From the NCBI GenBank assembly GCA_963663165.1, contig OY760175.1, forward strand, positions 1,792,001-1,856,000: a stretch of 64,000 nucleotides of DNA, written 5' to 3'. Below are positions 1 through 64,000 of the stretch, piece after piece. The position numbers and the translations under genes were made by a program. The first letter of the stretch is position 1. The number at the start of each line of letters is the position of its first letter. A model generated the notes under the pieces. It was not told the DNA's origin. It made no database searches and worked only from the letters and a program-made list of their open reading frames with translations. The stretch comes from an uncultured Desulfospira sp. Its GTDB lineage: Bacteria; Desulfobacterota; Desulfobacteria; Desulfobacterales; Desulfobacteraceae.

Positions 1-561
1 TGTCAGTTAAAAAAAGAAGCTCGTGCAAAACAAATATGAATTCGTGCAAAAAGGTTAAGTGCTGATGAAAAACCACTCATAAAAGCGCTATCTAAAGCCA
101 ATGTGAGGGTATCCTCGGTTTGGGATTTAGTTAATTCTAATAAATCTTATAAAAATGCCATCCCAATTTTGATAGAGCATGTTAAAAAAGAGTATCATCC
201 TAAAATACTGGCGGGTATAGCCAGAGCCTTAGCCTCGCCAGAAACAAACGATTTTGAGGGGGGGGGGGGAGTGCTTTATTGGAATTGTATAAAAATACAG
301 AGCCTGATGAATCAATAAATGAACCGGAATTAAGAGGGTTTAAAGAAGGATTAGCTGTTGCGCTTTCGTTTTTATGCAATTCTGGAAGAGTGAAAGATAT
401 ATTTTTTTTAATTGATGAAAAAAAAGCACGGCAATAGTAGGGTATTATTAGTAGACGGATTATCAAAATTTAAAGATGATCTTGAAGCAAGAAACATCCT
501 GGAGTCGCTTTTTAACGATAAAGAATTGGGGGAGATAGCAAAAAAAGTTTGCAGAAATTAA
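1..561 (+). pseudogene. Frameshifted putative immunity protein (helical/HEAT-like), 5' end outside or broken
   Basis: ORF 103-318 (SVWDLVN...GIARALA) continues in other frames (SALLELY...FKEGLAVAL; HGNSRVLL...KKVCRN*) across a G12 run (258-269) and an A8 run (418-425); AT-rich; lies in an Rhs cassette array. Confidence 0.5.
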
Positions 562-601
562 GGCGGGTACAGTGCTGGTGATGAGATCAGAATATTTATT
601 T

Positions 602-2118
602 AGACAACGAAATATTAGGCCCAAGGCAACATCCTCAAGGAGACGTTAGACCGGAACAGCACCAGCCAGACAAAAGAATACACCTACGATCACTTGGACA
701 GACTGGTTGATGACACCGCTTCAACGACCTGGGGTTATGATGAAGTGGGGAACTGGCTGTCAACCAACCAGAACGGTGCGGCTGAAATCAGGGTCCCCAA
801 TGATGATAATGAATACGCTTCCGTTGACGGCACGGCCTATACCTACGACAACAACGGTAACCTGACCTCGGATGGAATAAAGGACTATATTTACGACTGG
901 GCAGACCGGCTTATCCAGGTTGAAAACAGCGGCCAGGTCCTGGCTGCGTATACTTATGATGCTTTGAACCGCAGGGTTACCCGGGTTGTCGGGACCGAAG
1001 CAACAACCTTTGTTTATGACGGATCAGATGTCATTGAAGAATACACGGATGGCGTATTCGACCGATCCTTTGTTTACGGCAGTACCATTGATGAACCGAT
1101 CCTTTTGGAAACCGGCGGCCTGCTTTATTATTATGTTGCCGGTCGCCAGGGAAGTGTCCGGGTGATTGCTGATGACACCGGCGCCCTGGTGGAATCGTAT
1201 GAATACAGTCCGTTCGGCCTGATGACCATCTATGACAACCAGGACCAGGACATCACGGTCACCGGCTCCACCATCGACAACCCGTTCGGATATACAGCCA
1301 GAAGATGGGATGCAGAATCAGGTCTATGGCATTATCGGAACCGCACGTATTCTGCTGAACTGGGCAGATTCTTGCAACGAGACCCGGCCGGGTATGTGGA
1401 TGGATTGAATCTTTATGTTGCATGCTTGAATAATCCCTTGCGGTACACTGACCCTGATGGGTTAATGGCACGGACCGCTTGGGATTATACCGAAAGATCA
1501 GGCGAACAGCTTCTTTTGGGAAATTATTCGGATGAAGTGACCCTGTTGGGGACGGGAGCCCAGATTGGGACCGGCCTTTTAGGTATTGATCTTCTGGGTG
1601 ATATAAGGGATATAAGTTATGATATTCAGAATTGGGAATGGTCATGGTCACATATAGGCCAAACTGCCCTTGATGTCGCAGGGGTTTTACCATTAGTCGG
1701 TGCCATAAAATACACTGATGAGACCAAAACACTTATTAAGGGACTGGATAACGTTGATGAAGTTGCTGATGTTTCAAAGAGATTGCCACAAGATATAAAA
1801 GTAAACTCAAATGCCCCAGACTCTTTGCCTACAAACAGACCTATTGGAAAGAGTACTACTCAAAACGCAGCAGCGCAAGCAAAGATAAAGGAACTTGAGG
1901 CAGCTGGTTACACTGACATTCGAGTAAATCAACAGCAGGTAAATGCTGGGGGAGAAAGGGTTGGCATCAATAGGCCTGATATCCAAGCTACAACACCAAG
2001 TGGTCAAAGGGTTTATATCGAATATGATACCTCACTTTCAAATAGAGGTCCTTTACATGAACAAAGAATAAACGCAAATGACCCATCAGGAACAGTTGAA
2101 TTATATAAGGTTGATTAA
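602..2118 (+). pseudogene. Orphan Rhs core + C-terminal toxin (pre-toxin TG-like segment, then a putative PD-(D/E)XK-like nuclease tip)
   Basis: 602-1470 is homologous to 7422-8290 of the intact Rhs; ORF 694-2118 has YD repeats and the core end RFLQRDPAGYVDGLNLY...NNPLRYTDPDG; tip contains RPDIQ...YIEYD; no Rhs N-terminus. Confidence 0.85.
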
Positions 2119-2846
2119 TGAATTTTTTATTTAATAATACTATTTCACCAATAACATCACGTATTGGCTTTCTTGAAATTGGCCTTGAAGCCTCAGTGAC
2201 AGCGTATGAAGAGTGGATGGTCCCCATTTTGAAAGATTATGGATTTGAATTAGATAGAAAGATAATGAATTTGAATTTTAAGGAGACTCTACTGAAATTA
2301 CAGCCATTGGTGTCTCCAATTCGAACGAAATTTCTTTTCATTCCAACCGATAGTAACTGGACAGCTTTTTTAGATAACGGCTGGAGAGGTGCTGATGCAT
2401 CTCCCCCTATAAAGGTTCTTTCGAATAGGCTAAATTGTAAAGGGCTTGTATTCACAGCTATCCCACATACAATGCCAGCAAAGGTTGAAAATGAAACAAA
2501 AGGTCGTTATGGCTCGACAATTATGGAGGTTTATGGACCCGATGGCGACTTCCTCCGTACGATTTATTCTTCCAATGATGGAGGTAAATGGGTTTTTGGA
2601 GAAAGTGGTACCCCTTTTGATTTTGAAAATTTAACACTCTATAAGGCAAAAAAAATTTGTGATCGTTTCACTCCAGAAATTCTTGAAGAATATTTAATGA
2701 AGTTGGGAATTGAGGCTTTTAATGAGAGTTTTTATCTTCCTGATTCTTCTGATGTCTCAATTATGTTGACGAAAAGAGGCCCACTTCCAGCAAGTCATAA
2801 GGAATATTCATTGCATGAGGTTAGAGAAATGATGGGGGAAAATTAA
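2118..2846 (+). CDS. Putative immunity protein for the upstream orphan Rhs toxin
   Basis: Start overlaps the toxin stop (TAATG); AT-rich 242-aa ORF. Confidence 0.75.
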   Translation: MNFLFNNTISPITSRIGFLEIGLEASVTAYEEWMVPILKDYGFELDRKIMNLNFKETLLKLQPLVSPIRTKFLFIPTDSNWTAFLDNGWRGADASPPIKVLSNRLNCKGLVFTAIPHTMPAKVENETKGRYGSTIMEVYGPDGDFLRTIYSSNDGGKWVFGESGTPFDFENLTLYKAKKICDRFTPEILEEYLMKLGIEAFNESFYLPDSSDVSIMLTKRGPLPASHKEYSLHEVREMMGEN

Positions 2847-3043
2847 ATTTGTCGGTGGTCGGGGGGCGGCCCAAGCACATTTTTATAACCACTTGTTAAT
2901 AAACATTTTTTTTAAAATGAGGTAAAAACGACTCTTAGAAGTACCATTTTAATACCCAAACTGCCATTTTAAGAAAACCGATGATATAAAAAGCCCATCC
3001 GGTTTCATTTCTTTTTGCCAAAAAGAATGATAGGGAAAAATCT

Positions 3044-6000
3044 ATGAATGCTGTTACCAGAAACGGATGGGCTTCACATTTTGCCGTTGTCATTATTATG
3101 ATATCGGCCTGTTTGTGTTTCCTGCCTTATTCTTCTTCTTTTAGCAGCGAAGCATCCCCTTCAATCATCACATCCCCTGATTATGTCGATACCGGCCCCA
3201 TCTCTCTGGATACGGGCAGCTTAAGCGCCACAACCCAGACCGACTGGCGGGCCACCTACACCATAGAAACCGATGAAACCGGCAATACCGCCACATTCAT
3301 CCAAAAAGCTTCGGAAGCCGTCAACGCAGCCATATCCGCCATTGGCGATCCGGTAGACATGGCAAGCGGTGAGTTCTACACGGAAGAAAATCCCGATTTC
3401 CTGATCAAATCCCGGGGGCTTGATTTATCCATTATCCGTAAATACAGAAGCCAATTGATCTACAACGGCCCCTTTGGGTATGGCTGGACCTGGAAGCATG
3501 CAGAGCGCATCCTGCCCCTGAGCGGGGGGGACGTCAAGTATTATAAAAACAACGGTGACGCCCTGGATCTAACCTCCAACGGGAACGGGACATATACCTA
3601 TCCTCCGGGGTCCGAGTTTATTCTGGCCATAGAATCCGGCCAATACGTCATCACCCAAAACCGGACCCGGCAAAAATCCTATTTTTCCGACCAGGGGTAT
3701 CTGGTCAGGAAAGAGGACCGGTTCGGCAATACCCTGACATTTGGATATGGCAATACCAGCTATCCGGGTCAAATTACCGCCATAACGGACGGCCTTGGCA
3801 GATCCCTTACCCTGGCCTATAACTCAAACGGTAAAGTCATCAGTATCACGGACTTTGAGGGCCGGTCCTGTTCCTACCTTTACAGTGACATAAGTTCCGG
3901 AGACGGGCTTGGAGACGACCTGATTGAGTTCAGAGGCCTTGATTACCAAACCAGCCTTGATAACGCCACCCGGTACGAATATTTGTCCAATCAGGAAAAC
4001 GTATACCTGAACCATAACATGACCAAGTACACCCTGCCGGGCGGGGATTATCTTGAGATCGGGTATTATAAAAACGACCAGGCGGCCTATCATACCAACG
4101 CCAAGGGCGAGACCTTCAACTTCATGTACAGCCGGTTGAACCGGTATGCAGAAACCTGGAACGAAGAGGGGTATTACCGGAAGGTCTTTTTCAACGAAGC
4201 CAATGACGTTATCCGGGTCGCCAATGAGGACGGCACCATTGAACAGATGGAGTATGATGAATACGGCCATCACAACAAGATTTCTCATACGGATGGCAAC
4301 GGCTATACCACCACGTTCCAATACTATCCAGACGGTGCAGCCGATCCGCAAGCTTATGTCAAAAAACGGAATCTGTATCTTAAAACCGATGCCATAGGCC
4401 GCGCCTGGACTTATCAGTACAATGATACAAACAACGTCTATGCACCGTCCCAGGCAACAGACCCTGCCGGTAATATCACCCGGTTTGAATATTATACCAA
4501 CGGCAGCCTGCACAAAAAAATCCAGGCACCGGGGTATGCCTTTGATGCCAATGGTGACCTTGTATCGAACACAAACGCCCCGGGTTTTGAAACCGTATAC
4601 GAGTATGACGCTTACGGGAATATCACCAGAATCACGGATCCGTCAGGCCAATATAAAGAACTGACCTACGATACAAACAGTCTTTATCTTGTGACCCAAA
4701 AAGATAAACGGGGCAACGAAACCCAATACCGGTACTACGAGGATTTTACGGAAAACATGCCCATAGGGGCGGTTAAATCCGTAACGGTCAAATCCGGAAC
4801 CAGTGAATACACCACCACCTATGAGTATGACCAGCTGGGCCGGAAAACCAAGGAAACAGATCCGCTATCCCAGGCAACCCAATACCAGTACACCCTTGAC
4901 GGGAAGCTTGAAAAAATCACTAAGCCCAACGGTGCCGTAACCCAACATATCTATGACACGGCCAGGGACATCGTGTCCGGAGCCCAGATCATAGAAACCA
5001 TAGATCCGTTGGGTAATTCCGTGCACTTTTCCTATGACGCCACAGGCAAGCCGATTAAAAAGCAGGATAAGAACGGGAACGTTTTCACCTTTGCCTATGA
5101 CAAAATGGGCCGCCTCGCCAAAGAGGTTGATCCATTCAGGGCCGTCAAACACTATGTTTATGACGGCAACGGCAACAAAACCGCTATTAAGCTTTATGAT
5201 CAGGCTGGAGTTCTGCTCAAGGAAACCCAATTCACCTATAACGCCGCCAACCAGCTAGTGGAAAAAACCATCCCCTGCGACTTTGAAGAAGATGGGTGTG
5301 AAAAGACGGTTCAGTACCAATACACCCTTGACGGTAAACCACAGAGCCAGACCATTGTTTTTCCGGAAGGGGACGATTTAGTCACCTATTATGAATACAA
5401 TGCCCTGGGCCAGTTAATACAGGAAACCAAAGGATACGGAACTGATGACGCCCGGGCCACCCAATACAGACATGACGCCCTGGGCCGGTTGACCCGGACC
5501 ATATTCCCCTTAGGCAATTCTGAGGTCCGTGAATATGATGCCAACGGCAATGTAACTGCCGTAAAGATCTATGACCAGTCCGGCACCCTGCTGGAAGAGA
5601 CTGAAAATATTTATGATGCCCGTAATCTTCTGGTTGAAACCGTCGATCCCCTGGAAAACAGCACATACTACACCTATGACGCCCTTGGAAGAAAAACGGA
5701 ACAATTTCAATTCCTGACCGAATCCGGGGATATGATCCAGTACCAGTGGCAGTATGATGCCGTGGGCAACCTGGCCCAGGAAACCGATCCCCTGGGCCGG
5801 CTGACCCGGCACGGATATGACCTGAACGACCAAAAGGCCAAAACCGTTGACGCCCTGGGCCAGACCACTGCATTTGAGTACGACCCCAACGGGAACCTGA
5901 CATCCGTTACCAATCCGGACCAAAGCCGGACCACAACCTATTATGATGCCCTGAACCGGAAAATCGGTGTTGAAGATGAGCTGGGCCATATCCAAACCTT

Positions 6001-8911
6001 TGATTACGATGAAGACTCCAACCTGGTGGCTCACCTGGATGCCCGGAAGGGGATCACCACCTTTGAATATGACGCAGCCAACCGGCTGAGAAGAAAAACC
6101 AATGCCCTGGGAAATACTGAAGAGACCGAATATGACCCGGCCGACCGGATCATCCGGAAAACAGACCCACGGGGAATTATAACCCTGCTTTCATATGATG
6201 CCGCAAGCAACCTGATCAGCCAAACCCTGGCTTCCGGCACAGATGATGAGACCGTCACCCAGTTTGAATATGACCTCAACAACCGGAAAACCCGGGAGAT
6301 CCATGTAATAACCGAAGGGAACCAGATTACGGCCTTTGAGTATGACGATCGGGGCTTGCTGACCCACAGGAAAAACGGGTTTCACACCGGTTCCCCGGAA
6401 ACCTGGGAGTATGAATATGACGAAGCCGGGCAACTGACGGCAACCACTGACCCCAACGGCAACACCACCCAGGTGTTCTATGATGCCGTTGGCCGCAAGA
6501 AAGCCCAAACCCAGGCCCAGGGCCTGGTGAAATATTACTGGGAGTACGACCTAGCCGGAAACGTCACCCTTGAAAGAAAACCCGAGGGAGAAGAAATCCA
6601 GAACGCCTATGATGCCCTCAACCGTCTTGTTCTGGAAACCAGGGGAGGCGACCAGCGCCGGTTTGAATATGACAGCAGGGGCCGTCTTACCCGTGAAGGA
6701 AACTTTAACGGGGATGCCACGCAATATCAATATGATTCAGCCGGCAGAATGATTCAAAAAACAGAAGCCGCCGGTACGGTCGATGAAGCCGTAAGTACGT
6801 ATGAATATGATGAAAACGGTAACCTGGTTGCTGTCACCAATCCTTTGCTCAAAACAGTGTCCTTTGAATATGATGCATTGAATCAGCGTATTACAGAAAC
6901 CGACAGTGACGGGGATTCAAAAACCATCACCTATGATGAAAACGGCAATGTCCTGGCCATTGAGAAAAAGGACGGCACAGACATAGAGTATGTCTGGGAT
7001 AATCTGAACCGGAAGACCGAGGTAATAGTTGGCAGCACCACTAAGCAAACCTTTGGTTATGACGAGCTTTCCAGGCTGGTTACTGCAACAGACAGCACCC
7101 ACACAACCACGTTCGCTTACAACGACTACGGACGCCTGGTAACAGAAACCCAAGGGTCTTATGAAGTTGCAAAGCTCTACGATGCCAACGGAAATAAAAC
7201 CCAAATTACCTATCCTTCAGGCCGGGTAGTTGAAAAAACCTACAATGAAAATGATGCCCTGTCAGAAATCCTATATCAGGGCAGTTCCATTGCAAGTCTT
7301 ACCCATGACCGGAACAACCGCCTGACAGCCGTGTCCTACGGAAACGGGACAGGCCTTGCCCTGGCATATGATGAACGGGAACGTGAAATCTCAAGAAGTT
7401 ATACAGGTTCCCTCTTTGCCCAGACAACGGAATATGACGCCCAGGGCAACATCCTCGAAGAGGCGTTAAATCGAAACGGCACCAGCCAGACAAAAGATTA
7501 CACCTACGACCATCTGGACAGGGTTGTCACAGCCACGCCTTTAACAACCTGGGATTATGATGCTGTGGGCAACTGGCTGTCTACCAACCAGAACGGTGCT
7601 GCCGAAACCAGAATGTCCAATGATGACAATGAATACACATCCATTGACGGTACGGCCTATACCCATGACGCCAACGGCAACCTGACCACGGACGGAACAA
7701 AAGACTATGTTTACGACTGGGCAGACCGGCTTATCCGGATAGAGGAGAGCTCCCAGATCCTGGCTGAGTACACTTATGATGCTGTGAACCGCAGGGTCAC
7801 CAAAACGGTGGGAACAACCGTAACCACCTTCATTTACGACGAAACAGATGTCATTGAAGAATACACCGACGGTGTATTTGACCGGGCCTTTGTTTACCGT
7901 AATACCATTGATAAACCAATCCTTCTGGAAACCGGCAGCCAGCTTTATTACTACATTACCGGGCGCCAGGGAAGCGTCCGGGCAATTGTTGATGACACCG
8001 GGACGTTGGTGGAATCGTACGAGTATACCCCCTTTGGCCTGATGACCATCTACGACAACCAGGGACAGGACATCACCGCAACCGGCTCCGCCATCAGCAA
8101 CCCGTTCGGATACACCGGCAGAAGATGGGATGGTGAATCCGGCCTGTGGTATTACCGAAACCGGATGTACTCTGCTGAATTAGGCCGGTTTCTCCAGCGG
8201 GACCCGGCCGGGTATGTCGATGGGCTTAATCTTTATATCTACGTCTCAAATAACCCTTTGCGGTTCACTGACCCTGACGGATTGATGGCGAAGGCTGCTT
8301 ATGACTATGTCAGCACTGATGTGTCAAATTGGTATGATAACAGTTTTTCATCAGTAATCTACGAAGATACCCCTGATAGAAAATACCTGCCGGTCATGAC
8401 GAATAATAATGACCTGCCTTTTTTAAGTGCTGCTATTCAAAATAACCTTCTTGCTCCTGCATGGAATACAGCAGCGAGCAGCCTCAATACTTTAAAGCAT
8501 GTTCAATCCGGCGTGCCGGTTTCTGAGTGGGAGCTTTTAGAAACTGCAGCTCTTATGGCACCTCTATCCAGAACTGTTACGAATAGTGCGAAGTATATTG
8601 GTTCTAAAATAGGCCCAAAGAGGGGAGTATTTCCCAAGAACGCAGATGATCTTCTATCCGAAATTCCAAGAAATAAAAAAGGACAAATTATCCCAAGTGA
8701 CAAGGTACGCATCCGTCCTGAGCAACACGCACTCAAACCTGGTGAAACATATGCACCACGGCACCATGGCCAACATTATCATGTCGAAATAAGAAAAAAC
8801 GTTAACAAAAGCTGGAATAATAAGAAAAACGTTATAAAAGTAAAGCCAGACAACTACGTTCAAGGTGAAGGAACTGGATTCTTGCCTGGTGAAAAATATC
8901 CGGGACTTTGA
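3044..8911 (+). CDS. rhs: Full-length Rhs/YD-repeat polymorphic toxin (signal-peptide-like N-terminus, DUF6531-like domain, HYH-motif toxin tip)
   Basis: 1955 aa; GDPVDMASGEF and GPFGYGW motifs; many YDxxGRL repeats; core end YVSNNPLRFTDPDG; AT-rich tip with RHHGQHYHVE. Confidence 0.95.
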   Translation: MNAVTRNGWASHFAVVIIMISACLCFLPYSSSFSSEASPSIITSPDYVDTGPISLDTGSLSATTQTDWRATYTIETDETGNTATFIQKASEAVNAAISAIGDPVDMASGEFYTEENPDFLIKSRGLDLSIIRKYRSQLIYNGPFGYGWTWKHAERILPLSGGDVKYYKNNGDALDLTSNGNGTYTYPPGSEFILAIESGQYVITQNRTRQKSYFSDQGYLVRKEDRFGNTLTFGYGNTSYPGQITAITDGLGRSLTLAYNSNGKVISITDFEGRSCSYLYSDISSGDGLGDDLIEFRGLDYQTSLDNATRYEYLSNQENVYLNHNMTKYTLPGGDYLEIGYYKNDQAAYHTNAKGETFNFMYSRLNRYAETWNEEGYYRKVFFNEANDVIRVANEDGTIEQMEYDEYGHHNKISHTDGNGYTTTFQYYPDGAADPQAYVKKRNLYLKTDAIGRAWTYQYNDTNNVYAPSQATDPAGNITRFEYYTNGSLHKKIQAPGYAFDANGDLVSNTNAPGFETVYEYDAYGNITRITDPSGQYKELTYDTNSLYLVTQKDKRGNETQYRYYEDFTENMPIGAVKSVTVKSGTSEYTTTYEYDQLGRKTKETDPLSQATQYQYTLDGKLEKITKPNGAVTQHIYDTARDIVSGAQIIETIDPLGNSVHFSYDATGKPIKKQDKNGNVFTFAYDKMGRLAKEVDPFRAVKHYVYDGNGNKTAIKLYDQAGVLLKETQFTYNAANQLVEKTIPCDFEEDGCEKTVQYQYTLDGKPQSQTIVFPEGDDLVTYYEYNALGQLIQETKGYGTDDARATQYRHDALGRLTRTIFPLGNSEVREYDANGNVTAVKIYDQSGTLLEETENIYDARNLLVETVDPLENSTYYTYDALGRKTEQFQFLTESGDMIQYQWQYDAVGNLAQETDPLGRLTRHGYDLNDQKAKTVDALGQTTAFEYDPNGNLTSVTNPDQSRTTTYYDALNRKIGVEDELGHIQTFDYDEDSNLVAHLDARKGITTFEYDAANRLRRKTNALGNTEETEYDPADRIIRKTDPRGIITLLSYDAASNLISQTLASGTDDETVTQFEYDLNNRKTREIHVITEGNQITAFEYDDRGLLTHRKNGFHTGSPETWEYEYDEAGQLTATTDPNGNTTQVFYDAVGRKKAQTQAQGLVKYYWEYDLAGNVTLERKPEGEEIQNAYDALNRLVLETRGGDQRRFEYDSRGRLTREGNFNGDATQYQYDSAGRMIQKTEAAGTVDEAVSTYEYDENGNLVAVTNPLLKTVSFEYDALNQRITETDSDGDSKTITYDENGNVLAIEKKDGTDIEYVWDNLNRKTEVIVGSTTKQTFGYDELSRLVTATDSTHTTTFAYNDYGRLVTETQGSYEVAKLYDANGNKTQITYPSGRVVEKTYNENDALSEILYQGSSIASLTHDRNNRLTAVSYGNGTGLALAYDEREREISRSYTGSLFAQTTEYDAQGNILEEALNRNGTSQTKDYTYDHLDRVVTATPLTTWDYDAVGNWLSTNQNGAAETRMSNDDNEYTSIDGTAYTHDANGNLTTDGTKDYVYDWADRLIRIEESSQILAEYTYDAVNRRVTKTVGTTVTTFIYDETDVIEEYTDGVFDRAFVYRNTIDKPILLETGSQLYYYITGRQGSVRAIVDDTGTLVESYEYTPFGLMTIYDNQGQDITATGSAISNPFGYTGRRWDGESGLWYYRNRMYSAELGRFLQRDPAGYVDGLNLYIYVSNNPLRFTDPDGLMAKAAYDYVSTDVSNWYDNSFSSVIYEDTPDRKYLPVMTNNNDLPFLSAAIQNNLLAPAWNTAASSLNTLKHVQSGVPVSEWELLETAALMAPLSRTVTNSAKYIGSKIGPKRGVFPKNADDLLSEIPRNKKGQIIPSDKVRIRPEQHALKPGETYAPRHHGQHYHVEIRKNVNKSWNNKKNVIKVKPDNYVQGEGTGFLPGEKYPGL

Positions 8912-9258
8912 TTATGATAAAAAGGGATTCAGTAAATTTTGAAATAGGTTTCGCTGATGGAGAAGTTATCTCGTATAATCGAAAAAACGATAATTTGATA
9001 ATATCGGTAAAAGCATGGAACGAGAAAACAATCTTGGTTCTTTGCAAAGATTTAATAGGTTTTTTTGATAAGGGTGCTTGGGATATCTCAGATTTTTGTG
9101 AAGTTAAATCTGAAACTAATTTGCTTAGGGAAGTATTGAATAGGCAATTTGAGAAGCCCCCCAAAGATCATGGATATAAAGTGTTTCAGTTTTTAGATAT
9201 CGATGATCAAGTAGTTATAGAAGTTATCTGCTCTGAGATAGAAATTAACATGGAATAA
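8908..9258 (+). CDS. Putative cognate immunity protein of the intact Rhs
   Basis: Small AT-rich acidic ORF overlapping the Rhs stop. Confidence 0.75.
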   Translation: MIMIKRDSVNFEIGFADGEVISYNRKNDNLIISVKAWNEKTILVLCKDLIGFFDKGAWDISDFCEVKSETNLLREVLNRQFEKPPKDHGYKVFQFLDIDDQVVIEVICSEIEINME

Positions 9259-9347
9259 AAAGACAGGAGACAGGACGGACAGAGACAGGGGACAAATTAT
9301 GCCCTTTTAATTTTCCACCGTCTTTGCTACCCCACCGCCTGTCATAA

Positions 9348-9584
9348 TTCGAAGGAGATAATCTGGTAAGTCTTAAAACAGTTGATACCACAGGCAAAAC
9401 TTGGCTCAAAAGAATGCAAGACCATATTGATGACTTAGGAACAAGAGGAGCCACAGTTGATGGTCAGCAAGCAAATATGATTTTAGATTTACGAGTACAA
9501 CCTGGTGGTTCTTCAACCGCTCAGTCCTTAATTCAATATGGGCGTGAAAACAACGTAACTGTAATACTCAAGGAATTTAATTAA
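9348..9584 (+). pseudogene. 5'-truncated toxin tip resembling CdiA-CT EC869-o11-type restriction-endonuclease-fold nucleases
   Basis: Open frame without a start, not in the ORF track: FEGDNLVSLKTVDTTG...LDLRVQPGG...LIQYGRENNVTVILKEFN*; stop abuts the ATG at 9585. Confidence 0.6.
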
Positions 9585-10304
9585 ATGTCATTAGCTGTAG
9601 AAATTATTTTTAAATATATGGCACTTGAGCCCGTTGTTATCTGGCAAAAGATTATGAAGGTGCATTCAAATATTTTTCCTTCAAATCATAAGGGGACATT
9701 TTATGATAGTGAGATTACCTTTTCTAACGTTGAAAAAGCTATAAAGAAAAAAAACAAACCACATTTTCTTATTGAATTTGATAATGCTGTATTTAGATAC
9801 AGTTCTGTTGGTAACCATGACCATTCTTTTTTAACAATCAAAAAATGTATTAAAAAGATAAACGATACCCATAACTGGGTAAGCCCATTTCTTGTTTGCG
9901 ACGCTTTTGTGCAGGCTCGGGTGTATAATAAGGAATACGAGTTTTGGCAAAATGCATCCGATCCATTAGAATATGAGTCGGCAGGAAGGAAATATGACCA
10001 TCTCCCTATGAAATCTAATGGTCTTCCACCTCCATTGGAGCAAATAATTATTGACACATCTGCAAATCCTGGACGGCGTATACTGCGTGATGGTTACGTT
10101 GAAGCTATCGGATCATTAATGTGGTTGGGAAAACAGTTTTGGCAGTTAACAGGGACAAAGCAAGAAACAGTATCAAATGTAGGTTGGATAAATTGCAAAC
10201 ATATATCATCTAATGTTTTACTCATTAAAGCCAAGGATGATCTCTTTTCAAGCAGTGAGGATGGCAAGCTTCAAGATAAGCTGCGGTCATTGCTTTTTCC
10301 GTGA
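9585..10304 (+). CDS. Putative orphan immunity protein
   Basis: 239-aa AT-rich ORF starting immediately after the toxin-fragment stop. Confidence 0.7.
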   Translation: MSLAVEIIFKYMALEPVVIWQKIMKVHSNIFPSNHKGTFYDSEITFSNVEKAIKKKNKPHFLIEFDNAVFRYSSVGNHDHSFLTIKKCIKKINDTHNWVSPFLVCDAFVQARVYNKEYEFWQNASDPLEYESAGRKYDHLPMKSNGLPPPLEQIIIDTSANPGRRILRDGYVEAIGSLMWLGKQFWQLTGTKQETVSNVGWINCKHISSNVLLIKAKDDLFSSSEDGKLQDKLRSLLFP

Positions 10305-10484
10305 TTCGGGGCCGGTCCGAGCTAACCATAAGGAATCAAACGACTAATTGTTTTAGACGGGGCTTAAAACCATTTTAAACAACCGTTTTGGGCCCCCAAA
10401 TAACCATTTTAAGAAAATCGATGCCATAAAAAGCCCATTCGGTTTCATTTCCTTTTGCCAAAAAAGAATGACAGGGATAACCAT

Positions 10485-10583
10485 ATGAACTTCCTTACCA
10501 GAAACGGATGGGCTTCACATTTTGCCGTTGTCATCGTTATGATATCGGCCTGTTTGTGTTTCCAGCCGTATTCTTTAGCTTTT
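10485..10583 (+). pseudogene. Truncated copy of the Rhs 5' end (upstream leader conserved from ~10400)
   Basis: MNFLTRNGWASHFAVVIVMISACLCF is near-identical to the Rhs N-terminus at 3044; breaks at a TGGAACTG stutter. Confidence 0.85.
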
Positions 10584-10660
10584 GGTGGGTGGAACTGGTG
10601 GAACTGGGGTTGGAACTGCAGTGCGTGGGGTCAGGTCTTGAAATATAAGATTTTACCAAC

Positions 10661-10930
10661 CTAAGGAAAATACTTATAAATTTCACCCCGATGCAGGAAC
10701 CTGACAAAGCAGACGGTATCCTCTTCAATAACAAGGCCCAGGCGGTAGTCACCCATTCTGATACGGTAGTGGCTGCCCTGGGCCTTTAATTTTTTAAGGT
10801 TCCGGATCGCGTGGATGTCCGGGGCCTCTTCCACTTCCTGTATGATCTGCCGGACCCGGTCGAGCAACGGCCTGTCTGTTTTGCGTTTTTTTAAGTCCTT
10901 GGCAAAACTCTTTTTAAAATCGAGGATCAC
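10661..10930 (-). CDS. Type II toxin, RelE/ParE family
   Basis: 89 aa; FKKSFAKDLKK...KKLK...YRIRMGDYRLG...HRGEIY. Confidence 0.88.
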   Translation of the reverse strand: MILDFKKSFAKDLKKRKTDRPLLDRVRQIIQEVEEAPDIHAIRNLKKLKAQGSHYRIRMGDYRLGLVIEEDTVCFVRFLHRGEIYKYFP

Positions 10931-11133
10931 GCCCGGCCTTCCAGTATATGAAATATCTCTTCTTTTGTGGCGGTGCCGGTGTTTTGCCCTTCCTGGATCG
11001 CCCGGCTCAGGGCAATGTCTTCCATGGCATCCACGATCATGTCATGGAAGATGTTCTGTTTTTCTTCGAGCATCTCGACAAGCGCTTCCTTGAAGACCTG
11101 TTTGAGCCTGCCCTCATCCATTACGGTCTGCAT
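10927..11133 (-). CDS. Putative antitoxin
   Basis: 68-aa acidic ORF overlapping the toxin start. Confidence 0.75.
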   Translation of the reverse strand: MQTVMDEGRLKQVFKEALVEMLEEKQNIFHDMIVDAMEDIALSRAIQEGQNTGTATKEEIFHILEGRA

Positions 11134-11152
11134 GGCGTCTCCTTACAAACAA

Positions 11153-11524
11153 TTAGGCCCGGGCCAGTTGTTCAAACTTATATTTTTTGATGAATGCATC
11201 CAGCAGGCTGGTCAGTACCTGCTGGTCTTCTTCGGGAAGCTGCTCTATCGCTTCGATATGCTTGAGAAGCTCCCGGCTTTTGATCTTGTTGATTGCCACG
11301 TTTGCTTCATCCCGCAGCAGGTAATCCAGGCTGACGTCAAACACGGAAGCAATTTTAACGACCATGTTGGTGGGCGGACAAACCACCCCCCGTTCGTATT
11401 TGGATATCAACTGGACATTCACGCCCAGTTTGTTGCCGAGCTGCCCCTGGGACAAGCCCCGGCCCTGGCGCAGTTTTTTTAACTTATCAGGCAATCCGGA
11501 TATAATGGCTTTGCTGTTATTCAT
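11153..11524 (-). CDS. XRE-family HTH regulator
   Basis: LKKLRQGRGLSQGQLG...ISKYERG...VSLDYLL; AAGGAGG RBS before the ATG at 11524. Confidence 0.9.
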   Translation of the reverse strand: MNNSKAIISGLPDKLKKLRQGRGLSQGQLGNKLGVNVQLISKYERGVVCPPTNMVVKIASVFDVSLDYLLRDEANVAINKIKSRELLKHIEAIEQLPEEDQQVLTSLLDAFIKKYKFEQLARA

Positions 11525-11830
11525 AAGCTCCTCCTTGCCTGTATTCTCTATAAATATGGGGCTGTGTGCAAACATATTTTTTCTTGACAATAACTTTAAA
11601 GGATACTAACTAAGCATATAAAGTTATGCTTTTTGTCGTAAAAAGCAAGTTTATTTTGATATCAGGGATGTTTTTAGAAAAGAAGGCCATCAACCCGAAC
11701 TCGCCAAAGTCAACCGGTTGATGGCCGAAAAAAACAAATCACAAAAGGCAAAGCCCGTTTGTAACCGTTTTCTTTTTCTATCATATCTCCCGGTAAAAAT
11801 TCAATCTGTGTAATCAAGGGAGGTGAACCT

Positions 11831-12142
11831 GTGACATTTACCCAACGGTTCTACGAGATCGCCTGCATGTTCCCGGTGATGACCAGCAAAGGCGTACAGC
11901 AAGGCGATATCCCCGGCATCAGGAAGGATCGGTTCTGTGCTGATGACCTGGCCGGGTTTGTCTATGAGGGCGGCGGCAGGGCCTGGAGCACCGGAGAAAA
12001 GCTTGTATTAGAATTTCTGCTGAATCTGTACAACCCGGGAGCCTTTGACAAGTTCAACATCGGCTTTGCCATGAACGTATGGGACCCCACCCATATGAGA
12101 GCCTGTTTTAAGGCCATGGCAAGGATTTACAGCGGAGAGTGA
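11831..12142 (+). CDS. Hypothetical protein of the mobile module
   Basis: GGGAGG RBS, GTG start, first gene of the primase operon. Confidence 0.65.
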   Translation: MTFTQRFYEIACMFPVMTSKGVQQGDIPGIRKDRFCADDLAGFVYEGGGRAWSTGEKLVLEFLLNLYNPGAFDKFNIGFAMNVWDPTHMRACFKAMARIYSGE

Positions 12143-12182
12143 CCCATGAACAGACAACGCCTTCGGAACAGCGGGATAAAAC

Positions 12183-14855
12183 ATGATAGAAAAAGAGACC
12201 ATAGAACGGATCAAAACATCTGTAGACCTTAAATCCCTGGTGGAGTCCAGGGGTATCGAACTCAAAAAAAACGGCAAGGGCTGGTTCGGCCTGTGCCCCT
12301 TCCATGATGACAAAACCCCGTCTTTATCCGTCACCCCGTCCAAAAACGAATGGCACTGCTTTGGTTGCGGTGCCGGAGGAGATGTGATCCGGTTTGTGGA
12401 GATGTTTGACCGGGTGGATTTTAAAGAGGCGGTTAGACGGCTTGGCGGTGATGAGGTAGAAAAAACCGCAGTTAAAATAAAAAAAGAGGACCCGGCCCCG
12501 AAACTGACACCCGGCCATATCAAGCTGTTCAACCGGGTTATTGAATTTTACCACGAAGCCTTTGCCGAAGATGGCCGGGCACGGCAGTACCTGAAAGGAC
12601 GGGGCATCACGGATAACTCCCTGCCTTCCGACCACCGGATCGGCTTTGCCAACGGCTCCCTGCTGAACGTGCTGCCCAATGATGCCAAAATCACAGGGCA
12701 GTTAAAAGATCTGGGCATCCTGAACGTCAACGGGAAGGAGCATTTTTACGGCTGTGCCGTGTTCCCGCTCTACGATTTTAACGGGAACCCTGCCGGGATG
12801 TATGGCCGCCGTATTGACGGCATGACCCAAGGCGCCGGCCATCTGTATCTTCCCGGCAGCCGGGAAGGTCTGTTCAACCGCCAGGCAGCCAAGGCCCACA
12901 AAAAGATTATCCTTACAGAATCCGTTCTGGACAGCCTGACCCTGATCAATGCCGGGTTTAAAAACACCATCCCGTGTTACGGCACCAACGGCCTGACCCA
13001 ATCCCATATCAAGTGGCTTACACAAACCCAGGTAGAAACCGTCTACATATGTTTTGACGCAGACGAGGCAGGCCAGGCCGCCACGCCTGTGGTTGGTGAG
13101 CACTTAACCCAAGCCGGGATCACCACGCACCCCATAACACTTCCCAACGGCCAGGACATCAATGATTTTTTTCTTTTAACCGCCAATCCCAAAGAGGGGT
13201 TCAACGCCCTGATTGGTCAGGCCAACCCTGCGGTTAAAAAAGAAAAGGACCTGAAAGTTACCAAAACAGATTTTGGCTTTACCATGGCGGTTGCCGACCG
13301 CAGATACGAGGTCCGGGGGATCAGCAAAAAAGGCGGCAAGCTTAAGGCCACGGTCAAGGGCATTGACCCTAAAAAACGCATGCACGTAGACACCGTGGAT
13401 TTTTACTCGGCACGGTCCAGGACCTTTCTTCTCAAGGGACTGGCTGACCTGTTCGGCGCAGACGAGGCTGCCGTTACCCAGGACCTTGCCAAGCTGACGG
13501 AACAGGCCGAACAAAACCAGGTTCCGGATCAGGACAACAAGGCTGCCACAGCCATGACGTTCCAGGACAAGACCGAAGCCTTGCGGTTCCTGGAGAACCC
13601 GGACATGTTCGCTGAGATCCTCACCGATTTTGAAACCCTTGGCTACACCGGAGAAGAGATGAACAAGCTGCTCTGCTACGTGGCGGCGATCTCCCGCAAG
13701 ATGGATCACCCCCTGTCGGTCATGATCCAGTCCAGGTCCGCCGCAGGCAAGTCCTATCTCCAGGACACGGCCCTGTCCCTTGTGCCCAAAGAAGATTATA
13801 TCAAGTACACCCGGCTGACGGACCAGGCCCTGTTTTACACGGGCAAGGAGAGTCTGAAGCACAAAATCCTTGCCATTGAAGAACTGGACGGCATGAACGG
13901 GGCCATCTACTCTATCCGCAGCATCCAAAGTTCCAAGGAGATCACCATTGCCTATACGGGCAAGGACAGTGCCACCGGCGAACAACGAACCATGGAGAAC
14001 AAGGTGGAAGGGCCGTTGATGGTCTTTATCACCACCACCCAGGTGGACATTGACGGAGAAACCGCATCCAGGTTCGTGTTCATCTCCATTGACGAATCCG
14101 AAGACATGACCAAAAAAGTCCTGGCCAAGCAGCGGCAGACCCACACCATGCAGGGCATGCTCAACAAGCTCAAATCAGAAGAGATTATTAAAAAGCACCA
14201 TAATGCCAACCGGATGATGCGGCCCCTTCATGTGTTCAACCCCTATGCCGAATTGCTGACCTTTACCAGCAGGTCTTTAAGGGCCAGAAGGGATCACACC
14301 AAATACCTGAACCTGATATCAGCCGTGGCCTACCTGTTCCAGTACCAGAAAAAGGTGCAGACCTTTGAATTTAAGGACCAGTCCATTGAATACGTGAACG
14401 TCACCCTGGCCGACATAGAAAAGGCCAACACCATTGCCAACTACGTTTTGGGCAGAAGCCTGGATGATCTAAGCCCCCCTTCAAGGAAACTGCTCATGCT
14501 GATCCGGCAGATGTGCCGGGACAAAAAAGAAGACTTCCATTTTAACCGCCGCCAGATCCGGGAGTACAGCGGATGGAGCGACTTCCAGGTCAGGACCCAT
14601 ATTCGGCAGCTTGAAGACCTGGAGTACATCTACTCGCTCATGGGCAAACGGGGCAAAGAATACGTTTACGAACTGGCCTACAACGGCGAAGGAGACGACG
14701 GTAAACCCTTTGTGATCGGGCTTACAGACATTAAGCAGTTAAAAGAAAAAGCCAAAGAAGCCGGTATCACCGATGACAACGAGGGGGAAAATTACAACTA
14801 CGAGCATGAAGGCGTTAACTACGAGGGTGGTTCAAGCCCCCATAGAGGGCACTAA
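12183..14855 (+). CDS. CHC2 zinc-finger/Toprim primase fused to a P-loop ATPase/helicase-like domain
   Basis: CPFHDDKTPS...WHCFGC; Toprim TESVLD and FDADEAG; Walker A-like SRSAAGKS; Walker B-like ILAIEE. Confidence 0.9.
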   Translation: MIEKETIERIKTSVDLKSLVESRGIELKKNGKGWFGLCPFHDDKTPSLSVTPSKNEWHCFGCGAGGDVIRFVEMFDRVDFKEAVRRLGGDEVEKTAVKIKKEDPAPKLTPGHIKLFNRVIEFYHEAFAEDGRARQYLKGRGITDNSLPSDHRIGFANGSLLNVLPNDAKITGQLKDLGILNVNGKEHFYGCAVFPLYDFNGNPAGMYGRRIDGMTQGAGHLYLPGSREGLFNRQAAKAHKKIILTESVLDSLTLINAGFKNTIPCYGTNGLTQSHIKWLTQTQVETVYICFDADEAGQAATPVVGEHLTQAGITTHPITLPNGQDINDFFLLTANPKEGFNALIGQANPAVKKEKDLKVTKTDFGFTMAVADRRYEVRGISKKGGKLKATVKGIDPKKRMHVDTVDFYSARSRTFLLKGLADLFGADEAAVTQDLAKLTEQAEQNQVPDQDNKAATAMTFQDKTEALRFLENPDMFAEILTDFETLGYTGEEMNKLLCYVAAISRKMDHPLSVMIQSRSAAGKSYLQDTALSLVPKEDYIKYTRLTDQALFYTGKESLKHKILAIEELDGMNGAIYSIRSIQSSKEITIAYTGKDSATGEQRTMENKVEGPLMVFITTTQVDIDGETASRFVFISIDESEDMTKKVLAKQRQTHTMQGMLNKLKSEEIIKKHHNANRMMRPLHVFNPYAELLTFTSRSLRARRDHTKYLNLISAVAYLFQYQKKVQTFEFKDQSIEYVNVTLADIEKANTIANYVLGRSLDDLSPPSRKLLMLIRQMCRDKKEDFHFNRRQIREYSGWSDFQVRTHIRQLEDLEYIYSLMGKRGKEYVYELAYNGEGDDGKPFVIGLTDIKQLKEKAKEAGITDDNEGENYNYEHEGVNYEGGSSPHRGH

Positions 14856-14958
14856 GTGATTTTTCTTTTAACCGCTAAAAAGCCCTTATACCAAGGCATT
14901 GAAACGAATATACCCCCAAGTTCGAGGCAACCGGGGCAAAAGTAATTAAGGAGCAAGC

Positions 14959-15150
14959 ATGACATTTATAGAAGCCGTAAGGGAACTTGACCTGAAAGAT
15001 CCGTTGACCCGGGAGCCTGTACGCCCAAGTGAACTGATACGGATACTCAAGGAAGATGTTGTTCTGTCTGTGGAGCGGCCCGGCTCCTGGGAAGGGTCGA
15101 ATATGCTGGAGGTACTGACCAGCCACGGCTTTTTTACCCATCAGGATTGA
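14959..15150 (+). CDS. Small hypothetical protein
   Basis: AAGGAG RBS; 63 aa; between the primase and the recombinases. Confidence 0.6.
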   Translation: MTFIEAVRELDLKDPLTREPVRPSELIRILKEDVVLSVERPGSWEGSNMLEVLTSHGFFTHQD

Positions 15151-15161
15151 AAGGAGGGAAT

Positions 15162-16124
15162 ATGGTTAAAAACCTGTTGTTCCGGTTCCGGGAAAACCTC
15201 AGGGTGACAGGCAGAAGCCCGTCAACAGTAAAGGCATATGCCATGCACACAAGGGATTTTTTTGATGTCATGGAGATCAGGGCTGTTAAAAAGGTTACCA
15301 CGCCTGTTATAGAATCCTGGATCGCAGGGCTGCGTGACTCAAAGAGTGCCAAGGGCAAGCCTTACAGTGATGCAACCATCCAAATTAAGATACGCTCAAT
15401 CAAGCGGTTTTTTGAGTTTCTGGAGAGGACCAACATTATCTTTATCAATCCTGCAGAGTTTATCAAGGAATCCAAAGTAAAGACCCCGATCAAGCCGGCA
15501 CTGACTTTTGAAGAAGCGAAACGGATACTGGACCAGCCAAACTTAAGCACAATAACCGGCATCCGGGACCGGACCATACTGGAGGTTTTTTACACCACCG
15601 GGATACGGCTCAACGAGTTATGTTCCCTGACCATTTATGACGCAGATCTGCAGGGCGGTGTGCTGCGGATCAACAAGGGCAAAGGAGCCAGGGACCGGGT
15701 GGTGCCCTTAGGCAAACATGCAGTCAAGTTCCTGCGGGAGTATATCTCCAAGGTCAGGCCTAGGTTTGCCAAAAAAAACAGGACCTGCCGATCCCTGTTT
15801 ATGGGTTCTTTGGGCAAGCCCGTGTCCAAGGCGGTTGTAGCCTTCATGATCCTTAAAAACCGGAAAGCGGCTAAAATAAAAAAACAAGTTACTGCCCACA
15901 CGTTCCGCCACACCTTTGCAACGGTGCTGGTAAAAAACGGTGCGGACATCCGGGCGGTCCAGAAGATGCTGGGCCATGTGGATATCAGAACCACCCAAGG
16001 TTATATCCGGTCCCTGGGCCTGGATATTAAAAAGGAACACCGGAAAACCCATCCAAGGGAAAAGGACAAAGAAAACATCACCAACCCCAGGATAAAAGGG
16101 ATTATGGATCATCATGAAAGATAA
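15162..16124 (+). CDS. Tyrosine recombinase (XerC/D-like) 1
   Basis: TGIRLNEL, KGKG, HTFRH, LGH, TQGY catalytic set; AAGGAGG RBS. Confidence 0.95.
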   Translation: MVKNLLFRFRENLRVTGRSPSTVKAYAMHTRDFFDVMEIRAVKKVTTPVIESWIAGLRDSKSAKGKPYSDATIQIKIRSIKRFFEFLERTNIIFINPAEFIKESKVKTPIKPALTFEEAKRILDQPNLSTITGIRDRTILEVFYTTGIRLNELCSLTIYDADLQGGVLRINKGKGARDRVVPLGKHAVKFLREYISKVRPRFAKKNRTCRSLFMGSLGKPVSKAVVAFMILKNRKAAKIKKQVTAHTFRHTFATVLVKNGADIRAVQKMLGHVDIRTTQGYIRSLGLDIKKEHRKTHPREKDKENITNPRIKGIMDHHER

Positions 16125-17049
16125 TCCGTTCAAGCCGTATATTGATCAGTTCCGGCTGGCCCTGAAGGTCCGGAACCTGACCGGCAAGACCATTGAACAA
16201 ATCTGTTGGAAGCTGGGCAGGTTCACGGCCTGGCTGATGGAAAGCCAGGTCTTGTCTGTTGACGCCATCACCAAGGATGCGGTCAGGTCCTACCAGGTGG
16301 AGCTTTACCAGGCAATCAATGCAAGAGGCAGGCAGAACGGCGTGGCCTATCAAAATTCTATGATGTCTGCGGTCCGGCAGTTCACAAGGTTCCTGTATGA
16401 AAGGGACTTTATCGTGTCTGACCCGGCAAGGGACATCCAGTATGCCAAAATACCTAAAGCCCTGCCCAAGGGGATATTGAGCCCGGCGGAAGCCAGAAAG
16501 ATCATCCATGCCCCTGATATTACCAGCGTAATCGGATACCGGGACCGGGTGATCCTGGAGGTGCTTTATACCAGCGGTATCCGCAAAGAGGAGCTAAACC
16601 ACCTGACCCTGGCCGATGTGGACTGCCATGACGGTTTTTTGAGGATAGACAACGGCAAAGGGCAAAAGGACCGGATCGTCCCCTTGGGCCGGATCGCCTG
16701 CCGGTATCTTGAAAATTATATCACATCCGTCCGTCCGGAACTGATCAGGGACCCGTACAACACCCACCTGTTCCTATCCCTGAGAGGCAACCGGCTGTCT
16801 AAAAACGTGGTATGGGCACTGGTGAAAAAATACGCCAAAAAGGCAAAGATACGAAAAAACGTCCATCCCCATACGTTCCGGCACTCCTGCGCAACCGGCA
16901 TGTTGAAAAACAAGGCGGATCTAAACACCATCCGCAAGCTTTTGGGCCATACATCATTGAATACCACACAGATCTATACCCACCTGAATATCACAGAGTT
17001 AAAGGCGGTTCACAAGCAATGCCATCCCCGGGAGAAAGACAGAGAGTAG
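16114..17049 (+). CDS. Tyrosine recombinase (XerC/D-like) 2
   Basis: SGIRKEEL, GKGQK, HTFRH, LGH, TQIY; overlaps recombinase 1; both carry HPREKD near the C-terminus. Confidence 0.95.
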   Translation: MKDNPFKPYIDQFRLALKVRNLTGKTIEQICWKLGRFTAWLMESQVLSVDAITKDAVRSYQVELYQAINARGRQNGVAYQNSMMSAVRQFTRFLYERDFIVSDPARDIQYAKIPKALPKGILSPAEARKIIHAPDITSVIGYRDRVILEVLYTSGIRKEELNHLTLADVDCHDGFLRIDNGKGQKDRIVPLGRIACRYLENYITSVRPELIRDPYNTHLFLSLRGNRLSKNVVWALVKKYAKKAKIRKNVHPHTFRHSCATGMLKNKADLNTIRKLLGHTSLNTTQIYTHLNITELKAVHKQCHPREKDRE

Positions 17050-17384
17050 TTGTTTTTTCTTTTAACTGCGGTTTTTAAACAAGGATCGTCTCCGGTGCTC
17101 GGGCTTCACCCCTGGCGGGGTTCCGCTCCCTGCGCCCGGAGCCGGCCCTATTTTATGCCCACCCAACCACCCTTTAAATGCGGATGGCTGCGCCGCCTTA
17201 TTTTATATCCCCGCCCGCCCGGCGGAAGGGCTGTTCCGGCGCTACGGGCACGCCGGTCGCTCCACATTGCGTAAAGTCGTTGCGTTCGGCGTGTCCGATA
17301 AGGCGGCCTTATCAGACACGGCCGGTCCGTCACAGGTCTTGCAAACTGCCGCAATACCCGCGCCGGACCGCCTTCCCTCTCTAC

Positions 17385-17412
17385 ACTAGACATAACAAAC
17401 ATTATGTCTCCT
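17385..17412. other. dif-like tyrosine-recombinase core site (11-6-11)
   Basis: ACTAGACATAA-CAAACA-TTATGTCTCCT; perfect 8-bp inverted arms AGACATAA/TTATGTCT around a 6-bp spacer. Confidence 0.6.
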
Positions 17413-17758
17413 TTGCGCAATGCTCCGCTTCCTTTGCGCCCTGCGCACCTCCACAACCCTTCCGCTCCCCTTAAAAAAGGATGAAACCCCATTTTATATG
17501 CCGGCTGACGCCAGCACCAAGCATGCAGTTAAAAGAAAAAAACCATCCTCAATTTTATTTTTAACAGCCTGGGAAATCCTTTGATCAAAGGCTCAATCCA
17601 TAGTATGAATCACCAAAGAAGCAGTGGCAGAGTTTGGTTACGCTGAAATTAATTTTAGGTAAAAAACAGTTCTTTTACAACTTGGATAATCCGGATGGAA
17701 GGCTTGCCAATAAAGAGATTGCGCTTGGTTGGCAAAATCGTCTAATGGGATTATTTGT

Positions 17759-18619
17759 TCAAACAATCCATTGAGGTTCACAGATCCTGATGGCTTGATG
17801 GCGAAAAATACTGTTCAATGGATGTCTGATCATCCTATCCCTGGTCCGGACGACCTTTTATCGAGCGGCTTGCATTATCTATCAGATTCATTGGGGCAAC
17901 AAACAACTACAAATTGGGGGGATCAATTAGGGGCAACTATTTTAAAAACAACTGTTGATGTTGGCGCGGGTATTGTTGATTCTCCTGAAGCCTTGGCAAA
18001 TCAGACTTATGAATGGTCCAGAGATATTACAAATTGGAATAAATTACCAATATTGGGGACTAATGCTGTTGCTATGGCTAAGACAACCTCGGATTTTATT
18101 AATAATCCAAACTGGACAACAGGTTCTCAAATGGTTGGGGCATATTCTAGTGCGGTTTTATTAACTATAGGGGGAACGCAGCTCTTAAAAGGGCCTATTG
18201 GAAACATTGGGTCTAAAAATAAAGCAATAGGACTTGTTAAAAATGAATATCAAAATCTTATTTCTTCTGGGATGAGTCATCGAGAAATTGGCCCTGCCAT
18301 TTCAATCGCTCGAGATATGAAAGCTGGAAAATTTAGCCAAATTTATCGCAATGATTCGCTTGGCAACATGCCTTCAAATTTAAGCGATCCTATTGCCATC
18401 AGACTTTACAGTGCACCAGAGTATATAAAAACAAAAGGAATTGCTTCTCATTCTGAAATATATGCCGTAGATGAATTGCTAAAAGCAAGACCGAAAGCTG
18501 CGCTTGAAGATATCTCGGTGTTTACAATGGAGGTTAAAAAAGCATCATTACGCGGAACTTATAAACCTGCTTGTCCACATTGTGCTCATTTATTAGAAGG
18601 AGTTGACTACATTAAATAA
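17759..18619 (+). pseudogene. Orphan Rhs C-terminal toxin, YwqJ-like nucleic-acid deaminase
   Basis: Begins at SNNPLRFTDPDGLMA; deaminase Zn motifs SHSE and PACPHC. Confidence 0.85.
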
Positions 18620-18634
18620 TATGGATTACAGACA

Positions 18635-19033
18635 ATGACAAATAGAGTTAATGAAAATTATTTGGATTTCGATGGTGACCAAAGTATTCTTGACGGGAAA
18701 CCATTTACAGGCATTGGTTTTCTTGAACATCCTGATCATTCTCTGAAAAGAGAGTTCAACTATTTAGATGGATTTGAACATGGCTTATGCCAAGAATGGT
18801 ACTCCAACGGGCAGCTAAAGCGCAAATGGACAGCAGTACGTGGACAAGCAAAAGGAACAGTATATCAGTGGCATGAAAACGGAGAAAAAAAATCGGTAGG
18901 AGAATACGATTTCGGCGTTGAGACAGCATATAAGGAATGGGATGAAAAAGGGGAATTAATTATCGATAGAAAAATCGATGAAAATTCAAATCTTTATAGC
19001 TATTTAATGGATATGAAGGAGAAGCGGGGTTAA
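18635..19033 (+). CDS. YwqK-like (MORN-variant repeat) immunity protein
   Basis: GKPFTG, EWYSNGQLK, WHENGEKK, EWDEKG repeats. Confidence 0.85.
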   Translation: MTNRVNENYLDFDGDQSILDGKPFTGIGFLEHPDHSLKREFNYLDGFEHGLCQEWYSNGQLKRKWTAVRGQAKGTVYQWHENGEKKSVGEYDFGVETAYKEWDEKGELIIDRKIDENSNLYSYLMDMKEKRG

Positions 19034-19050
19034 ATACGGTGAAAAATAAG

Positions 19051-19551
19051 TTATAAAGGGTTTTTGCTAATTTGATCAACGTGTTTTAAGAGAGTCGGGA
19101 TTCTATATTTTCCGTGCATTTGAGAAATATGTTTTGCGGCAAGTTGCTGATCAATACCTGCGGCCGTAATATAGAGGGGTTTTTTACTTTTCCCTCTAAC
19201 GATTTTATCAGCCATATCGGATTGTTTGAAGCTGTTTTTAGCAACTCCGATTATTGGGGTTTTTTGATTCAATTTATTGTATAGATGAGCTCCTAAGCCC
19301 GGAGATTGGTGGATATCTAACCATACATAGCCATCAATTAAAATAAACTCAGGTGATTCAGGGATAAGTTTTAAGACTTTAAGAATACACGGCAGCTCTC
19401 GGAGATAAAATTGCCCTGGGACATACGGTTCGATTTTAAAAACTGTTGTATGGAATTGAGCAGTAGGGCTTGAGTCAGTCCATTCTTTAAACAATATGCA
19501 TGCGGCAACTGCCTGGTGATCGTAATAATGAACGTCTACACAAGCTATCAT
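19051..19551 (-). CDS. nfi: Endonuclease V family protein (short form)
   Basis: VDVHY, YVPGQFYLRELP, ILIDGY, PGLGAHL, IIGVAK motifs. Confidence 0.85.
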   Translation of the reverse strand: MIACVDVHYYDHQAVAACILFKEWTDSSPTAQFHTTVFKIEPYVPGQFYLRELPCILKVLKLIPESPEFILIDGYVWLDIHQSPGLGAHLYNKLNQKTPIIGVAKNSFKQSDMADKIVRGKSKKPLYITAAGIDQQLAAKHISQMHGKYRIPTLLKHVDQISKNPL

Positions 19552-19620
19552 CAGGTCTTATTTACCTTTTTTGATTTTAGCGTTAATTCGGTCGGTTTTG
19601 TACCGGTCCCGGGTAACGCT

Positions 19621-19847
19621 AAATATAAGATTTTACCAACCTAAGGAAAATACTTATAAATTTCACCCCGATGCAGGAACCTGACAAAGCAGACGGTATC
19701 CTCTTCAATAACAAGGCCCAGGCGGTAGTCATCCATCCTGATACGGTAGTGGCTGCCCTGGGCCTTTAACTTTTTAAAGTTCCGGATCGCGTGGATGTCC
19801 GGGGCCTCTTCCACTCCCTGTATGATCTGCCGGACCCGGTCAAGCAA
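19621..19847 (-). pseudogene. 5'-truncated near-identical copy of the RelE/ParE toxin gene
   Basis: Direct repeat of 10641-10867 (~227 bp, about 6 mismatches by eye). Confidence 0.9.
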
Positions 19848-20101
19848 TGTCATAGATTGGCCAGGATTGGGGGGCGGGCCAAGCCAATCATCTGATATTA
19901 AATGTTACGTGCCAAAATCCTGTCATACTTTTTACCAAATTACAGAGCACAATTAAAGGGTAAACGCCCAAAACAGGGGCTTAAAACAAGCTTAATTCAA
20001 TGTTTTTGGCCCCCAAATGTCCATTTTAAGAAAATCGATGTTATAAAAAGCCCATCCGGTTTCATTTCCTTTTGCAAAAAAAGAATGATAGGGAAAGATG
20101 T

Positions 20102-20489
20102 ATGAATTCTACTGCCAGAAACGGATGGGCTTTTCATATTGCCGTTATCATCATGTTATCGGTCGTTTTATGGTGTTTGCCATGTTATTCCGGCACTTCC
20201 TGCGTGTGCCGCAGCGAGGCCGTATCCCCCTCAACTACCACCGTCGGCACCATCTCACTGGATACAAGCACTTTAAGCTCTACTACCCAGACCGACTGGA
20301 AAGATAAATACACCACCCTGGTCAATGGTGTAGAAACAATCGTTAAAAAAGCCTCAGAAACCATGAACGCGGCAAAGACCGCCCTGGGCGACCCGGTAGA
20401 CATGGTAAGCGGCGAGTTCTACACGGAAGAAACCCCCGATTTCCTGATTAAGTCCCGGGGGCTCGATTTATCCATTATCCGAAAATACA
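20102..20489 (+). pseudogene. Truncated Rhs 5' end (third leader copy)
   Basis: MNSTARNGWAFH...GDPVDMVSGEFYTEE...GLDLSIIRKY, then breaks at a CGCGACTTGGGGTCA stutter. Confidence 0.9.
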
Positions 20490-20881
20490 CGCGACTTGGG
20501 GTCACACGCGACTTGGGGTCAGGTCTTGCGCGACTTGGGGTCAGGTCTTGAAATATAAGTTTTTGATTTGGGGTCCCGGTTTTATTTTTAACTGCCTTGA
20601 AAATCCCTTGAAGGGCACCATGTTGAGCGAAGCGAATAAACCATCGTTGAGCAGAGCGAATAAGGCAGGACGCAAAGTAGACCCCTTTAAAAAAGTGGGC
20701 CTACTTTGCATGTCCTGTCACCCTAACGCCCTATCTTTTTATGGCTTAACCTGATTTTTTATATTTGAATATAGTTAAAATATATTTTCGTATAATAGCC
20801 TATAGAAAAACAGAAAATGATATAATTATCTATATTAACAAACAATTATAGATAAGAGCAAGCCAAGGGCCAGGTCTAAAT

Positions 20882-21268
20882 TTACCAAATAACCTCCACC
20901 GGATATTTGGCAAACATGGCATCACTCGTGATCACAGGTATCTGCCCGGTTATGCCCTGGGCAATGATCAGGCGGTCAAAGGGATCTTTGTGATGAAACT
21001 CAAGGTTGATAACCTTTGAGAGGTGATCCAATTCGACAGGCAGTACATCGATAGCGTGTTCTTCAAGCTGGGCAGGCATGAGCCGGTCAAAAGAATCAAG
21101 CAGTTCAAGTTTGCCCAGGCTTGTTTTAATGGCAATTTCCCACAGGCTTGCGGCGCTTAAAACCAGATCATTGTTAAAATCGAGCATAATGTTGCGGGCG
21201 TTAAGGCTGAGCCGGTCGCTTCCGGAAATGAACCACAAGAAAGCACTTGTATCAAGCAAAACCCGCAT
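20882..21268 (-). CDS. vapC: PIN-domain VapC toxin
   Basis: LLDTS, SAASLWEIAIK, HKDPFDRLIIAQ, TSD. Confidence 0.92.
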   Translation of the reverse strand: MRVLLDTSAFLWFISGSDRLSLNARNIMLDFNNDLVLSAASLWEIAIKTSLGKLELLDSFDRLMPAQLEEHAIDVLPVELDHLSKVINLEFHHKDPFDRLIIAQGITGQIPVITSDAMFAKYPVEVIW

Positions 21269-21489
21269 TACATATATTCCTTAAAATCGTCCAGGGGGGC
21301 GTCGAAGTCGTCTGCCATTTTGATCAGCCCTTTTGCCGAACCGAACACCCGTTGTTTTTTCTTTCTGGGGATGCCGACAATTTTAGCAATCGGCAGTCCC
21401 TGCCTTGTAATGATAATGGCTTCTTCAATATTCTGTTCAAGAATTTGGGGAAGCTGCTGTGTAATCTGGCTGATATCTATATTTTGCAT
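21268..21489 (-). CDS. Phd/YefM-like antitoxin
   Basis: IIITRQGLPIAKI...FGSAKG...DDFDAPL; coupled to vapC. Confidence 0.85.
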   Translation of the reverse strand: MQNIDISQITQQLPQILEQNIEEAIIITRQGLPIAKIVGIPRKKKQRVFGSAKGLIKMADDFDAPLDDFKEYM

Positions 21490-21516
21490 AATCTGCCTTC
21501 CTGTATAAATATGGTG

Positions 21517-21906
21517 TTATCTTGCATCGTCCATGGCCATAATGCCTTGCGTTCTGTTTTTAAGGATCATGCCGTCGAGTATCCTGATAACCGCCTCTTT
21601 ATCTTCGGCCTGGAATCGTTCAAGCTCCCTGAACCGCTTTGCCAGGCGGGTATCATTGAGGTTGCCCATGTCGCTGTGATCCCCGATTAGCAGATAGTCC
21701 AGAGTGGAGTCAAGCAGTTCAGCCAATTGTATGAGTTTTTCTAATGACGGGATATGCAATCCCATTTCATATTTATTGAACTGGCTGAATCCGATATCAA
21801 CCATGGCGGCCAACTCTTTTTGTGTCCATCCTTTTTGATTGCGAAGTCGTTTAAGGCGTTCTCCAAAAGCTTTTCTTACCTCTTTGTCCATCATGTCGAA
21901 AATCAT
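21517..21906 (-). CDS. XRE-family HTH regulator, paralog of 11153-11524
   Basis: FGERLKRLRNQKGWTQKELA...KYE...LDYLL; shared C-terminal ED..V...LD..I.K pattern. Confidence 0.9.
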   Translation of the reverse strand: MIFDMMDKEVRKAFGERLKRLRNQKGWTQKELAAMVDIGFSQFNKYEMGLHIPSLEKLIQLAELLDSTLDYLLIGDHSDMGNLNDTRLAKRFRELERFQAEDKEAVIRILDGMILKNRTQGIMAMDDAR

Positions 21907-22657
21907 CCTTATTTAAATTTTTGTTCTTGATTATAGCACGGGTTTGAAAAACGCCCTCGACAGCAATCTAATATTTAGATATCAAATATCCACAATAAGG
22001 ACAAGGTTTTTACTTGACAAGCTTTTTAAAAACGGAGAGCAATAGAAAAATGCCATCAGCCTTATGACTTTGGCGGGTCCCGGAATATGGACTGGTCGGG
22101 ACTGGTTCGGGACTGGGGTCGTGGTTCGGGACTGGCGGGACTGGGGTCGGGCCATGCTAACGAGCTGAATTAAAGGAAAATACTCTCAAAAGCACCCGTC
22201 TTTTTGGTCTTAAATCGATGTTTTTGGGGGCAAAAAGGGCTGTTTAAGGGGCAGTCAGGTTTTTTAGGGATTGATTTGGGGGGCAGACCAAGCAAACTTT
22301 TATAACCAACCGTTAATAAAAATAATTTTTTGAGGGCAAGGTAAAAAGCGGCTCTTAGCAGTCACATTTCGGTACCCCCAATAAATCATGTAAGGAGCAT
22401 TTATGATCAATTCAATCCAGATTTATCCGAAGAACATGGGAAACCATGGCACGCGCTAACCGACATTTGGTTCAAAAATCGGCCTCAGAAAGGCATATTA
22501 AATTCAGGCGGTGGATTTGGGGCTCACACCCTGTTTGATTTCTCCGCTTTAATGGGGTAAAGTACGCATTTCTTATTGTTTGATGCGTTTAACCCTAACC
22601 ATAGGATCAGCCAACCCCAGTGACTGTAACCCGTTCCTTTACAAAAGCAACCATCAA

Positions 22658-23752
22658 ATGACCCAAACCGGCCCCATCGGACAATCCCCGGATTTAACCG
22701 TTTTTCTTGTGCAAAAAAGCCTGGCAGACTGGTACCGAATAAACCAACGCCCCCTGCCCTGGCGGTCAACCAAAGACCCATATCATATCTGGGTATCGGA
22801 AGTCATGGCACAGCAAACCCAGATGAAAACCGTGATCCCCTATTACCTTAGATTTACGGAAAGGTTCCCCACGATCAGGGATCTGGCCAAGGCAGACCTT
22901 GATACGGTTCTCAAGCTATGGGAGGGGTTGGGGTATTATGCCCGGGCCAGAAATTTTCACCGGGCTTCCCGGGTTGTGGCGGACCATTTCCAGCACCGGA
23001 TTCCAGAGGACCTGGCAGAGTTTAAAACCCTTCCCGGGGTGGGAGAGTATATTGGTGCGGCGGTCCAGAGCATTGCCTTCGGCCATCCGGAGGCTGTGGT
23101 GGACGGCAATGTCAAACGGGTTCTGGCACGTCTTTTCCGCCTTGATTTTCCGGCCAACGGCCCGGCGTCTCACCGGCAGTTTCTCCCCTTTGCCCGAAAC
23201 CTTTTAGACAAAAATGATCCCGGCACCTTTAACCAGGCAATGATGGAGCTTGGCGCCCTGATCTGCACCCCGAAAGCCCCTGTCTGCCCTCAATGTCCGG
23301 TTTCATCCTATTGCTCAAGTTTTGTCCAAAACAGCGTCAACGACTATCCCAAACGGCTAAAGCCTAAAAAAGTGCCGGTAGTGAAGATTGCCGTGGGCAT
23401 TGTCAGAAAAAATGGAAAACTGCTGATCACCAAACGAAAACCGGATGGACTACTGGGCGGGCTATGGGAATTTCCAGGCGGCAAACTCAAAAACAATGAA
23501 GTCCCAAAGGCGGCCTGCATTCGGGAAATCAAAGAAGAAACCGGACTCACCGTTGAAATCACAAGCCACCTGACAACGGTCCGTCACGCCTATACCCACT
23601 TTAAAATCATCATGGAAGTATTTGACTGCACCTGGCAGTCCGGCAGGGTCCGGCTTAACGGGCCCGTGGATTATTGCTGGATCAGTCCTAAAGATATCAA
23701 CCGTTTTGCCTTTCCCAAAGCAAACTTAAAGTTTATCCCCATGATCCTTTAA
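22658..23752 (+). CDS. mutY: A/G-specific adenine glycosylase with NUDIX C-terminus
   Basis: WVSEVMAQQT, GLGYYARARN, LPGVG, VDGNVKRV, C-x6-C-x2-C-x5-C Fe-S motif. Confidence 0.95.
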   Translation: MTQTGPIGQSPDLTVFLVQKSLADWYRINQRPLPWRSTKDPYHIWVSEVMAQQTQMKTVIPYYLRFTERFPTIRDLAKADLDTVLKLWEGLGYYARARNFHRASRVVADHFQHRIPEDLAEFKTLPGVGEYIGAAVQSIAFGHPEAVVDGNVKRVLARLFRLDFPANGPASHRQFLPFARNLLDKNDPGTFNQAMMELGALICTPKAPVCPQCPVSSYCSSFVQNSVNDYPKRLKPKKVPVVKIAVGIVRKNGKLLITKRKPDGLLGGLWEFPGGKLKNNEVPKAACIREIKEETGLTVEITSHLTTVRHAYTHFKIIMEVFDCTWQSGRVRLNGPVDYCWISPKDINRFAFPKANLKFIPMIL

Positions 23753-23766
23753 TAAATGGGATAAGG

Positions 23767-25554
23767 TTAGAATTTCCCATCATCCAGCCCCAATTCGGAA
23801 AGCCTGTCAATGGTATAATTATACCCGGCTTCGATGATCTCTTCGGCTCTCTGGTAGGCGGTTAAGGAAAAATTGGAAACCGGCGGTTCAAGGTAGTAAT
23901 CGGCCAGGTACATGATCCGCTTGCGCTGCGCCAGGCCGCCGATCTGATTGGCATGGGCCAGGATCCGTTTCAGGCCGGGAATTGTAGATGATTTTTTACT
24001 GAACCGGGATTTGATCACATCCCAGCTGTTAAGGGTGGTGATGCTCGGATCAACCGAAATGTCCTCTTTGATATCCACATCCAGGGCAATGATGGTCCCG
24101 TTTCCCCGCCGCCGTTCCAACGCGGTTCCAAGCCGTCCGCGCATGGCCTGGACCGGGACATTTTCCAGAATGGCCCCGTCCACCATCAATTCTCCGTTGT
24201 TCACCACCGGCGGAAACAGCCCTGCCGGGGAATTGCTGGCCAAAACGGCCTGCCAGAGGGGGCCTGAATCCATGACCGCCGTGTCGGCGCAGCTTAAATT
24301 ACAGGCTGCTGCAAAATAAGTAGTCCATAAGCACTGAACCTGTGTATCCCCAAAAGTCGTCCGGAGGGCCTTTTCAAAATTCTTGACGGAAAACAGGGAA
24401 ACCACGGGAAGATCAAGCTTGATCAGCCCCTTTATAAACCGGAGTATGGTGGTATGGATCTCCTGTCTTGGAATGCCGAAAATATAAGAAGCCCCGATCA
24501 AAGCGCCCATGCTGTTGCCGCCAAGCAGGTCAATGGGAATCTTTTTTTCCTCGAAAGCCTTTAATGCTCCTAAATGGGCAAACCCCCTGGCACCGCCCCC
24601 GCCAAGGACCACCCCCACAGCCCGGCCCACCAGAAAACGGGCAATTCTCCGGTAATCGGACAAATCATCAGGGCTTGCCGGATACACCCGTTCCACATCC
24701 CTTGGCCCCTGCCATTCCAGCTTGTCCTCACAACGGCTGGTTTTGTTCCGGTGAAGGACAATAAGATGTTTTCTCATCAGTTCAATGCCGGGTTTTTGGG
24801 TAAGATCCGCCTCAACCTTGGACAGGTCCTTTACCTGTTCCTGGCCGGCAACAAACAGAATCTGATCAGCATACTCTAGGCTTTCAGATGCCACCCTTGA
24901 ATCTGAATCATATGCCGGGGTCTGATAGATCAAAAAATCGTTTTCCGCCTCCATGAGATCAATATTTAATTGCCTGGCTGTGAATTCGTCTTCCAGCACA
25001 ATATGCCGGGCCCGGCCCATCTGGGAAAAGGCGTTGGTCAGATTACGGGCCACCCGACCGGCATCCACCCGGTCTAAGATGGGAATCACCACAAACGAAT
25101 GGGCCCGTTTCTGACGTTCCACCCGCTGGGTGTGGCGCAAATGATTGTAAATGGCCTGGGAAAACACCCGGTTTATCTCTATGGGATAAGTTTGGAGCAG
25201 CCGCTCAAAATCTTCCTTTGAAAAAATACCCAGAACCGAACTTCGCAGGGCGGTTATGTCCGCCGCCCTGGACTGATCCAGAATAACGCCGAGTTCGCCT
25301 ACGATTTCACCGGGAAGGATCTCGTTAAACAACATCAGGTTGCCGTCCTTTCCCTGCCGTGTCACCCGCAGCCGTCCTGAAACCAGAACAAACATGGATC
25401 TTATGTAATCACCTTCTGATATAATCTTGGTGCCGGCCGCCACCTCTTTGATCTCAAGACAGGCCACCAATTCTTCCAAAACCTTGTCTGGAAGCTGTTT
25501 GAATTCCACTCCGGCCCGGAGCAGCTCACCAATCTGATCTTTACTCACGCTCAT
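23767..25554 (-). CDS. cNMP-binding patatin-like phospholipase (NTE family)
   Basis: N-terminal cNMP domain (GELG), GGGGARG, GNSMG, DGA. Confidence 0.9.
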   Translation of the reverse strand: MSVSKDQIGELLRAGVEFKQLPDKVLEELVACLEIKEVAAGTKIISEGDYIRSMFVLVSGRLRVTRQGKDGNLMLFNEILPGEIVGELGVILDQSRAADITALRSSVLGIFSKEDFERLLQTYPIEINRVFSQAIYNHLRHTQRVERQKRAHSFVVIPILDRVDAGRVARNLTNAFSQMGRARHIVLEDEFTARQLNIDLMEAENDFLIYQTPAYDSDSRVASESLEYADQILFVAGQEQVKDLSKVEADLTQKPGIELMRKHLIVLHRNKTSRCEDKLEWQGPRDVERVYPASPDDLSDYRRIARFLVGRAVGVVLGGGGARGFAHLGALKAFEEKKIPIDLLGGNSMGALIGASYIFGIPRQEIHTTILRFIKGLIKLDLPVVSLFSVKNFEKALRTTFGDTQVQCLWTTYFAAACNLSCADTAVMDSGPLWQAVLASNSPAGLFPPVVNNGELMVDGAILENVPVQAMRGRLGTALERRRGNGTIIALDVDIKEDISVDPSITTLNSWDVIKSRFSKKSSTIPGLKRILAHANQIGGLAQRKRIMYLADYYLEPPVSNFSLTAYQRAEEIIEAGYNYTIDRLSELGLDDGKF

Positions 25555-25900
25555 TTGAACCCCTTAAAGAACATCATGATCCAGCCTGCCGTTTGACGGC
25601 AAAACAAATTTTTTACATAAAATAACAGACGATCAGTTGACTACTTGTACCCGGTTATCGTAGAATTCGCTTTAAGACACCCTGCGATTTACCGGATTGT
25701 TTAATTTCGACTGGAACGACCTGAACCGTCTCCATTCGAAGAAAACCACTTGGGCGATTTCCCTGCATAACTTCATCACGCCCAGAGTGCCATGAATTGT
25801 ATCATATATTTAAATAAAGATGAACCAGACTAAATTTTTCTTAACGCCGTATATTGAACACCCGTATAAGGGCATCTTTCGGGGAAAAAGAGGAGCTTTC

Positions 25901-26920
25901 ATGACCATGAGGACCGCCTGGATCTGGCCCGTACTGTTATTGGGATTTATGGTCTGGGCCTTTTTGCGATACGATTTCTCGCAGGCAGTAAACGCATTTC
26001 ACGGGATTGACTGGCGGCTGATGGGCCTGTCCTTTGGGTTTAATATCGGCATTCTCTACTTTCGGGTAATCAAATGGGCCCTTGTTTTTAAGCCCATAAA
26101 TCGGGTGTTCTCTCATTTTAACCTGTGCCTGGCCTTATTTGCCGGCTGTCTGGTCAACATGGTTATTCCGGCACGGGCCGGGGGGCTGGTTCAGGCCTGG
26201 ATTATCGGTAAAAAAGAAAACTTCCCGGTCAGCACGGCATTGGGCACCGTCACCCTGGTCAGGCTGTTTGACAGTATCATGCTTATTTTTTTGGCCGTTG
26301 TGACCTTAATTTTGTTCCATATCCCCAAAGGCAGCGATGAATACTTTAAGTCCGTGTTCAAAACCGCCGGAACGGCCGGTTTTTTCTTGTGTGTTCTGGC
26401 CGTGATTCTCTTTGTTTTCACCCAAAACCAACAAGCCATGGACCGGCTTTTACACATTTTGCTCAAGGGGGTGCCGGCCCGGTTCAAGCCTTCGGCCAAA
26501 GAGGCGGCCACAGGGTTCCGGCAGGGGTTAACCGGCCTTAACTCAGCCTTTTATGTCGCTTTCAGCCTTCTGTTGAGCCTTATGTTCTGGCTGCTTTGCG
26601 CAGTCAATGTATGGATCCTGATCAAAGCGCTGGGCCTCGGGTTAAGGGGATTGTTCCCCCCTGTCCTGATGCTCCTGGCCCAGGCCTTTTCCATGGGAAT
26701 TCCAGCCCCTGCCACGGCAGGCCCCTACCATGCGGCCACGGTAAGCATTCTGATGTTTTACGGCATATCCTCCCCATCCGCATTGTATGCCGCGGTGATC
26801 ATGCATGGGATGATGTTTATCTCCAATACATTTCCCGGCCTGCTGTACCTGTGGTTGGATAAACCTTCGCTCTCTGTAATGTTGAAAGGAATCAAAGATG
26901 CCCGCTCAAATCTGCGCTAA
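25901..26920 (+). CDS. Lysylphosphatidylglycerol synthase TM-like / flippase-like membrane protein
   Basis: Polytopic hydrophobic ORF with NMVIPARAG, RLFD, IPAPATAGPY; AGGAG RBS. Confidence 0.75.
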   Translation: MTMRTAWIWPVLLLGFMVWAFLRYDFSQAVNAFHGIDWRLMGLSFGFNIGILYFRVIKWALVFKPINRVFSHFNLCLALFAGCLVNMVIPARAGGLVQAWIIGKKENFPVSTALGTVTLVRLFDSIMLIFLAVVTLILFHIPKGSDEYFKSVFKTAGTAGFFLCVLAVILFVFTQNQQAMDRLLHILLKGVPARFKPSAKEAATGFRQGLTGLNSAFYVAFSLLLSLMFWLLCAVNVWILIKALGLGLRGLFPPVLMLLAQAFSMGIPAPATAGPYHAATVSILMFYGISSPSALYAAVIMHGMMFISNTFPGLLYLWLDKPSLSVMLKGIKDARSNLR

Positions 26921-29900
26921 CACCCATCCGCTCACTTTAGTTCAAGAAGACATCTGGCTGTCTCAAATGATCCATAACTCAGTCCCCCTGTTTAACATCG
27001 GCGGCAACGTTAAAATCAATGGTTTCATTGACACTGATGCATTTATTGAAACCCATCGCCTGGTTACTGAACAGAATGATGCCTTCAGGATGGTGTTTCA
27101 TCAAGGGTGTGCCCTGCCCCGATTTTCATTTTCCGACACCGCCAAAAAAATTGAACTCAAAGATTTTTCAGGTCATGGGAATCCGGACAAGGCCGCCATG
27201 CAATGGTGGAAAGAAGAATTTTGCAGGCCCTTTCAAATCCACGACGCCCAGATGTCCCGGTATTACCTGTTAAAGACCTCCCAAAAAAGTTTTTATTATG
27301 CGGTATGTGCCCACCACCTGACCATGGATGGATACTGTTTTGCCATTCTCAACCAGCGGCTGCTGGAAAACTACAACTTTCTGGTCACAGGAACAGGCCA
27401 GACCGGTAATAAGCCCTCCTATGCCGACTTTATTGCCAATGATCAGGAATACCGGAAGTCGGATGAATTCGCCCGGGCCAAAGCCTTCTGGGCCCAGAAA
27501 TTTGAGACCATTCCCCGGCCCATGATTCCCCGCCGGTATACGGCCGGTTTCAAACAGACGGCCACGCCCAGTGCCTTTTCCCATATCTGGCTGACCCCTG
27601 ACTTTTACTACCAGCTGATCCGGTATTCAAAAGAACGGGAAGGCAACGTCTTCTTCCTTATGGCCGCTATTTTGTATACCTATTTTTTGCGGACAACCGA
27701 TATTAAAACCTTTGTCTTTTCCCTGCCGCTGCTCAACCGCCCCACCCTGGAATTTATGGACACCATGGGCCCGTTTGTGAATGTGGTGCCGGTCTGTCTT
27801 GATTTCGGGCTTAACATGAATATTCGAACCTTTTTTAACCGGTTAAAGGACGAATTAAAAGACTCCTTTCCCCATCAGCGATTTCCATTGGGCGAAATCA
27901 ACCGGGCCGCAAAACTGAAAAAATCCGGCCGGACCCAGCTGTTTGACGTGAGCCTGTCCTACGAAAAATTCAACTACGATGTGATGGACTATAACGGCAC
28001 CAAGTTTGAAATCAACACCATGCACAACGGCTGGGACCAGACCCCCTTGACCCTGGCCATCAAGGAGTACCAGAAAAAAACCGGCGTAAAGCTCGAATTT
28101 TATTATAACCTGGCCGCATATAAACCCGGCGAGATTGATTTTTTAATGGAGCGGATACGGTACATGTTGGAACAGGTTATAAACACACCCGACATTCCGT
28201 TAAGCCAGCTTAAAATCTTGCCGGAGAGAGAATCTCAAAAGCTTTTAGTAGAATTCAACCAGAAGGCCCGCACGGCTGCGCCCCCTTTCAAAAACATCTG
28301 CGAAATTTTCAGGACTGTTGCCAAAGCCCGCTTCGACCATACGGCCGTTCAGTTCGGCAGCCGGACGAGCCGGCAGAAAATGACATATCAAATGCTCAAT
28401 GACCGGTCTGACCGGTTATCATCCTATCTTAAGTCCCGGTTTGACGGGCCGGCGCCCCTTGTCGCGTTCTACGGGTATCGGTCCATTGAAATGGTCCTCG
28501 GGATTCTTTCGGTGTTAAAAGCGGGAGGGGCCTATGTTCCCCTGGATCCCGACTATCCCCAAGAAAGAATAAACTTCATGCTTGAGGATTCCGGGGTCCG
28601 GATCATTTTGACCCAAAAAATTCTAAAATCCAGACTGGCCGTCAAAGCAGACCAGACCATTATCCCCATAGACGATTTCCCCTACGATAACATTGATATT
28701 GCCCCCCATGATACCGGCATCACCGCTGACAGCCTTGCCTATGTGATCTATACATCCGGCACCACAGGGCAGCCCAAAGGTGTCATGTGCACCCATGGCG
28801 GGCTTGCCAACCTTGCGGCTTCCCAGAACAACATATTCAGCATCACGCCGGAAAGCCGGGTCCTGCAATTTGCCTCCCTGTGTTTTGATGCCTCTGTCTC
28901 AGAAATATTTACCACTTTAACGGCTGGCGCCACCCTGGTTCTGGCCTCAAAAGACGATTTAATGCCGGGGCCGACGCTGCTGGACACCCTTCAAAGAGAA
29001 CGCATCTCCCATGTCACCCTTCCGCCTTCTTCACTGGCCGTCATGGATTCTTTGCCCCTGCCGGATCTATCCACCCTGGTTACCGCAGGAGAACCCTGTC
29101 CCTCAAAATTATTCGAAAAATGGGGGGGACATCGCCGGTTCATTAACGCCTACGGGCCGACCGAGGCCACGGTCTGCGCCTCGGCTCACCTGTGCAAAGC
29201 CCAGGATATAGATCAGCTGCCCATGGGAACGCCCATCGACAATGTAAGCCTCTATGTTTTAAACGATGCCCTTGAACCCATGCCCATCGGCGTCCCGGGC
29301 CAGCTGTATATCGGAGGAGCCGGCGTGGCCAAAGGGTATCTGAACCAACCCGATCTCACCCGGGAAAAATTTATAGCCAATCCCTTTGAGCATGAAAACG
29401 GGCATGACCGGCTTTACCGGACCGGGGATATGGTCCGGTTTCTGGCCGATGCCAGCCTGATGTTCATGGGACGGTTCGATCATCAGGTCAAGGTCAGGGG
29501 ATACCGGATCGAACCCGAAGAGGTCGAAAAGGTGATCGCAAGCCACCCCAAAATATCGGAAGCCGCGGTCATTACAAAGAAAACATCCTCATCGGACAAC
29601 ACCCTTGTCCTGTTTTTCTCAGGCGGTGACAATGGGGGTGCCCATGCCCTGGCCGCCGAAATCCGGCAGTTTGCCAAACAGAAACTGCCGGACTACATGA
29701 TCCCATCCCGTTTCATTCCCATGGACGCAATGCCCCATACGCCCAGCGGCAAATTGGACCGGCGTATTTTAGAACAGACCCAGCCCCCAGAACCGTCTTG
29801 CCAAAGCCATGGAACGTCACCGGAAACTGAAACTCAAAAACAGCTGTCAGACCTTTTCGCAAAGGCCATGAATGTGGAGACCATTTCCATTGGCAGACAC

Positions 29901-30803
29901 GACGACTTTTTTGAATCCGGCATGGACTCCCTTTCAGCGGTAAGATTTATCAGTCTTCTGGAAAAGGCCTTTAACCAGCGGCTTTTATTTTCAGACCTCA
30001 TGGCCAACAGCACCATTCACACCCTTGCCAGACGGTTTACCCCCCATGGGCACTCCCCTGGCCTGGTCGACCGCCGGATGCTGGTCCCCATTTCAAACAG
30101 CGGCTCCAAACCCCCTTTCTTCTGCATTACAGCAGGGTACGGGGATGTGGTCAAAATGCAGCAGCTGTCCCGCCATCTGGGCAAGGAACAGCCGTTTTTC
30201 ATGCTGCAGCCCGATAACATCAGCACCCGTGCCAAAGCAAAGGAACTGGCACAGGGGTATATGGACCAGATTTTAAGCCGGGTTCCCAATGGCCCTTACC
30301 GGCTCGGCGGCTACAGTGCCGGCGGCCTGATGGCCTACGAAACCGCCCGGCTGCTCATCGAACAGGGCAGCACCGTTGAACTTTTAGCCATGATTGGTGC
30401 GCCGCGCAGCTACAGCCGGATAACCCGCCTGGTAAACCAAAAAATCCGGTATCTGGTGTTGACCCTGCTGCCCGGGTCTGAACAAAAAATTTCTTCAAAT
30501 ATGCTGGAAATTTTACGGGCCGTTTTTCTGGACGCAGGGCTCCAGTATCACCTGGAAACTTTGACCGACTACCGCCCCAAAGCGTACAAGGGAAAAATCG
30601 ACTATTTCCAGGGCAAATGGGCCATGTCCAGGTTCCTGGGCACCCACCGGACCTGGATGAAAAATGCCAAAGGCCCCTTTGAGCTGCACATGCTTCCGGG
30701 CAACCATGACAGTTTTATGAAAGAGCCCCATGTGGCTTCACTTGCCTTGCGGCTCAAGCAATGCATCAATGAAGTTGACCAAAAGAAAGGCATGATTCAA
30801 TGA
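26898..30803 (+). CDS. Single-module NRPS (C-A-T-TE)
   Basis: HHLTMDG; YTSGTTGQPKG; YGPTE; YRTGD; FFESGMDSL; GYSAGG...PGNH. Confidence 0.95.
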   Translation: MPAQICANTHPLTLVQEDIWLSQMIHNSVPLFNIGGNVKINGFIDTDAFIETHRLVTEQNDAFRMVFHQGCALPRFSFSDTAKKIELKDFSGHGNPDKAAMQWWKEEFCRPFQIHDAQMSRYYLLKTSQKSFYYAVCAHHLTMDGYCFAILNQRLLENYNFLVTGTGQTGNKPSYADFIANDQEYRKSDEFARAKAFWAQKFETIPRPMIPRRYTAGFKQTATPSAFSHIWLTPDFYYQLIRYSKEREGNVFFLMAAILYTYFLRTTDIKTFVFSLPLLNRPTLEFMDTMGPFVNVVPVCLDFGLNMNIRTFFNRLKDELKDSFPHQRFPLGEINRAAKLKKSGRTQLFDVSLSYEKFNYDVMDYNGTKFEINTMHNGWDQTPLTLAIKEYQKKTGVKLEFYYNLAAYKPGEIDFLMERIRYMLEQVINTPDIPLSQLKILPERESQKLLVEFNQKARTAAPPFKNICEIFRTVAKARFDHTAVQFGSRTSRQKMTYQMLNDRSDRLSSYLKSRFDGPAPLVAFYGYRSIEMVLGILSVLKAGGAYVPLDPDYPQERINFMLEDSGVRIILTQKILKSRLAVKADQTIIPIDDFPYDNIDIAPHDTGITADSLAYVIYTSGTTGQPKGVMCTHGGLANLAASQNNIFSITPESRVLQFASLCFDASVSEIFTTLTAGATLVLASKDDLMPGPTLLDTLQRERISHVTLPPSSLAVMDSLPLPDLSTLVTAGEPCPSKLFEKWGGHRRFINAYGPTEATVCASAHLCKAQDIDQLPMGTPIDNVSLYVLNDALEPMPIGVPGQLYIGGAGVAKGYLNQPDLTREKFIANPFEHENGHDRLYRTGDMVRFLADASLMFMGRFDHQVKVRGYRIEPEEVEKVIASHPKISEAAVITKKTSSSDNTLVLFFSGGDNGGAHALAAEIRQFAKQKLPDYMIPSRFIPMDAMPHTPSGKLDRRILEQTQPPEPSCQSHGTSPETETQKQLSDLFAKAMNVETISIGRHDDFFESGMDSLSAVRFISLLEKAFNQRLLFSDLMANSTIHTLARRFTPHGHSPGLVDRRMLVPISNSGSKPPFFCITAGYGDVVKMQQLSRHLGKEQPFFMLQPDNISTRAKAKELAQGYMDQILSRVPNGPYRLGGYSAGGLMAYETARLLIEQGSTVELLAMIGAPRSYSRITRLVNQKIRYLVLTLLPGSEQKISSNMLEILRAVFLDAGLQYHLETLTDYRPKAYKGKIDYFQGKWAMSRFLGTHRTWMKNAKGPFELHMLPGNHDSFMKEPHVASLALRLKQCINEVDQKKGMIQ

Positions 30804-32032
30804 ATATTACAATTGCTGCATTAGGATCCAGTGGTGACGTATATCCGTCCCTTGCCCTTGGGTTAGGGTTAAAAAAAGCCGGCTGCCGGGTCAGTCTGGC
30901 GGCCAACCCTGTTTTTGAATCCGATGTCCGGAACCGGGGCGTGGATTTTTTCCCCATCCGGACCATGCTGCGACAGTCCCTGGCCGACAGCCCGACCAGC
31001 CTTTATCCGGCCAAATCCCTTGCCCCCTTTCATTTTCTCCGATTGAAAAAAAGCCATATTGCGCCCATCTTGGAAACCATTGTCGCAGACATCGAAAACG
31101 CCTGTGAGCATGCCAATTTAATTTTGTACAACATGCTGGGCCTGCCGGCCTACCATTTTGCAAAGCAGATGGGGGTTAAGGCCTATCCCTTATGCCTTCA
31201 GCCGCTGGGGCGGACCAATGGGTTTCCAAGCCCGGTGATTTCCTCTAATATTTATGTCCCCAAAATGCTCAATGCCGCAAGCTACCGGATTGTTGAAAAA
31301 TGCATGGGCCTGTTTTTGAGCAACTGCGATCAGTTAAAAGGCAAGGCCTCTTTTCAGGATTTTTTTCATCAGGTGTATGCGGATCATATCCCGGTGCTCC
31401 ACGGATTCAGTTCCTGGGTGCTGCCAAAGCCTTCAGACTGGTCAGACAGCATGCACATCACGGGCTACTGGTTTTTAGATCCCCCTGACGACTGGGTTCC
31501 GCCAGAAGCGCTTCTAAAATTTCTTAAGCAGGGGCCGCCGCCGGTCTGTGTGGGGTTTGGTTCCATGAATGACCCGGATACCCGGACCATCATCAAAATA
31601 GCGGTAAAAGGGGTCCTTAAGGCCGGCCACCGGGTGATCCTCTTGACCGGCTGGAGCGGACAGGCCTTTGAAGATCTTTCCTGCCCCGACCTTTATGTGG
31701 CCAAGAGCATTCCCCATGCCTGGCTTTTTCCCAAAGTATCGGCCGTGGTCCATCATGGGGGCGCCGGCACCACGGGGGCTGCCGTAAAGGCAGGCATCCC
31801 GTCGGTGATCATTCCCTTCTTTTTTGACCAGGGCTTCTGGGCCGACCGGATGGAAAAACTGGGGGCCGGCCCGCCGCTTCTGCCCAAAAAAGCCCTGACC
31901 CCGGATGCCATGGCCGCCTGGATCAACAAGGTTTTGAACGATAAAGGCATCCGTGAAACCCTTAACCGGCTCAGCTTTCAGGTCAACACGGAAAACGGCA
32001 TTGGCAATGCCGTAAACCTGCTTTTGTCATAA
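30800..32032 (+). CDS. GT1 glycosyltransferase (sterol glucosyltransferase-like)
   Basis: GSSGDVYP, GFGSM, HHGGAGTT, PFFFDQ. Confidence 0.92.
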   Translation: MNITIAALGSSGDVYPSLALGLGLKKAGCRVSLAANPVFESDVRNRGVDFFPIRTMLRQSLADSPTSLYPAKSLAPFHFLRLKKSHIAPILETIVADIENACEHANLILYNMLGLPAYHFAKQMGVKAYPLCLQPLGRTNGFPSPVISSNIYVPKMLNAASYRIVEKCMGLFLSNCDQLKGKASFQDFFHQVYADHIPVLHGFSSWVLPKPSDWSDSMHITGYWFLDPPDDWVPPEALLKFLKQGPPPVCVGFGSMNDPDTRTIIKIAVKGVLKAGHRVILLTGWSGQAFEDLSCPDLYVAKSIPHAWLFPKVSAVVHHGGAGTTGAAVKAGIPSVIIPFFFDQGFWADRMEKLGAGPPLLPKKALTPDAMAAWINKVLNDKGIRETLNRLSFQVNTENGIGNAVNLLLS

Positions 32033-32087
32033 TTCTTTTTAATGATCTTTTGCTTGAAAAACATGGTCTATAGGCTATAGTAGCACC

Positions 32088-32507
32088 ATGAAAAATATAA
32101 GCCTGTGGATCATACCGGTCTTGCTTTTCCTTTGGGGTGTCCTGCCCGCTTCTCAGGCCTTTGCCGAAGATGGACATGCTGAAAAAATGGTCCTTGAAAG
32201 GGGCTTGATGTGCGAATCAATTGAAAATTTCCAACCGGTAAACCCGGCGGTTGTTTTTTCCATTGGCAACGAAGAGGTCTATTGTTATTCCGAGTTTGAC
32301 CCGGTCTATGAAAAAGTCAAAATTTTCCATAAATGGTTCAAAAAAGACAAGTTGATTTTTTCCATGCCCCTGACCCTTTCTCCGCCCAAATGGGCCTCTT
32401 TGAGTAAAATCCAGCTCAGGGACGCCGATAAAGGCCCCTGGCGGGTGGAAATCCAGGACCTGGAAGGCAACATCCTTAAAACCCTTCGTTTCGGCATATC
32501 GGACTGA
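32088..32507 (+). CDS. Exported DUF2914-like protein
   Basis: Signal peptide; VYCYS...HKW...G.WRVEI pattern. Confidence 0.65.
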   Translation: MKNISLWIIPVLLFLWGVLPASQAFAEDGHAEKMVLERGLMCESIENFQPVNPAVVFSIGNEEVYCYSEFDPVYEKVKIFHKWFKKDKLIFSMPLTLSPPKWASLSKIQLRDADKGPWRVEIQDLEGNILKTLRFGISD

Positions 32508-32514
32508 TCATCCT

Positions 32515-33936
32515 ATGGAACAGGCCTTAACCTTTTTACCCGGATTTCGATGGCAGGACAGCCTGGATATCATCTTAAATGCATATATTCTGTTCAGGCT
32601 TTATGTCCTGTTCCGGGGAACCAACGTATTCAGGGTTTTGATCGCCGTCTGTGTCCTGTGGATTTTGAACCGGAGCGCCGCATCCCTTGGGTTGATCGTT
32701 ACCAACTGGGCCATGCAGGGCGTGATTACGGTGGCCGTATTTATTATCATTATTGTTTTCAGGAACGAAATATCCGGGGTGGTCCAGACCAGGGATTTAA
32801 AGTCATTTTTATGGGGAGTTCCCAGAAGACAGGCAAACACCCCGCTGGATACCATTATTGAAAGTTTACGGGAACTGGCTGAAAAAAAAATCGGGGCCAT
32901 AATTGTCCTGCCTTTAAAGCAGGGCATTGACAGCATTGTTATCGGGGGAGTCCCCATAGAGGCGGCCTTGTCCAGGGAAATGCTGGTCAGCATTTTCTGG
33001 CCGGACAACCCCCTTCACGACGGGGCCGCCCTTATCCAGGGGGACCGGATTACCCGGGCGGGCGTCATCCTGCCATTGTCCCAGGAAAGGGACCTGCCTT
33101 CCGCCTACGGCACCCGCCACAGGGCGGCTTTGGGACTGACAGAACAGACCGATGCCCTGGTCCTGGTGGTTTCAGAAGAGCGGGGAAAAATTTCCATGGT
33201 CAAGGACCACCGGATTCTGCCCATTCAAAAGGTGGCCGATCTTGAAAAAGCCCTGGGACAGGTTAAGGGGATCGGCAAGGACAAAAATGATTTCCGCCGC
33301 CAGACCACAGAGCTTCTTTTGGCCGCAGCCCTTTGCATCGCCTTTACCATCGGTGTCTGGTACAGCTTTGCCAGGGGCATGGAAACCCTGGCCACCCACC
33401 GGGTCCACATTGAATTCACGACCCCGGATCCCGGGATGGAAATTACGGCCGCCTCGGCCTCGGATGTCAAACTGCTCATCAGCGGGACCAAACCCCTGAT
33501 CAATGCCTTAAAGCCTGACCAGATCACCATTAAACTCAACCTTGAAGGGGCTCATGCCGGGACCAATACCATTCCGGTCACCCAGGGAAGCATCCAGCTC
33601 CCCCCGGGCATCCAGTTAAAGCAGGTGGAACCCGAACAGATTGAGGTTACCTTAGATACCTTAGTGGAAAAACAGGTGCCGGTTCAGCCCGACTGGACCG
33701 GGACCCTGCCTGAGGGACTGATAATGACAAAGGCCGAACCAATTCCCGAAACTGCCCTGGTTTCCGGAAGCAAGCTGGCCTTAGATGATATATCCACTGT
33801 TTTTACGGAAAAAATTCCTTTGGACGGGTTAAGGCAGTCCGGCACCACCGTGGTGGACCTTGTGCTGAACCCGGCAACCCTGAAGCTCAAAAACAAAACC
33901 AAGATCCAGATCCGGTACATCATCGAAAAAAAATAA
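32515..33936 (+). CDS. cdaA: Diadenylate cyclase (CdaA-type) fused to YbbR/CdaR-like domains
   Basis: N-terminal TM helices; PLHDGA and GTRHRAA; further TM and YbbR-like beta-rich C-terminus. Confidence 0.9.
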   Translation: MEQALTFLPGFRWQDSLDIILNAYILFRLYVLFRGTNVFRVLIAVCVLWILNRSAASLGLIVTNWAMQGVITVAVFIIIIVFRNEISGVVQTRDLKSFLWGVPRRQANTPLDTIIESLRELAEKKIGAIIVLPLKQGIDSIVIGGVPIEAALSREMLVSIFWPDNPLHDGAALIQGDRITRAGVILPLSQERDLPSAYGTRHRAALGLTEQTDALVLVVSEERGKISMVKDHRILPIQKVADLEKALGQVKGIGKDKNDFRRQTTELLLAAALCIAFTIGVWYSFARGMETLATHRVHIEFTTPDPGMEITAASASDVKLLISGTKPLINALKPDQITIKLNLEGAHAGTNTIPVTQGSIQLPPGIQLKQVEPEQIEVTLDTLVEKQVPVQPDWTGTLPEGLIMTKAEPIPETALVSGSKLALDDISTVFTEKIPLDGLRQSGTTVVDLVLNPATLKLKNKTKIQIRYIIEKK

Positions 33937-34027
33937 CGGAAAGTGGAAACCGAAAACCGGAGACCGGATCGCGCATCCTAAGGGGTTTCGCATCCGGTCT
34001 CCGCTCTCCCTTCTTCCGGTCTCCCCT

Positions 34028-35677
34028 TTAATTGTCCAGCACCTGCCGAATGGATTTAATAATGGTAATGCCCTTGACCGGCTTGGTAAGATATTTTTTG
34101 ATCCCCAAGAACAACGCCCCGTCCCTGTCAATCTCGTCGGTGTAGCCGCTGCAAAGGATAATGGGCATGTCCTCCCGGATTTCCAGAACCTCTTTTGCCA
34201 GAGCCGCTCCGGTCATCTTGGGCATGGTCATGTCGGTAATAATAATGTCAAACCCCATGGTATTTTGCCTAAATACTTCCAGGGCATCTTTGGCGTTACG
34301 GAAAGTGCTGACCTGGTATCCGAATTTTTCCAGAAGGTCTTTGTTTGAATCCAGGATAGGCAGCTCATCGTCTATAAACATCACCCGCTCTGCCCCGGAC
34401 AGCTCCTCCCCTGTCCAGAAATCATCCGCTTCAGGCGATTGAGATTCAAGCAGGGGGAAAAAAATATGAAACCGGGTCCCCTGCCCGGGGGTGCTGTCCA
34501 CTTTTACATAACCGGCATGATCCTCCACAATACCGATCACCGTTGACAGGCCAAGGCCGGTCCCCTCTCCCAACCCCCTGGTGGTAAAATAAGGATCAAA
34601 CATTTTTTGCCGGGTTTCCTGATCCATGCCAACCCCCGTATCGCTGATTTCAAGAACCAGGTATTCTCCCGGCGGAATGGCCAGATCAGCATCAGGCCCA
34701 AGGTCTTCCAAAGGGACCTCCTGGTTGTAAAGCCCGATGGTCAATACGCCGCCGCCGGTTTTCATGGCCTGGAAGGCATTGGCGCACAGGTTCATGATCA
34801 CCTGGTGGATCTGGACCGGATCTGCCATGATTTCGGATTTAGAAGACACGTTCTGCCGGATCTCAATGGTGGACGGAATGGTGGACCGAAGCATTTTAAC
34901 AGATTCCTTGACCACCACATAAAGGGTTACCGGCCGCCGTTTGTTCTCGGCCTGGCGGCCATAGGTCATGATCTGCTGAACCAGTTCGGCAGCCCTTTCA
35001 GCGCTCACCAGGATCTGGCCCAGGTGTTTTTTAACTTTTTCCGGGGTCTCAATGCTCAGCTCCGCCAGATAGGCATACCCGAAGATCCCGGATAAAATAT
35101 TGTTGAAATCATGGGCGATTCCGGCGGCAAGGGTCCCGATGGCCTCCAGCTTCTGGGTCTGGAGCAGCCGTCTTTCCAGCCGGTTCCGGTCTTCTTCGGC
35201 CAGCTTGTAATCGCTGACATCCATAAACGTAATGACGATTTCAACCAGCTGCTGTTTATCGTCAAAAACAGGGTCACCGTTGACCACAAACCAGAGGAGT
35301 GCCCCGTCTGACCGCTGGACCCCCATAAGATAATCCCTTAAGGGCTTTAGGGATTCTTTCACCAGACTGACCGGATGGAACTCCCGGGCCATGGGCAGAC
35401 GCTCTTCATCCAAAAAATCCCACACCGGATCCATCGTATCTTTTCCAAGTATCTGGCCTTCGGAAAGCCCAAGCCATTCCTGAATTTTGGGGTTACACTT
35501 GATGACCCGGGTCTCTTTATCATAAACAACCACCCCGGCCTGAATTTTGTCAATCCGTATCCGGGATCGCTTTTCACTTTCACTTAACGCGGCCAGCATC
35601 TCGTTCCGGGCCTGTTTTTCCTGCTCCAGTTCCCGGATCTGATCCTTGAGTTGTTGTGTATTCACCTGTTCAGACAT
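34028..35677 (-). CDS. PAS hybrid sensor histidine kinase/receiver
   Basis: GIAHDFNN, NLCANA, DTGVG, GTGLGL, C-terminal REC. Confidence 0.93.
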   Translation of the reverse strand: MSEQVNTQQLKDQIRELEQEKQARNEMLAALSESEKRSRIRIDKIQAGVVVYDKETRVIKCNPKIQEWLGLSEGQILGKDTMDPVWDFLDEERLPMAREFHPVSLVKESLKPLRDYLMGVQRSDGALLWFVVNGDPVFDDKQQLVEIVITFMDVSDYKLAEEDRNRLERRLLQTQKLEAIGTLAAGIAHDFNNILSGIFGYAYLAELSIETPEKVKKHLGQILVSAERAAELVQQIMTYGRQAENKRRPVTLYVVVKESVKMLRSTIPSTIEIRQNVSSKSEIMADPVQIHQVIMNLCANAFQAMKTGGGVLTIGLYNQEVPLEDLGPDADLAIPPGEYLVLEISDTGVGMDQETRQKMFDPYFTTRGLGEGTGLGLSTVIGIVEDHAGYVKVDSTPGQGTRFHIFFPLLESQSPEADDFWTGEELSGAERVMFIDDELPILDSNKDLLEKFGYQVSTFRNAKDALEVFRQNTMGFDIIITDMTMPKMTGAALAKEVLEIREDMPIILCSGYTDEIDRDGALFLGIKKYLTKPVKGITIIKSIRQVLDN

Positions 35678-36498
35678 TCTTGGGACCTTTTGTTAAGGGT
35701 AAACCCACAAGGCAGTTGACCGTTTATACAGCTTATCAATCGCGAGTATGCAACGATTGCGTGCGGCGGTTGTGTCCAATTTTACGAAATGCCATCCCCC
35801 CCCAAAAAAGCGGCAAGCGGCAGTTCACCATTGATAGTGGCGGATACGATATGCTTAACTGCGACATAACTATAATAAAATACGTAGAAATTTAAAACAA
35901 CCCCAAAATTATCCTGTCCCAGGGCAACCGCATTTGTAATCCGGCATGGCATTCTGATATCGCGCGTAAATTTTATAAAATTGGGACTTGGGATATGGGA
36001 CTTGGGGCAGCAAAGATTTCTCAATGTATGGAATGCTTTTCTCTTTGCTCTGTGATGCTAAAATCGAGGGCTTCGCCCTCTTTTTTATATTTTCACGCAA
36101 AGGCGCTAAGGCGCAAAGAATACCATTGCCCAAGGGAATTTAAGCCTTGCGCCTTTACGTCTTGGCGAGAGTTTTTTTGAAAGCAAAGTTCGGTGGGAAA
36201 AAGTGTAGCAGCGTAGCAGCCCGGTAGGGTGGTCAAAAGCGAAGCGTTGCCCACCATTGTCCGTATAACATTTTGTTTTTGAAGGACAAATAAAACGGGC
36301 TCACGCTAACTACCGGCTTGAGACTCGGGATATGGGGCTTGGGAATGCCACGGATACTGCAATCCCCAAGTCCCATATCCCAAGTCCCAAGTCCATTATA
36401 TTAGATTAAATGTATTATTTCAAATTCGGTGGCCCCGGCCCCGGGGGCAGTTCCGAGCGATTTAGCGGCTCAAAACGAAATTATCGTCCCGGCCGTTT

Positions 36499-39042
36499 TC
36501 AGTTCCCCTGTTCCAGCAACTGTGCCAGGGCCGTCTGCCGCAGGCTGATGTCCTCGTTCTTCACGGCAAGGGCAAGGGCCCGCCGGCTACCCACGAAAAC
36601 AGCGAGTTTCCGGGCCCGGGTCACCCCGGTGTAGATCAGGTTCCGGTACAGCATGGTGAAATGCTGGGTCAACACCGGAATAATCACCACTTCAAACTCA
36701 CTGCCCTGGGATTTGTGAATGGTCACGGCATAGGCCAGATCCAGCTCCATGATATCGGCCTGCTGGTAAAAAACATCCCGGTTGTCCGGAAAAAACCGAA
36801 CCGTTAAGGTCAGCGACAGGGGGTCAATCTGCCGGATTTGGCCGATGTCGCCGTTAAACACCCCTAAGGTATAGTTGTTTTTTCTGTGGATCACCCGGTC
36901 CCCGATCCTGAAAATCCGCTGGCCTGCCTGGATCTGGGGTTTTCCCGCCATGGGGGGATTGGCCGCCTCCTGAATGACCCGGTTCAGGGCGACCGTGCCC
37001 ATGCTGCCCCGGGTCATGGGGGAAAGAATCTGGATTTCTTTTTCTTTTCCGTGGTACTTGGGGATCCACTCAAGGTAAAGCTGTCTGACCACATCCTGGG
37101 CTGTGAGCCCGTAGTGAAGGGAGGACCAGGGATGAATGTTTTTCACCACTGCCTTGAGTTCTTCGGCATGGCCGGAACTCAGCAACAGCCGGTCAAGACA
37201 GACATGGGCAAATTTTTCAGGAATGCGGATCTCGGTTTCATAGGGGGCCAGGGGCTGTTCCACCCTGAACTCATATAACCTTTGGGACGGATCAGGTTCA
37301 GCCGCCAGGCCGGCTGAAGCTTCCGGTTCCCGGCCAGCTGCACGCTTTACCTTTTTAACAAACCGAATCTGTTCTCCGGTGGCCTCGTCCGAGTCCAGAA
37401 ACAGGCAGTCTTCCCCATTCTGCCAGATTTCAGGCCGGTTAAACGGAGACCTGATCCAGGGAATTTTGCCGGCATTGATCTGATGGGCATACTTGATAAT
37501 CAGGGATTGGGCCGCCTGACGAAATATTTTGGTCAGCCTGAAACAGGCCACCTGGCCAGAGGCCATCAGGTCCTTGAGAACGTTGCCTGCGCCCACCGGC
37601 GGCAGCTGGTCATCATCCCCGATAAACACCACCCGGCCCTTTTCCGGAACCGCCTTGAGCAAGGCGGCGGTCAGGCTGATATCCAGCATGGATGTCTCGT
37701 CCACCACCAGCACATCCATCTTTAACGGGTTTTCCTCATTTTTCTTAAACCTTGTCCCCTGCCATCCCAAAAGCCGGTGAATGGTTTTGGCCGGCTTGCC
37801 GGTGACCTGGCCCATGCGCTGGGCTGCCCGGCCCGTGGGGGCGGCCAGAAGGACCTTGCACCCCATGGCTTCCAGGAGCCGGACCAGAACCTTTGTGGTG
37901 GTGGTCTTGCCGCAGCCGGGACCACCGGTGAGGATGGCAAAGGCCTGGCCGGCGATGCCCTGAACCGCGTCGCGCTGTTCCGGGCTTAGATTTATTTTCA
38001 CGGTTTTACAAAACAGGTCCATCCAGCGCTTCATTCGCGGGATGTCAATGTCCAAAACCGGTGTCATCTGCCGGATTCTTCGGGCGGTATACAGTTCATC
38101 AAAAAACAGGCTTCGGGCGTAATAACAGTCCTGGTCAAGGCCCTGATCCGATGTCAGGACCCGCTTCATGAGCAGGCGGTCGGCCTCCATAACTTCTATA
38201 ATCGGCAACAGGTTGTCGCCCAATGGGAGATTCAAAAGCTGCGCCACCTGATCTTTGATCTGGGAAAAGGTCAGGTAACAATGGCCAAAATTCCGGGCCC
38301 CTGAAAGCACATGGCGGATGCCGGCCATAATCCGCCGGGGGCTGTCGGTTTCCATTCCCATGGACAGGGCGACCTTGTCTGCCGTAAAAAAGCCGATGCC
38401 GTAAAAATCGTCCGCCAGGCCATAAGGATTTTTTGCCACCCGGGCAATGGCATCATCCCCGTATTCTTTATAAATTCTGACGGCAAACAGGGTGGAGATC
38501 CCGTGGGACTGGAGAAACATCATCACATCCCGGACCGCCCGGTGTTCGAGCCAGGCCTTTGAGATCATGGACAGTTTTTTATGGGCAATGCCCGGAACCT
38601 CCAGAAGGCGGGCCATATCGGTTTCAAAGACATCAAGGGTCTGATCTCTAAAGTGGGCCACAATTTTTTTGGCGGTTTTGGGTCCCACCCCCTTGATCAG
38701 GCCGGAGCCCAGGTATTTTTCAAGGGCCGCCGCAGAGGCGGGTTTCTTTTCAACGGCCTTTGTTGCCTTGAATTGGCGTCCGTAGCGGGGATGGACAATA
38801 AAAGAGCCCCAGAAGGCCATGGTGGCCCCGGCAAACACCCGGGTCTGGTGGACCAGGACGGTCAGCCGTTTCCCGTAGCCGTCAAACGGGGTGACTTTTA
38901 AAACCGACCACCCGTTGTCCGGGTTATGATAGGTCACCCGGTCCACCACCCCGGAGATCTGCTCCGCCACCACCCCGGTCCCGGAAGGCCCAGGAAAAAA
39001 TGTCCCATTGCCCTTGTTCATTTTATGGCAACCATATCCCAA
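36499..39042 (-). CDS. recD2: RecD2-type SF1B helicase
   Basis: HhH region IKGVGPKTA, GGPGCGKTT, VDETSM, YAVTIHKSQGSE. Confidence 0.93.
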   Translation of the reverse strand: MGYGCHKMNKGNGTFFPGPSGTGVVAEQISGVVDRVTYHNPDNGWSVLKVTPFDGYGKRLTVLVHQTRVFAGATMAFWGSFIVHPRYGRQFKATKAVEKKPASAAALEKYLGSGLIKGVGPKTAKKIVAHFRDQTLDVFETDMARLLEVPGIAHKKLSMISKAWLEHRAVRDVMMFLQSHGISTLFAVRIYKEYGDDAIARVAKNPYGLADDFYGIGFFTADKVALSMGMETDSPRRIMAGIRHVLSGARNFGHCYLTFSQIKDQVAQLLNLPLGDNLLPIIEVMEADRLLMKRVLTSDQGLDQDCYYARSLFFDELYTARRIRQMTPVLDIDIPRMKRWMDLFCKTVKINLSPEQRDAVQGIAGQAFAILTGGPGCGKTTTTKVLVRLLEAMGCKVLLAAPTGRAAQRMGQVTGKPAKTIHRLLGWQGTRFKKNEENPLKMDVLVVDETSMLDISLTAALLKAVPEKGRVVFIGDDDQLPPVGAGNVLKDLMASGQVACFRLTKIFRQAAQSLIIKYAHQINAGKIPWIRSPFNRPEIWQNGEDCLFLDSDEATGEQIRFVKKVKRAAGREPEASAGLAAEPDPSQRLYEFRVEQPLAPYETEIRIPEKFAHVCLDRLLLSSGHAEELKAVVKNIHPWSSLHYGLTAQDVVRQLYLEWIPKYHGKEKEIQILSPMTRGSMGTVALNRVIQEAANPPMAGKPQIQAGQRIFRIGDRVIHRKNNYTLGVFNGDIGQIRQIDPLSLTLTVRFFPDNRDVFYQQADIMELDLAYAVTIHKSQGSEFEVVIIPVLTQHFTMLYRNLIYTGVTRARKLAVFVGSRRALALAVKNEDISLRQTALAQLLEQGN

Positions 39043-39193
39043 ATCGGCTTATGGGACAACAGGAAACGGAAGACCGGAGCCCGGATGAAAAATACAGACT
39101 GACACGGACGAACAGGGACTGGCACACGGACAGACACGGGCGTGGCCCAAGTCCGTGTCTGTGATCGTCCGTGACTGTCCGTGTAAGTCCTGC

Positions 39194-39238
39194 AAAAAAA
39201 AACCGTCAGCCTTGCCGACGGACCGGCAAGGCTGACGG
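39194..39238 (-). terminator. Intrinsic terminator of the acyl-CoA synthetase
   Basis: 15-bp stem CCGTCAGCCTTGCCG/CGGCAAGGCTGACGG followed by T9 on the minus strand. Confidence 0.8.
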
Positions 39239-39269
39239 ATAAACCTATTTTAAGTTGGCCTTATGGTTT

Positions 39270-41024
39270 TTACTTATTTTTAGAACTCAGCTCAGGGAAC
39301 TGATGGTAGAAGTATTCGTTGGCCTTTTCCTGTTTTTCCTTTTCTTCGTTCTCCCTTAACTCAATACGGCGGATCTTGCCGCTGATGGTTTTGGGAAGCT
39401 CGTCCACAAACTCAATGATCCGGGGGATCTTGAATTTGGCCAGCACTTTAATGGTGTGCTGGAACAGTTCAAGGGCCAGTTCCTTGCTGGGCTTATTGCC
39501 CGGGGTCAGAATGACAAAGGCCTTGACCAGCTGATGGCGTTTGGGATCAGGAACTCCGACAACAGCGGTTTCCATGACAGCCGAATGCTCAATCAGGGCA
39601 CTTTCCACCTCAAAGGGGCCCACACGGAAATCCGATGACTTGATCACGTCATCGGCCCGGCCCACAAACCACCAGTACCCGTCTTTATCAAAGGAGGCCT
39701 TGTCTCCGGTAAAGTAAAGGCCTTCCTGGAACGCGGCACTGGTTTTGGCAGGATCGTCAATGTACTCCTGGAACAGGCCGATGGCCCGCCAGTCCGTGAG
39801 GCGAACCACAATATGGCCGGTCTCATCGGGCTCGGTGATTTGCTTGCCCGAATCGTCGGTGAGGATAACATCATACATATAGCTTGGCGCCCCAAAAGAA
39901 CCCAAGCGCATCCGGCCTTCCATCCACGGGCCATTACCGATCATGCAGGTGGATTCGGTCTGGCCGTAAAAATCCCGGATTTCCGTGCCGGTCGCTTTCT
40001 TCCACTGGTCAATGACCTCAGGGTTCAAGGGTTCGCCGGCGCTCAAAGAGTATTTAATGGCGCTCAAGTCGTACTGGGACATGTCCAGGCCGACAAAGGC
40101 ACGCCAGGCCGTTGGCGGGGCGCAAAAAGAATTGATTTTATATTTGGCCACGGTGGCCAGGTATTTTTTAATATCCAGGACCGTAAAATTAAATCCTGTG
40201 GCCGTCGCCCCCACGGACAACGGAGAGAAAAAACTGCTCCATGCCCATTTGGCCCATCCGGGCGCACTCAGGTTATGGTGGATATCTCCTGGTTCCACAC
40301 CAATGATCACGGCCGTCATCAGATGGCCTAAAGGATAGGATACGGCGCTGTGCCCTACCCGTTTGGGAAGCCCTGTGGTCCCGGACGTAAAAAAGCAGAA
40401 CAGGACATCTTCACAATTGGTGTCGGCCGGTTCCGCCTGGCCTGATTCCCGGGCAAGCTCGGCATAAGGGGTCCATCCTTCTTTTTCTCCCAGGACAATT
40501 TTGGCCTTGGGGGAACAGCCGGCGGTTTTAATGGCGTCATCCACCAGATCGGTCAGCCCTTCCATGCAGATGATCACATCGGGTTTATAGGCTTCAAACC
40601 GGAACTGGATTTCCCTTTCCGTCATGGAGGTGGCCGTGGGAACGGTTATGAGTCCCCCCTTGATGCCGGCCAGGGTGGCAAACCAGGTCTCAGGGACAAT
40701 GGGGGTCAGCATGTATAGATTGTCCCCTTTGTTGACGCCTTTTTTCCGTAAAAAGTTCAGGCAGCGGTTCCCGTTCTCTGCCATTTCCGTATACGTGAAC
40801 TGCGCTTCGGCATCCGTGTCCAAATCGGTCCAGATCAACCCGGTCTGATCTCCCCGTTCCTTAACATGGATTCCTTCGAAAATCTCGGAAGCCCAGTTAA
40901 ATTTTTCCGGCAGGCGGGTGTGGTTTAATTCTTTGAAAAACGCCTTTGCCTGGGCTTCACGTTCTCCCATATCCTGGATCTCATTTAGCGCCATTACCTT
41001 TCTGTAAATGCTTTCCAACGACAT
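39270..41024 (-). CDS. AMP-dependent acyl-CoA synthetase
   Basis: FTSGTTGLPK, YGQTE, TGD, GRADD, PKTISGKIRR. Confidence 0.93.
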   Translation of the reverse strand: MSLESIYRKVMALNEIQDMGEREAQAKAFFKELNHTRLPEKFNWASEIFEGIHVKERGDQTGLIWTDLDTDAEAQFTYTEMAENGNRCLNFLRKKGVNKGDNLYMLTPIVPETWFATLAGIKGGLITVPTATSMTEREIQFRFEAYKPDVIICMEGLTDLVDDAIKTAGCSPKAKIVLGEKEGWTPYAELARESGQAEPADTNCEDVLFCFFTSGTTGLPKRVGHSAVSYPLGHLMTAVIIGVEPGDIHHNLSAPGWAKWAWSSFFSPLSVGATATGFNFTVLDIKKYLATVAKYKINSFCAPPTAWRAFVGLDMSQYDLSAIKYSLSAGEPLNPEVIDQWKKATGTEIRDFYGQTESTCMIGNGPWMEGRMRLGSFGAPSYMYDVILTDDSGKQITEPDETGHIVVRLTDWRAIGLFQEYIDDPAKTSAAFQEGLYFTGDKASFDKDGYWWFVGRADDVIKSSDFRVGPFEVESALIEHSAVMETAVVGVPDPKRHQLVKAFVILTPGNKPSKELALELFQHTIKVLAKFKIPRIIEFVDELPKTISGKIRRIELRENEEKEKQEKANEYFYHQFPELSSKNK

Positions 41025-41411
41025 AAGTCTCCTCCCCGTTTAAATGTTAACCAGGCATTTTTTATGAAGCCTGCCTGCTCTTGATTTTCTAAGCTTTCCC
41101 CCGGCAACAATGGAACCTGCACCTGCAAATGATGTTTGAGACTGATTCTTTTTAAGCCATTTGCAGCGGCTATAGTCTATAAAGACCAGGGTTTTCTACA
41201 ATCGGCGCAAATCTGATTTTAAATGTAGGCGATTTTGTAAGAATTTGTAGGCAAAAAAGCGTTCCTATTTGTAGGCGCGCAGCCCTACAAGCCTAAACAG
41301 GTCTCCACCGGCGGCTGCCCGGCATAAAAAACACGGGCCGCAGCAGGGAATATCTTGACAGAATTTCCCTGTAAATGATACATATCCTTGGAAAAAAATC
41401 ATTGAATGTCT

Positions 41412-41605
41412 TAACAAAGGGGCACGGACCTGGCTGATTGCAACCGGCAAAACCAGGGCCTGCCCATAACAAAATATTGAAAGTCCCTTTAAAAAATGTC
41501 TTAGGAGACTTTCCTACAAACGGCCACGGGCCGTCTTGGTTATCCAACCGAGAACCGCCCACAACAAATAATGAAAGTCTTCTCAAGATGTTAGTGAGAC
41601 TTTCC
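41412..41605 (+). promoter_or_regulatory. Tandem pair of the ~90-nt two-hairpin leader motif
   Basis: GGGC..GCCC-A(C/T)AACAAA-GAAAGTC..GAGACTTTC occurs twice; homologous to the reverse complement of 52641-52820. Confidence 0.6.
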
Positions 41606-41629
41606 TTCAAAAGGAAAAGAGAGCAAACC

Positions 41630-43417
41630 ATGACCTCGACCACCATGAAACAGAAAAACCTGATTTCCCAGTGGGCCTTTGATACGCGCCCCATCCTCGG
41701 CCGGTTTCACCTGTGGCTGGAAGATGTAAAAATCGAATGGATGAGGGGAGAAGAACAAGATGAAATGAACGGTTCCATCTCCTTTGTGGATGACCGGACC
41801 GAACGGATGCTGGCAATGACATCGGCGGTCACCGCCCTTGGCACCAAACTTTTCGGACGGTTCGGCCAGGGCGCCGGAATGGAGAAAAAAGACCTGAACC
41901 TGGTCAAAAAGGATGCCGACGCCATTTCCGCCTATTCCATGAGTGAAAGCCTCTGGTACCTGTCACGAACCCTTCCGGAGAACCATGCCATCATGGTCTG
42001 CTTAGGGGAAGGCCTGATGCCTAAAGCCGGCGAAACCCCTGAAATGGGGGCAAACCCCCTGCTGGGATTCGGCCGTGTCTATGCCAGGCCTGAGGTGGCC
42101 AAATTTCTTGAAGCCTGTGTCTTGAGGCTGATCAATGACCCGGATTACGGCTGGATGGACTTTAAACGGGCCATCACCAAAAAAGACATCACTGTCTGGG
42201 GCGCGGCCATCGACACCCTGGAAAACACGTCCCGGTTCGCCAAAGGTGAGGATACCGGCCCCATGACCGTTCTCCACCTGTTTGACCAGCCCCTGGCCAT
42301 CAGCGACCAGTATGAAGGGTATATCGGGACCCTGGTTCTGCCCAGAAAGGTTGTGGAAACAGCGGCCCTTGATTCGGTACTGGTCAATTATTTTACCCCC
42401 CGGGGCCTGGTGGTGTCCGCTATCAAAAAGGCATATCCCGGCATAGAGGCCAGCAATATTCATGTCTGGACCCTTCACGGCAAGGGCCGGGGCAGACGGA
42501 TCAGCCGCCTGTGGGAAGAATGGGAAAAGGCCGGGGCTCACCTGGTGGACGAAACCTGGGACCTTCCCACGGGGTTCAAGCCCTTTACGGATTCAGGCAC
42601 CTATGCCCCGACGTTTATGGTGGAATCCTGGACCGACGAGGCCGATCAGATTCACCTGTTTGTCGTGGACGGGTATGCCGGATCAGCCGAGGCCATTCAG
42701 GCCGCAAGCCTTGCCCCGGTCCTGGACCTGGATGTTTCCATGGCCGTGCTGTCTTCCAAATTTCACCTTCCCTATGATCTGGATGCCGCCTCCATGAAGC
42801 TGGACCCCCATAAAGATAACTTTGAGGACCGCCTTAAGACAGAATTTTTCAAACGGGATCTGGAACCAGAGCTTGTGGAACAGTACCGGGACAGCATCCT
42901 GGCCGCCCAAAAGGCCGGGATACCGTTAAACAAACGGACCATCAGCGCCGATGACCTGATCTCCGAAAAAGAGTGGAGTGCTCTTGCCACCAACGGGTAT
43001 ATGCTTCCGGACCCCTATACCGGCACCCCGGGCGTCACCCAGATCTCTGATGACACCTATGAAGTGACCACCCGCATGGCCACCCCCAAAGGGGATAAAC
43101 GGATCACCTTTGCCCTGAAGCTCGCGGAAAGCTTTGATGAGAGCAAGCTGGTGTTCACCCCCCTGCTCAACCGGTTCCTCAAGGGCGAGGATTTTACCCG
43201 CCGCCCGGTTAAGGTCTCGGACTCGGGCAGAATCAGGAACGAACTTCAGACCCTTTGCATGGACGCCTTAGAACATTACGGCAACAAGGTGGTGTTAAAA
43301 TTCGACCGGATTCCCAAGGCCACCATCTCCGAAGCCAAGCAGCAAGTCCTGAAAAAAATCCTGGTCTGGTACAAAGAAAATTATCCCATCTGGTTTGAGT
43401 GGCTGGATTTGGAATAA
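41630..43417 (+). CDS. Divergent GlpX (FBPase class II)-like protein
   Basis: DADAISAYSM, VCLGEG, AIDTLENTSRFAKG and VDGYAGSAEAIQAA line up by eye with GlpX motifs; start placed after the leader repeats. Confidence 0.55.
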   Translation: MTSTTMKQKNLISQWAFDTRPILGRFHLWLEDVKIEWMRGEEQDEMNGSISFVDDRTERMLAMTSAVTALGTKLFGRFGQGAGMEKKDLNLVKKDADAISAYSMSESLWYLSRTLPENHAIMVCLGEGLMPKAGETPEMGANPLLGFGRVYARPEVAKFLEACVLRLINDPDYGWMDFKRAITKKDITVWGAAIDTLENTSRFAKGEDTGPMTVLHLFDQPLAISDQYEGYIGTLVLPRKVVETAALDSVLVNYFTPRGLVVSAIKKAYPGIEASNIHVWTLHGKGRGRRISRLWEEWEKAGAHLVDETWDLPTGFKPFTDSGTYAPTFMVESWTDEADQIHLFVVDGYAGSAEAIQAASLAPVLDLDVSMAVLSSKFHLPYDLDAASMKLDPHKDNFEDRLKTEFFKRDLEPELVEQYRDSILAAQKAGIPLNKRTISADDLISEKEWSALATNGYMLPDPYTGTPGVTQISDDTYEVTTRMATPKGDKRITFALKLAESFDESKLVFTPLLNRFLKGEDFTRRPVKVSDSGRIRNELQTLCMDALEHYGNKVVLKFDRIPKATISEAKQQVLKKILVWYKENYPIWFEWLDLE

Positions 43418-43582
43418 GAATTTTGGGATATGGGACTTGGGATATGGGATTTGCGGAAAAGGCCGCAGGGCAGTCCCCAAATCCCAGGTCCCATATCCCG
43501 TATCCTTTCTGTAGAACCAGACCATGGGAACCCGTGAAGACCGTGGAACCACCTTCAGCCTAAACCCCTTCAGCCTAATCCA

Positions 43583-44278
43583 CTATATCAAGCTTATGCT
43601 TTTTTCCCGGTCAACTCTATCAATGCAGAGAATGGCGTGCTTCTTGACATTGGCAATATGGCTTGCCAAAACCTTCTGGGCGTTTTCAACATCTTTTCCC
43701 GCAATGTAGTCATACAGCTGAATATGCTCTGAATCCACGGTTTCCATGGGGGTAATAAACAGGACATTCCCCCGGTACTTGAGATAAAGCAGGTCAAATA
43801 AAAATTTTAAGGTGTTGTACTGAATAATGGAACCGGACAGTTCGGCCAGCAGAAGATGGAACTCCTTGTCCCTTAGCAGACGGTCTTTCAGATAAATATC
43901 CCGAACCGCTTCCAGGTGAGAATCAAGGGCTTTTCTTAATTTGTTCAGATCCCGTTTGCCAATGGTTTCGATGGTCCGTGGAATCAGCGCCACCTCAATG
44001 AGTTCCCTGAACTCATAAATTTCAGTGATTTCCTTTAGACTGATCTTTTCGGTATAATACCCCCGGTTGGGTTCATGACGGACCAGGCCCTGGAATTCCA
44101 GGCGCTTGAGGGCCTGAATCACCGGGGTCGTACTCATGTTCAGCCGTTTGGCCAGATCCCCGTATGAAATCTTCTGGCCGGGAATGATTTCATTGAGGAA
44201 AAACATGCGCCGGATGCCCATGTAGGCTTCCTGAGTAAAATCTTCCTTAACGGTTTTATTTTTTTTGGGTTGTGCCAT
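43583..44278 (-). CDS. GntR (FCD) family regulator
   Basis: wHTH LAKRLNMSTTPVIQALKRLEFQGLV; FCD D..FH...EH. Confidence 0.92.
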   Translation of the reverse strand: MAQPKKNKTVKEDFTQEAYMGIRRMFFLNEIIPGQKISYGDLAKRLNMSTTPVIQALKRLEFQGLVRHEPNRGYYTEKISLKEITEIYEFRELIEVALIPRTIETIGKRDLNKLRKALDSHLEAVRDIYLKDRLLRDKEFHLLLAELSGSIIQYNTLKFLFDLLYLKYRGNVLFITPMETVDSEHIQLYDYIAGKDVENAQKVLASHIANVKKHAILCIDRVDREKSISLI

Positions 44279-44471
44279 ATGCTGTTTTTCATATACCGGG
44301 ACCAAAAAAAAATCAATCAAAATTTACATTTTTACAGGAGTATATCATGAAAATTTTTATCCGGTTACTACTTGACATTACAGGAATCAGGCTATATTAA
44401 CTCATGAATTTAATCAGATTTATAATTAAATATTTAATCTGAGATTTGGTAACATATGAAGGAGAAAAATA

Positions 44472-45587
44472 ATGGCTTTAGCATTTATGGAAGGCAATGA
44501 AGCCATTGCCAGAGGGGCCATGGCCGCCGGGTGCAATTTTTTTGCAGGCTACCCCATTACGCCGGCCACCACCATATTTAATAACATGCTCAAAATGCTT
44601 CCCCCAAGAGGGGGCATCTGTATCCAGGGAGAAGATGAAATTGCCTCCATGGGATACTGCATCGGCGCATCCATGGCCGGTAAAAAAGCATTGACCGCCA
44701 CTTCCGGACCCGGCATCAGCCTTTACAGCGAACACATCTCATTTGCCATCGGCAGCGAGATCCCGCTGGTGATTGTGGATGTCCAGCGATTAGGCCCGTC
44801 CACGGGCTCTGCCACCAGGGGGGCCGATTCCGATATCCAGTTTTTAAGGTGGGGCGCAACCAGCGGGGTACCGGTGATTGTCCTTGCCCCCTGTGATGCC
44901 AAAGACTGTTATGAACTGGCGGTTCATGCCTTTAATTATGCCGAAGAGTTCCGGTGCCCGGTGTTCATTGCCTCCAACAAGGAAATCGGCATGACCAAGG
45001 AGAGCTTTGACATGGACTCCCTTGTCCTGCCCCCGCTGGTAGAACGGACCATCCATTCCGGAAAAAATTTTCTTCCCTTTGAAGCTGAGCCGGACAAGGC
45101 CCCGCCGTTCCTTCCCATGGGCGGCAAAACCCTGGTCAGGCAGACCTCCTCCACCCACGGCCCGGACGGGTATATCACCATTGACCCGGATGTGATCAGC
45201 GCCATGCAGTACCGCCTGAGAAACAAGCTTCACGCAGCCCGGGAGCGGATCAGCCTTTACACCGACCACATCGTTCCGGATACAGACACCTTAGTGATCA
45301 GCTACGGCATCACCTCAAGGGCCGTGGCAGATGCCGCAGACCTGCTGGCTGAAAAGGGAAAGCCGGTTTCCACCCTGTCGTTGAAAACCCTCTGGCCGGT
45401 TCCCGAACAGGTAATCCAAAAGACCGCTGAAAAATTCAGCCGGATTGTGGTCATAGAAATGAACTTAGGACAATACGTGAACGAAATCCGGCGGGTTCTT
45501 TCAGGCAAAACCGTTGATTTTTACGGCCAGATGAACGGGGTATTGATCTCCCCGGCAAAAATTGCGGAGGTGATTGAAAATGAATAG
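44472..45587 (+). CDS. 2-oxoacid:ferredoxin oxidoreductase alpha subunit
   Basis: GNEAIA, AGYPITP, EDEIAS, TATSGPG, QRLGPSTG. Confidence 0.92.
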   Translation: MALAFMEGNEAIARGAMAAGCNFFAGYPITPATTIFNNMLKMLPPRGGICIQGEDEIASMGYCIGASMAGKKALTATSGPGISLYSEHISFAIGSEIPLVIVDVQRLGPSTGSATRGADSDIQFLRWGATSGVPVIVLAPCDAKDCYELAVHAFNYAEEFRCPVFIASNKEIGMTKESFDMDSLVLPPLVERTIHSGKNFLPFEAEPDKAPPFLPMGGKTLVRQTSSTHGPDGYITIDPDVISAMQYRLRNKLHAARERISLYTDHIVPDTDTLVISYGITSRAVADAADLLAEKGKPVSTLSLKTLWPVPEQVIQKTAEKFSRIVVIEMNLGQYVNEIRRVLSGKTVDFYGQMNGVLISPAKIAEVIENE

Positions 45588-46869
45588 CTTTCTCAACACA
45601 AACAGGCCCCCTGTCTTCTGCCCGGGATGTACCCACGAAAGAATTACCGGAAGCCTGGACAAGGCCTTTATTGAACTGGGCTTTCCGGCCGATAAAATTG
45701 CCATTGTGACCGATATCGGGTGTTCCGGCCTGTTTGACACATTTTTTAATGTCCATGCCCTTCACGGGGTCCACGGCCGGGCCTTAACCTATGCCATGGG
45801 CCTGAAAATGGCCGACCCGTCCTTAAATGTTATCGTGACCATGGGAGACGGCGGGCTTGGCATCGGCGGGGCACATGTGCTGTCCGCCTGCCGGAAGAAC
45901 CTGGATTTAACCCTGCTGATTCTCAACAACTTTAACTTCGGCATGACCGGGGGCCAGTATTCGGCCACCACCCCCTGCGAGGCCGTGGTGGGATCGGAAT
46001 TTCTCAACCAGGTTGAAAAACCCATTGATATCTGCGCCATTGCCAGAAGCGCCGGTGCCACTTATGTCTCCCGATGCTCGGGTCTTGACAGCTCCCTGGT
46101 GGATGAACTGGTCAAGGCGGTCCGGCACAAGGGGTTCAGCGTTGTGGAAACCTTGGGGATGTGTACGGGCCGGTATACCAAGCGAAACAAACTGACCCCG
46201 TCGGCCATTGATCAGATGATTGCCGACAAGGCCTTTGAAGGCGGCCCCGTCAAGGAAAATTCAAGGCCTGAATACGGCGAGCTTTACAGGAAAATCGCCA
46301 AAGAAAAAACCACCTTCCCTGAGCCCATGGTGGTGGAAAAAACCTTTGACCTTCCCCATATGAAACGCCAGGAAGTGGTCATCTTAGGCTCCGCCGGCAT
46401 GAGAATTGTCACGGCCGGGGACATGCTGTGCGCCGCCGGTATCAGTGCGGGATATAATGTATCCATTAAAAATGACTACAATATCACTGTCTTAAGGGGA
46501 CAGTCCGTATCTGAAATCATCCTGTCCCCTGAAAAAATCGGGTACACGGGCATCAAATCCCCCACCATTGTCATGGCCTTAAGCGATGAGGGCGTGGCAC
46601 GGCGAAAGGCGGTGTTTGCCAAGCTTTCCCCGGATGCCGTTGTGCTCAGGGAAAAGAGCGTGGCCATTCCTGAAACCCCGGCCAAGGTTGAAGAGATCGA
46701 TTTTAAAGCCCTTAAAATCCGGAACACGGACTGGGCCCTGGCCTCTTTGGCCTGGCTGGCAGCTAAAGGAACCGTATTGAACAAAGAAATGCTTGAATTT
46801 GCCATGAAATCCAGGTTCAACGAAAAGGTTTTTGCCCTGGCCATGGAGACGGTTAACAAAGTCATGTAA
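45580..46869 (+). CDS. 2-oxoacid:ferredoxin oxidoreductase fused beta-gamma subunit
   Basis: FCPGC, DIGCS, GDG...NN TPP motif; C-terminal GSAGMRI...RG gamma domain. Confidence 0.9.
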   Translation: MNSFLNTNRPPVFCPGCTHERITGSLDKAFIELGFPADKIAIVTDIGCSGLFDTFFNVHALHGVHGRALTYAMGLKMADPSLNVIVTMGDGGLGIGGAHVLSACRKNLDLTLLILNNFNFGMTGGQYSATTPCEAVVGSEFLNQVEKPIDICAIARSAGATYVSRCSGLDSSLVDELVKAVRHKGFSVVETLGMCTGRYTKRNKLTPSAIDQMIADKAFEGGPVKENSRPEYGELYRKIAKEKTTFPEPMVVEKTFDLPHMKRQEVVILGSAGMRIVTAGDMLCAAGISAGYNVSIKNDYNITVLRGQSVSEIILSPEKIGYTGIKSPTIVMALSDEGVARRKAVFAKLSPDAVVLREKSVAIPETPAKVEEIDFKALKIRNTDWALASLAWLAAKGTVLNKEMLEFAMKSRFNEKVFALAMETVNKVM

Positions 46870-46886
46870 CGGTCCCACTCTCCCTT

Positions 46887-46932
46887 AAAAAATCCCTCTC
46901 CAAATTTTTTTTTTTGGCAGAGGGATTTTTTT
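46887..46932 (+). terminator. Intrinsic terminator
   Basis: AAAAAATCCCTCT...AGAGGGATTTTTT stem after the operon. Confidence 0.7.
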
Positions 46933-47353
46933 ATCCGGCAATTTTGTGGACATGGTGGACATCAGTGGACGTTGCCTAGTCCACTATGTCCACTTCTCAA
47001 GCCCCCCCCTGAAACCCAGGGTCATCGCATGTAAAAAAAAGCAATCTATTCCGGAATTGAAAATAAGGATAATCTCAATAAAACGTAGGGAGACCGGATG
47101 CGCCCTCCAAAGGAACCCGGCATCCGACATCTATCGCTCCATTTTGGGTCAATGCATGGTCCGCTCCAACCCTACCGCTCAAACCAGGGAACTTGACGGT
47201 TTCGGTCTCCCGTCTCCCTTCCTTCCGGTTTCCTTTTTTTACATTATCCTTATCATCAAAATTGACATCACCGGCAGGCAAGTGACATGCGATCACCCTG
47301 CCCTGCCCTATTCACATTGTTCTTTTTGGTTTTTTCATGTATGAGACAATACC

Positions 47354-48079
47354 ATGAAAACAAAAAACAGCCAGATTACTGAAAACTGCTACTCCCCGGC
47401 CCCGGGCATCCACATTCTGGCCTTAAGAATCTCAGACTGCCTGGCCCGGATTCTTCCCGGAAAGATACCTGAAAACTACCTGGGCAAACCCCGCATTGAT
47501 TTTGCGGAATCGGACTTTTGCCAAAGGGTTTTCAGCCCCAGGGAAATAAGGTCCATTAACCATTTCAAAATCCTGAAAAAACAAGCCGAATGGATCTGCG
47601 GCAGGTATACGCTGAAACGGCTTGCCCAAAAGGTTTTAACGCCGGAAAACCGCCTTGAAGAGATAACGGTTTCCTACCTGGCCAAAGGGGCGCCGTTTAT
47701 TGAAGCCCTGCCCCATGTTCCCATTTCCATTTCCCACTCGGGTGATTACACGGCCGCTGCGGTATCCACTGACCCGGACATCACCTTGGGCATCGACATT
47801 GAAAAAATCGGTTCCCTGCCCCGGCCGGGGTTTATGAAAACCGCCTTCACCCAAAATGAAATTGCGGCCATGCCCCAGACGGCCCGGGATGTTTTCATCC
47901 ACTGGACCCTGAAAGAGGCCTATCTTAAATTGATTAAACTTGGGTTTAATGAAAGCCTTCACCGGGTTGAAATTATTAACACCCAGGTGTTTTCACACGG
48001 CAAGCCCCAGCCGGTCAAAAGCGTTACCCAGATCCTTGACGAATCATACGCGCTCAGCCTGATGTGGAACAGCCCTTGA
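47354..48079 (+). CDS. 4'-phosphopantetheinyl transferase (Sfp-like)
   Basis: GAP, ISISHSG, LGIDIE, WTLKEAYLK. Confidence 0.9.
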   Translation: MKTKNSQITENCYSPAPGIHILALRISDCLARILPGKIPENYLGKPRIDFAESDFCQRVFSPREIRSINHFKILKKQAEWICGRYTLKRLAQKVLTPENRLEEITVSYLAKGAPFIEALPHVPISISHSGDYTAAAVSTDPDITLGIDIEKIGSLPRPGFMKTAFTQNEIAAMPQTARDVFIHWTLKEAYLKLIKLGFNESLHRVEIINTQVFSHGKPQPVKSVTQILDESYALSLMWNSP

Positions 48080-48105
48080 CAACGGCGAAATGAATATCCT
48101 ATAGT
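48076..48105 (+). promoter_or_regulatory. Putative sigma70 promoter
   Basis: TTGACA-N18-TATAGT upstream of 48232. Confidence 0.5.
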
Positions 48106-48231
48106 GGTGTTTATTCCGACGTTTACCCACAGAGGTTAAACCATTCACAGGGGATTTGACGCAAGCCACACCGGGATTTTCGTTTCGCGGACAGTGGTTG
48201 ACAGCCTTTAGATTCAAACAAGTTAAGCCAA

Positions 48232-50643
48232 ATGACAGACCAACGGAACCCCCGCATACTTCTCATTGGCGACAATGGGAAAAACATCGCCGACCTTCAG
48301 GAAACCCTGGGAGACCTGAAGGTTGAAATCGCCGAGACCGCTTCCAGCGAAGAGGCGATACAACGGATTCTGGTCACGGATTTCTCCCTGATCGTTCTCG
48401 GTGCCCCCCCAGGCCAAAGCATTGAAACCGCCAGAATGTTGAAAAAAGTGGCTGCTGCGGCCCACCTGCCCATCATCCTGTGGACAGCCGGCGTCACGGA
48501 TGACGCCATGATAGAACAGGCCTATGATGCCGGTGTTACGGATATCATTTCCCCCCCGGTCCACAAAGCGATGCTGCAAAACAAGATCACCGCTTTGATA
48601 GCCCATGGCCCATCCGGTCGGCACATCAACGCCAAAGCCCCCATCGTAAAAAAAGAAAACCCCAAAGTCCTGGTGGTGGACGATACCCCGGCCAATCTCC
48701 TGGTAATGAAAAAGCTGCTGGCCAGATTAGAGGTGGATGTCACCTGTGTCTCTTCTGGAAATGAAGCCTTGACCCAGACCCTGTACAATGACTTTGCCGT
48801 GGTGTTTCTGGACGTGCAGATGCCCGGGATGGACGGGTATGAAGTGGCCGAACTGATGAAATCCAACGAAAGCACAGCCGATATCCCCATTATTTTTCTC
48901 ACCGCCATTGACCGGAACGACGCCAAAGAGGTTAAAGGATACGACAAGGGGGCGGTAGATTTCATTTTCAAGCCCATAAACGAATTTATCCTGCTGAGCA
49001 AAGCCCAAATTTTCCTTGATCTGTATAATCTGCGGGCCAACCTTGAAGCCCTGGTGGAAGAGCGGACTTTTGCCCTTCAAAAAAGCAATGAGAAGCTGCG
49101 CCAGGAGATGTGGAACAAGGAGATGGCCCAAAAAGACCTGATCCGGATGAAAGAATACTTAAGAAGTGTGTTTAACTCCATGTCCACCCTTCTGATCGGC
49201 GCCGATATGACGGGAACCATCTCTAATATTAACCTGGTGGCCCAGCAGCATTCCGGAATCAGCCCGGACGATGCCATAGGAAAAAATATCGCCGATATTT
49301 TCCCTGAATTCAATGATACCATCACCGAACTGACCGGGGAACTGCGCACCAGAAAAGAGCCCATTAAAAGAAACAATGTCCCCATCAGCCGGGACGGCAG
49401 TGACCGGATTTACTTTTTTTCCATCAACCCCCTGGTGGATGCACACATGGAACAGGTGGTCATCAGCATTGCCGATGTCACGGAAACCCGGCAAATGGAA
49501 GAAGAACTGCAACAGCGGCGGCATATTGACTCATTAGGGCAGCTTGCCGGCGGCATTGCCCATGATTTCAACAACCTGTTGACCGCCATCATGGGGGCTT
49601 CGGAACTGCTTCAGATGATTGCCGAAGACAAACCCGAATTTGAGTCGCCCATTCAGACCATATCCGTCTCGGTTGAACGGGCCGCTGAACTGACCGGCAA
49701 ACTGCTCAGTTTTGCCCGCAAGAGCGGGGTTGAAAAGGTTCCCGTGGATATTCACCAGATTCTCAAAGATACCACCACCATTCTCAAACGAAGCATTGAC
49801 AAGAGGATTGAGGTAGCGGTCAAGCCTGAAGCGGCCCACAGCATTATTGAAGGGGGCGTATCCGAGCTGTCCAATGCCTTGCTCAATCTGGGGGTGAATG
49901 CCCGGGACGCCATGCCCGACGGCGGCACCCTGACCTATAAAACCGCCAATTACCAGGCGGCGGGAACTGATCAGGAACAGCTCATGGGCCTTGCCCCGGG
50001 CGAATATGTCCGGGTCGAAATCTCAGATACCGGCACCGGCATCCCTGAGGAAATTCAAAAGAAAGTGTTTGAGCCCTTTTTCACCACCAAAGACCCCGGC
50101 AAAGGAACCGGGTTGGGGCTGGCCTCTGTTTACGGCACGGTCAAAGAACACAGCGGCGTGGTTCAACTGGACAGTGCCATGGGCAAGGGAACTGTTTTTT
50201 CACTTTATTTTCCCATCAGCGCCCAGGCGGCTTCCATGGAAGGCCAGGCCGTCAAATCCTTAGAAGACGAAAAATTCCACGGCACGGTATTGTTCATTGA
50301 TGATGAAGACATTGTCCGTGCCATCGGGGCGGAACTGCTCAAATCCCTGGGCCTTAATGTTCTTTTGGCCGGCAGCGGCCATGAGGCTTTTGACCTTATC
50401 AAACAGCACAGAAATGAGATTTCCCTTATTCTCCTGGATATGGTTATGCCGGAACTGAACGGCAAAGACTGTTATATGGAAATTCGCAGGATCATGCCCG
50501 AAGCCAACGTTGTGCTTTGCAGCGGCTTTACCCCGGATGCCGATATCAAGGAACTTGAGGGAAAAGGGGTCAAAGGGTTTATCCCCAAGCCCTTTTACAT
50601 GTCAGGCCTGCGGGAGGCCATGGCAGCCTACCTGCCCGCTTAA
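48232..50643 (+). CDS. REC-REC-PAS hybrid histidine kinase-REC
   Basis: VVDD...FLDVQMP; GIAHDFNN; GTGLGL; C-terminal REC. Confidence 0.92.
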   Translation: MTDQRNPRILLIGDNGKNIADLQETLGDLKVEIAETASSEEAIQRILVTDFSLIVLGAPPGQSIETARMLKKVAAAAHLPIILWTAGVTDDAMIEQAYDAGVTDIISPPVHKAMLQNKITALIAHGPSGRHINAKAPIVKKENPKVLVVDDTPANLLVMKKLLARLEVDVTCVSSGNEALTQTLYNDFAVVFLDVQMPGMDGYEVAELMKSNESTADIPIIFLTAIDRNDAKEVKGYDKGAVDFIFKPINEFILLSKAQIFLDLYNLRANLEALVEERTFALQKSNEKLRQEMWNKEMAQKDLIRMKEYLRSVFNSMSTLLIGADMTGTISNINLVAQQHSGISPDDAIGKNIADIFPEFNDTITELTGELRTRKEPIKRNNVPISRDGSDRIYFFSINPLVDAHMEQVVISIADVTETRQMEEELQQRRHIDSLGQLAGGIAHDFNNLLTAIMGASELLQMIAEDKPEFESPIQTISVSVERAAELTGKLLSFARKSGVEKVPVDIHQILKDTTTILKRSIDKRIEVAVKPEAAHSIIEGGVSELSNALLNLGVNARDAMPDGGTLTYKTANYQAAGTDQEQLMGLAPGEYVRVEISDTGTGIPEEIQKKVFEPFFTTKDPGKGTGLGLASVYGTVKEHSGVVQLDSAMGKGTVFSLYFPISAQAASMEGQAVKSLEDEKFHGTVLFIDDEDIVRAIGAELLKSLGLNVLLAGSGHEAFDLIKQHRNEISLILLDMVMPELNGKDCYMEIRRIMPEANVVLCSGFTPDADIKELEGKGVKGFIPKPFYMSGLREAMAAYLPA

Positions 50644-50664
50644 CCCACAGATAAACAGGCGTTT

Positions 50665-52617
50665 TCATTCAGCCTGGCGCATCAGGTTCTGTTCCTTTAA
50701 GGCCTGGTTTTCTTTCTCCAGTTCTTCCTGGCGGTACAGCAGCTCCTGGGACAAGCGTTTAAACCGGTCATTGACAATGGCGGAATAAACCGCCACGGCA
50801 ATGAGCGTCTGGGCCTGCTCTGCCAGGTTCAGGTGTTTTTCTTCCAGGGGAAAGCAGGCGGCAAGCTCCATTACCCCTAACACCTCATCCTCATACACCA
50901 GGGGGATAATGAGAACATCGCTGGGGGTTCCTGACCCCAAAGACGAATTTATCCTTAAATATTCACTGGGAATCCGGGTCAGATGAAGGGTCTTTTTTCC
51001 CATCACCACCTGACCGGGCAGGCCTTCCCCTTGCCGGAAAACACAGGAGACATTTTCTTGCAAGGGATAGGCAAAGGAAGCGGCCAGTTCATAAAAATCC
51101 CCGCCGTCATTGTCCTCCTGGCGGCGGATAAACACGGTCCCGGTAAGCGCCCCAATATAACGGGCAATAAAGGTAACGGCTTTTTCACACAATTCGTTTA
51201 GCTGGTAATTGCCGCTGATCTGTTCACTGAGCCGGGTTAAGCCGGTTTTGATCCAGTCTTCTTCCCGGTTCCTGATGTCGGCTTTTTCAAGGGTTTCCAG
51301 CATGGAATTCAATGAGTCCACCAGGTCATCGCTCCCCTGTTTTTCACGGGAAAACCGGAATCCGTAGTTTTTTGAGCCAATGGCCTTTTGAAGCTTTTCA
51401 AAAATAGTGCGAAACCGTGACTCACTTTCCCGCAAGGTCACTGAAGAGGTCTTAATTTTTTCGAGCAGGGAATTAAATTCTTTGGCCAGATAAGCAATTT
51501 CATCCCGGCTGTCAATGGTGGCCCGAACCGAATCATCGCCATTGGTATACTGCTGTAACACGCGGACAAGACGGTTGATGGGGCGGGTGAGCATTTTTGA
51601 TGTTAACGAACTGAGCAGCAGGGCAAAAACCAGGCCTAACCCGGCAATCCCCATGGTCAGCATCAATGTGCGGTGAACCTTGGCCATGATTTCCCTTTCA
51701 TCTACACTGATGGCCAGGCAAAAAGAAACCGGAATTTTGCGGGACTGGTCAAGATCTGAAATAAAATTTAAGGGAAGGTGATTATAATGGCGGTTTCCGT
51801 CCCTGGTTTGAAAGACGGTTATGGTGCCTTCTTTGGCGTCACTGAAAAGGGTCCGGGCAGGGACCAGGGGGTTAAATTCATCTTCTTGAACATTGTTGGC
51901 TGCCCAGCAGACCACCTTTTCCGAAGACTTGTCCAGGACAAACACCTTGCTGCCCGGAAGGGATGAAAATTCCAATTCCTTTAGCACCTCATGGCAGATT
52001 CTGGTCAGGGTGGACAAGTCAAGAAACCCCAGGAAATAGCCATTGGTTTCCCCAAGGGCATCAACGGTCTGATGAACAAAAATCAGAAAAGGCGAGCCAT
52101 CTTTGCTCCGGATGTCCTTATCACCGGGCACCACCAGGGCAAGACCATTGTCACAGGATTTGATTCGGGAAAAATAGGAAAGCGCCCCCCCGATGAGGCT
52201 GTCCGCCTGGGTACCGTTATCCAAGGTACGGCTTTCCTGTATAATTCTACCGTTTTTATCCACCATGAGCATGGCCGGAAACTCTGTGTGGGTCTTCTGG
52301 ATATAGGCCATTTGATATTTGAGATCATCCCAGGCATCAAACTCCGTGGCCAGGCGAAAAATATCGCCCTGGACCCATTCTTGAAAAAACCGGGAGGATG
52401 TGGACAAAAAAGCGTTGAGTTTATCCCTGCCGCTGCTGCTGATCAGGACCATCTGCCGGTCACTGTTCTCAAGGGTATTTTCCTTTAAGGGCAGATACGT
52501 GGCCCCTGCAATTAAAAACATGGGCAGAACCGTCAGGAAAAAGGCCAGACGAATTCTGGCGGTTATCTTTCCGGTATATTCATTTTCCGGGGGGTGATCG
52601 TTATGGCCGGCATTCAT
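50665..52617 (-). CDS. Membrane sensor (Cache-like/HAMP/GAF) without a kinase domain
   Basis: Two TM helices, HAMP (DEIAYLAKEFN), GAF (GEGLPGQ...GVMELA); ends after a short coiled coil. Confidence 0.8.
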   Translation of the reverse strand: MNAGHNDHPPENEYTGKITARIRLAFFLTVLPMFLIAGATYLPLKENTLENSDRQMVLISSSGRDKLNAFLSTSSRFFQEWVQGDIFRLATEFDAWDDLKYQMAYIQKTHTEFPAMLMVDKNGRIIQESRTLDNGTQADSLIGGALSYFSRIKSCDNGLALVVPGDKDIRSKDGSPFLIFVHQTVDALGETNGYFLGFLDLSTLTRICHEVLKELEFSSLPGSKVFVLDKSSEKVVCWAANNVQEDEFNPLVPARTLFSDAKEGTITVFQTRDGNRHYNHLPLNFISDLDQSRKIPVSFCLAISVDEREIMAKVHRTLMLTMGIAGLGLVFALLLSSLTSKMLTRPINRLVRVLQQYTNGDDSVRATIDSRDEIAYLAKEFNSLLEKIKTSSVTLRESESRFRTIFEKLQKAIGSKNYGFRFSREKQGSDDLVDSLNSMLETLEKADIRNREEDWIKTGLTRLSEQISGNYQLNELCEKAVTFIARYIGALTGTVFIRRQEDNDGGDFYELAASFAYPLQENVSCVFRQGEGLPGQVVMGKKTLHLTRIPSEYLRINSSLGSGTPSDVLIIPLVYEDEVLGVMELAACFPLEEKHLNLAEQAQTLIAVAVYSAIVNDRFKRLSQELLYRQEELEKENQALKEQNLMRQAE

Positions 52618-52640
52618 AGCTTCTCCATCAACGCCTTTTA

Positions 52641-52820
52641 TATGAAAATCTCACTAAGGTCCTGAAAAGACTTTCAATATTTGTTGTGGGCGGCTCTTGG
52701 TTGGATAACCAAAGCGGCCCGTGGCCGTTATATGAAAGTCTCACTAACAAGCTGAAAAGACTTTCATTATTTGTTGTGGGCGGTTTTTGGTTGGATAACC
52801 AAATCAGCCCGTGGCTGTTA
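52641..52820 (-). repeat. Two tandem 90-bp copies of the two-hairpin leader motif
   Basis: 52641-52730 and 52731-52820 are near-identical, in the leader of the 52617 gene. Confidence 0.9.
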
Positions 52821-53092
52821 TTTAAAATCGATTGTCCTGGTGTCTGAATAAAAAGGTAATTTTTCAAAGTATGCAAAAATCGCCGAACCGTGTCAACCTG
52901 CTTTTGGTTTTTTCGCCGGGGTCGCCTTTTGCCGGGGAACCTGCCTTAACCGCGATCTTGGAGGGAATGTAATGTAAAAACTTTAGGGGATTAGGCTGAA
53001 GGCTGAAGGGGTTTAGGGTTGCGAATCCCTAAAGATGGTGCATCCCTTCAGCCTAACCACCTTCAGCCTAAACCCCTAAACTTAATTGAAGA

Positions 53093-53671
53093 TTATCCTT
53101 CCATTCCCAGGATTCGTTTCACTGCCAGCGGGATCTTTTCCAGCGGCAAGACCACATCAACGACATTGGCTTCAATGGCCGCTTTTGGCATAACAGCGGC
53201 CTTTGCCTGGGCCGGGTCCTGGGCAATGGTATATCCGCCGCTGGCCTTTACCGCAGCCATCCCCCGGGTGCCATCTGAGTTGGCGCGGGTAAGGATAATG
53301 GCGATCAGGTTATGGCCGTAAGCTTGTGCGGCAGACTCGAACAACACATCAATGGACGGCCGTGAGTAGCAGACCGGATCATCCACAGACAGGGCAAAAT
53401 GGCGATCCTTTTCCACCAGAAGATGATACCCGGCCGGTGCCACATAAACGATTCCCGGCAGGACCGGTTCCTTATCCACGACTTCTTTTATTTTGAGCCG
53501 GCAATTTTGGCCAATGGCGTCAACCAGCCAGGATTCCTCATCCTCGCTCCGGTGCTGCACCAGGATGACAGCACCGGCAAACCCCCTGCCAAATTGCGGC
53601 AAAATCAGGCTCAAGGCTTTCACCCCCCCGGCGGATGCGCCGACGGCCACGGCCTTAAATGCGGTCTTCAC
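53093..53671 (-). CDS. cheB: Stand-alone CheB methylesterase
   Basis: GASAGG, VQH, APAGYHL, RPSIDVLF, NSDG; no REC domain. Confidence 0.9.
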   Translation of the reverse strand: MKTAFKAVAVGASAGGVKALSLILPQFGRGFAGAVILVQHRSEDEESWLVDAIGQNCRLKIKEVVDKEPVLPGIVYVAPAGYHLLVEKDRHFALSVDDPVCYSRPSIDVLFESAAQAYGHNLIAIILTRANSDGTRGMAAVKASGGYTIAQDPAQAKAAVMPKAAIEANVVDVVLPLEKIPLAVKRILGMEG

Positions 53672-54516
53672 TGTTTTTCCTTTGCAACACCGCCCGGCCG
53701 TTTCTGATATATTTTCCGCTCTTTATCAATGGTCACAAAATCAGACGAAACCGATGAAAATTCAATGGTCTCCCGTCCTCCGAGACAGAGAAACCCGTTG
53801 TTTAACAGGCTGTCATAAAATTTTTTGAGCACCTTATTTTTAAGGGCCCGGTTAAAGTAAATGAGGACATTCCGGCACAAAATAAGATTCATCTCCCCAA
53901 AAACCCCGTCACAGACCAGATTATGATTGGCAAACACGATATTTTTCTTTAATGATGACCTGAAAATCACCGCGTTGTAATCAGCGCGAAAATACTTGCC
54001 AAAGGATTCTTTACCGCCGCTGTGCTGGTAGTTGACGGTGCTTTTTTTGATCATGGATGCGGCGTATATCCCCTTTCTGGCCTCGGCCAGGGAGTCTTCA
54101 TCAAAATCCGTGGCATAGATGACGGCATTGTCATACAGCCCTTCTTCTGTGAGCAGCACTGCCAGGGAGTAGGCCTCAAGACCGGTTGCCGTTCCCGCAG
54201 ACCAGATTTTGAGGAACGGATAGGTTTTAAGGTAAGGGGCTATGGCGGTTCTCAATGCCAGATAAAAGGCTGGATTTCGAAACATCTCGGTAACATTAAC
54301 CGAAAGATTGGCCAGAAACCGTTTAAAACAGTCAGGGTCATCAAGGATCTTGAGGATCAGTTCCCCTGCCCGGCCAAGGTTTTCCTCTTTAAGGTTTTTC
54401 CGGATCCGCCGGGTCAGCGACGCCTGGGCATAATTGGTAAAATCATACCCGTACTTTAACTGTACAGCCTTTAACAGAAGGGCCATTTCGATTTCTTCAT
54501 CGGTCATCATCATCAC
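53668..54516 (-). CDS. cheR: CheR methyltransferase
   Basis: VTEMFR, IWSAG.ATG.EAYS, ILCRNVLIYF. Confidence 0.92.
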   Translation of the reverse strand: MMMMTDEEIEMALLLKAVQLKYGYDFTNYAQASLTRRIRKNLKEENLGRAGELILKILDDPDCFKRFLANLSVNVTEMFRNPAFYLALRTAIAPYLKTYPFLKIWSAGTATGLEAYSLAVLLTEEGLYDNAVIYATDFDEDSLAEARKGIYAASMIKKSTVNYQHSGGKESFGKYFRADYNAVIFRSSLKKNIVFANHNLVCDGVFGEMNLILCRNVLIYFNRALKNKVLKKFYDSLLNNGFLCLGGRETIEFSSVSSDFVTIDKERKIYQKRPGGVAKEKQ

Positions 54517-54574
54517 TGGCCACTACCGGCCTCCCTTCTTCCAGTCTCCGGACTCCCGTTCTCCCGTTCTTCAT

Positions 54575-57500
54575 CTAAGACAACCATACCCTGAGCATGG
54601 TCAACAGCTTGTCCGTATCCAATGGTTTGGACAGGTAGTCATTGGCACCGCACTCAATGCATTTATCCCTGTCAGAGGCCATGGCCTTTGCCGTCAGGGC
54701 CAGTATGGGAAGATCCTTGAACTTTTCCTGTTTGCGAATCTGCTTCATGGTTTCATACCCGTCCATTACCGGCATCATGATGTCCATTAAAACAATATCC
54801 GGGGTATCCTCTTTTTCAAGGGCCTCAAGGGCTTTTTCACCGTTATTGGCAATCATCACAGCCATGCCCTTTGATTTGAGGAATTTATTCAGGGCAAAGG
54901 CATTGCGCATGTCATCATCCACCACCAGCACCTTTTTGTCTTTAAGGCTGCCGTGTTTTTCACGCTCTTTTTTAAGCCCCTGCTTCTGGTCTTTGGACAT
55001 GTCGGTTTCCACCTGATGAAGAAACAGGGCGGTTTCATCAAGCAGGCGCTCCATTGACGCCGCCCGTTTTAAGACAATGCTCGACGCATAGGTTTCAAGT
55101 TCCCGGGTTTCTTCACGGGTCAGGTCCCTGCCGGTATAGATAATGACCGGGATCATGTTGATATCAGGGTCCTTTTTAATCATGTTCAGCAGCTTAAAGC
55201 CGGAAATATCGGGAAGCCCGATATCCAGGATCATGCAGTCAAACCGGCCGGTTTTAAGCAGGTCCATGGCTTCCTTTCCCGTATTGGCGGCCGTGGCCTT
55301 GACATGGTTGGAGCCGATCAGCTTCATGATGCTCAATTGAAGTTCTTTATCATCTTCAATGACCAGCAGATTTTTCACATCATCGGATAAAATATTTTCA
55401 ATCTTTTCCAGGGCCAGATTTAAGCCGTCCGGGGAAACCGGCTTGGTTAAATAGCCCACAGCCCCCTTTTTGATTCCCTGTTCGGACTCGTCGAGTCCGC
55501 TGATAATATGAACCGGGATGTGGCGGGTAAAGGAATTTTGTTTGAGTTCGGCAAGGACTTCCCAGCCGTCAATGCCCGGCAGGCCGATGTCCAGGATAAT
55601 GGCGGCGGGGTGTTTTTCAATGGCATATTGAATCCCGGTTTCCCCATCCGGGGCCACCAGAGGCTCATACCCGTTTTTCCTGAAATAATCTTCAAGAAGC
55701 GTTGAAAATTGCCGGTCATCTTCAATGATCAGCATGGTTTTGGGGCACTGGCTTACGGATGAAGGCAATGTCGGCCCCTCCCGGGTCTCCTGTGGCGGGG
55801 GGGGCGCCGGTTTAATTTTTCCGGCCGGCGGGGCCGGCGGCCGGGGCCCGGGCTCAGCCACCGGGGCAGGCGCCCCATTTTCGCCGGTAAAATGAATGGG
55901 AATATAGACGGTAAAGGTAGATCCCCTGCCGTAAACACTGGTGGCTTTGAGCTCTCCGCCCAGGATGGCACAAAGCTCCTTTGAAATGGACAGGCCAAGA
56001 CCGGTGCCGCCGTGCTTACGGCTGATGGAGCCGTCCACCTGCTTAAAGGCTTCAAATATAATTTTGATTTTATCTTCGGGAATCCCCTCTCCCGTGTCAA
56101 TAACGGAAATGGCCATACAGGTTTCATGGGAAAGGGTTGGATTGGAAAGTTTAACGGCTGGATCAGGAAAGGAAAAATCAAGGGTAATGGATCCTTTCTC
56201 TGTAAATTTCATGGCATTGCCCACCAGGTTCCTGATGACCTGCTCCAACCGGTGGACATCCGTGGTGATGGTCTCGGGCAGCCCCTCTGCCATGGTCACC
56301 ACAAATTCAAGGTGTTTCTCTTTGGCCATGTGAAGAAATTCTGTTTTAAAATTTTGGCCCAGTTCTTCAATGGTAATCCCGGTGATGCTCAGTTCGATCT
56401 TATTGGCTTCAATTTTGGATAAATCAAGAATATCATTGATTAAATGCAACAGGTTCTGGCCGCTTCGATAAATGGAGGTGGCGCTTTCTATCTGATCCTC
56501 GGTCAGGTTCTGCTCGTCATTTTCAGCCAGCATATTGGCCAGAATCAACAGGCTGTTCAACGGGGTTCTCAACTCATGGGACATGTTGGCCAGAAACTCT
56601 GATTTGTATTTGGTTTCAATCGTGAGCTGTTCGGCTTTTTCTTCAATCTCCTGCTGTTTGACCTGAAGAATGGTATTCTTTTTTTCAATTTCTTCTTTTT
56701 TGGCTTCCAGCATTTCGGTTTTTTCTTCAAGTTCCTCATTGCTGGCCTGGAGTTCCTCCTGCTGGGCCTGAAGTTTTTCTTCAGATTCTTTTAAGACCTG
56801 GGTCTGTTCTTCCAACTCCTCATTGGATGCCTTGAGTTCTTCCTGCTGGCTTTTGAGTTCTAAGGCCTGCTTTTTGGTCTGGTCTAAAAGCCTGGACAGC
56901 TGATCGTTAAACATGGCGGCATTGATGGCAATGGCCAGGGTATCGCCAACAGATTCCAGAAATTCCATCTTGGTGTCGGAAAAAGAGGTTAAGGACCCCA
57001 GCTCAAGCACCCCTTTAACCTCTCCTTCGTAAATCAGGGGAATCACCAGGATCAAATGGGGCACCACATTTCCCAGGGAAGATTCGATATGGATATAATC
57101 TTTGGGGATATCCGTAAAGACAATGGTCTTTTTTTCCAAAACCGCCTGGCCGCCAAGGCCCTGGCCCGGTTTAAACCGGTTGGCAAGCCCCTTCCGGTAT
57201 TTGAAGGCGTAACTGGCCACCAGATAAAATTCTTCGGCCTGCTCATCCAAGACAAAAATGGTCCCCACATGGGCCCCTGAATAAGTACAAATAAAATTAA
57301 CCGCTTTGCCGGCCAGCTTGGTGATGCTCTGTTCGCCGCCGATGATACCGCTCAGTTCTGCCTGCCCGTTTTTTATCCAGTTCTGGTTTTTTGTGACGCT
57401 GTCGGCTTTTTCAAGGGTTTCCAGCATTTTATTTAACGACGGGACCAGGTCATCCTCCCGGGATATGGGGGACATCCGGTAAGCATAGGCTTCATTATCA

Positions 57501-58315
57501 ACAGCCGTTTGCAGGCTTTCAAACAACTGCCTGAAATTTGAAATCCGTTCTTCGAGTTCTGCTTGCAGATCGTCGCGCTCCTGCTTCCTGGCCTTGATCT
57601 GCTCAACCATATCAATAAAACTGTTAAACAGGACCCCGACCTCATCGGCTTGTTTTTTCCGGTTCAATTTAATTGAAAAATCTCTGGACCGGGCCAGATT
57701 CCGGGCAATGCCGGCCAATTCTTCAATGGGCTTGACGATGCGCAGGATTGAAAACAATACCACGCAGACAACGATCAGACTGCTGATGACATAAGCCGCC
57801 AGAATTCTATAGTTGAAATGATGAACCGCCTCAAGGATATGCCGGTCCGTATAGAAAAGCTCGAACCTTCCGACCGTTTTGTCATTAAACCGGATGTCTT
57901 TTGAAACTTTCTTAATGTTCGAAACCCCCGAAGGAATCCGGTAAGGCACCTTTGAGCTGCTAACGGCAATTTTTTGATTTTCCTGTCCCTTTTCGCCCTT
58001 TACAGGGGGCAGCTGCCTGGAGGTACTGATACAGGAGGCCTTGTCAAAAATATTAATGGCAACGATAAAATCATTTTCCAGGATCATCCCGTTCAACCGC
58101 TCGATCTCACTGTAATCCTGCCCCCATAGGGGCTTGGAATAGATAAACTCCGAAAAATGGATAACGCTTGACAGGGAATTGTTCAAATATCCGGTCAACC
58201 GGACCGTATTGTCCCGGGCCATGATAAAAAGCGCCACCATACCGATCATTGAAACCGCAAGCAGGATAATGGCCGCAAGTTTAAAGGCGACTTTCTGTTT
58301 GATTCGCGAAAACAT
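54575..58315 (-). CDS. HAMP-GAF hybrid histidine kinase with three receivers
   Basis: [36 protein letters not shown] repeats; three REC domains. Confidence 0.95.
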
Positions 58316-58632
58316 AGATTTTATTTCTCCCTAGCGTGATACGAGGATACGATCACTTTGAACATACTGTTATCCTTTTTTTTTCGTCAAGCTTTTTAAT
58401 TAAAACCGGCATTTTTTTCAAACCTATGGGGAAATATATCGAAAAACACATAATGGCTGAAGCGGCCGTGGCCATAAGTCCGGTTGAAAGGATATTTCCG
58501 TTTAAAGGCGAACCATTGCAAGCCTTATGCTTTACAAGGGATAAAGAAAAGTGGTAAAAGCATGGCCGGCCTTTTAACGTAAGGGCCGTAAAAGGGTTAA
58601 TAACCCCATAATGATTAAAGGAGACTTAACGT

Positions 58633-59319
58633 ATGAAAAAGTATAGCGCAGAATTTTTTGGAACCTTCTGGCTGGTTCTCGGGGGGTGCGGCAGTGCGGT
58701 GCTGGCCGCCGGATTCCCGGACGTGGGCATTGGGCTTTTAGGGGTTTCCCTGGCCTTTGGCCTCACGGTGCTGACCATGGCCTTTGCCATCGGCCATATA
58801 TCCGGATGCCATCTTAATCCGGCGGTTTCCGTCGGGCTGTGGGCCGGGGGCCGGTTTCCGGCAAAAGACCTGGGACCCTATATTATTGCCCAGGTGCTCG
58901 GGGCCATCGCCGCCGGCGGGGTGCTGTACCTCATTGCCAGCGGGAAAGCCGGATTTGAACTGTCTGCCGGATTTGCATCAAACGGGTACGGGGAGCATTC
59001 TCCGGGAGGCTACAGCCTGTTTAGCGCCCTCATCACCGAGGTGGTCATGACCATGATGTTTATTATCGTCATTCTCGGTGCCACAGACCAGCGGGCACCC
59101 CAGGGGTTTGCCCCCATCGCCATCGGGCTGTGCCTGACCCTGATCCACCTGATCTCTATCCCGGTAACCAACACCTCAGTCAACCCGGCCCGCAGCACCG
59201 GCGTTGCTTTATTTGCCGGCGGCCCGGCCATGTCACAGCTCTGGCTGTTCTGGATCGCGCCCATTCTGGGCGGCCTGCTCGGGGCAGCGGTGTATCGCCT
59301 TATCCTTGACAAAGAATAA
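58633..59319 (+). CDS. aqpZ: Aquaporin Z
   Basis: Two NPA motifs; [18 protein letters not shown]. Confidence 0.97.
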
Positions 59320-59345
59320 GCGCCCGCTGTTTATCGCATAAATGT

Positions 59346-59384
59346 AAAACGGTGCCGGGATTTTTCATATCCCCGCACCGTTTT
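59346..59384. terminator. Bidirectional terminator between aqpZ and the chitinase
   Basis: AAAACGGTGC...GCACCGTTTT. Confidence 0.7.
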
Positions 59385-59415
59385 AATTTCCAAAAGCCTT
59401 CAGAGACAAGCCTTC

Positions 59416-61377
59416 TTATTCACAGTCACCCACATACTCCCAGGCATCTTCCCAGTCCGATCCCACGCCGGGTTCGTAATAATCGGCCGCATCAATATTG
59501 GCCCATGCCCCATAGGGCCATTCTCTGACCTGATAAATGGAACCGTTATTCTGCACCTGCTGACCGTAATCATAGTCACCCAGCCCTTGGGGGTAGTCCA
59601 GCAGGTCGGCACAGGAACCGGTGCTTTGCGACGAACTTTGCACGGTGATGGCAACGGTTTCAGAAGTGGTGGTGTCCCCCTGGTCATCGGTGGCCACGGC
59701 CGTGAGGTCGTAACTGCCGGCGGCAGGTTCAGCCCATTCAACGGCAAAAGGGCTCTCATCATCCACCCCCAGGGAGGTCCCGTCATAAAAGAACTCTACC
59801 TGGGCAATGGTGCCGTCTTCATCTGAGGCGTCAGCTTCAATGGTCACACTGTCGCCCACCGTATAAACATCCCCGTCTTCCGGGCAGGTGATGGAAACCT
59901 CCGGGGCCTGGTTGCCGCTGCTGCTCCCGCCGCCGCTGCCGCTGTTGCAGGTGCCCTGGTCTTCCCATACCCCCCATTCATCGTCTTCATCGGGTTCATC
60001 GCCCTGGGTCCACCACTTGGCCTCCCACTCGTGCCCGTTATAGGAGACCACATCACCGGCGGTATAGGTGTCATCTTCATCCCATTCATCGGCCGTACAG
60101 ACATCTTCTCCCACCACAATGGTTACCGTGGAAGAGGTGACCTGTGCCCCGGTATCGTCCGTGGCCACCGCCGTCAGGTCAACCATGCCCGAGGTTGAAG
60201 TGGACCAGGTCATGCTGTAGGGAGCGGCAGCATCGGTTCCCGTCGTGGTGCCGTCCACCAAAAATTCCACCTGGGTGATGGAACCGTCACTGTCGCTGGC
60301 ATCGGCGGTAATGGTAATGGTTTCATCCAGATCAAAGGTATCCCCGTCTGCAGGAGAGGTGATGGAAACCGACGGCCACAGGTTACCGCCGCTGCCGTCC
60401 ACAGTGTAATTTTGAAACACCGTGGTATAGGCGTAATCCTCTATTTCAAGGCCGCTGCACTTGGCGCTGACGGTTCCAACATCACAGTCGCCGTTGTCCC
60501 GGCTCACCGACCACATGGACAGCAGGCTGACCTCAGAACTGGATTGGGCCCAGCTCAGCAGGGTGGCCGCATCGCTTAAGTAAAACACCTCGGTGGTAAC
60601 ATCATTATAGCCGATCATGGGGGTGACCCCCATGGTCACATCCGTATCAATACCCAGGGCCAGGATCTGCTCATAGGTATTCTCGGCGGCCTGGATCGCA
60701 TAATCGCCCATCTGCCCGTCAGGATCCGGTGCGGCACTGTCCCCGTAATCCATGGCCATGACATTGACCACATCAATATCAACCCCGGCCTCTATGGCGC
60801 TTTGAATTACATAAAGCCCGTCACTGGTCAACCCGGTGGGCAGCACCGGAAGGCAGAACGCCACTTTCAAATCCGGGTTGGCATCCTGCAACTGCTTGAT
60901 CACCCGGTTCCTTCGGTCAATAGATGCTGTATCGGCCACGGCAGCCCCTTCAATATCAAAGTCCACCCAGGTCAGGTCATAGGCATCAATCACACCCTGA
61001 TAGGCGGCCAGAAGTTCTGCTTCATCTTCAACGCTGAGGGCAAGCTCGGTGCCGTTGGCCCCGCCAAAAGAGACAATCACATCCCCGCCAAGGGCCCGCA
61101 GTTCTGCAATTTCATCGGCATAAAAATCGGTGCCGTAGGTGGACTGCCCGCCCCAACCGGGCTGGGCCGTTCCGCTTTCCGTGATAAAGGCCAGGGTAAA
61201 ATACTTTTGCCCGGTTTCTTCATAGATCTCCACCAGGGACGGGGTGGGCCACAGGGTAATATCAATATACGGGGCAAATACCCGGTCCGGCAGGGTGCCA
61301 AAGGCCGACAGGGGCCACCACACGGCCATGAACAGGAATGCCAGGCACCATTTTTTTATGTTTTCTGTTAACCTCAA
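59416..61377 (-). CDS. Secreted GH18 chitinase-like protein with Ig-like and chitin-binding domains
   Basis: Signal peptide; SFGG, DFDIEG, MAMDYG; two VSIT.P.DG Ig-like repeats; AKWWTQG CBM5/12 motif. Confidence 0.9.
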   Translation of the reverse strand: MRLTENIKKWCLAFLFMAVWWPLSAFGTLPDRVFAPYIDITLWPTPSLVEIYEETGQKYFTLAFITESGTAQPGWGGQSTYGTDFYADEIAELRALGGDVIVSFGGANGTELALSVEDEAELLAAYQGVIDAYDLTWVDFDIEGAAVADTASIDRRNRVIKQLQDANPDLKVAFCLPVLPTGLTSDGLYVIQSAIEAGVDIDVVNVMAMDYGDSAAPDPDGQMGDYAIQAAENTYEQILALGIDTDVTMGVTPMIGYNDVTTEVFYLSDAATLLSWAQSSSEVSLLSMWSVSRDNGDCDVGTVSAKCSGLEIEDYAYTTVFQNYTVDGSGGNLWPSVSITSPADGDTFDLDETITITADASDSDGSITQVEFLVDGTTTGTDAAAPYSMTWSTSTSGMVDLTAVATDDTGAQVTSSTVTIVVGEDVCTADEWDEDDTYTAGDVVSYNGHEWEAKWWTQGDEPDEDDEWGVWEDQGTCNSGSGGGSSSGNQAPEVSITCPEDGDVYTVGDSVTIEADASDEDGTIAQVEFFYDGTSLGVDDESPFAVEWAEPAAGSYDLTAVATDDQGDTTTSETVAITVQSSSQSTGSCADLLDYPQGLGDYDYGQQVQNNGSIYQVREWPYGAWANIDAADYYEPGVGSDWEDAWEYVGDCE

Positions 61378-61886
61378 TGTTTGTTTCCTCCTTTGCTCGT
61401 TTCAAGTTAATGGCCGGGTTTCGGCCGGCACAGGAAACATTTAGCAGCAACCATGCCGAAGTCAGCACCATCCCCTGATTTTGTAACCGGCAGCCCTGGT
61501 TCAAGGCACGGATAAGGCAAAAGGAAAAGGCCGGTAAGAACCGTATTTTAATGGAAAGAAGGCGGGTTATAAAAAAAGAAACCCGGTATTTCAAAAAAAA
61601 CTGATTCTGATACCGGGCAGGTCCATTAAACGGATACGGCCGGTGACAGAAGGGTAACCTTTCAGCGTTTTAAGTGAAGATATCGTAACCCGGGTGAAAA
61701 TATGGTAACTAACGGCCATGGGCCGCTCCCGCCTAAAGCCAAATTGGTTTAAAGATTTGTTCGATTTCGATACCGATTTCGATTCCGACAGCCTTGAAAA
61801 ATTGATGGAAACAAGGGTAATCTTTTAAAGCGTGAGGCCTGGGTTTAAAAATGACGGCACAATTCAAAAGGGAACCTCTGGGCTAA

Positions 61887-63083
61887 ATGAAGACCTTCAT
61901 CATTACAGCACTGTTGATACTATCCTTTCTTTACGGGTTTTCAGGACTTCGAATGATTGCCCCCTTAAAACTTAAAAGGAAATGGCGGGTCTGCCTGTGG
62001 GGGGCCTTGATTTTCTGTCTGGCCGCCCTGCCCCTGGCCATGGTGGCCCGTTACCGGTTCCCCGGCCACTGTCTTGCCCCGTTTTTGGCCTGGTTTGCCT
62101 ATATCGCCTTTGGGTTCATCACCCTTATATTCCCCGGTATTTTGATCAGAGACGCCGGCCTTGTCGTGCTTAAGATCATTAAAAAATCATTCAGAAGGCA
62201 GCCCAAAGCCCGCCATAAAGAGGGGGCCGGCAAACCGGACGCGGCCGATCCGTCCCGGCGTCTGTTCCTGGTCAATACCACCAATGCCGCCCTTGCCGGC
62301 AGTGCCGCCGCCCTGACCGGGTACGGCATTTTCCGGGCCGTGAACGCCCCGGATGTGGTCCATGTGGATATCCCCATGGCCAACCTGCCGGCGTCGTTCC
62401 AGGGATTTAAAATCCTTCAGATTTCAGACCTGCACATCAGCATGACCTTGAAAAAGAACCATGTTCAGGCCGTGGTGGACCGGGCCTGCCAGGAACAGGC
62501 CGACATGATTGTGGTGACCGGAGATATGGCCGACGGCCATGAAAAAGACCTGGGCCCCAATGCCCTGCCCCTGTCAGACCTGAAGGCCAAATTCGGAAAA
62601 TACTTTGTCACCGGGAACCATGACTACTATTCAGGGGTCGCCCCATGGCTTTTGCGGATGAACCGTTTGGGGTTTACCCCCTTGATCAACGAACACCGCA
62701 TCATTGAAAAAAACAACGCCCGAATCGTCCTGGCCGGGATCACGGATTACCGGGCCGGCCGGATGGTTCCCGGCCATGCCTCAGATCCGGTAAAAGCCCT
62801 TTATGGCGCCCCCCAGTCCATTCCCAAAATCATGCTGGCCCACCAGCCCAAAAGCATATTCGGGGTGTCCCCTTTAGGGGTGGACCTGATGATCTGCGGC
62901 CACACCCATGGCGGCCAGTATATTCCGTGGAATTTCATGGTTCCCCTGGATCAGCCCTATGTTCACGGGCTTCACCGCCACGGCAATACCTTGGTCTATG
63001 TCAGCCGGGGGACCGGCTACTGGGGACCCCCCATAAGGGTCGGGGCCCCCCCGGAAATCACCATCTTAAGACTGACAGCCTGA
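61887..63083 (+). CDS. Membrane-anchored metallophosphoesterase
   Basis: DLH, GD, GNHD, HQP, GHTHGGQ; N-terminal TM helices. Confidence 0.9.
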   Translation: MKTFIITALLILSFLYGFSGLRMIAPLKLKRKWRVCLWGALIFCLAALPLAMVARYRFPGHCLAPFLAWFAYIAFGFITLIFPGILIRDAGLVVLKIIKKSFRRQPKARHKEGAGKPDAADPSRRLFLVNTTNAALAGSAAALTGYGIFRAVNAPDVVHVDIPMANLPASFQGFKILQISDLHISMTLKKNHVQAVVDRACQEQADMIVVTGDMADGHEKDLGPNALPLSDLKAKFGKYFVTGNHDYYSGVAPWLLRMNRLGFTPLINEHRIIEKNNARIVLAGITDYRAGRMVPGHASDPVKALYGAPQSIPKIMLAHQPKSIFGVSPLGVDLMICGHTHGGQYIPWNFMVPLDQPYVHGLHRHGNTLVYVSRGTGYWGPPIRVGAPPEITILRLTA

Positions 63084-63125
63084 TCGGGCCACCCATCTTT
63101 GGCTGAAGCCTTCTAACCCGGATAT

Positions 63126-63174
63126 AAAAAAATCCCTTTTCCCGGGTAAGCATTTATACCCGGGGAAAGGGGAC
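63126..63174. terminator. Intrinsic terminator between convergent genes
   Basis: TCCCTTTTCCCGGGTA...TACCCGGGGAAAGGGGA with an A7 flank. Confidence 0.65.
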
Positions 63175-63190
63175 GGTTCAGAACCTGAAA

Positions 63191-64000
63191 TCAGCGCTGG
63201 GGTGGGGGTTGATTTGAACTTGAGCCATAGGAGACTTTCTCCACAGGATCATCTATGGTAAAAGTGCCTGCGGATGTGCCGCCTGAATAGGTGCCGCCGG
63301 TATAAAGGCCGTCCTCTTCACTGCCGGTGCAGGTTCCCCCGGTGTAGACATTGTAGGTTGGGCTGGTGCTCAGCGATGGGGATGAGAACAGGATTGACGA
63401 ATAGGTATGGGCCGGCTGGAAGGTGACCAGGGCGGTACCGTCAGCCTCCTCAATGTGGAAAAGGCTTGCTGTTCCCGGTGATTCAACGCTGTGAAAACCG
63501 CCGCCCGGACCACCGGGGTTGCCGCCATTGTTGTCATTCTCGGTCAGCAGGACTGCGTACTGTCCTGAGACCGTGGGGACTTCCACCATGTTGGAATCGA
63601 CCTGTGAAACAATTACCAATCCGCCGGTGATGAGAAATTCTCCATTAACATCCACCCCCACGTTGGGCCCGGTTGCCGGGCCGTGGGCAATAAGGGTTCC
63701 GCCGGTGATGGTCAGGGTGCCGTTGCTGTCAATCCCGTCACCTTCCACGGCGGTGACGGCAACGTATCCGTCATTGATAACCAGTGTACTGCCGTCATTA
63801 AATTCAGAAGCCCCGCCTGTGGTGGCATTGAGGCCGTCATCGGTGGAGGCGATATGGAGTTCTCCCCCGTTGATTTGAATATCAGGGGCTTCCATGCCCT
63901 CAAAGGATTGCTGGATATCAATATATCCGCCCTGGATTTCAATGCCCTCTTCAGACTTAATCCCGTCGTCGGCCGAACTAATGGTGATGTTCCCGCTGAT
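63191..64000 (-). CDS. Cthe_2159-like beta-helix carbohydrate-binding protein, 3' part (continues beyond the window)
   Basis: INGG...DDGLNA, GDGIDSNG.LTITGG repeats; frame appears open to the window end. Confidence 0.7.
   Translation of the reverse strand: MSGNITISSADDGIKSEEGIEIQGGYIDIQQSFEGMEAPDIQINGGELHIASTDDGLNATTGGASEFNDGSTLVINDGYVAVTAVEGDGIDSNGTLTITGGTLIAHGPATGPNVGVDVNGEFLITGGLVIVSQVDSNMVEVPTVSGQYAVLLTENDNNGGNPGGPGGGFHSVESPGTASLFHIEEADGTALVTFQPAHTYSSILFSSPSLSTSPTYNVYTGGTCTGSEEDGLYTGGTYSGGTSAGTFTIDDPVEKVSYGSSSNQPPPQR

Follow-up and report, generated by a model that had tools for sequence, protein, structure and literature searches.

Genes at the rhs locus

We analysed a 64,000-nucleotide stretch of DNA from an uncultured Desulfospira sp., hereafter called the window. 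At the meeting point of the conserved body and variable toxin end of an rhs gene lies an element of 9,513 bp (positions 8243-17761), bounded by two related recombination sites, attL and attR. It encodes two recombinases, Int1 and Int2, a primase-PF27228 fusion and an RstR-family repressor; the window copy adds a ParE/RelB addiction pair. No transfer genes were seen. A promoterless Rhs toxin tip and immunity gene adjoin the element's single att site. The features are as follows.

3044-8911, + strand: full-length rhs gene; core to 8293, cargo-derived toxin tip at 8294-8911
8232-8259, + strand: attL; rhs-derived left arm TTTATATCTAC, centre GTCTCA, cargo-side right arm AATAACCCTTT
8908-9258, + strand: candidate cargo immunity gene (116 aa, low G+C; assigned by position and composition only)
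9585-10304, + strand: cargo ORF (239 aa, 34% G+C; no family match)
10661-10930, - strand: ParE toxin (Pfam)
10927-11133, - strand: RelB-like antitoxin (Pfam)
11153-11590, - strand: HTH (XRE) repressor, RstR family (Pfam HTH_3; NCBIfam NF041951)
11831-12142, + strand: hyp1 small protein (103 aa; no family match)
12183-14855, + strand: DnaG-type primase with C-terminal PF27228 domain (CHC2 zinc finger, DNAG_N, Toprim; AAGKS motif)
14959-15150, + strand: hyp2 small protein (63 aa; no family match)
15147-16124, + strand: Int1, Xer-like tyrosine recombinase (Phage_integrase)
16114-17049, + strand: Int2, Xer-like tyrosine recombinase (Phage_integrase)
17050-17744, + strand: right-end non-coding region; three 17-mer copies and an optional G+C-rich block (17070-17524)
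17745-17772, + strand: attR; element left arm ATGGGATTATT, centre TGTTCA, right arm AACAATCCATT
17759-18619, + strand: displaced orphan tip (ORF 17729-18619)
18635-19033, + strand: candidate immunity gene of the orphan tip (small ORF)
19621-19847, - strand: ParE-gene fragment, a copy of the backbone left edge

The rhs gene matches Pfam RHS_repeat in 21 stretches, plus DUF6531. Family-model searches gave no match for its cargo tip or for the candidate immunity gene at 8908-9258. The original prediction had named this tip an HYH toxin carried as cargo; the cargo role stands, and the family label found no match. It had also called the orphan a deaminase. The orphan is indeed a displaced tip, and the label rests on a YwqJ-deaminase match of 24.3 bits, under the Pfam cut-off of 25.9. 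Genome G062 has a 1161-aa open frame whose end is 65% identical to the first 144 residues of the orphan.

The cargo ORF at 9585-10304 falls outside the backbone common to two other genomes, one from the same genus (G001) and one from another (G074). Backbone homology begins at 10657 against G001 and at 10622 against G074. Hence, the conserved backbone begins at about 10622, with the ParE/RelB pair as its left edge. The ParE-gene fragment at 19621-19847, 91-96% identical to this edge in G001 and G074, is read as a remnant of an older element copy.

The repressor scores 88.7 bits with NCBIfam NF041951 (cut-off 80). Relatives keep hyp1, which in some follows Int2. The hyp2 protein is 100% conserved in G001 and, we infer, a possible directionality factor. 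For the primase, Pfam recovered the CHC2 and Toprim domains that had been predicted; the predicted P-loop corresponds to AAGKS residues invariant in a primase alignment, rather than to a family model. The fused PF27228 domain is of the plasmid type. The AlphaFold model of the protein is poor over residues 448-738.

Int1 and Int2 match Pfam Phage_integrase with E-values of 5e-42 and 8e-44, respectively, and both keep the catalytic R, HxxR, H and Y. We rejected an assignment to XerC/XerD proper; the best equivalog scores, 236-252 bits, fall short of the cut-offs (330-335), and the site is inside rhs rather than at dif. An integron integrase was likewise rejected (113-123 bits with TIGR02249, cut-off 265). 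Copies of the 17-mer are at 17053-17069, 17525-17541 (inverted) and 17553-17569. Rfam gave no match for the surrounding non-coding region.

Recombination sites at the two junctions

Both window junctions encode SNNPLRFTDPDGLMAK. The attR site is a palindrome of 11-bp arms around 6 bp (11-6-11), with arms complementary at 8/11 positions. Its right arm is made by Rhs codons, N-N-P-L of the displaced tip, and the right arm of attL likewise corresponds to codons N-N-P-L. The left arm of attB (codons L-Y-x-Y) is unlike the palindrome arm. Conserved core-end codons were rightly predicted as the target. However, the target is not YxYxxNNP as a whole, as predicted, and corresponds to [V/A/C]-x-N-N/D-P or, in one sub-lineage, N-D-H-L.

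The orphan tip at 17759 retains only 48 bp of Rhs core, and its frame is shut by stop codons 17 codons upstream. Comparing 8246-8293 with 17759-17806, we counted 9 mismatches in 48 nt (8 in the 47 bp first considered, as originally counted). Every mismatch is synonymous, including one first-position change (CGG/AGG). The centres of attL and attR have only TCAAA in common. Because the sites share so little at the centre, and differ at 9/48 positions, the window copy may be an old one, or may have lost its ability to excise.

Across six frames of the 6.74-Mb genome, the strict core-end motif occurs 8 times. The attR-type palindrome pattern also has 8 matches genome-wide; two are attR itself, counted once per strand, and the remaining 6 are not next to any Rhs tip. 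A degraded second copy of the element is followed by an Rhs core fragment and a tip. As predicted, the separate orphan at 602-2118 (694-2118) keeps a long core, of about 830-870 bp, sufficient for homologous exchange.

Related insertions in other genomes

Relatives of the element occupy the same rhs core/tip point in many sulfate-reducing bacteria. In G001, the same element, with an identical cargo tip, is found in two diverged rhs paralogues. These are 80-88% identical upstream of the junction and 100% identical from GCCCTA on, for at least 1,300 bp. The two insertions are independent, yet each switches from the sequence of its own paralogue to that of the element inside one shared 15-bp interval, and the displaced tips part company after a stretch ending in GCCCTAAATAATCCT. 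Both boundaries fall inside this sequence at loci L028 and L029/L027. The tip, immunity gene and a 283-bp spacer are the same at the two rhs genes, while the orphans behind them differ. In total, G001 has 5 copies of the whole backbone at two rhs loci. The window and G001 backbones are 90% identical and their cargo is different.

The G074 backbone is 95% identical to that of the window, even though, at the protein level, the rhs cores share only 53.5% identity. Here, the element is in tandem. The copy-to-copy junction consists of the left part of the window attR and the right part of the window attL, and matches the predicted attP. Behind the right end of the G074 element is the first 370 bp of the window cargo tip; from 8243 rightwards, the window has 95% identity to this sequence. 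The two ends of a further contig (L046, 7,536 bp) overlap exactly by 151 bp; the overlap starts inside the att site, and the contig closes on itself at 7.4 kb. Hence, the anticipated junction of the 17758-to-8246 type is present both in the G074 tandem and in this contig. The two could represent tandem DNA rather than a free circle. In the window-bearing contigs of two runs, the element has the depth of its flanks. Neither the 17758-to-8246 nor the 8246-to-17759 joint is present in these contigs; note that contigs drop rare forms.

The recombinase module might instead be a resident of the rhs locus that, like an integron, captures tip-plus-immunity cassettes without itself moving. Some arrays do contain successive orphan tips, each after the last 75 bp or the left arm of the element (at 11110 and 12332 in L041, and at 9636 in G074). 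In addition, Bacteroidales have recombinase-associated immunity arrays with integron-like repeats, according to the available text of bioRxiv 10.1101/471110. However, a fixed platform fits poorly with five whole-backbone copies at two G001 loci, a backbone far better conserved across two genera than the rhs cores, closure of the backbone on itself in a 7.4-kb contig, and integron-integrase scores well below the cut-off. We consider it improbable.

A wider sample comprised 64 Int2 occurrences in public contigs, of which 22 have too little downstream DNA, leaving 42 that are informative. Note that many of these loci are related to one another, or are one sequence deposited twice (L037 and L080; L047 and L143; three loci from G001). 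An Rhs junction is just downstream of Int2 in 38 of the 42, in line with the original prediction for homologues of the primase/Int1/Int2 trio. Searching for an 11-6-11 palindrome, with arms of at least 8/11, within 1.5 kb downstream of Int2, we found one at 35 of 42 informative occurrences; the background is 26 such palindromes per 13.48 Mb. The palindrome is absent at this threshold in 7 occurrences, 3 of which retain the Rhs core-end motif with arms of 6-7/11. The left arm, centre and right arm are common to all aligned attR sites, and the palindromic junction is conserved across lineages whose primases share only 57-95% identity. Every attL side runs in frame into a full tip. Among the public-contig Int2 occurrences, no intact right end was found beside non-Rhs sequence. 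Four loci do not fit simply: right ends are truncated at L043, L071 and L121, and L049 is joined to an Rhs core fragment elsewhere.

Nine occurrences have a different right arm, beginning with AATGACCAC (codons N-D-H-L), and a left arm, ACGTGGTCATT, that pairs with it at 8-10/11 positions. They form a single Int2 clade (support 100/99), and the Int2 tree splits the two target classes. The N-D-H-L target is about 90 codons further upstream than N-N-P. By this comparison, the sub-lineage has been retargeted to N-D-H-L, with its palindrome arm changed to match.

Ordinary homologous C-terminal displacement, with RecA-dependent tip exchange via the core and the primase/integrase module as a chance passenger, is very unlikely to explain these junctions. 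The array does hold a classical orphan, which has about 830-870 bp of core and repeats the tip of the rhs gene before it, and in the published model homologous recombination gives rise to a circular intermediate (PMC2935791, available text). Against this, the element side has no core homology beyond the site itself, the diverged G001 paralogues switch within the same 15 bp, the palindrome persists despite primase divergence, and the lineage with a different target has a matching arm. Hence, the junction is site-specific, as originally proposed. Least credible is that the element brings no tip, the attL tip being resident and the downstream orphan having arrived otherwise; the differing cargo of the similar window and G001 backbones would fit, but a tipless insertion at the core end would cut the gene, yet all attL sides read into a full tip, two G001 rhs genes share tip, immunity gene and spacer ahead of different orphans, and in G074 the start of the window's tip is directly behind the element's right end. 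The latter two observations agree with the earlier proposal that the tip travels with the element.

Taken together, the comparison shows the position and structure of the sites, reproducible junctions, movement of cargo with the backbone, spread across genera, and tandem and attP-type junctions, and it largely bears out the original model. We conclude that window 8243-17761 is probably (a probability of roughly 0.8) a member of a family of small (7.4-9.5 kb) integrative elements that swap Rhs tips. The sequences suggest that this family is specialised machinery for the exchange of bacterial toxin warheads.

Proposed mechanism and relation to known systems

The att site is dif-like in layout, with 11-bp arms in inverted orientation on either side of about 6 bp, and the conserved Rhs codons AAY RAY CCN, encoding N-N/D-P, spell one of the two arms. 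Hence, every rhs gene of the host clade offers a target. In our model, Int1 and Int2 would act jointly on the two different half-sites. Recombination between the element site and the rhs core end would insert the element in frame; the core would then read into the cargo tip (8294-8911), followed by the cargo immunity gene. The former tip and immunity gene would be shifted to the far side of the element and become a silent orphan (17759-19033). We expect the element to pass through a circular stage, which the primase and 17-mer repeats may replicate, with direction perhaps controlled by the 63-aa hyp2 or the repressor.

A broader interpretation is possible, though doubtful: the elements may constitute a dedicated 'warhead exchange' system of self-replicating mini-replicons, with paired recombinases, a half-site in conserved codons and re-programmable specificity. 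A half-site in conserved protein-coding codons would mean that integration always gives an in-frame fusion. Specificity would be re-programmed by a change of Int2 lineage, accompanied by a change in the palindrome arm from N-N-P to N-D-H-L. If so, Rhs tip turnover in Desulfobacterota would be driven mainly by site-specific rather than homologous recombination. The elements might also use a CTX-like mode, where irreversible single-strand-exchange integration precedes primase-driven copying out of tandem arrays.

Our literature search found no description of such an element, one possibly relevant 2026 paper aside. According to the available text of the founding Rhs paper (PMC2935791), Rhs was not known to have an accompanying integrase. 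New toxin ends of Rhs and other polymorphic toxins have so far been explained by homologous recombination, to which the family described here adds a concrete alternative that can be put to the test. In this view, a mobile toxin and immunity unit would plug in frame into any rhs gene within its host range, and the model accounts for orphan tips with almost no core. The attP-type, attL and attR sequences are defined substrates for biochemistry, and the family provides a natural example of a recombinase target shifted along with its enzyme. Recombinases that give in-frame fusions at a conserved peptide motif are also of possible practical interest.

The CTX phage of Vibrio integrates by Xer recombination at dif, borrowing host recombinases. 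CTX-type elements and those described here share a dif-like site, XerC/XerD-like recombinases, an RstR-family repressor and frequent tandem arrays. However, our elements encode their own recombinase pair, lack phage structural genes, and target an rhs coding junction rather than the chromosome dimer resolution site. Some genomic islands and prophages, such as islands that target tRNA genes, integrate in the 3' end of a gene and rebuild it from a copy that they carry. Similarly, the att site and the end of the target gene overlap here, and a replacement 3' end comes with the element. Unlike in those islands, the replacement is a new and different toxin domain; hence, the gene product is altered by integration rather than kept as it was.

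Integrons, rAID-1 and polyimmunity loci also place a tyrosine recombinase beside an array of toxin or immunity cassettes with repeated sites. The criterion for rAID-1 is that low-G+C immunity genes follow a recombinase with 44% or more identity to that of the Bacteroides fragilis rAID (bioRxiv 10.1101/471110, available text), and XerC/D genes adjoin polyimmunity loci (PMC3482391). Arrays of these two kinds contain immunity genes with a single recombinase, no primase and no in-frame join to a toxin. Here, in contrast to these systems, the whole module is the mobile unit. Rhs genes of Snodgrassella and Gilliamella from the bee gut repeatedly have integrase-like neighbours, for which a possible role in the capture of Rhs sequences was suggested (PMC5727410); the available text gives no site, junction or element boundaries.

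The closest parallel in outcome is the Rhs C-terminal displacement array, where homologous recombination via retained core fragments is the mechanism (Jackson et al. 2009, PMC2935791, available text). In both cases, a new tip and immunity gene join the core and the old tip becomes a silent orphan; a circular intermediate was postulated there too. We rejected the orphan at 17759 as a product of homologous displacement, given its 48 bp of core with 9 mismatches. Unlike the junctions of displacement arrays, this one is a recombinase-type palindrome beside two recombinase genes.

Gene content and setting of the element

We rate the element, at window positions 8243–17761, as a site-specific integrative element with an unusual and consequential target. 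It lies in an rhs gene at the end of a tandem rhs array, in a 6.74-Mb single-contig genome. The main features are as follows.

Features of the locus (window positions)
upstream of window: three full-length rhs genes of the tandem array
694–2118: classical orphan; its tip repeats that of the preceding rhs gene
3044–8911: rhs gene following this orphan
8232–8259: attL
from ~10622: backbone, the conserved part of the element
15147–16124: Int1, Xer-like tyrosine recombinase
16114–17049: Int2, Xer-like tyrosine recombinase
17745–17772: attR
17759–18619: displaced (orphan) tip
19051–20857: behind the displaced tip, with an endonuclease V fragment (minus strand)
19902–20754: N-terminal Rhs fragments with DUF6531, also behind the displaced tip
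20575–20857: 283-bp stretch; its counterpart in G001, a genome of the same genus, sits between cargo immunity gene and backbone

Gene content between 8246 and 19033 is as originally predicted. To the left are a tip without a family match and two small ORFs of low G+C content. ParE/RelB and an HTH repressor are encoded on the minus strand. Next is a small ORF, followed by the gene for a DnaG-type primase (890 aa) and by an ORF of 63 aa. The genes of two tyrosine recombinases come after these and overlap each other; a non-coding stretch of 700 bp then leads to the orphan tip, which has a small ORF downstream. Searches of Pfam and NCBIfam gave no family match for hyp1, hyp2, the ORF at 9585–10304, both tips, or both candidate immunity genes; PHROGs gave none for the first three of these. 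Over its first 144 residues, the displaced tip matches the end of a 1161-aa frame in a further genome (G062), at 65% identity. Behind this tip, a ParE fragment (19621–19847) matches the left edge of the backbone. We read this as a remnant of an older copy, which had the 17759 tip as its cargo. The orphan at 694–2118 has a core end and tip start (..LNNPLRYTDPDGLMARTAWDYTER) identical to those of the full-length rhs gene immediately before it, at 1785034–1791003 of the same contig, and is no foreign tip but a duplicate.

Both recombinases keep the R, HxxR, H, and Y residues, and score as XerC/XerD-like, under the equivalog cut-offs. The repressor scores above the RstR-family cut-off. The C-terminal half of the primase corresponds to Pfam PF27228, named for a Methanothermobacter plasmid ORF, and AAGKS is invariant here in an alignment of relatives. 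A PDB sequence search with this half returned nothing useful, and the AlphaFold model of the primase has a mean pLDDT of 61.8 (below 50 for residues 448–738). In the right-end region, a 17-mer occurs three times, and two copies form a conserved inverted repeat ~190 bp before the site. Between 17053 and 17569, perfect 17-bp inverted repeats (17053–17069 and 17525–17541) flank a G+C-rich block of 455 bp, containing three ATTTTAT-containing repeats and several hairpins. The block is absent from the corresponding spacers of two relatives (L036 and L058), and Rfam has no match in 16900–17900. The block might serve as an origin or as accessory binding sites, or be a small element that has inserted here. 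We infer the recombinase activity, the respective roles of Int1 and Int2, replication, and the means of transfer.

A recombinase-type site at the junctions

Both junctions encode SNNPLRFTDPDGLMAK. The DNA differences between them, at 9 of 48 positions, are all synonymous. Seventeen codons upstream, stop codons close the orphan frame. Aligning the DNA before the orphan tips of all relatives revealed a conserved palindrome, with two 11-bp arms around a centre of ~6 bp, the right arm being Rhs codons N-N/D-P-x.

Palindromic sites (left arm, centre, right arm, arm match)
L040, Desulfosarcina alkanivorans: ACCGGATTAAC, GTCCAA, AATAATCCGGT, 9/11
L037: AAAGGATTATT, GTCCTA, AATAATCCTTT, 11/11
window attR, 17745–17772: ATGGGATTATT, TGTTCA, AACAATCCATT, 8/11

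The attR-type pattern has eight matches in the window's genome. Two are the window attR, on both strands, and none of the other six adjoins an Rhs tip. At attL, the left arm is made of rhs codons L-Y-I-Y (TTTATATCTAC), as expected of a hybrid site. attL and attR have TCAAA in common at their centres. Comparison of four paralogues gave no sharp boundary for the crossover in the window, because these are only ~80–85% alike near the core end.

Insertions, joints, and implied transfer in other genomes

The boundaries can be read in G001, which has five backbone copies, 90% identical to window 10657–17751. At two loci, L028 and L029, different full-length rhs genes are followed by the same tip, immunity gene, 283-bp spacer, and backbone. 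Identity between the two rhs genes is 80–88% upstream of the site. From GCCCTA onward, it is 100% for at least 1,300 bp, and the last difference is in the codon directly 5' of GCCCTA. The orphan tips behind the two elements are unlike, with divergence beginning after ..GCCCTAAATAATCCT. Both boundaries thus fall within 15 bp, which include the palindrome centre. Homologous exchange between cores that are 80–88% identical does not explain this, and the element has no core sequence to pair with. Site-specific integration is therefore the reading that we retain. Note that G001 also contains tandem units of 8,344 bp (L027 and L029–L030), spanning a contig break. In sequencing run X8, depth is ~445 for the backbone and ~100 for the pieces flanking it, consistent with four to five copies per genome.

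A joined-end (attP-type) junction is present in G074, a complete genome from another genus of the family. Two tandem backbone copies here are 95% identical to window 10622–17805. Where they meet, the left part of the window attR (..AATGGGATTATTTGT) is joined to the right part of the window attL (AATAACCCTTTGCGG.., continuing for 370 bp at 95%). Hence, the junction that was predicted for a circle, between 17758 and 8246, does exist; in G074 it is fixed in a tandem array. While element proteins are 94–100% identical between G074 and the window, identity is only 53.5% in the neighbouring rhs core, implying transfer between genera.

A Desulfobulbaceae contig of 7,536 bp (L046) has an exact terminal overlap of 151 bp, starting inside the site. 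It is a circular or tandem unit of 7,385 bp, with site, tip, repressor, primase, Int1, and Int2. L080, a metagenome contig of 11,175 bp, has an exact terminal overlap of 123 bp; its unit comprises an Rhs core fragment, tip A, a full element, tip B, and a further repressor gene. Either the circle is a larger one here, or the cycle runs through tandem repeats. For the window strain, element and flanks have the same depth in the contigs. Neither the 17758-to-8246 nor the 8246-to-17759 joint is listed in the Logan contigs of runs X6 and X7, which has no bearing on excision. Joints of 8304 to 20003 and 10464 to 19864, with short sides of 57 and 30 nt, were read as paralogous or repeated sequence. 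A 20857-to-10657 joint (runs X8 and X11) is the G001-type arrangement, and also has no bearing on excision.

Some orphan tips have no element in front: two in L041 (at 11110 and 12332) and one in the reverse-complemented G074 region (9636). The last 75 bp of the element, or its left arm, are kept before them. In our reading, such remnants are scars of element copies that lost their backbone by deletion.

Occurrence among relatives and comparison with known systems

Alignment of primase relatives yielded 48 loci from species genomes and 78 from metagenomes. Named hosts are mostly Desulfobacterales, Desulfobulbales, and Geobacteraceae. A rule-based count covered these 126 loci and the window, and 64 Int2 occurrences qualified (at least 50% identity, complete C-terminus, plus strand). 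The palindrome, with at least 8/11 arm matches, lies within 1.5 kb downstream of Int2 in 35 of the 64. Another 22 have no site and less than 1.3 kb of DNA downstream. The remaining seven have no site at this threshold. Among them, L041 (second copy), L118, and L124 keep the Rhs core-end motif with arms of 6–7/11, L049 has an Rhs core fragment behind it, and the right ends of L043, L071, and L121 are truncated. A secondary site in L049, at K-G-N-P-I-Y, was rejected since its spacing is unlike 11-6-11.

The original prediction was that relatives of the primase, Int1, and Int2 would have an Rhs tip behind them. Counting the three weaker sites, an Rhs junction marks the end in 38 of 42 informative cases, which are not all independent: three come from G001, L037 and L080 are 99.99% identical, L047 and L143 share a site, and L115 and L116 differ in their orphan tips but not in Int2. 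In none of the 42 does an intact right end adjoin unrelated DNA. As background, such palindromes occur 26 times in 13.48 Mb.

In nine of the 35, the site is of a second kind: ACGTGGTCATT - TAYCAA - AATGACCACYT. Its right arm is codons N-D-H-L of the conserved Rhs motif Y-x-N-D-H-L-G-T-P, ~90 codons before the end of the core. The left arm is altered to match (8–10/11). Judged from these sequences, the matching change is the behaviour that would be expected of a functional recombination site. Elements with such sites group together in the Int2 tree (100/99) and, with weaker support, in the Int1 tree (71/91). Since this is a single evolutionary event, the joint change of arm and enzyme is no statistical test.

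The window's genome has a degraded second module (contig positions 1252249–1261000; locus L014, 8249–16819). A repressor, a small ORF, one recombinase, and a primase that breaks off at residue 240 are present, and so are a recombinase fragment, a Fic gene, and an IS21-type transposon that has inserted here and carries a RepB-type primase. Its spacer has the same G+C-rich block (91% identical). No full-length rhs is nearby; the module terminates at an Rhs core fragment and tip, ruling out a non-Rhs context at 1.252–1.261 Mb. Searching this genome with Int2 also showed tyrosine-recombinase genes standing in adjacent threes at many places (for example 8992–11610, 2334591–2337209, 2618718–2621336, and 4929583–4932201 of the contig). 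These resemble multi-copy 'recombinase in trio' elements.

The observation behind the original prediction is real, and its model holds in its main points. Leaving Martinkus et al. 2026 aside, we found no description of such an element in the literature. In the sections considered, Zhang et al. 2012 (PMC3482391) and Ross et al. 2019 (bioRxiv 10.1101/471110) place XerC/D-type recombinases beside immunity arrays, and Steele et al. 2017 (PMC5727410) note Rhs-associated integrase-like genes, with no mechanism in those sections. For Rhs tips, the part of Jackson et al. 2009 (PMC2935791) drawn on here proposes homologous recombination via a circular intermediate.
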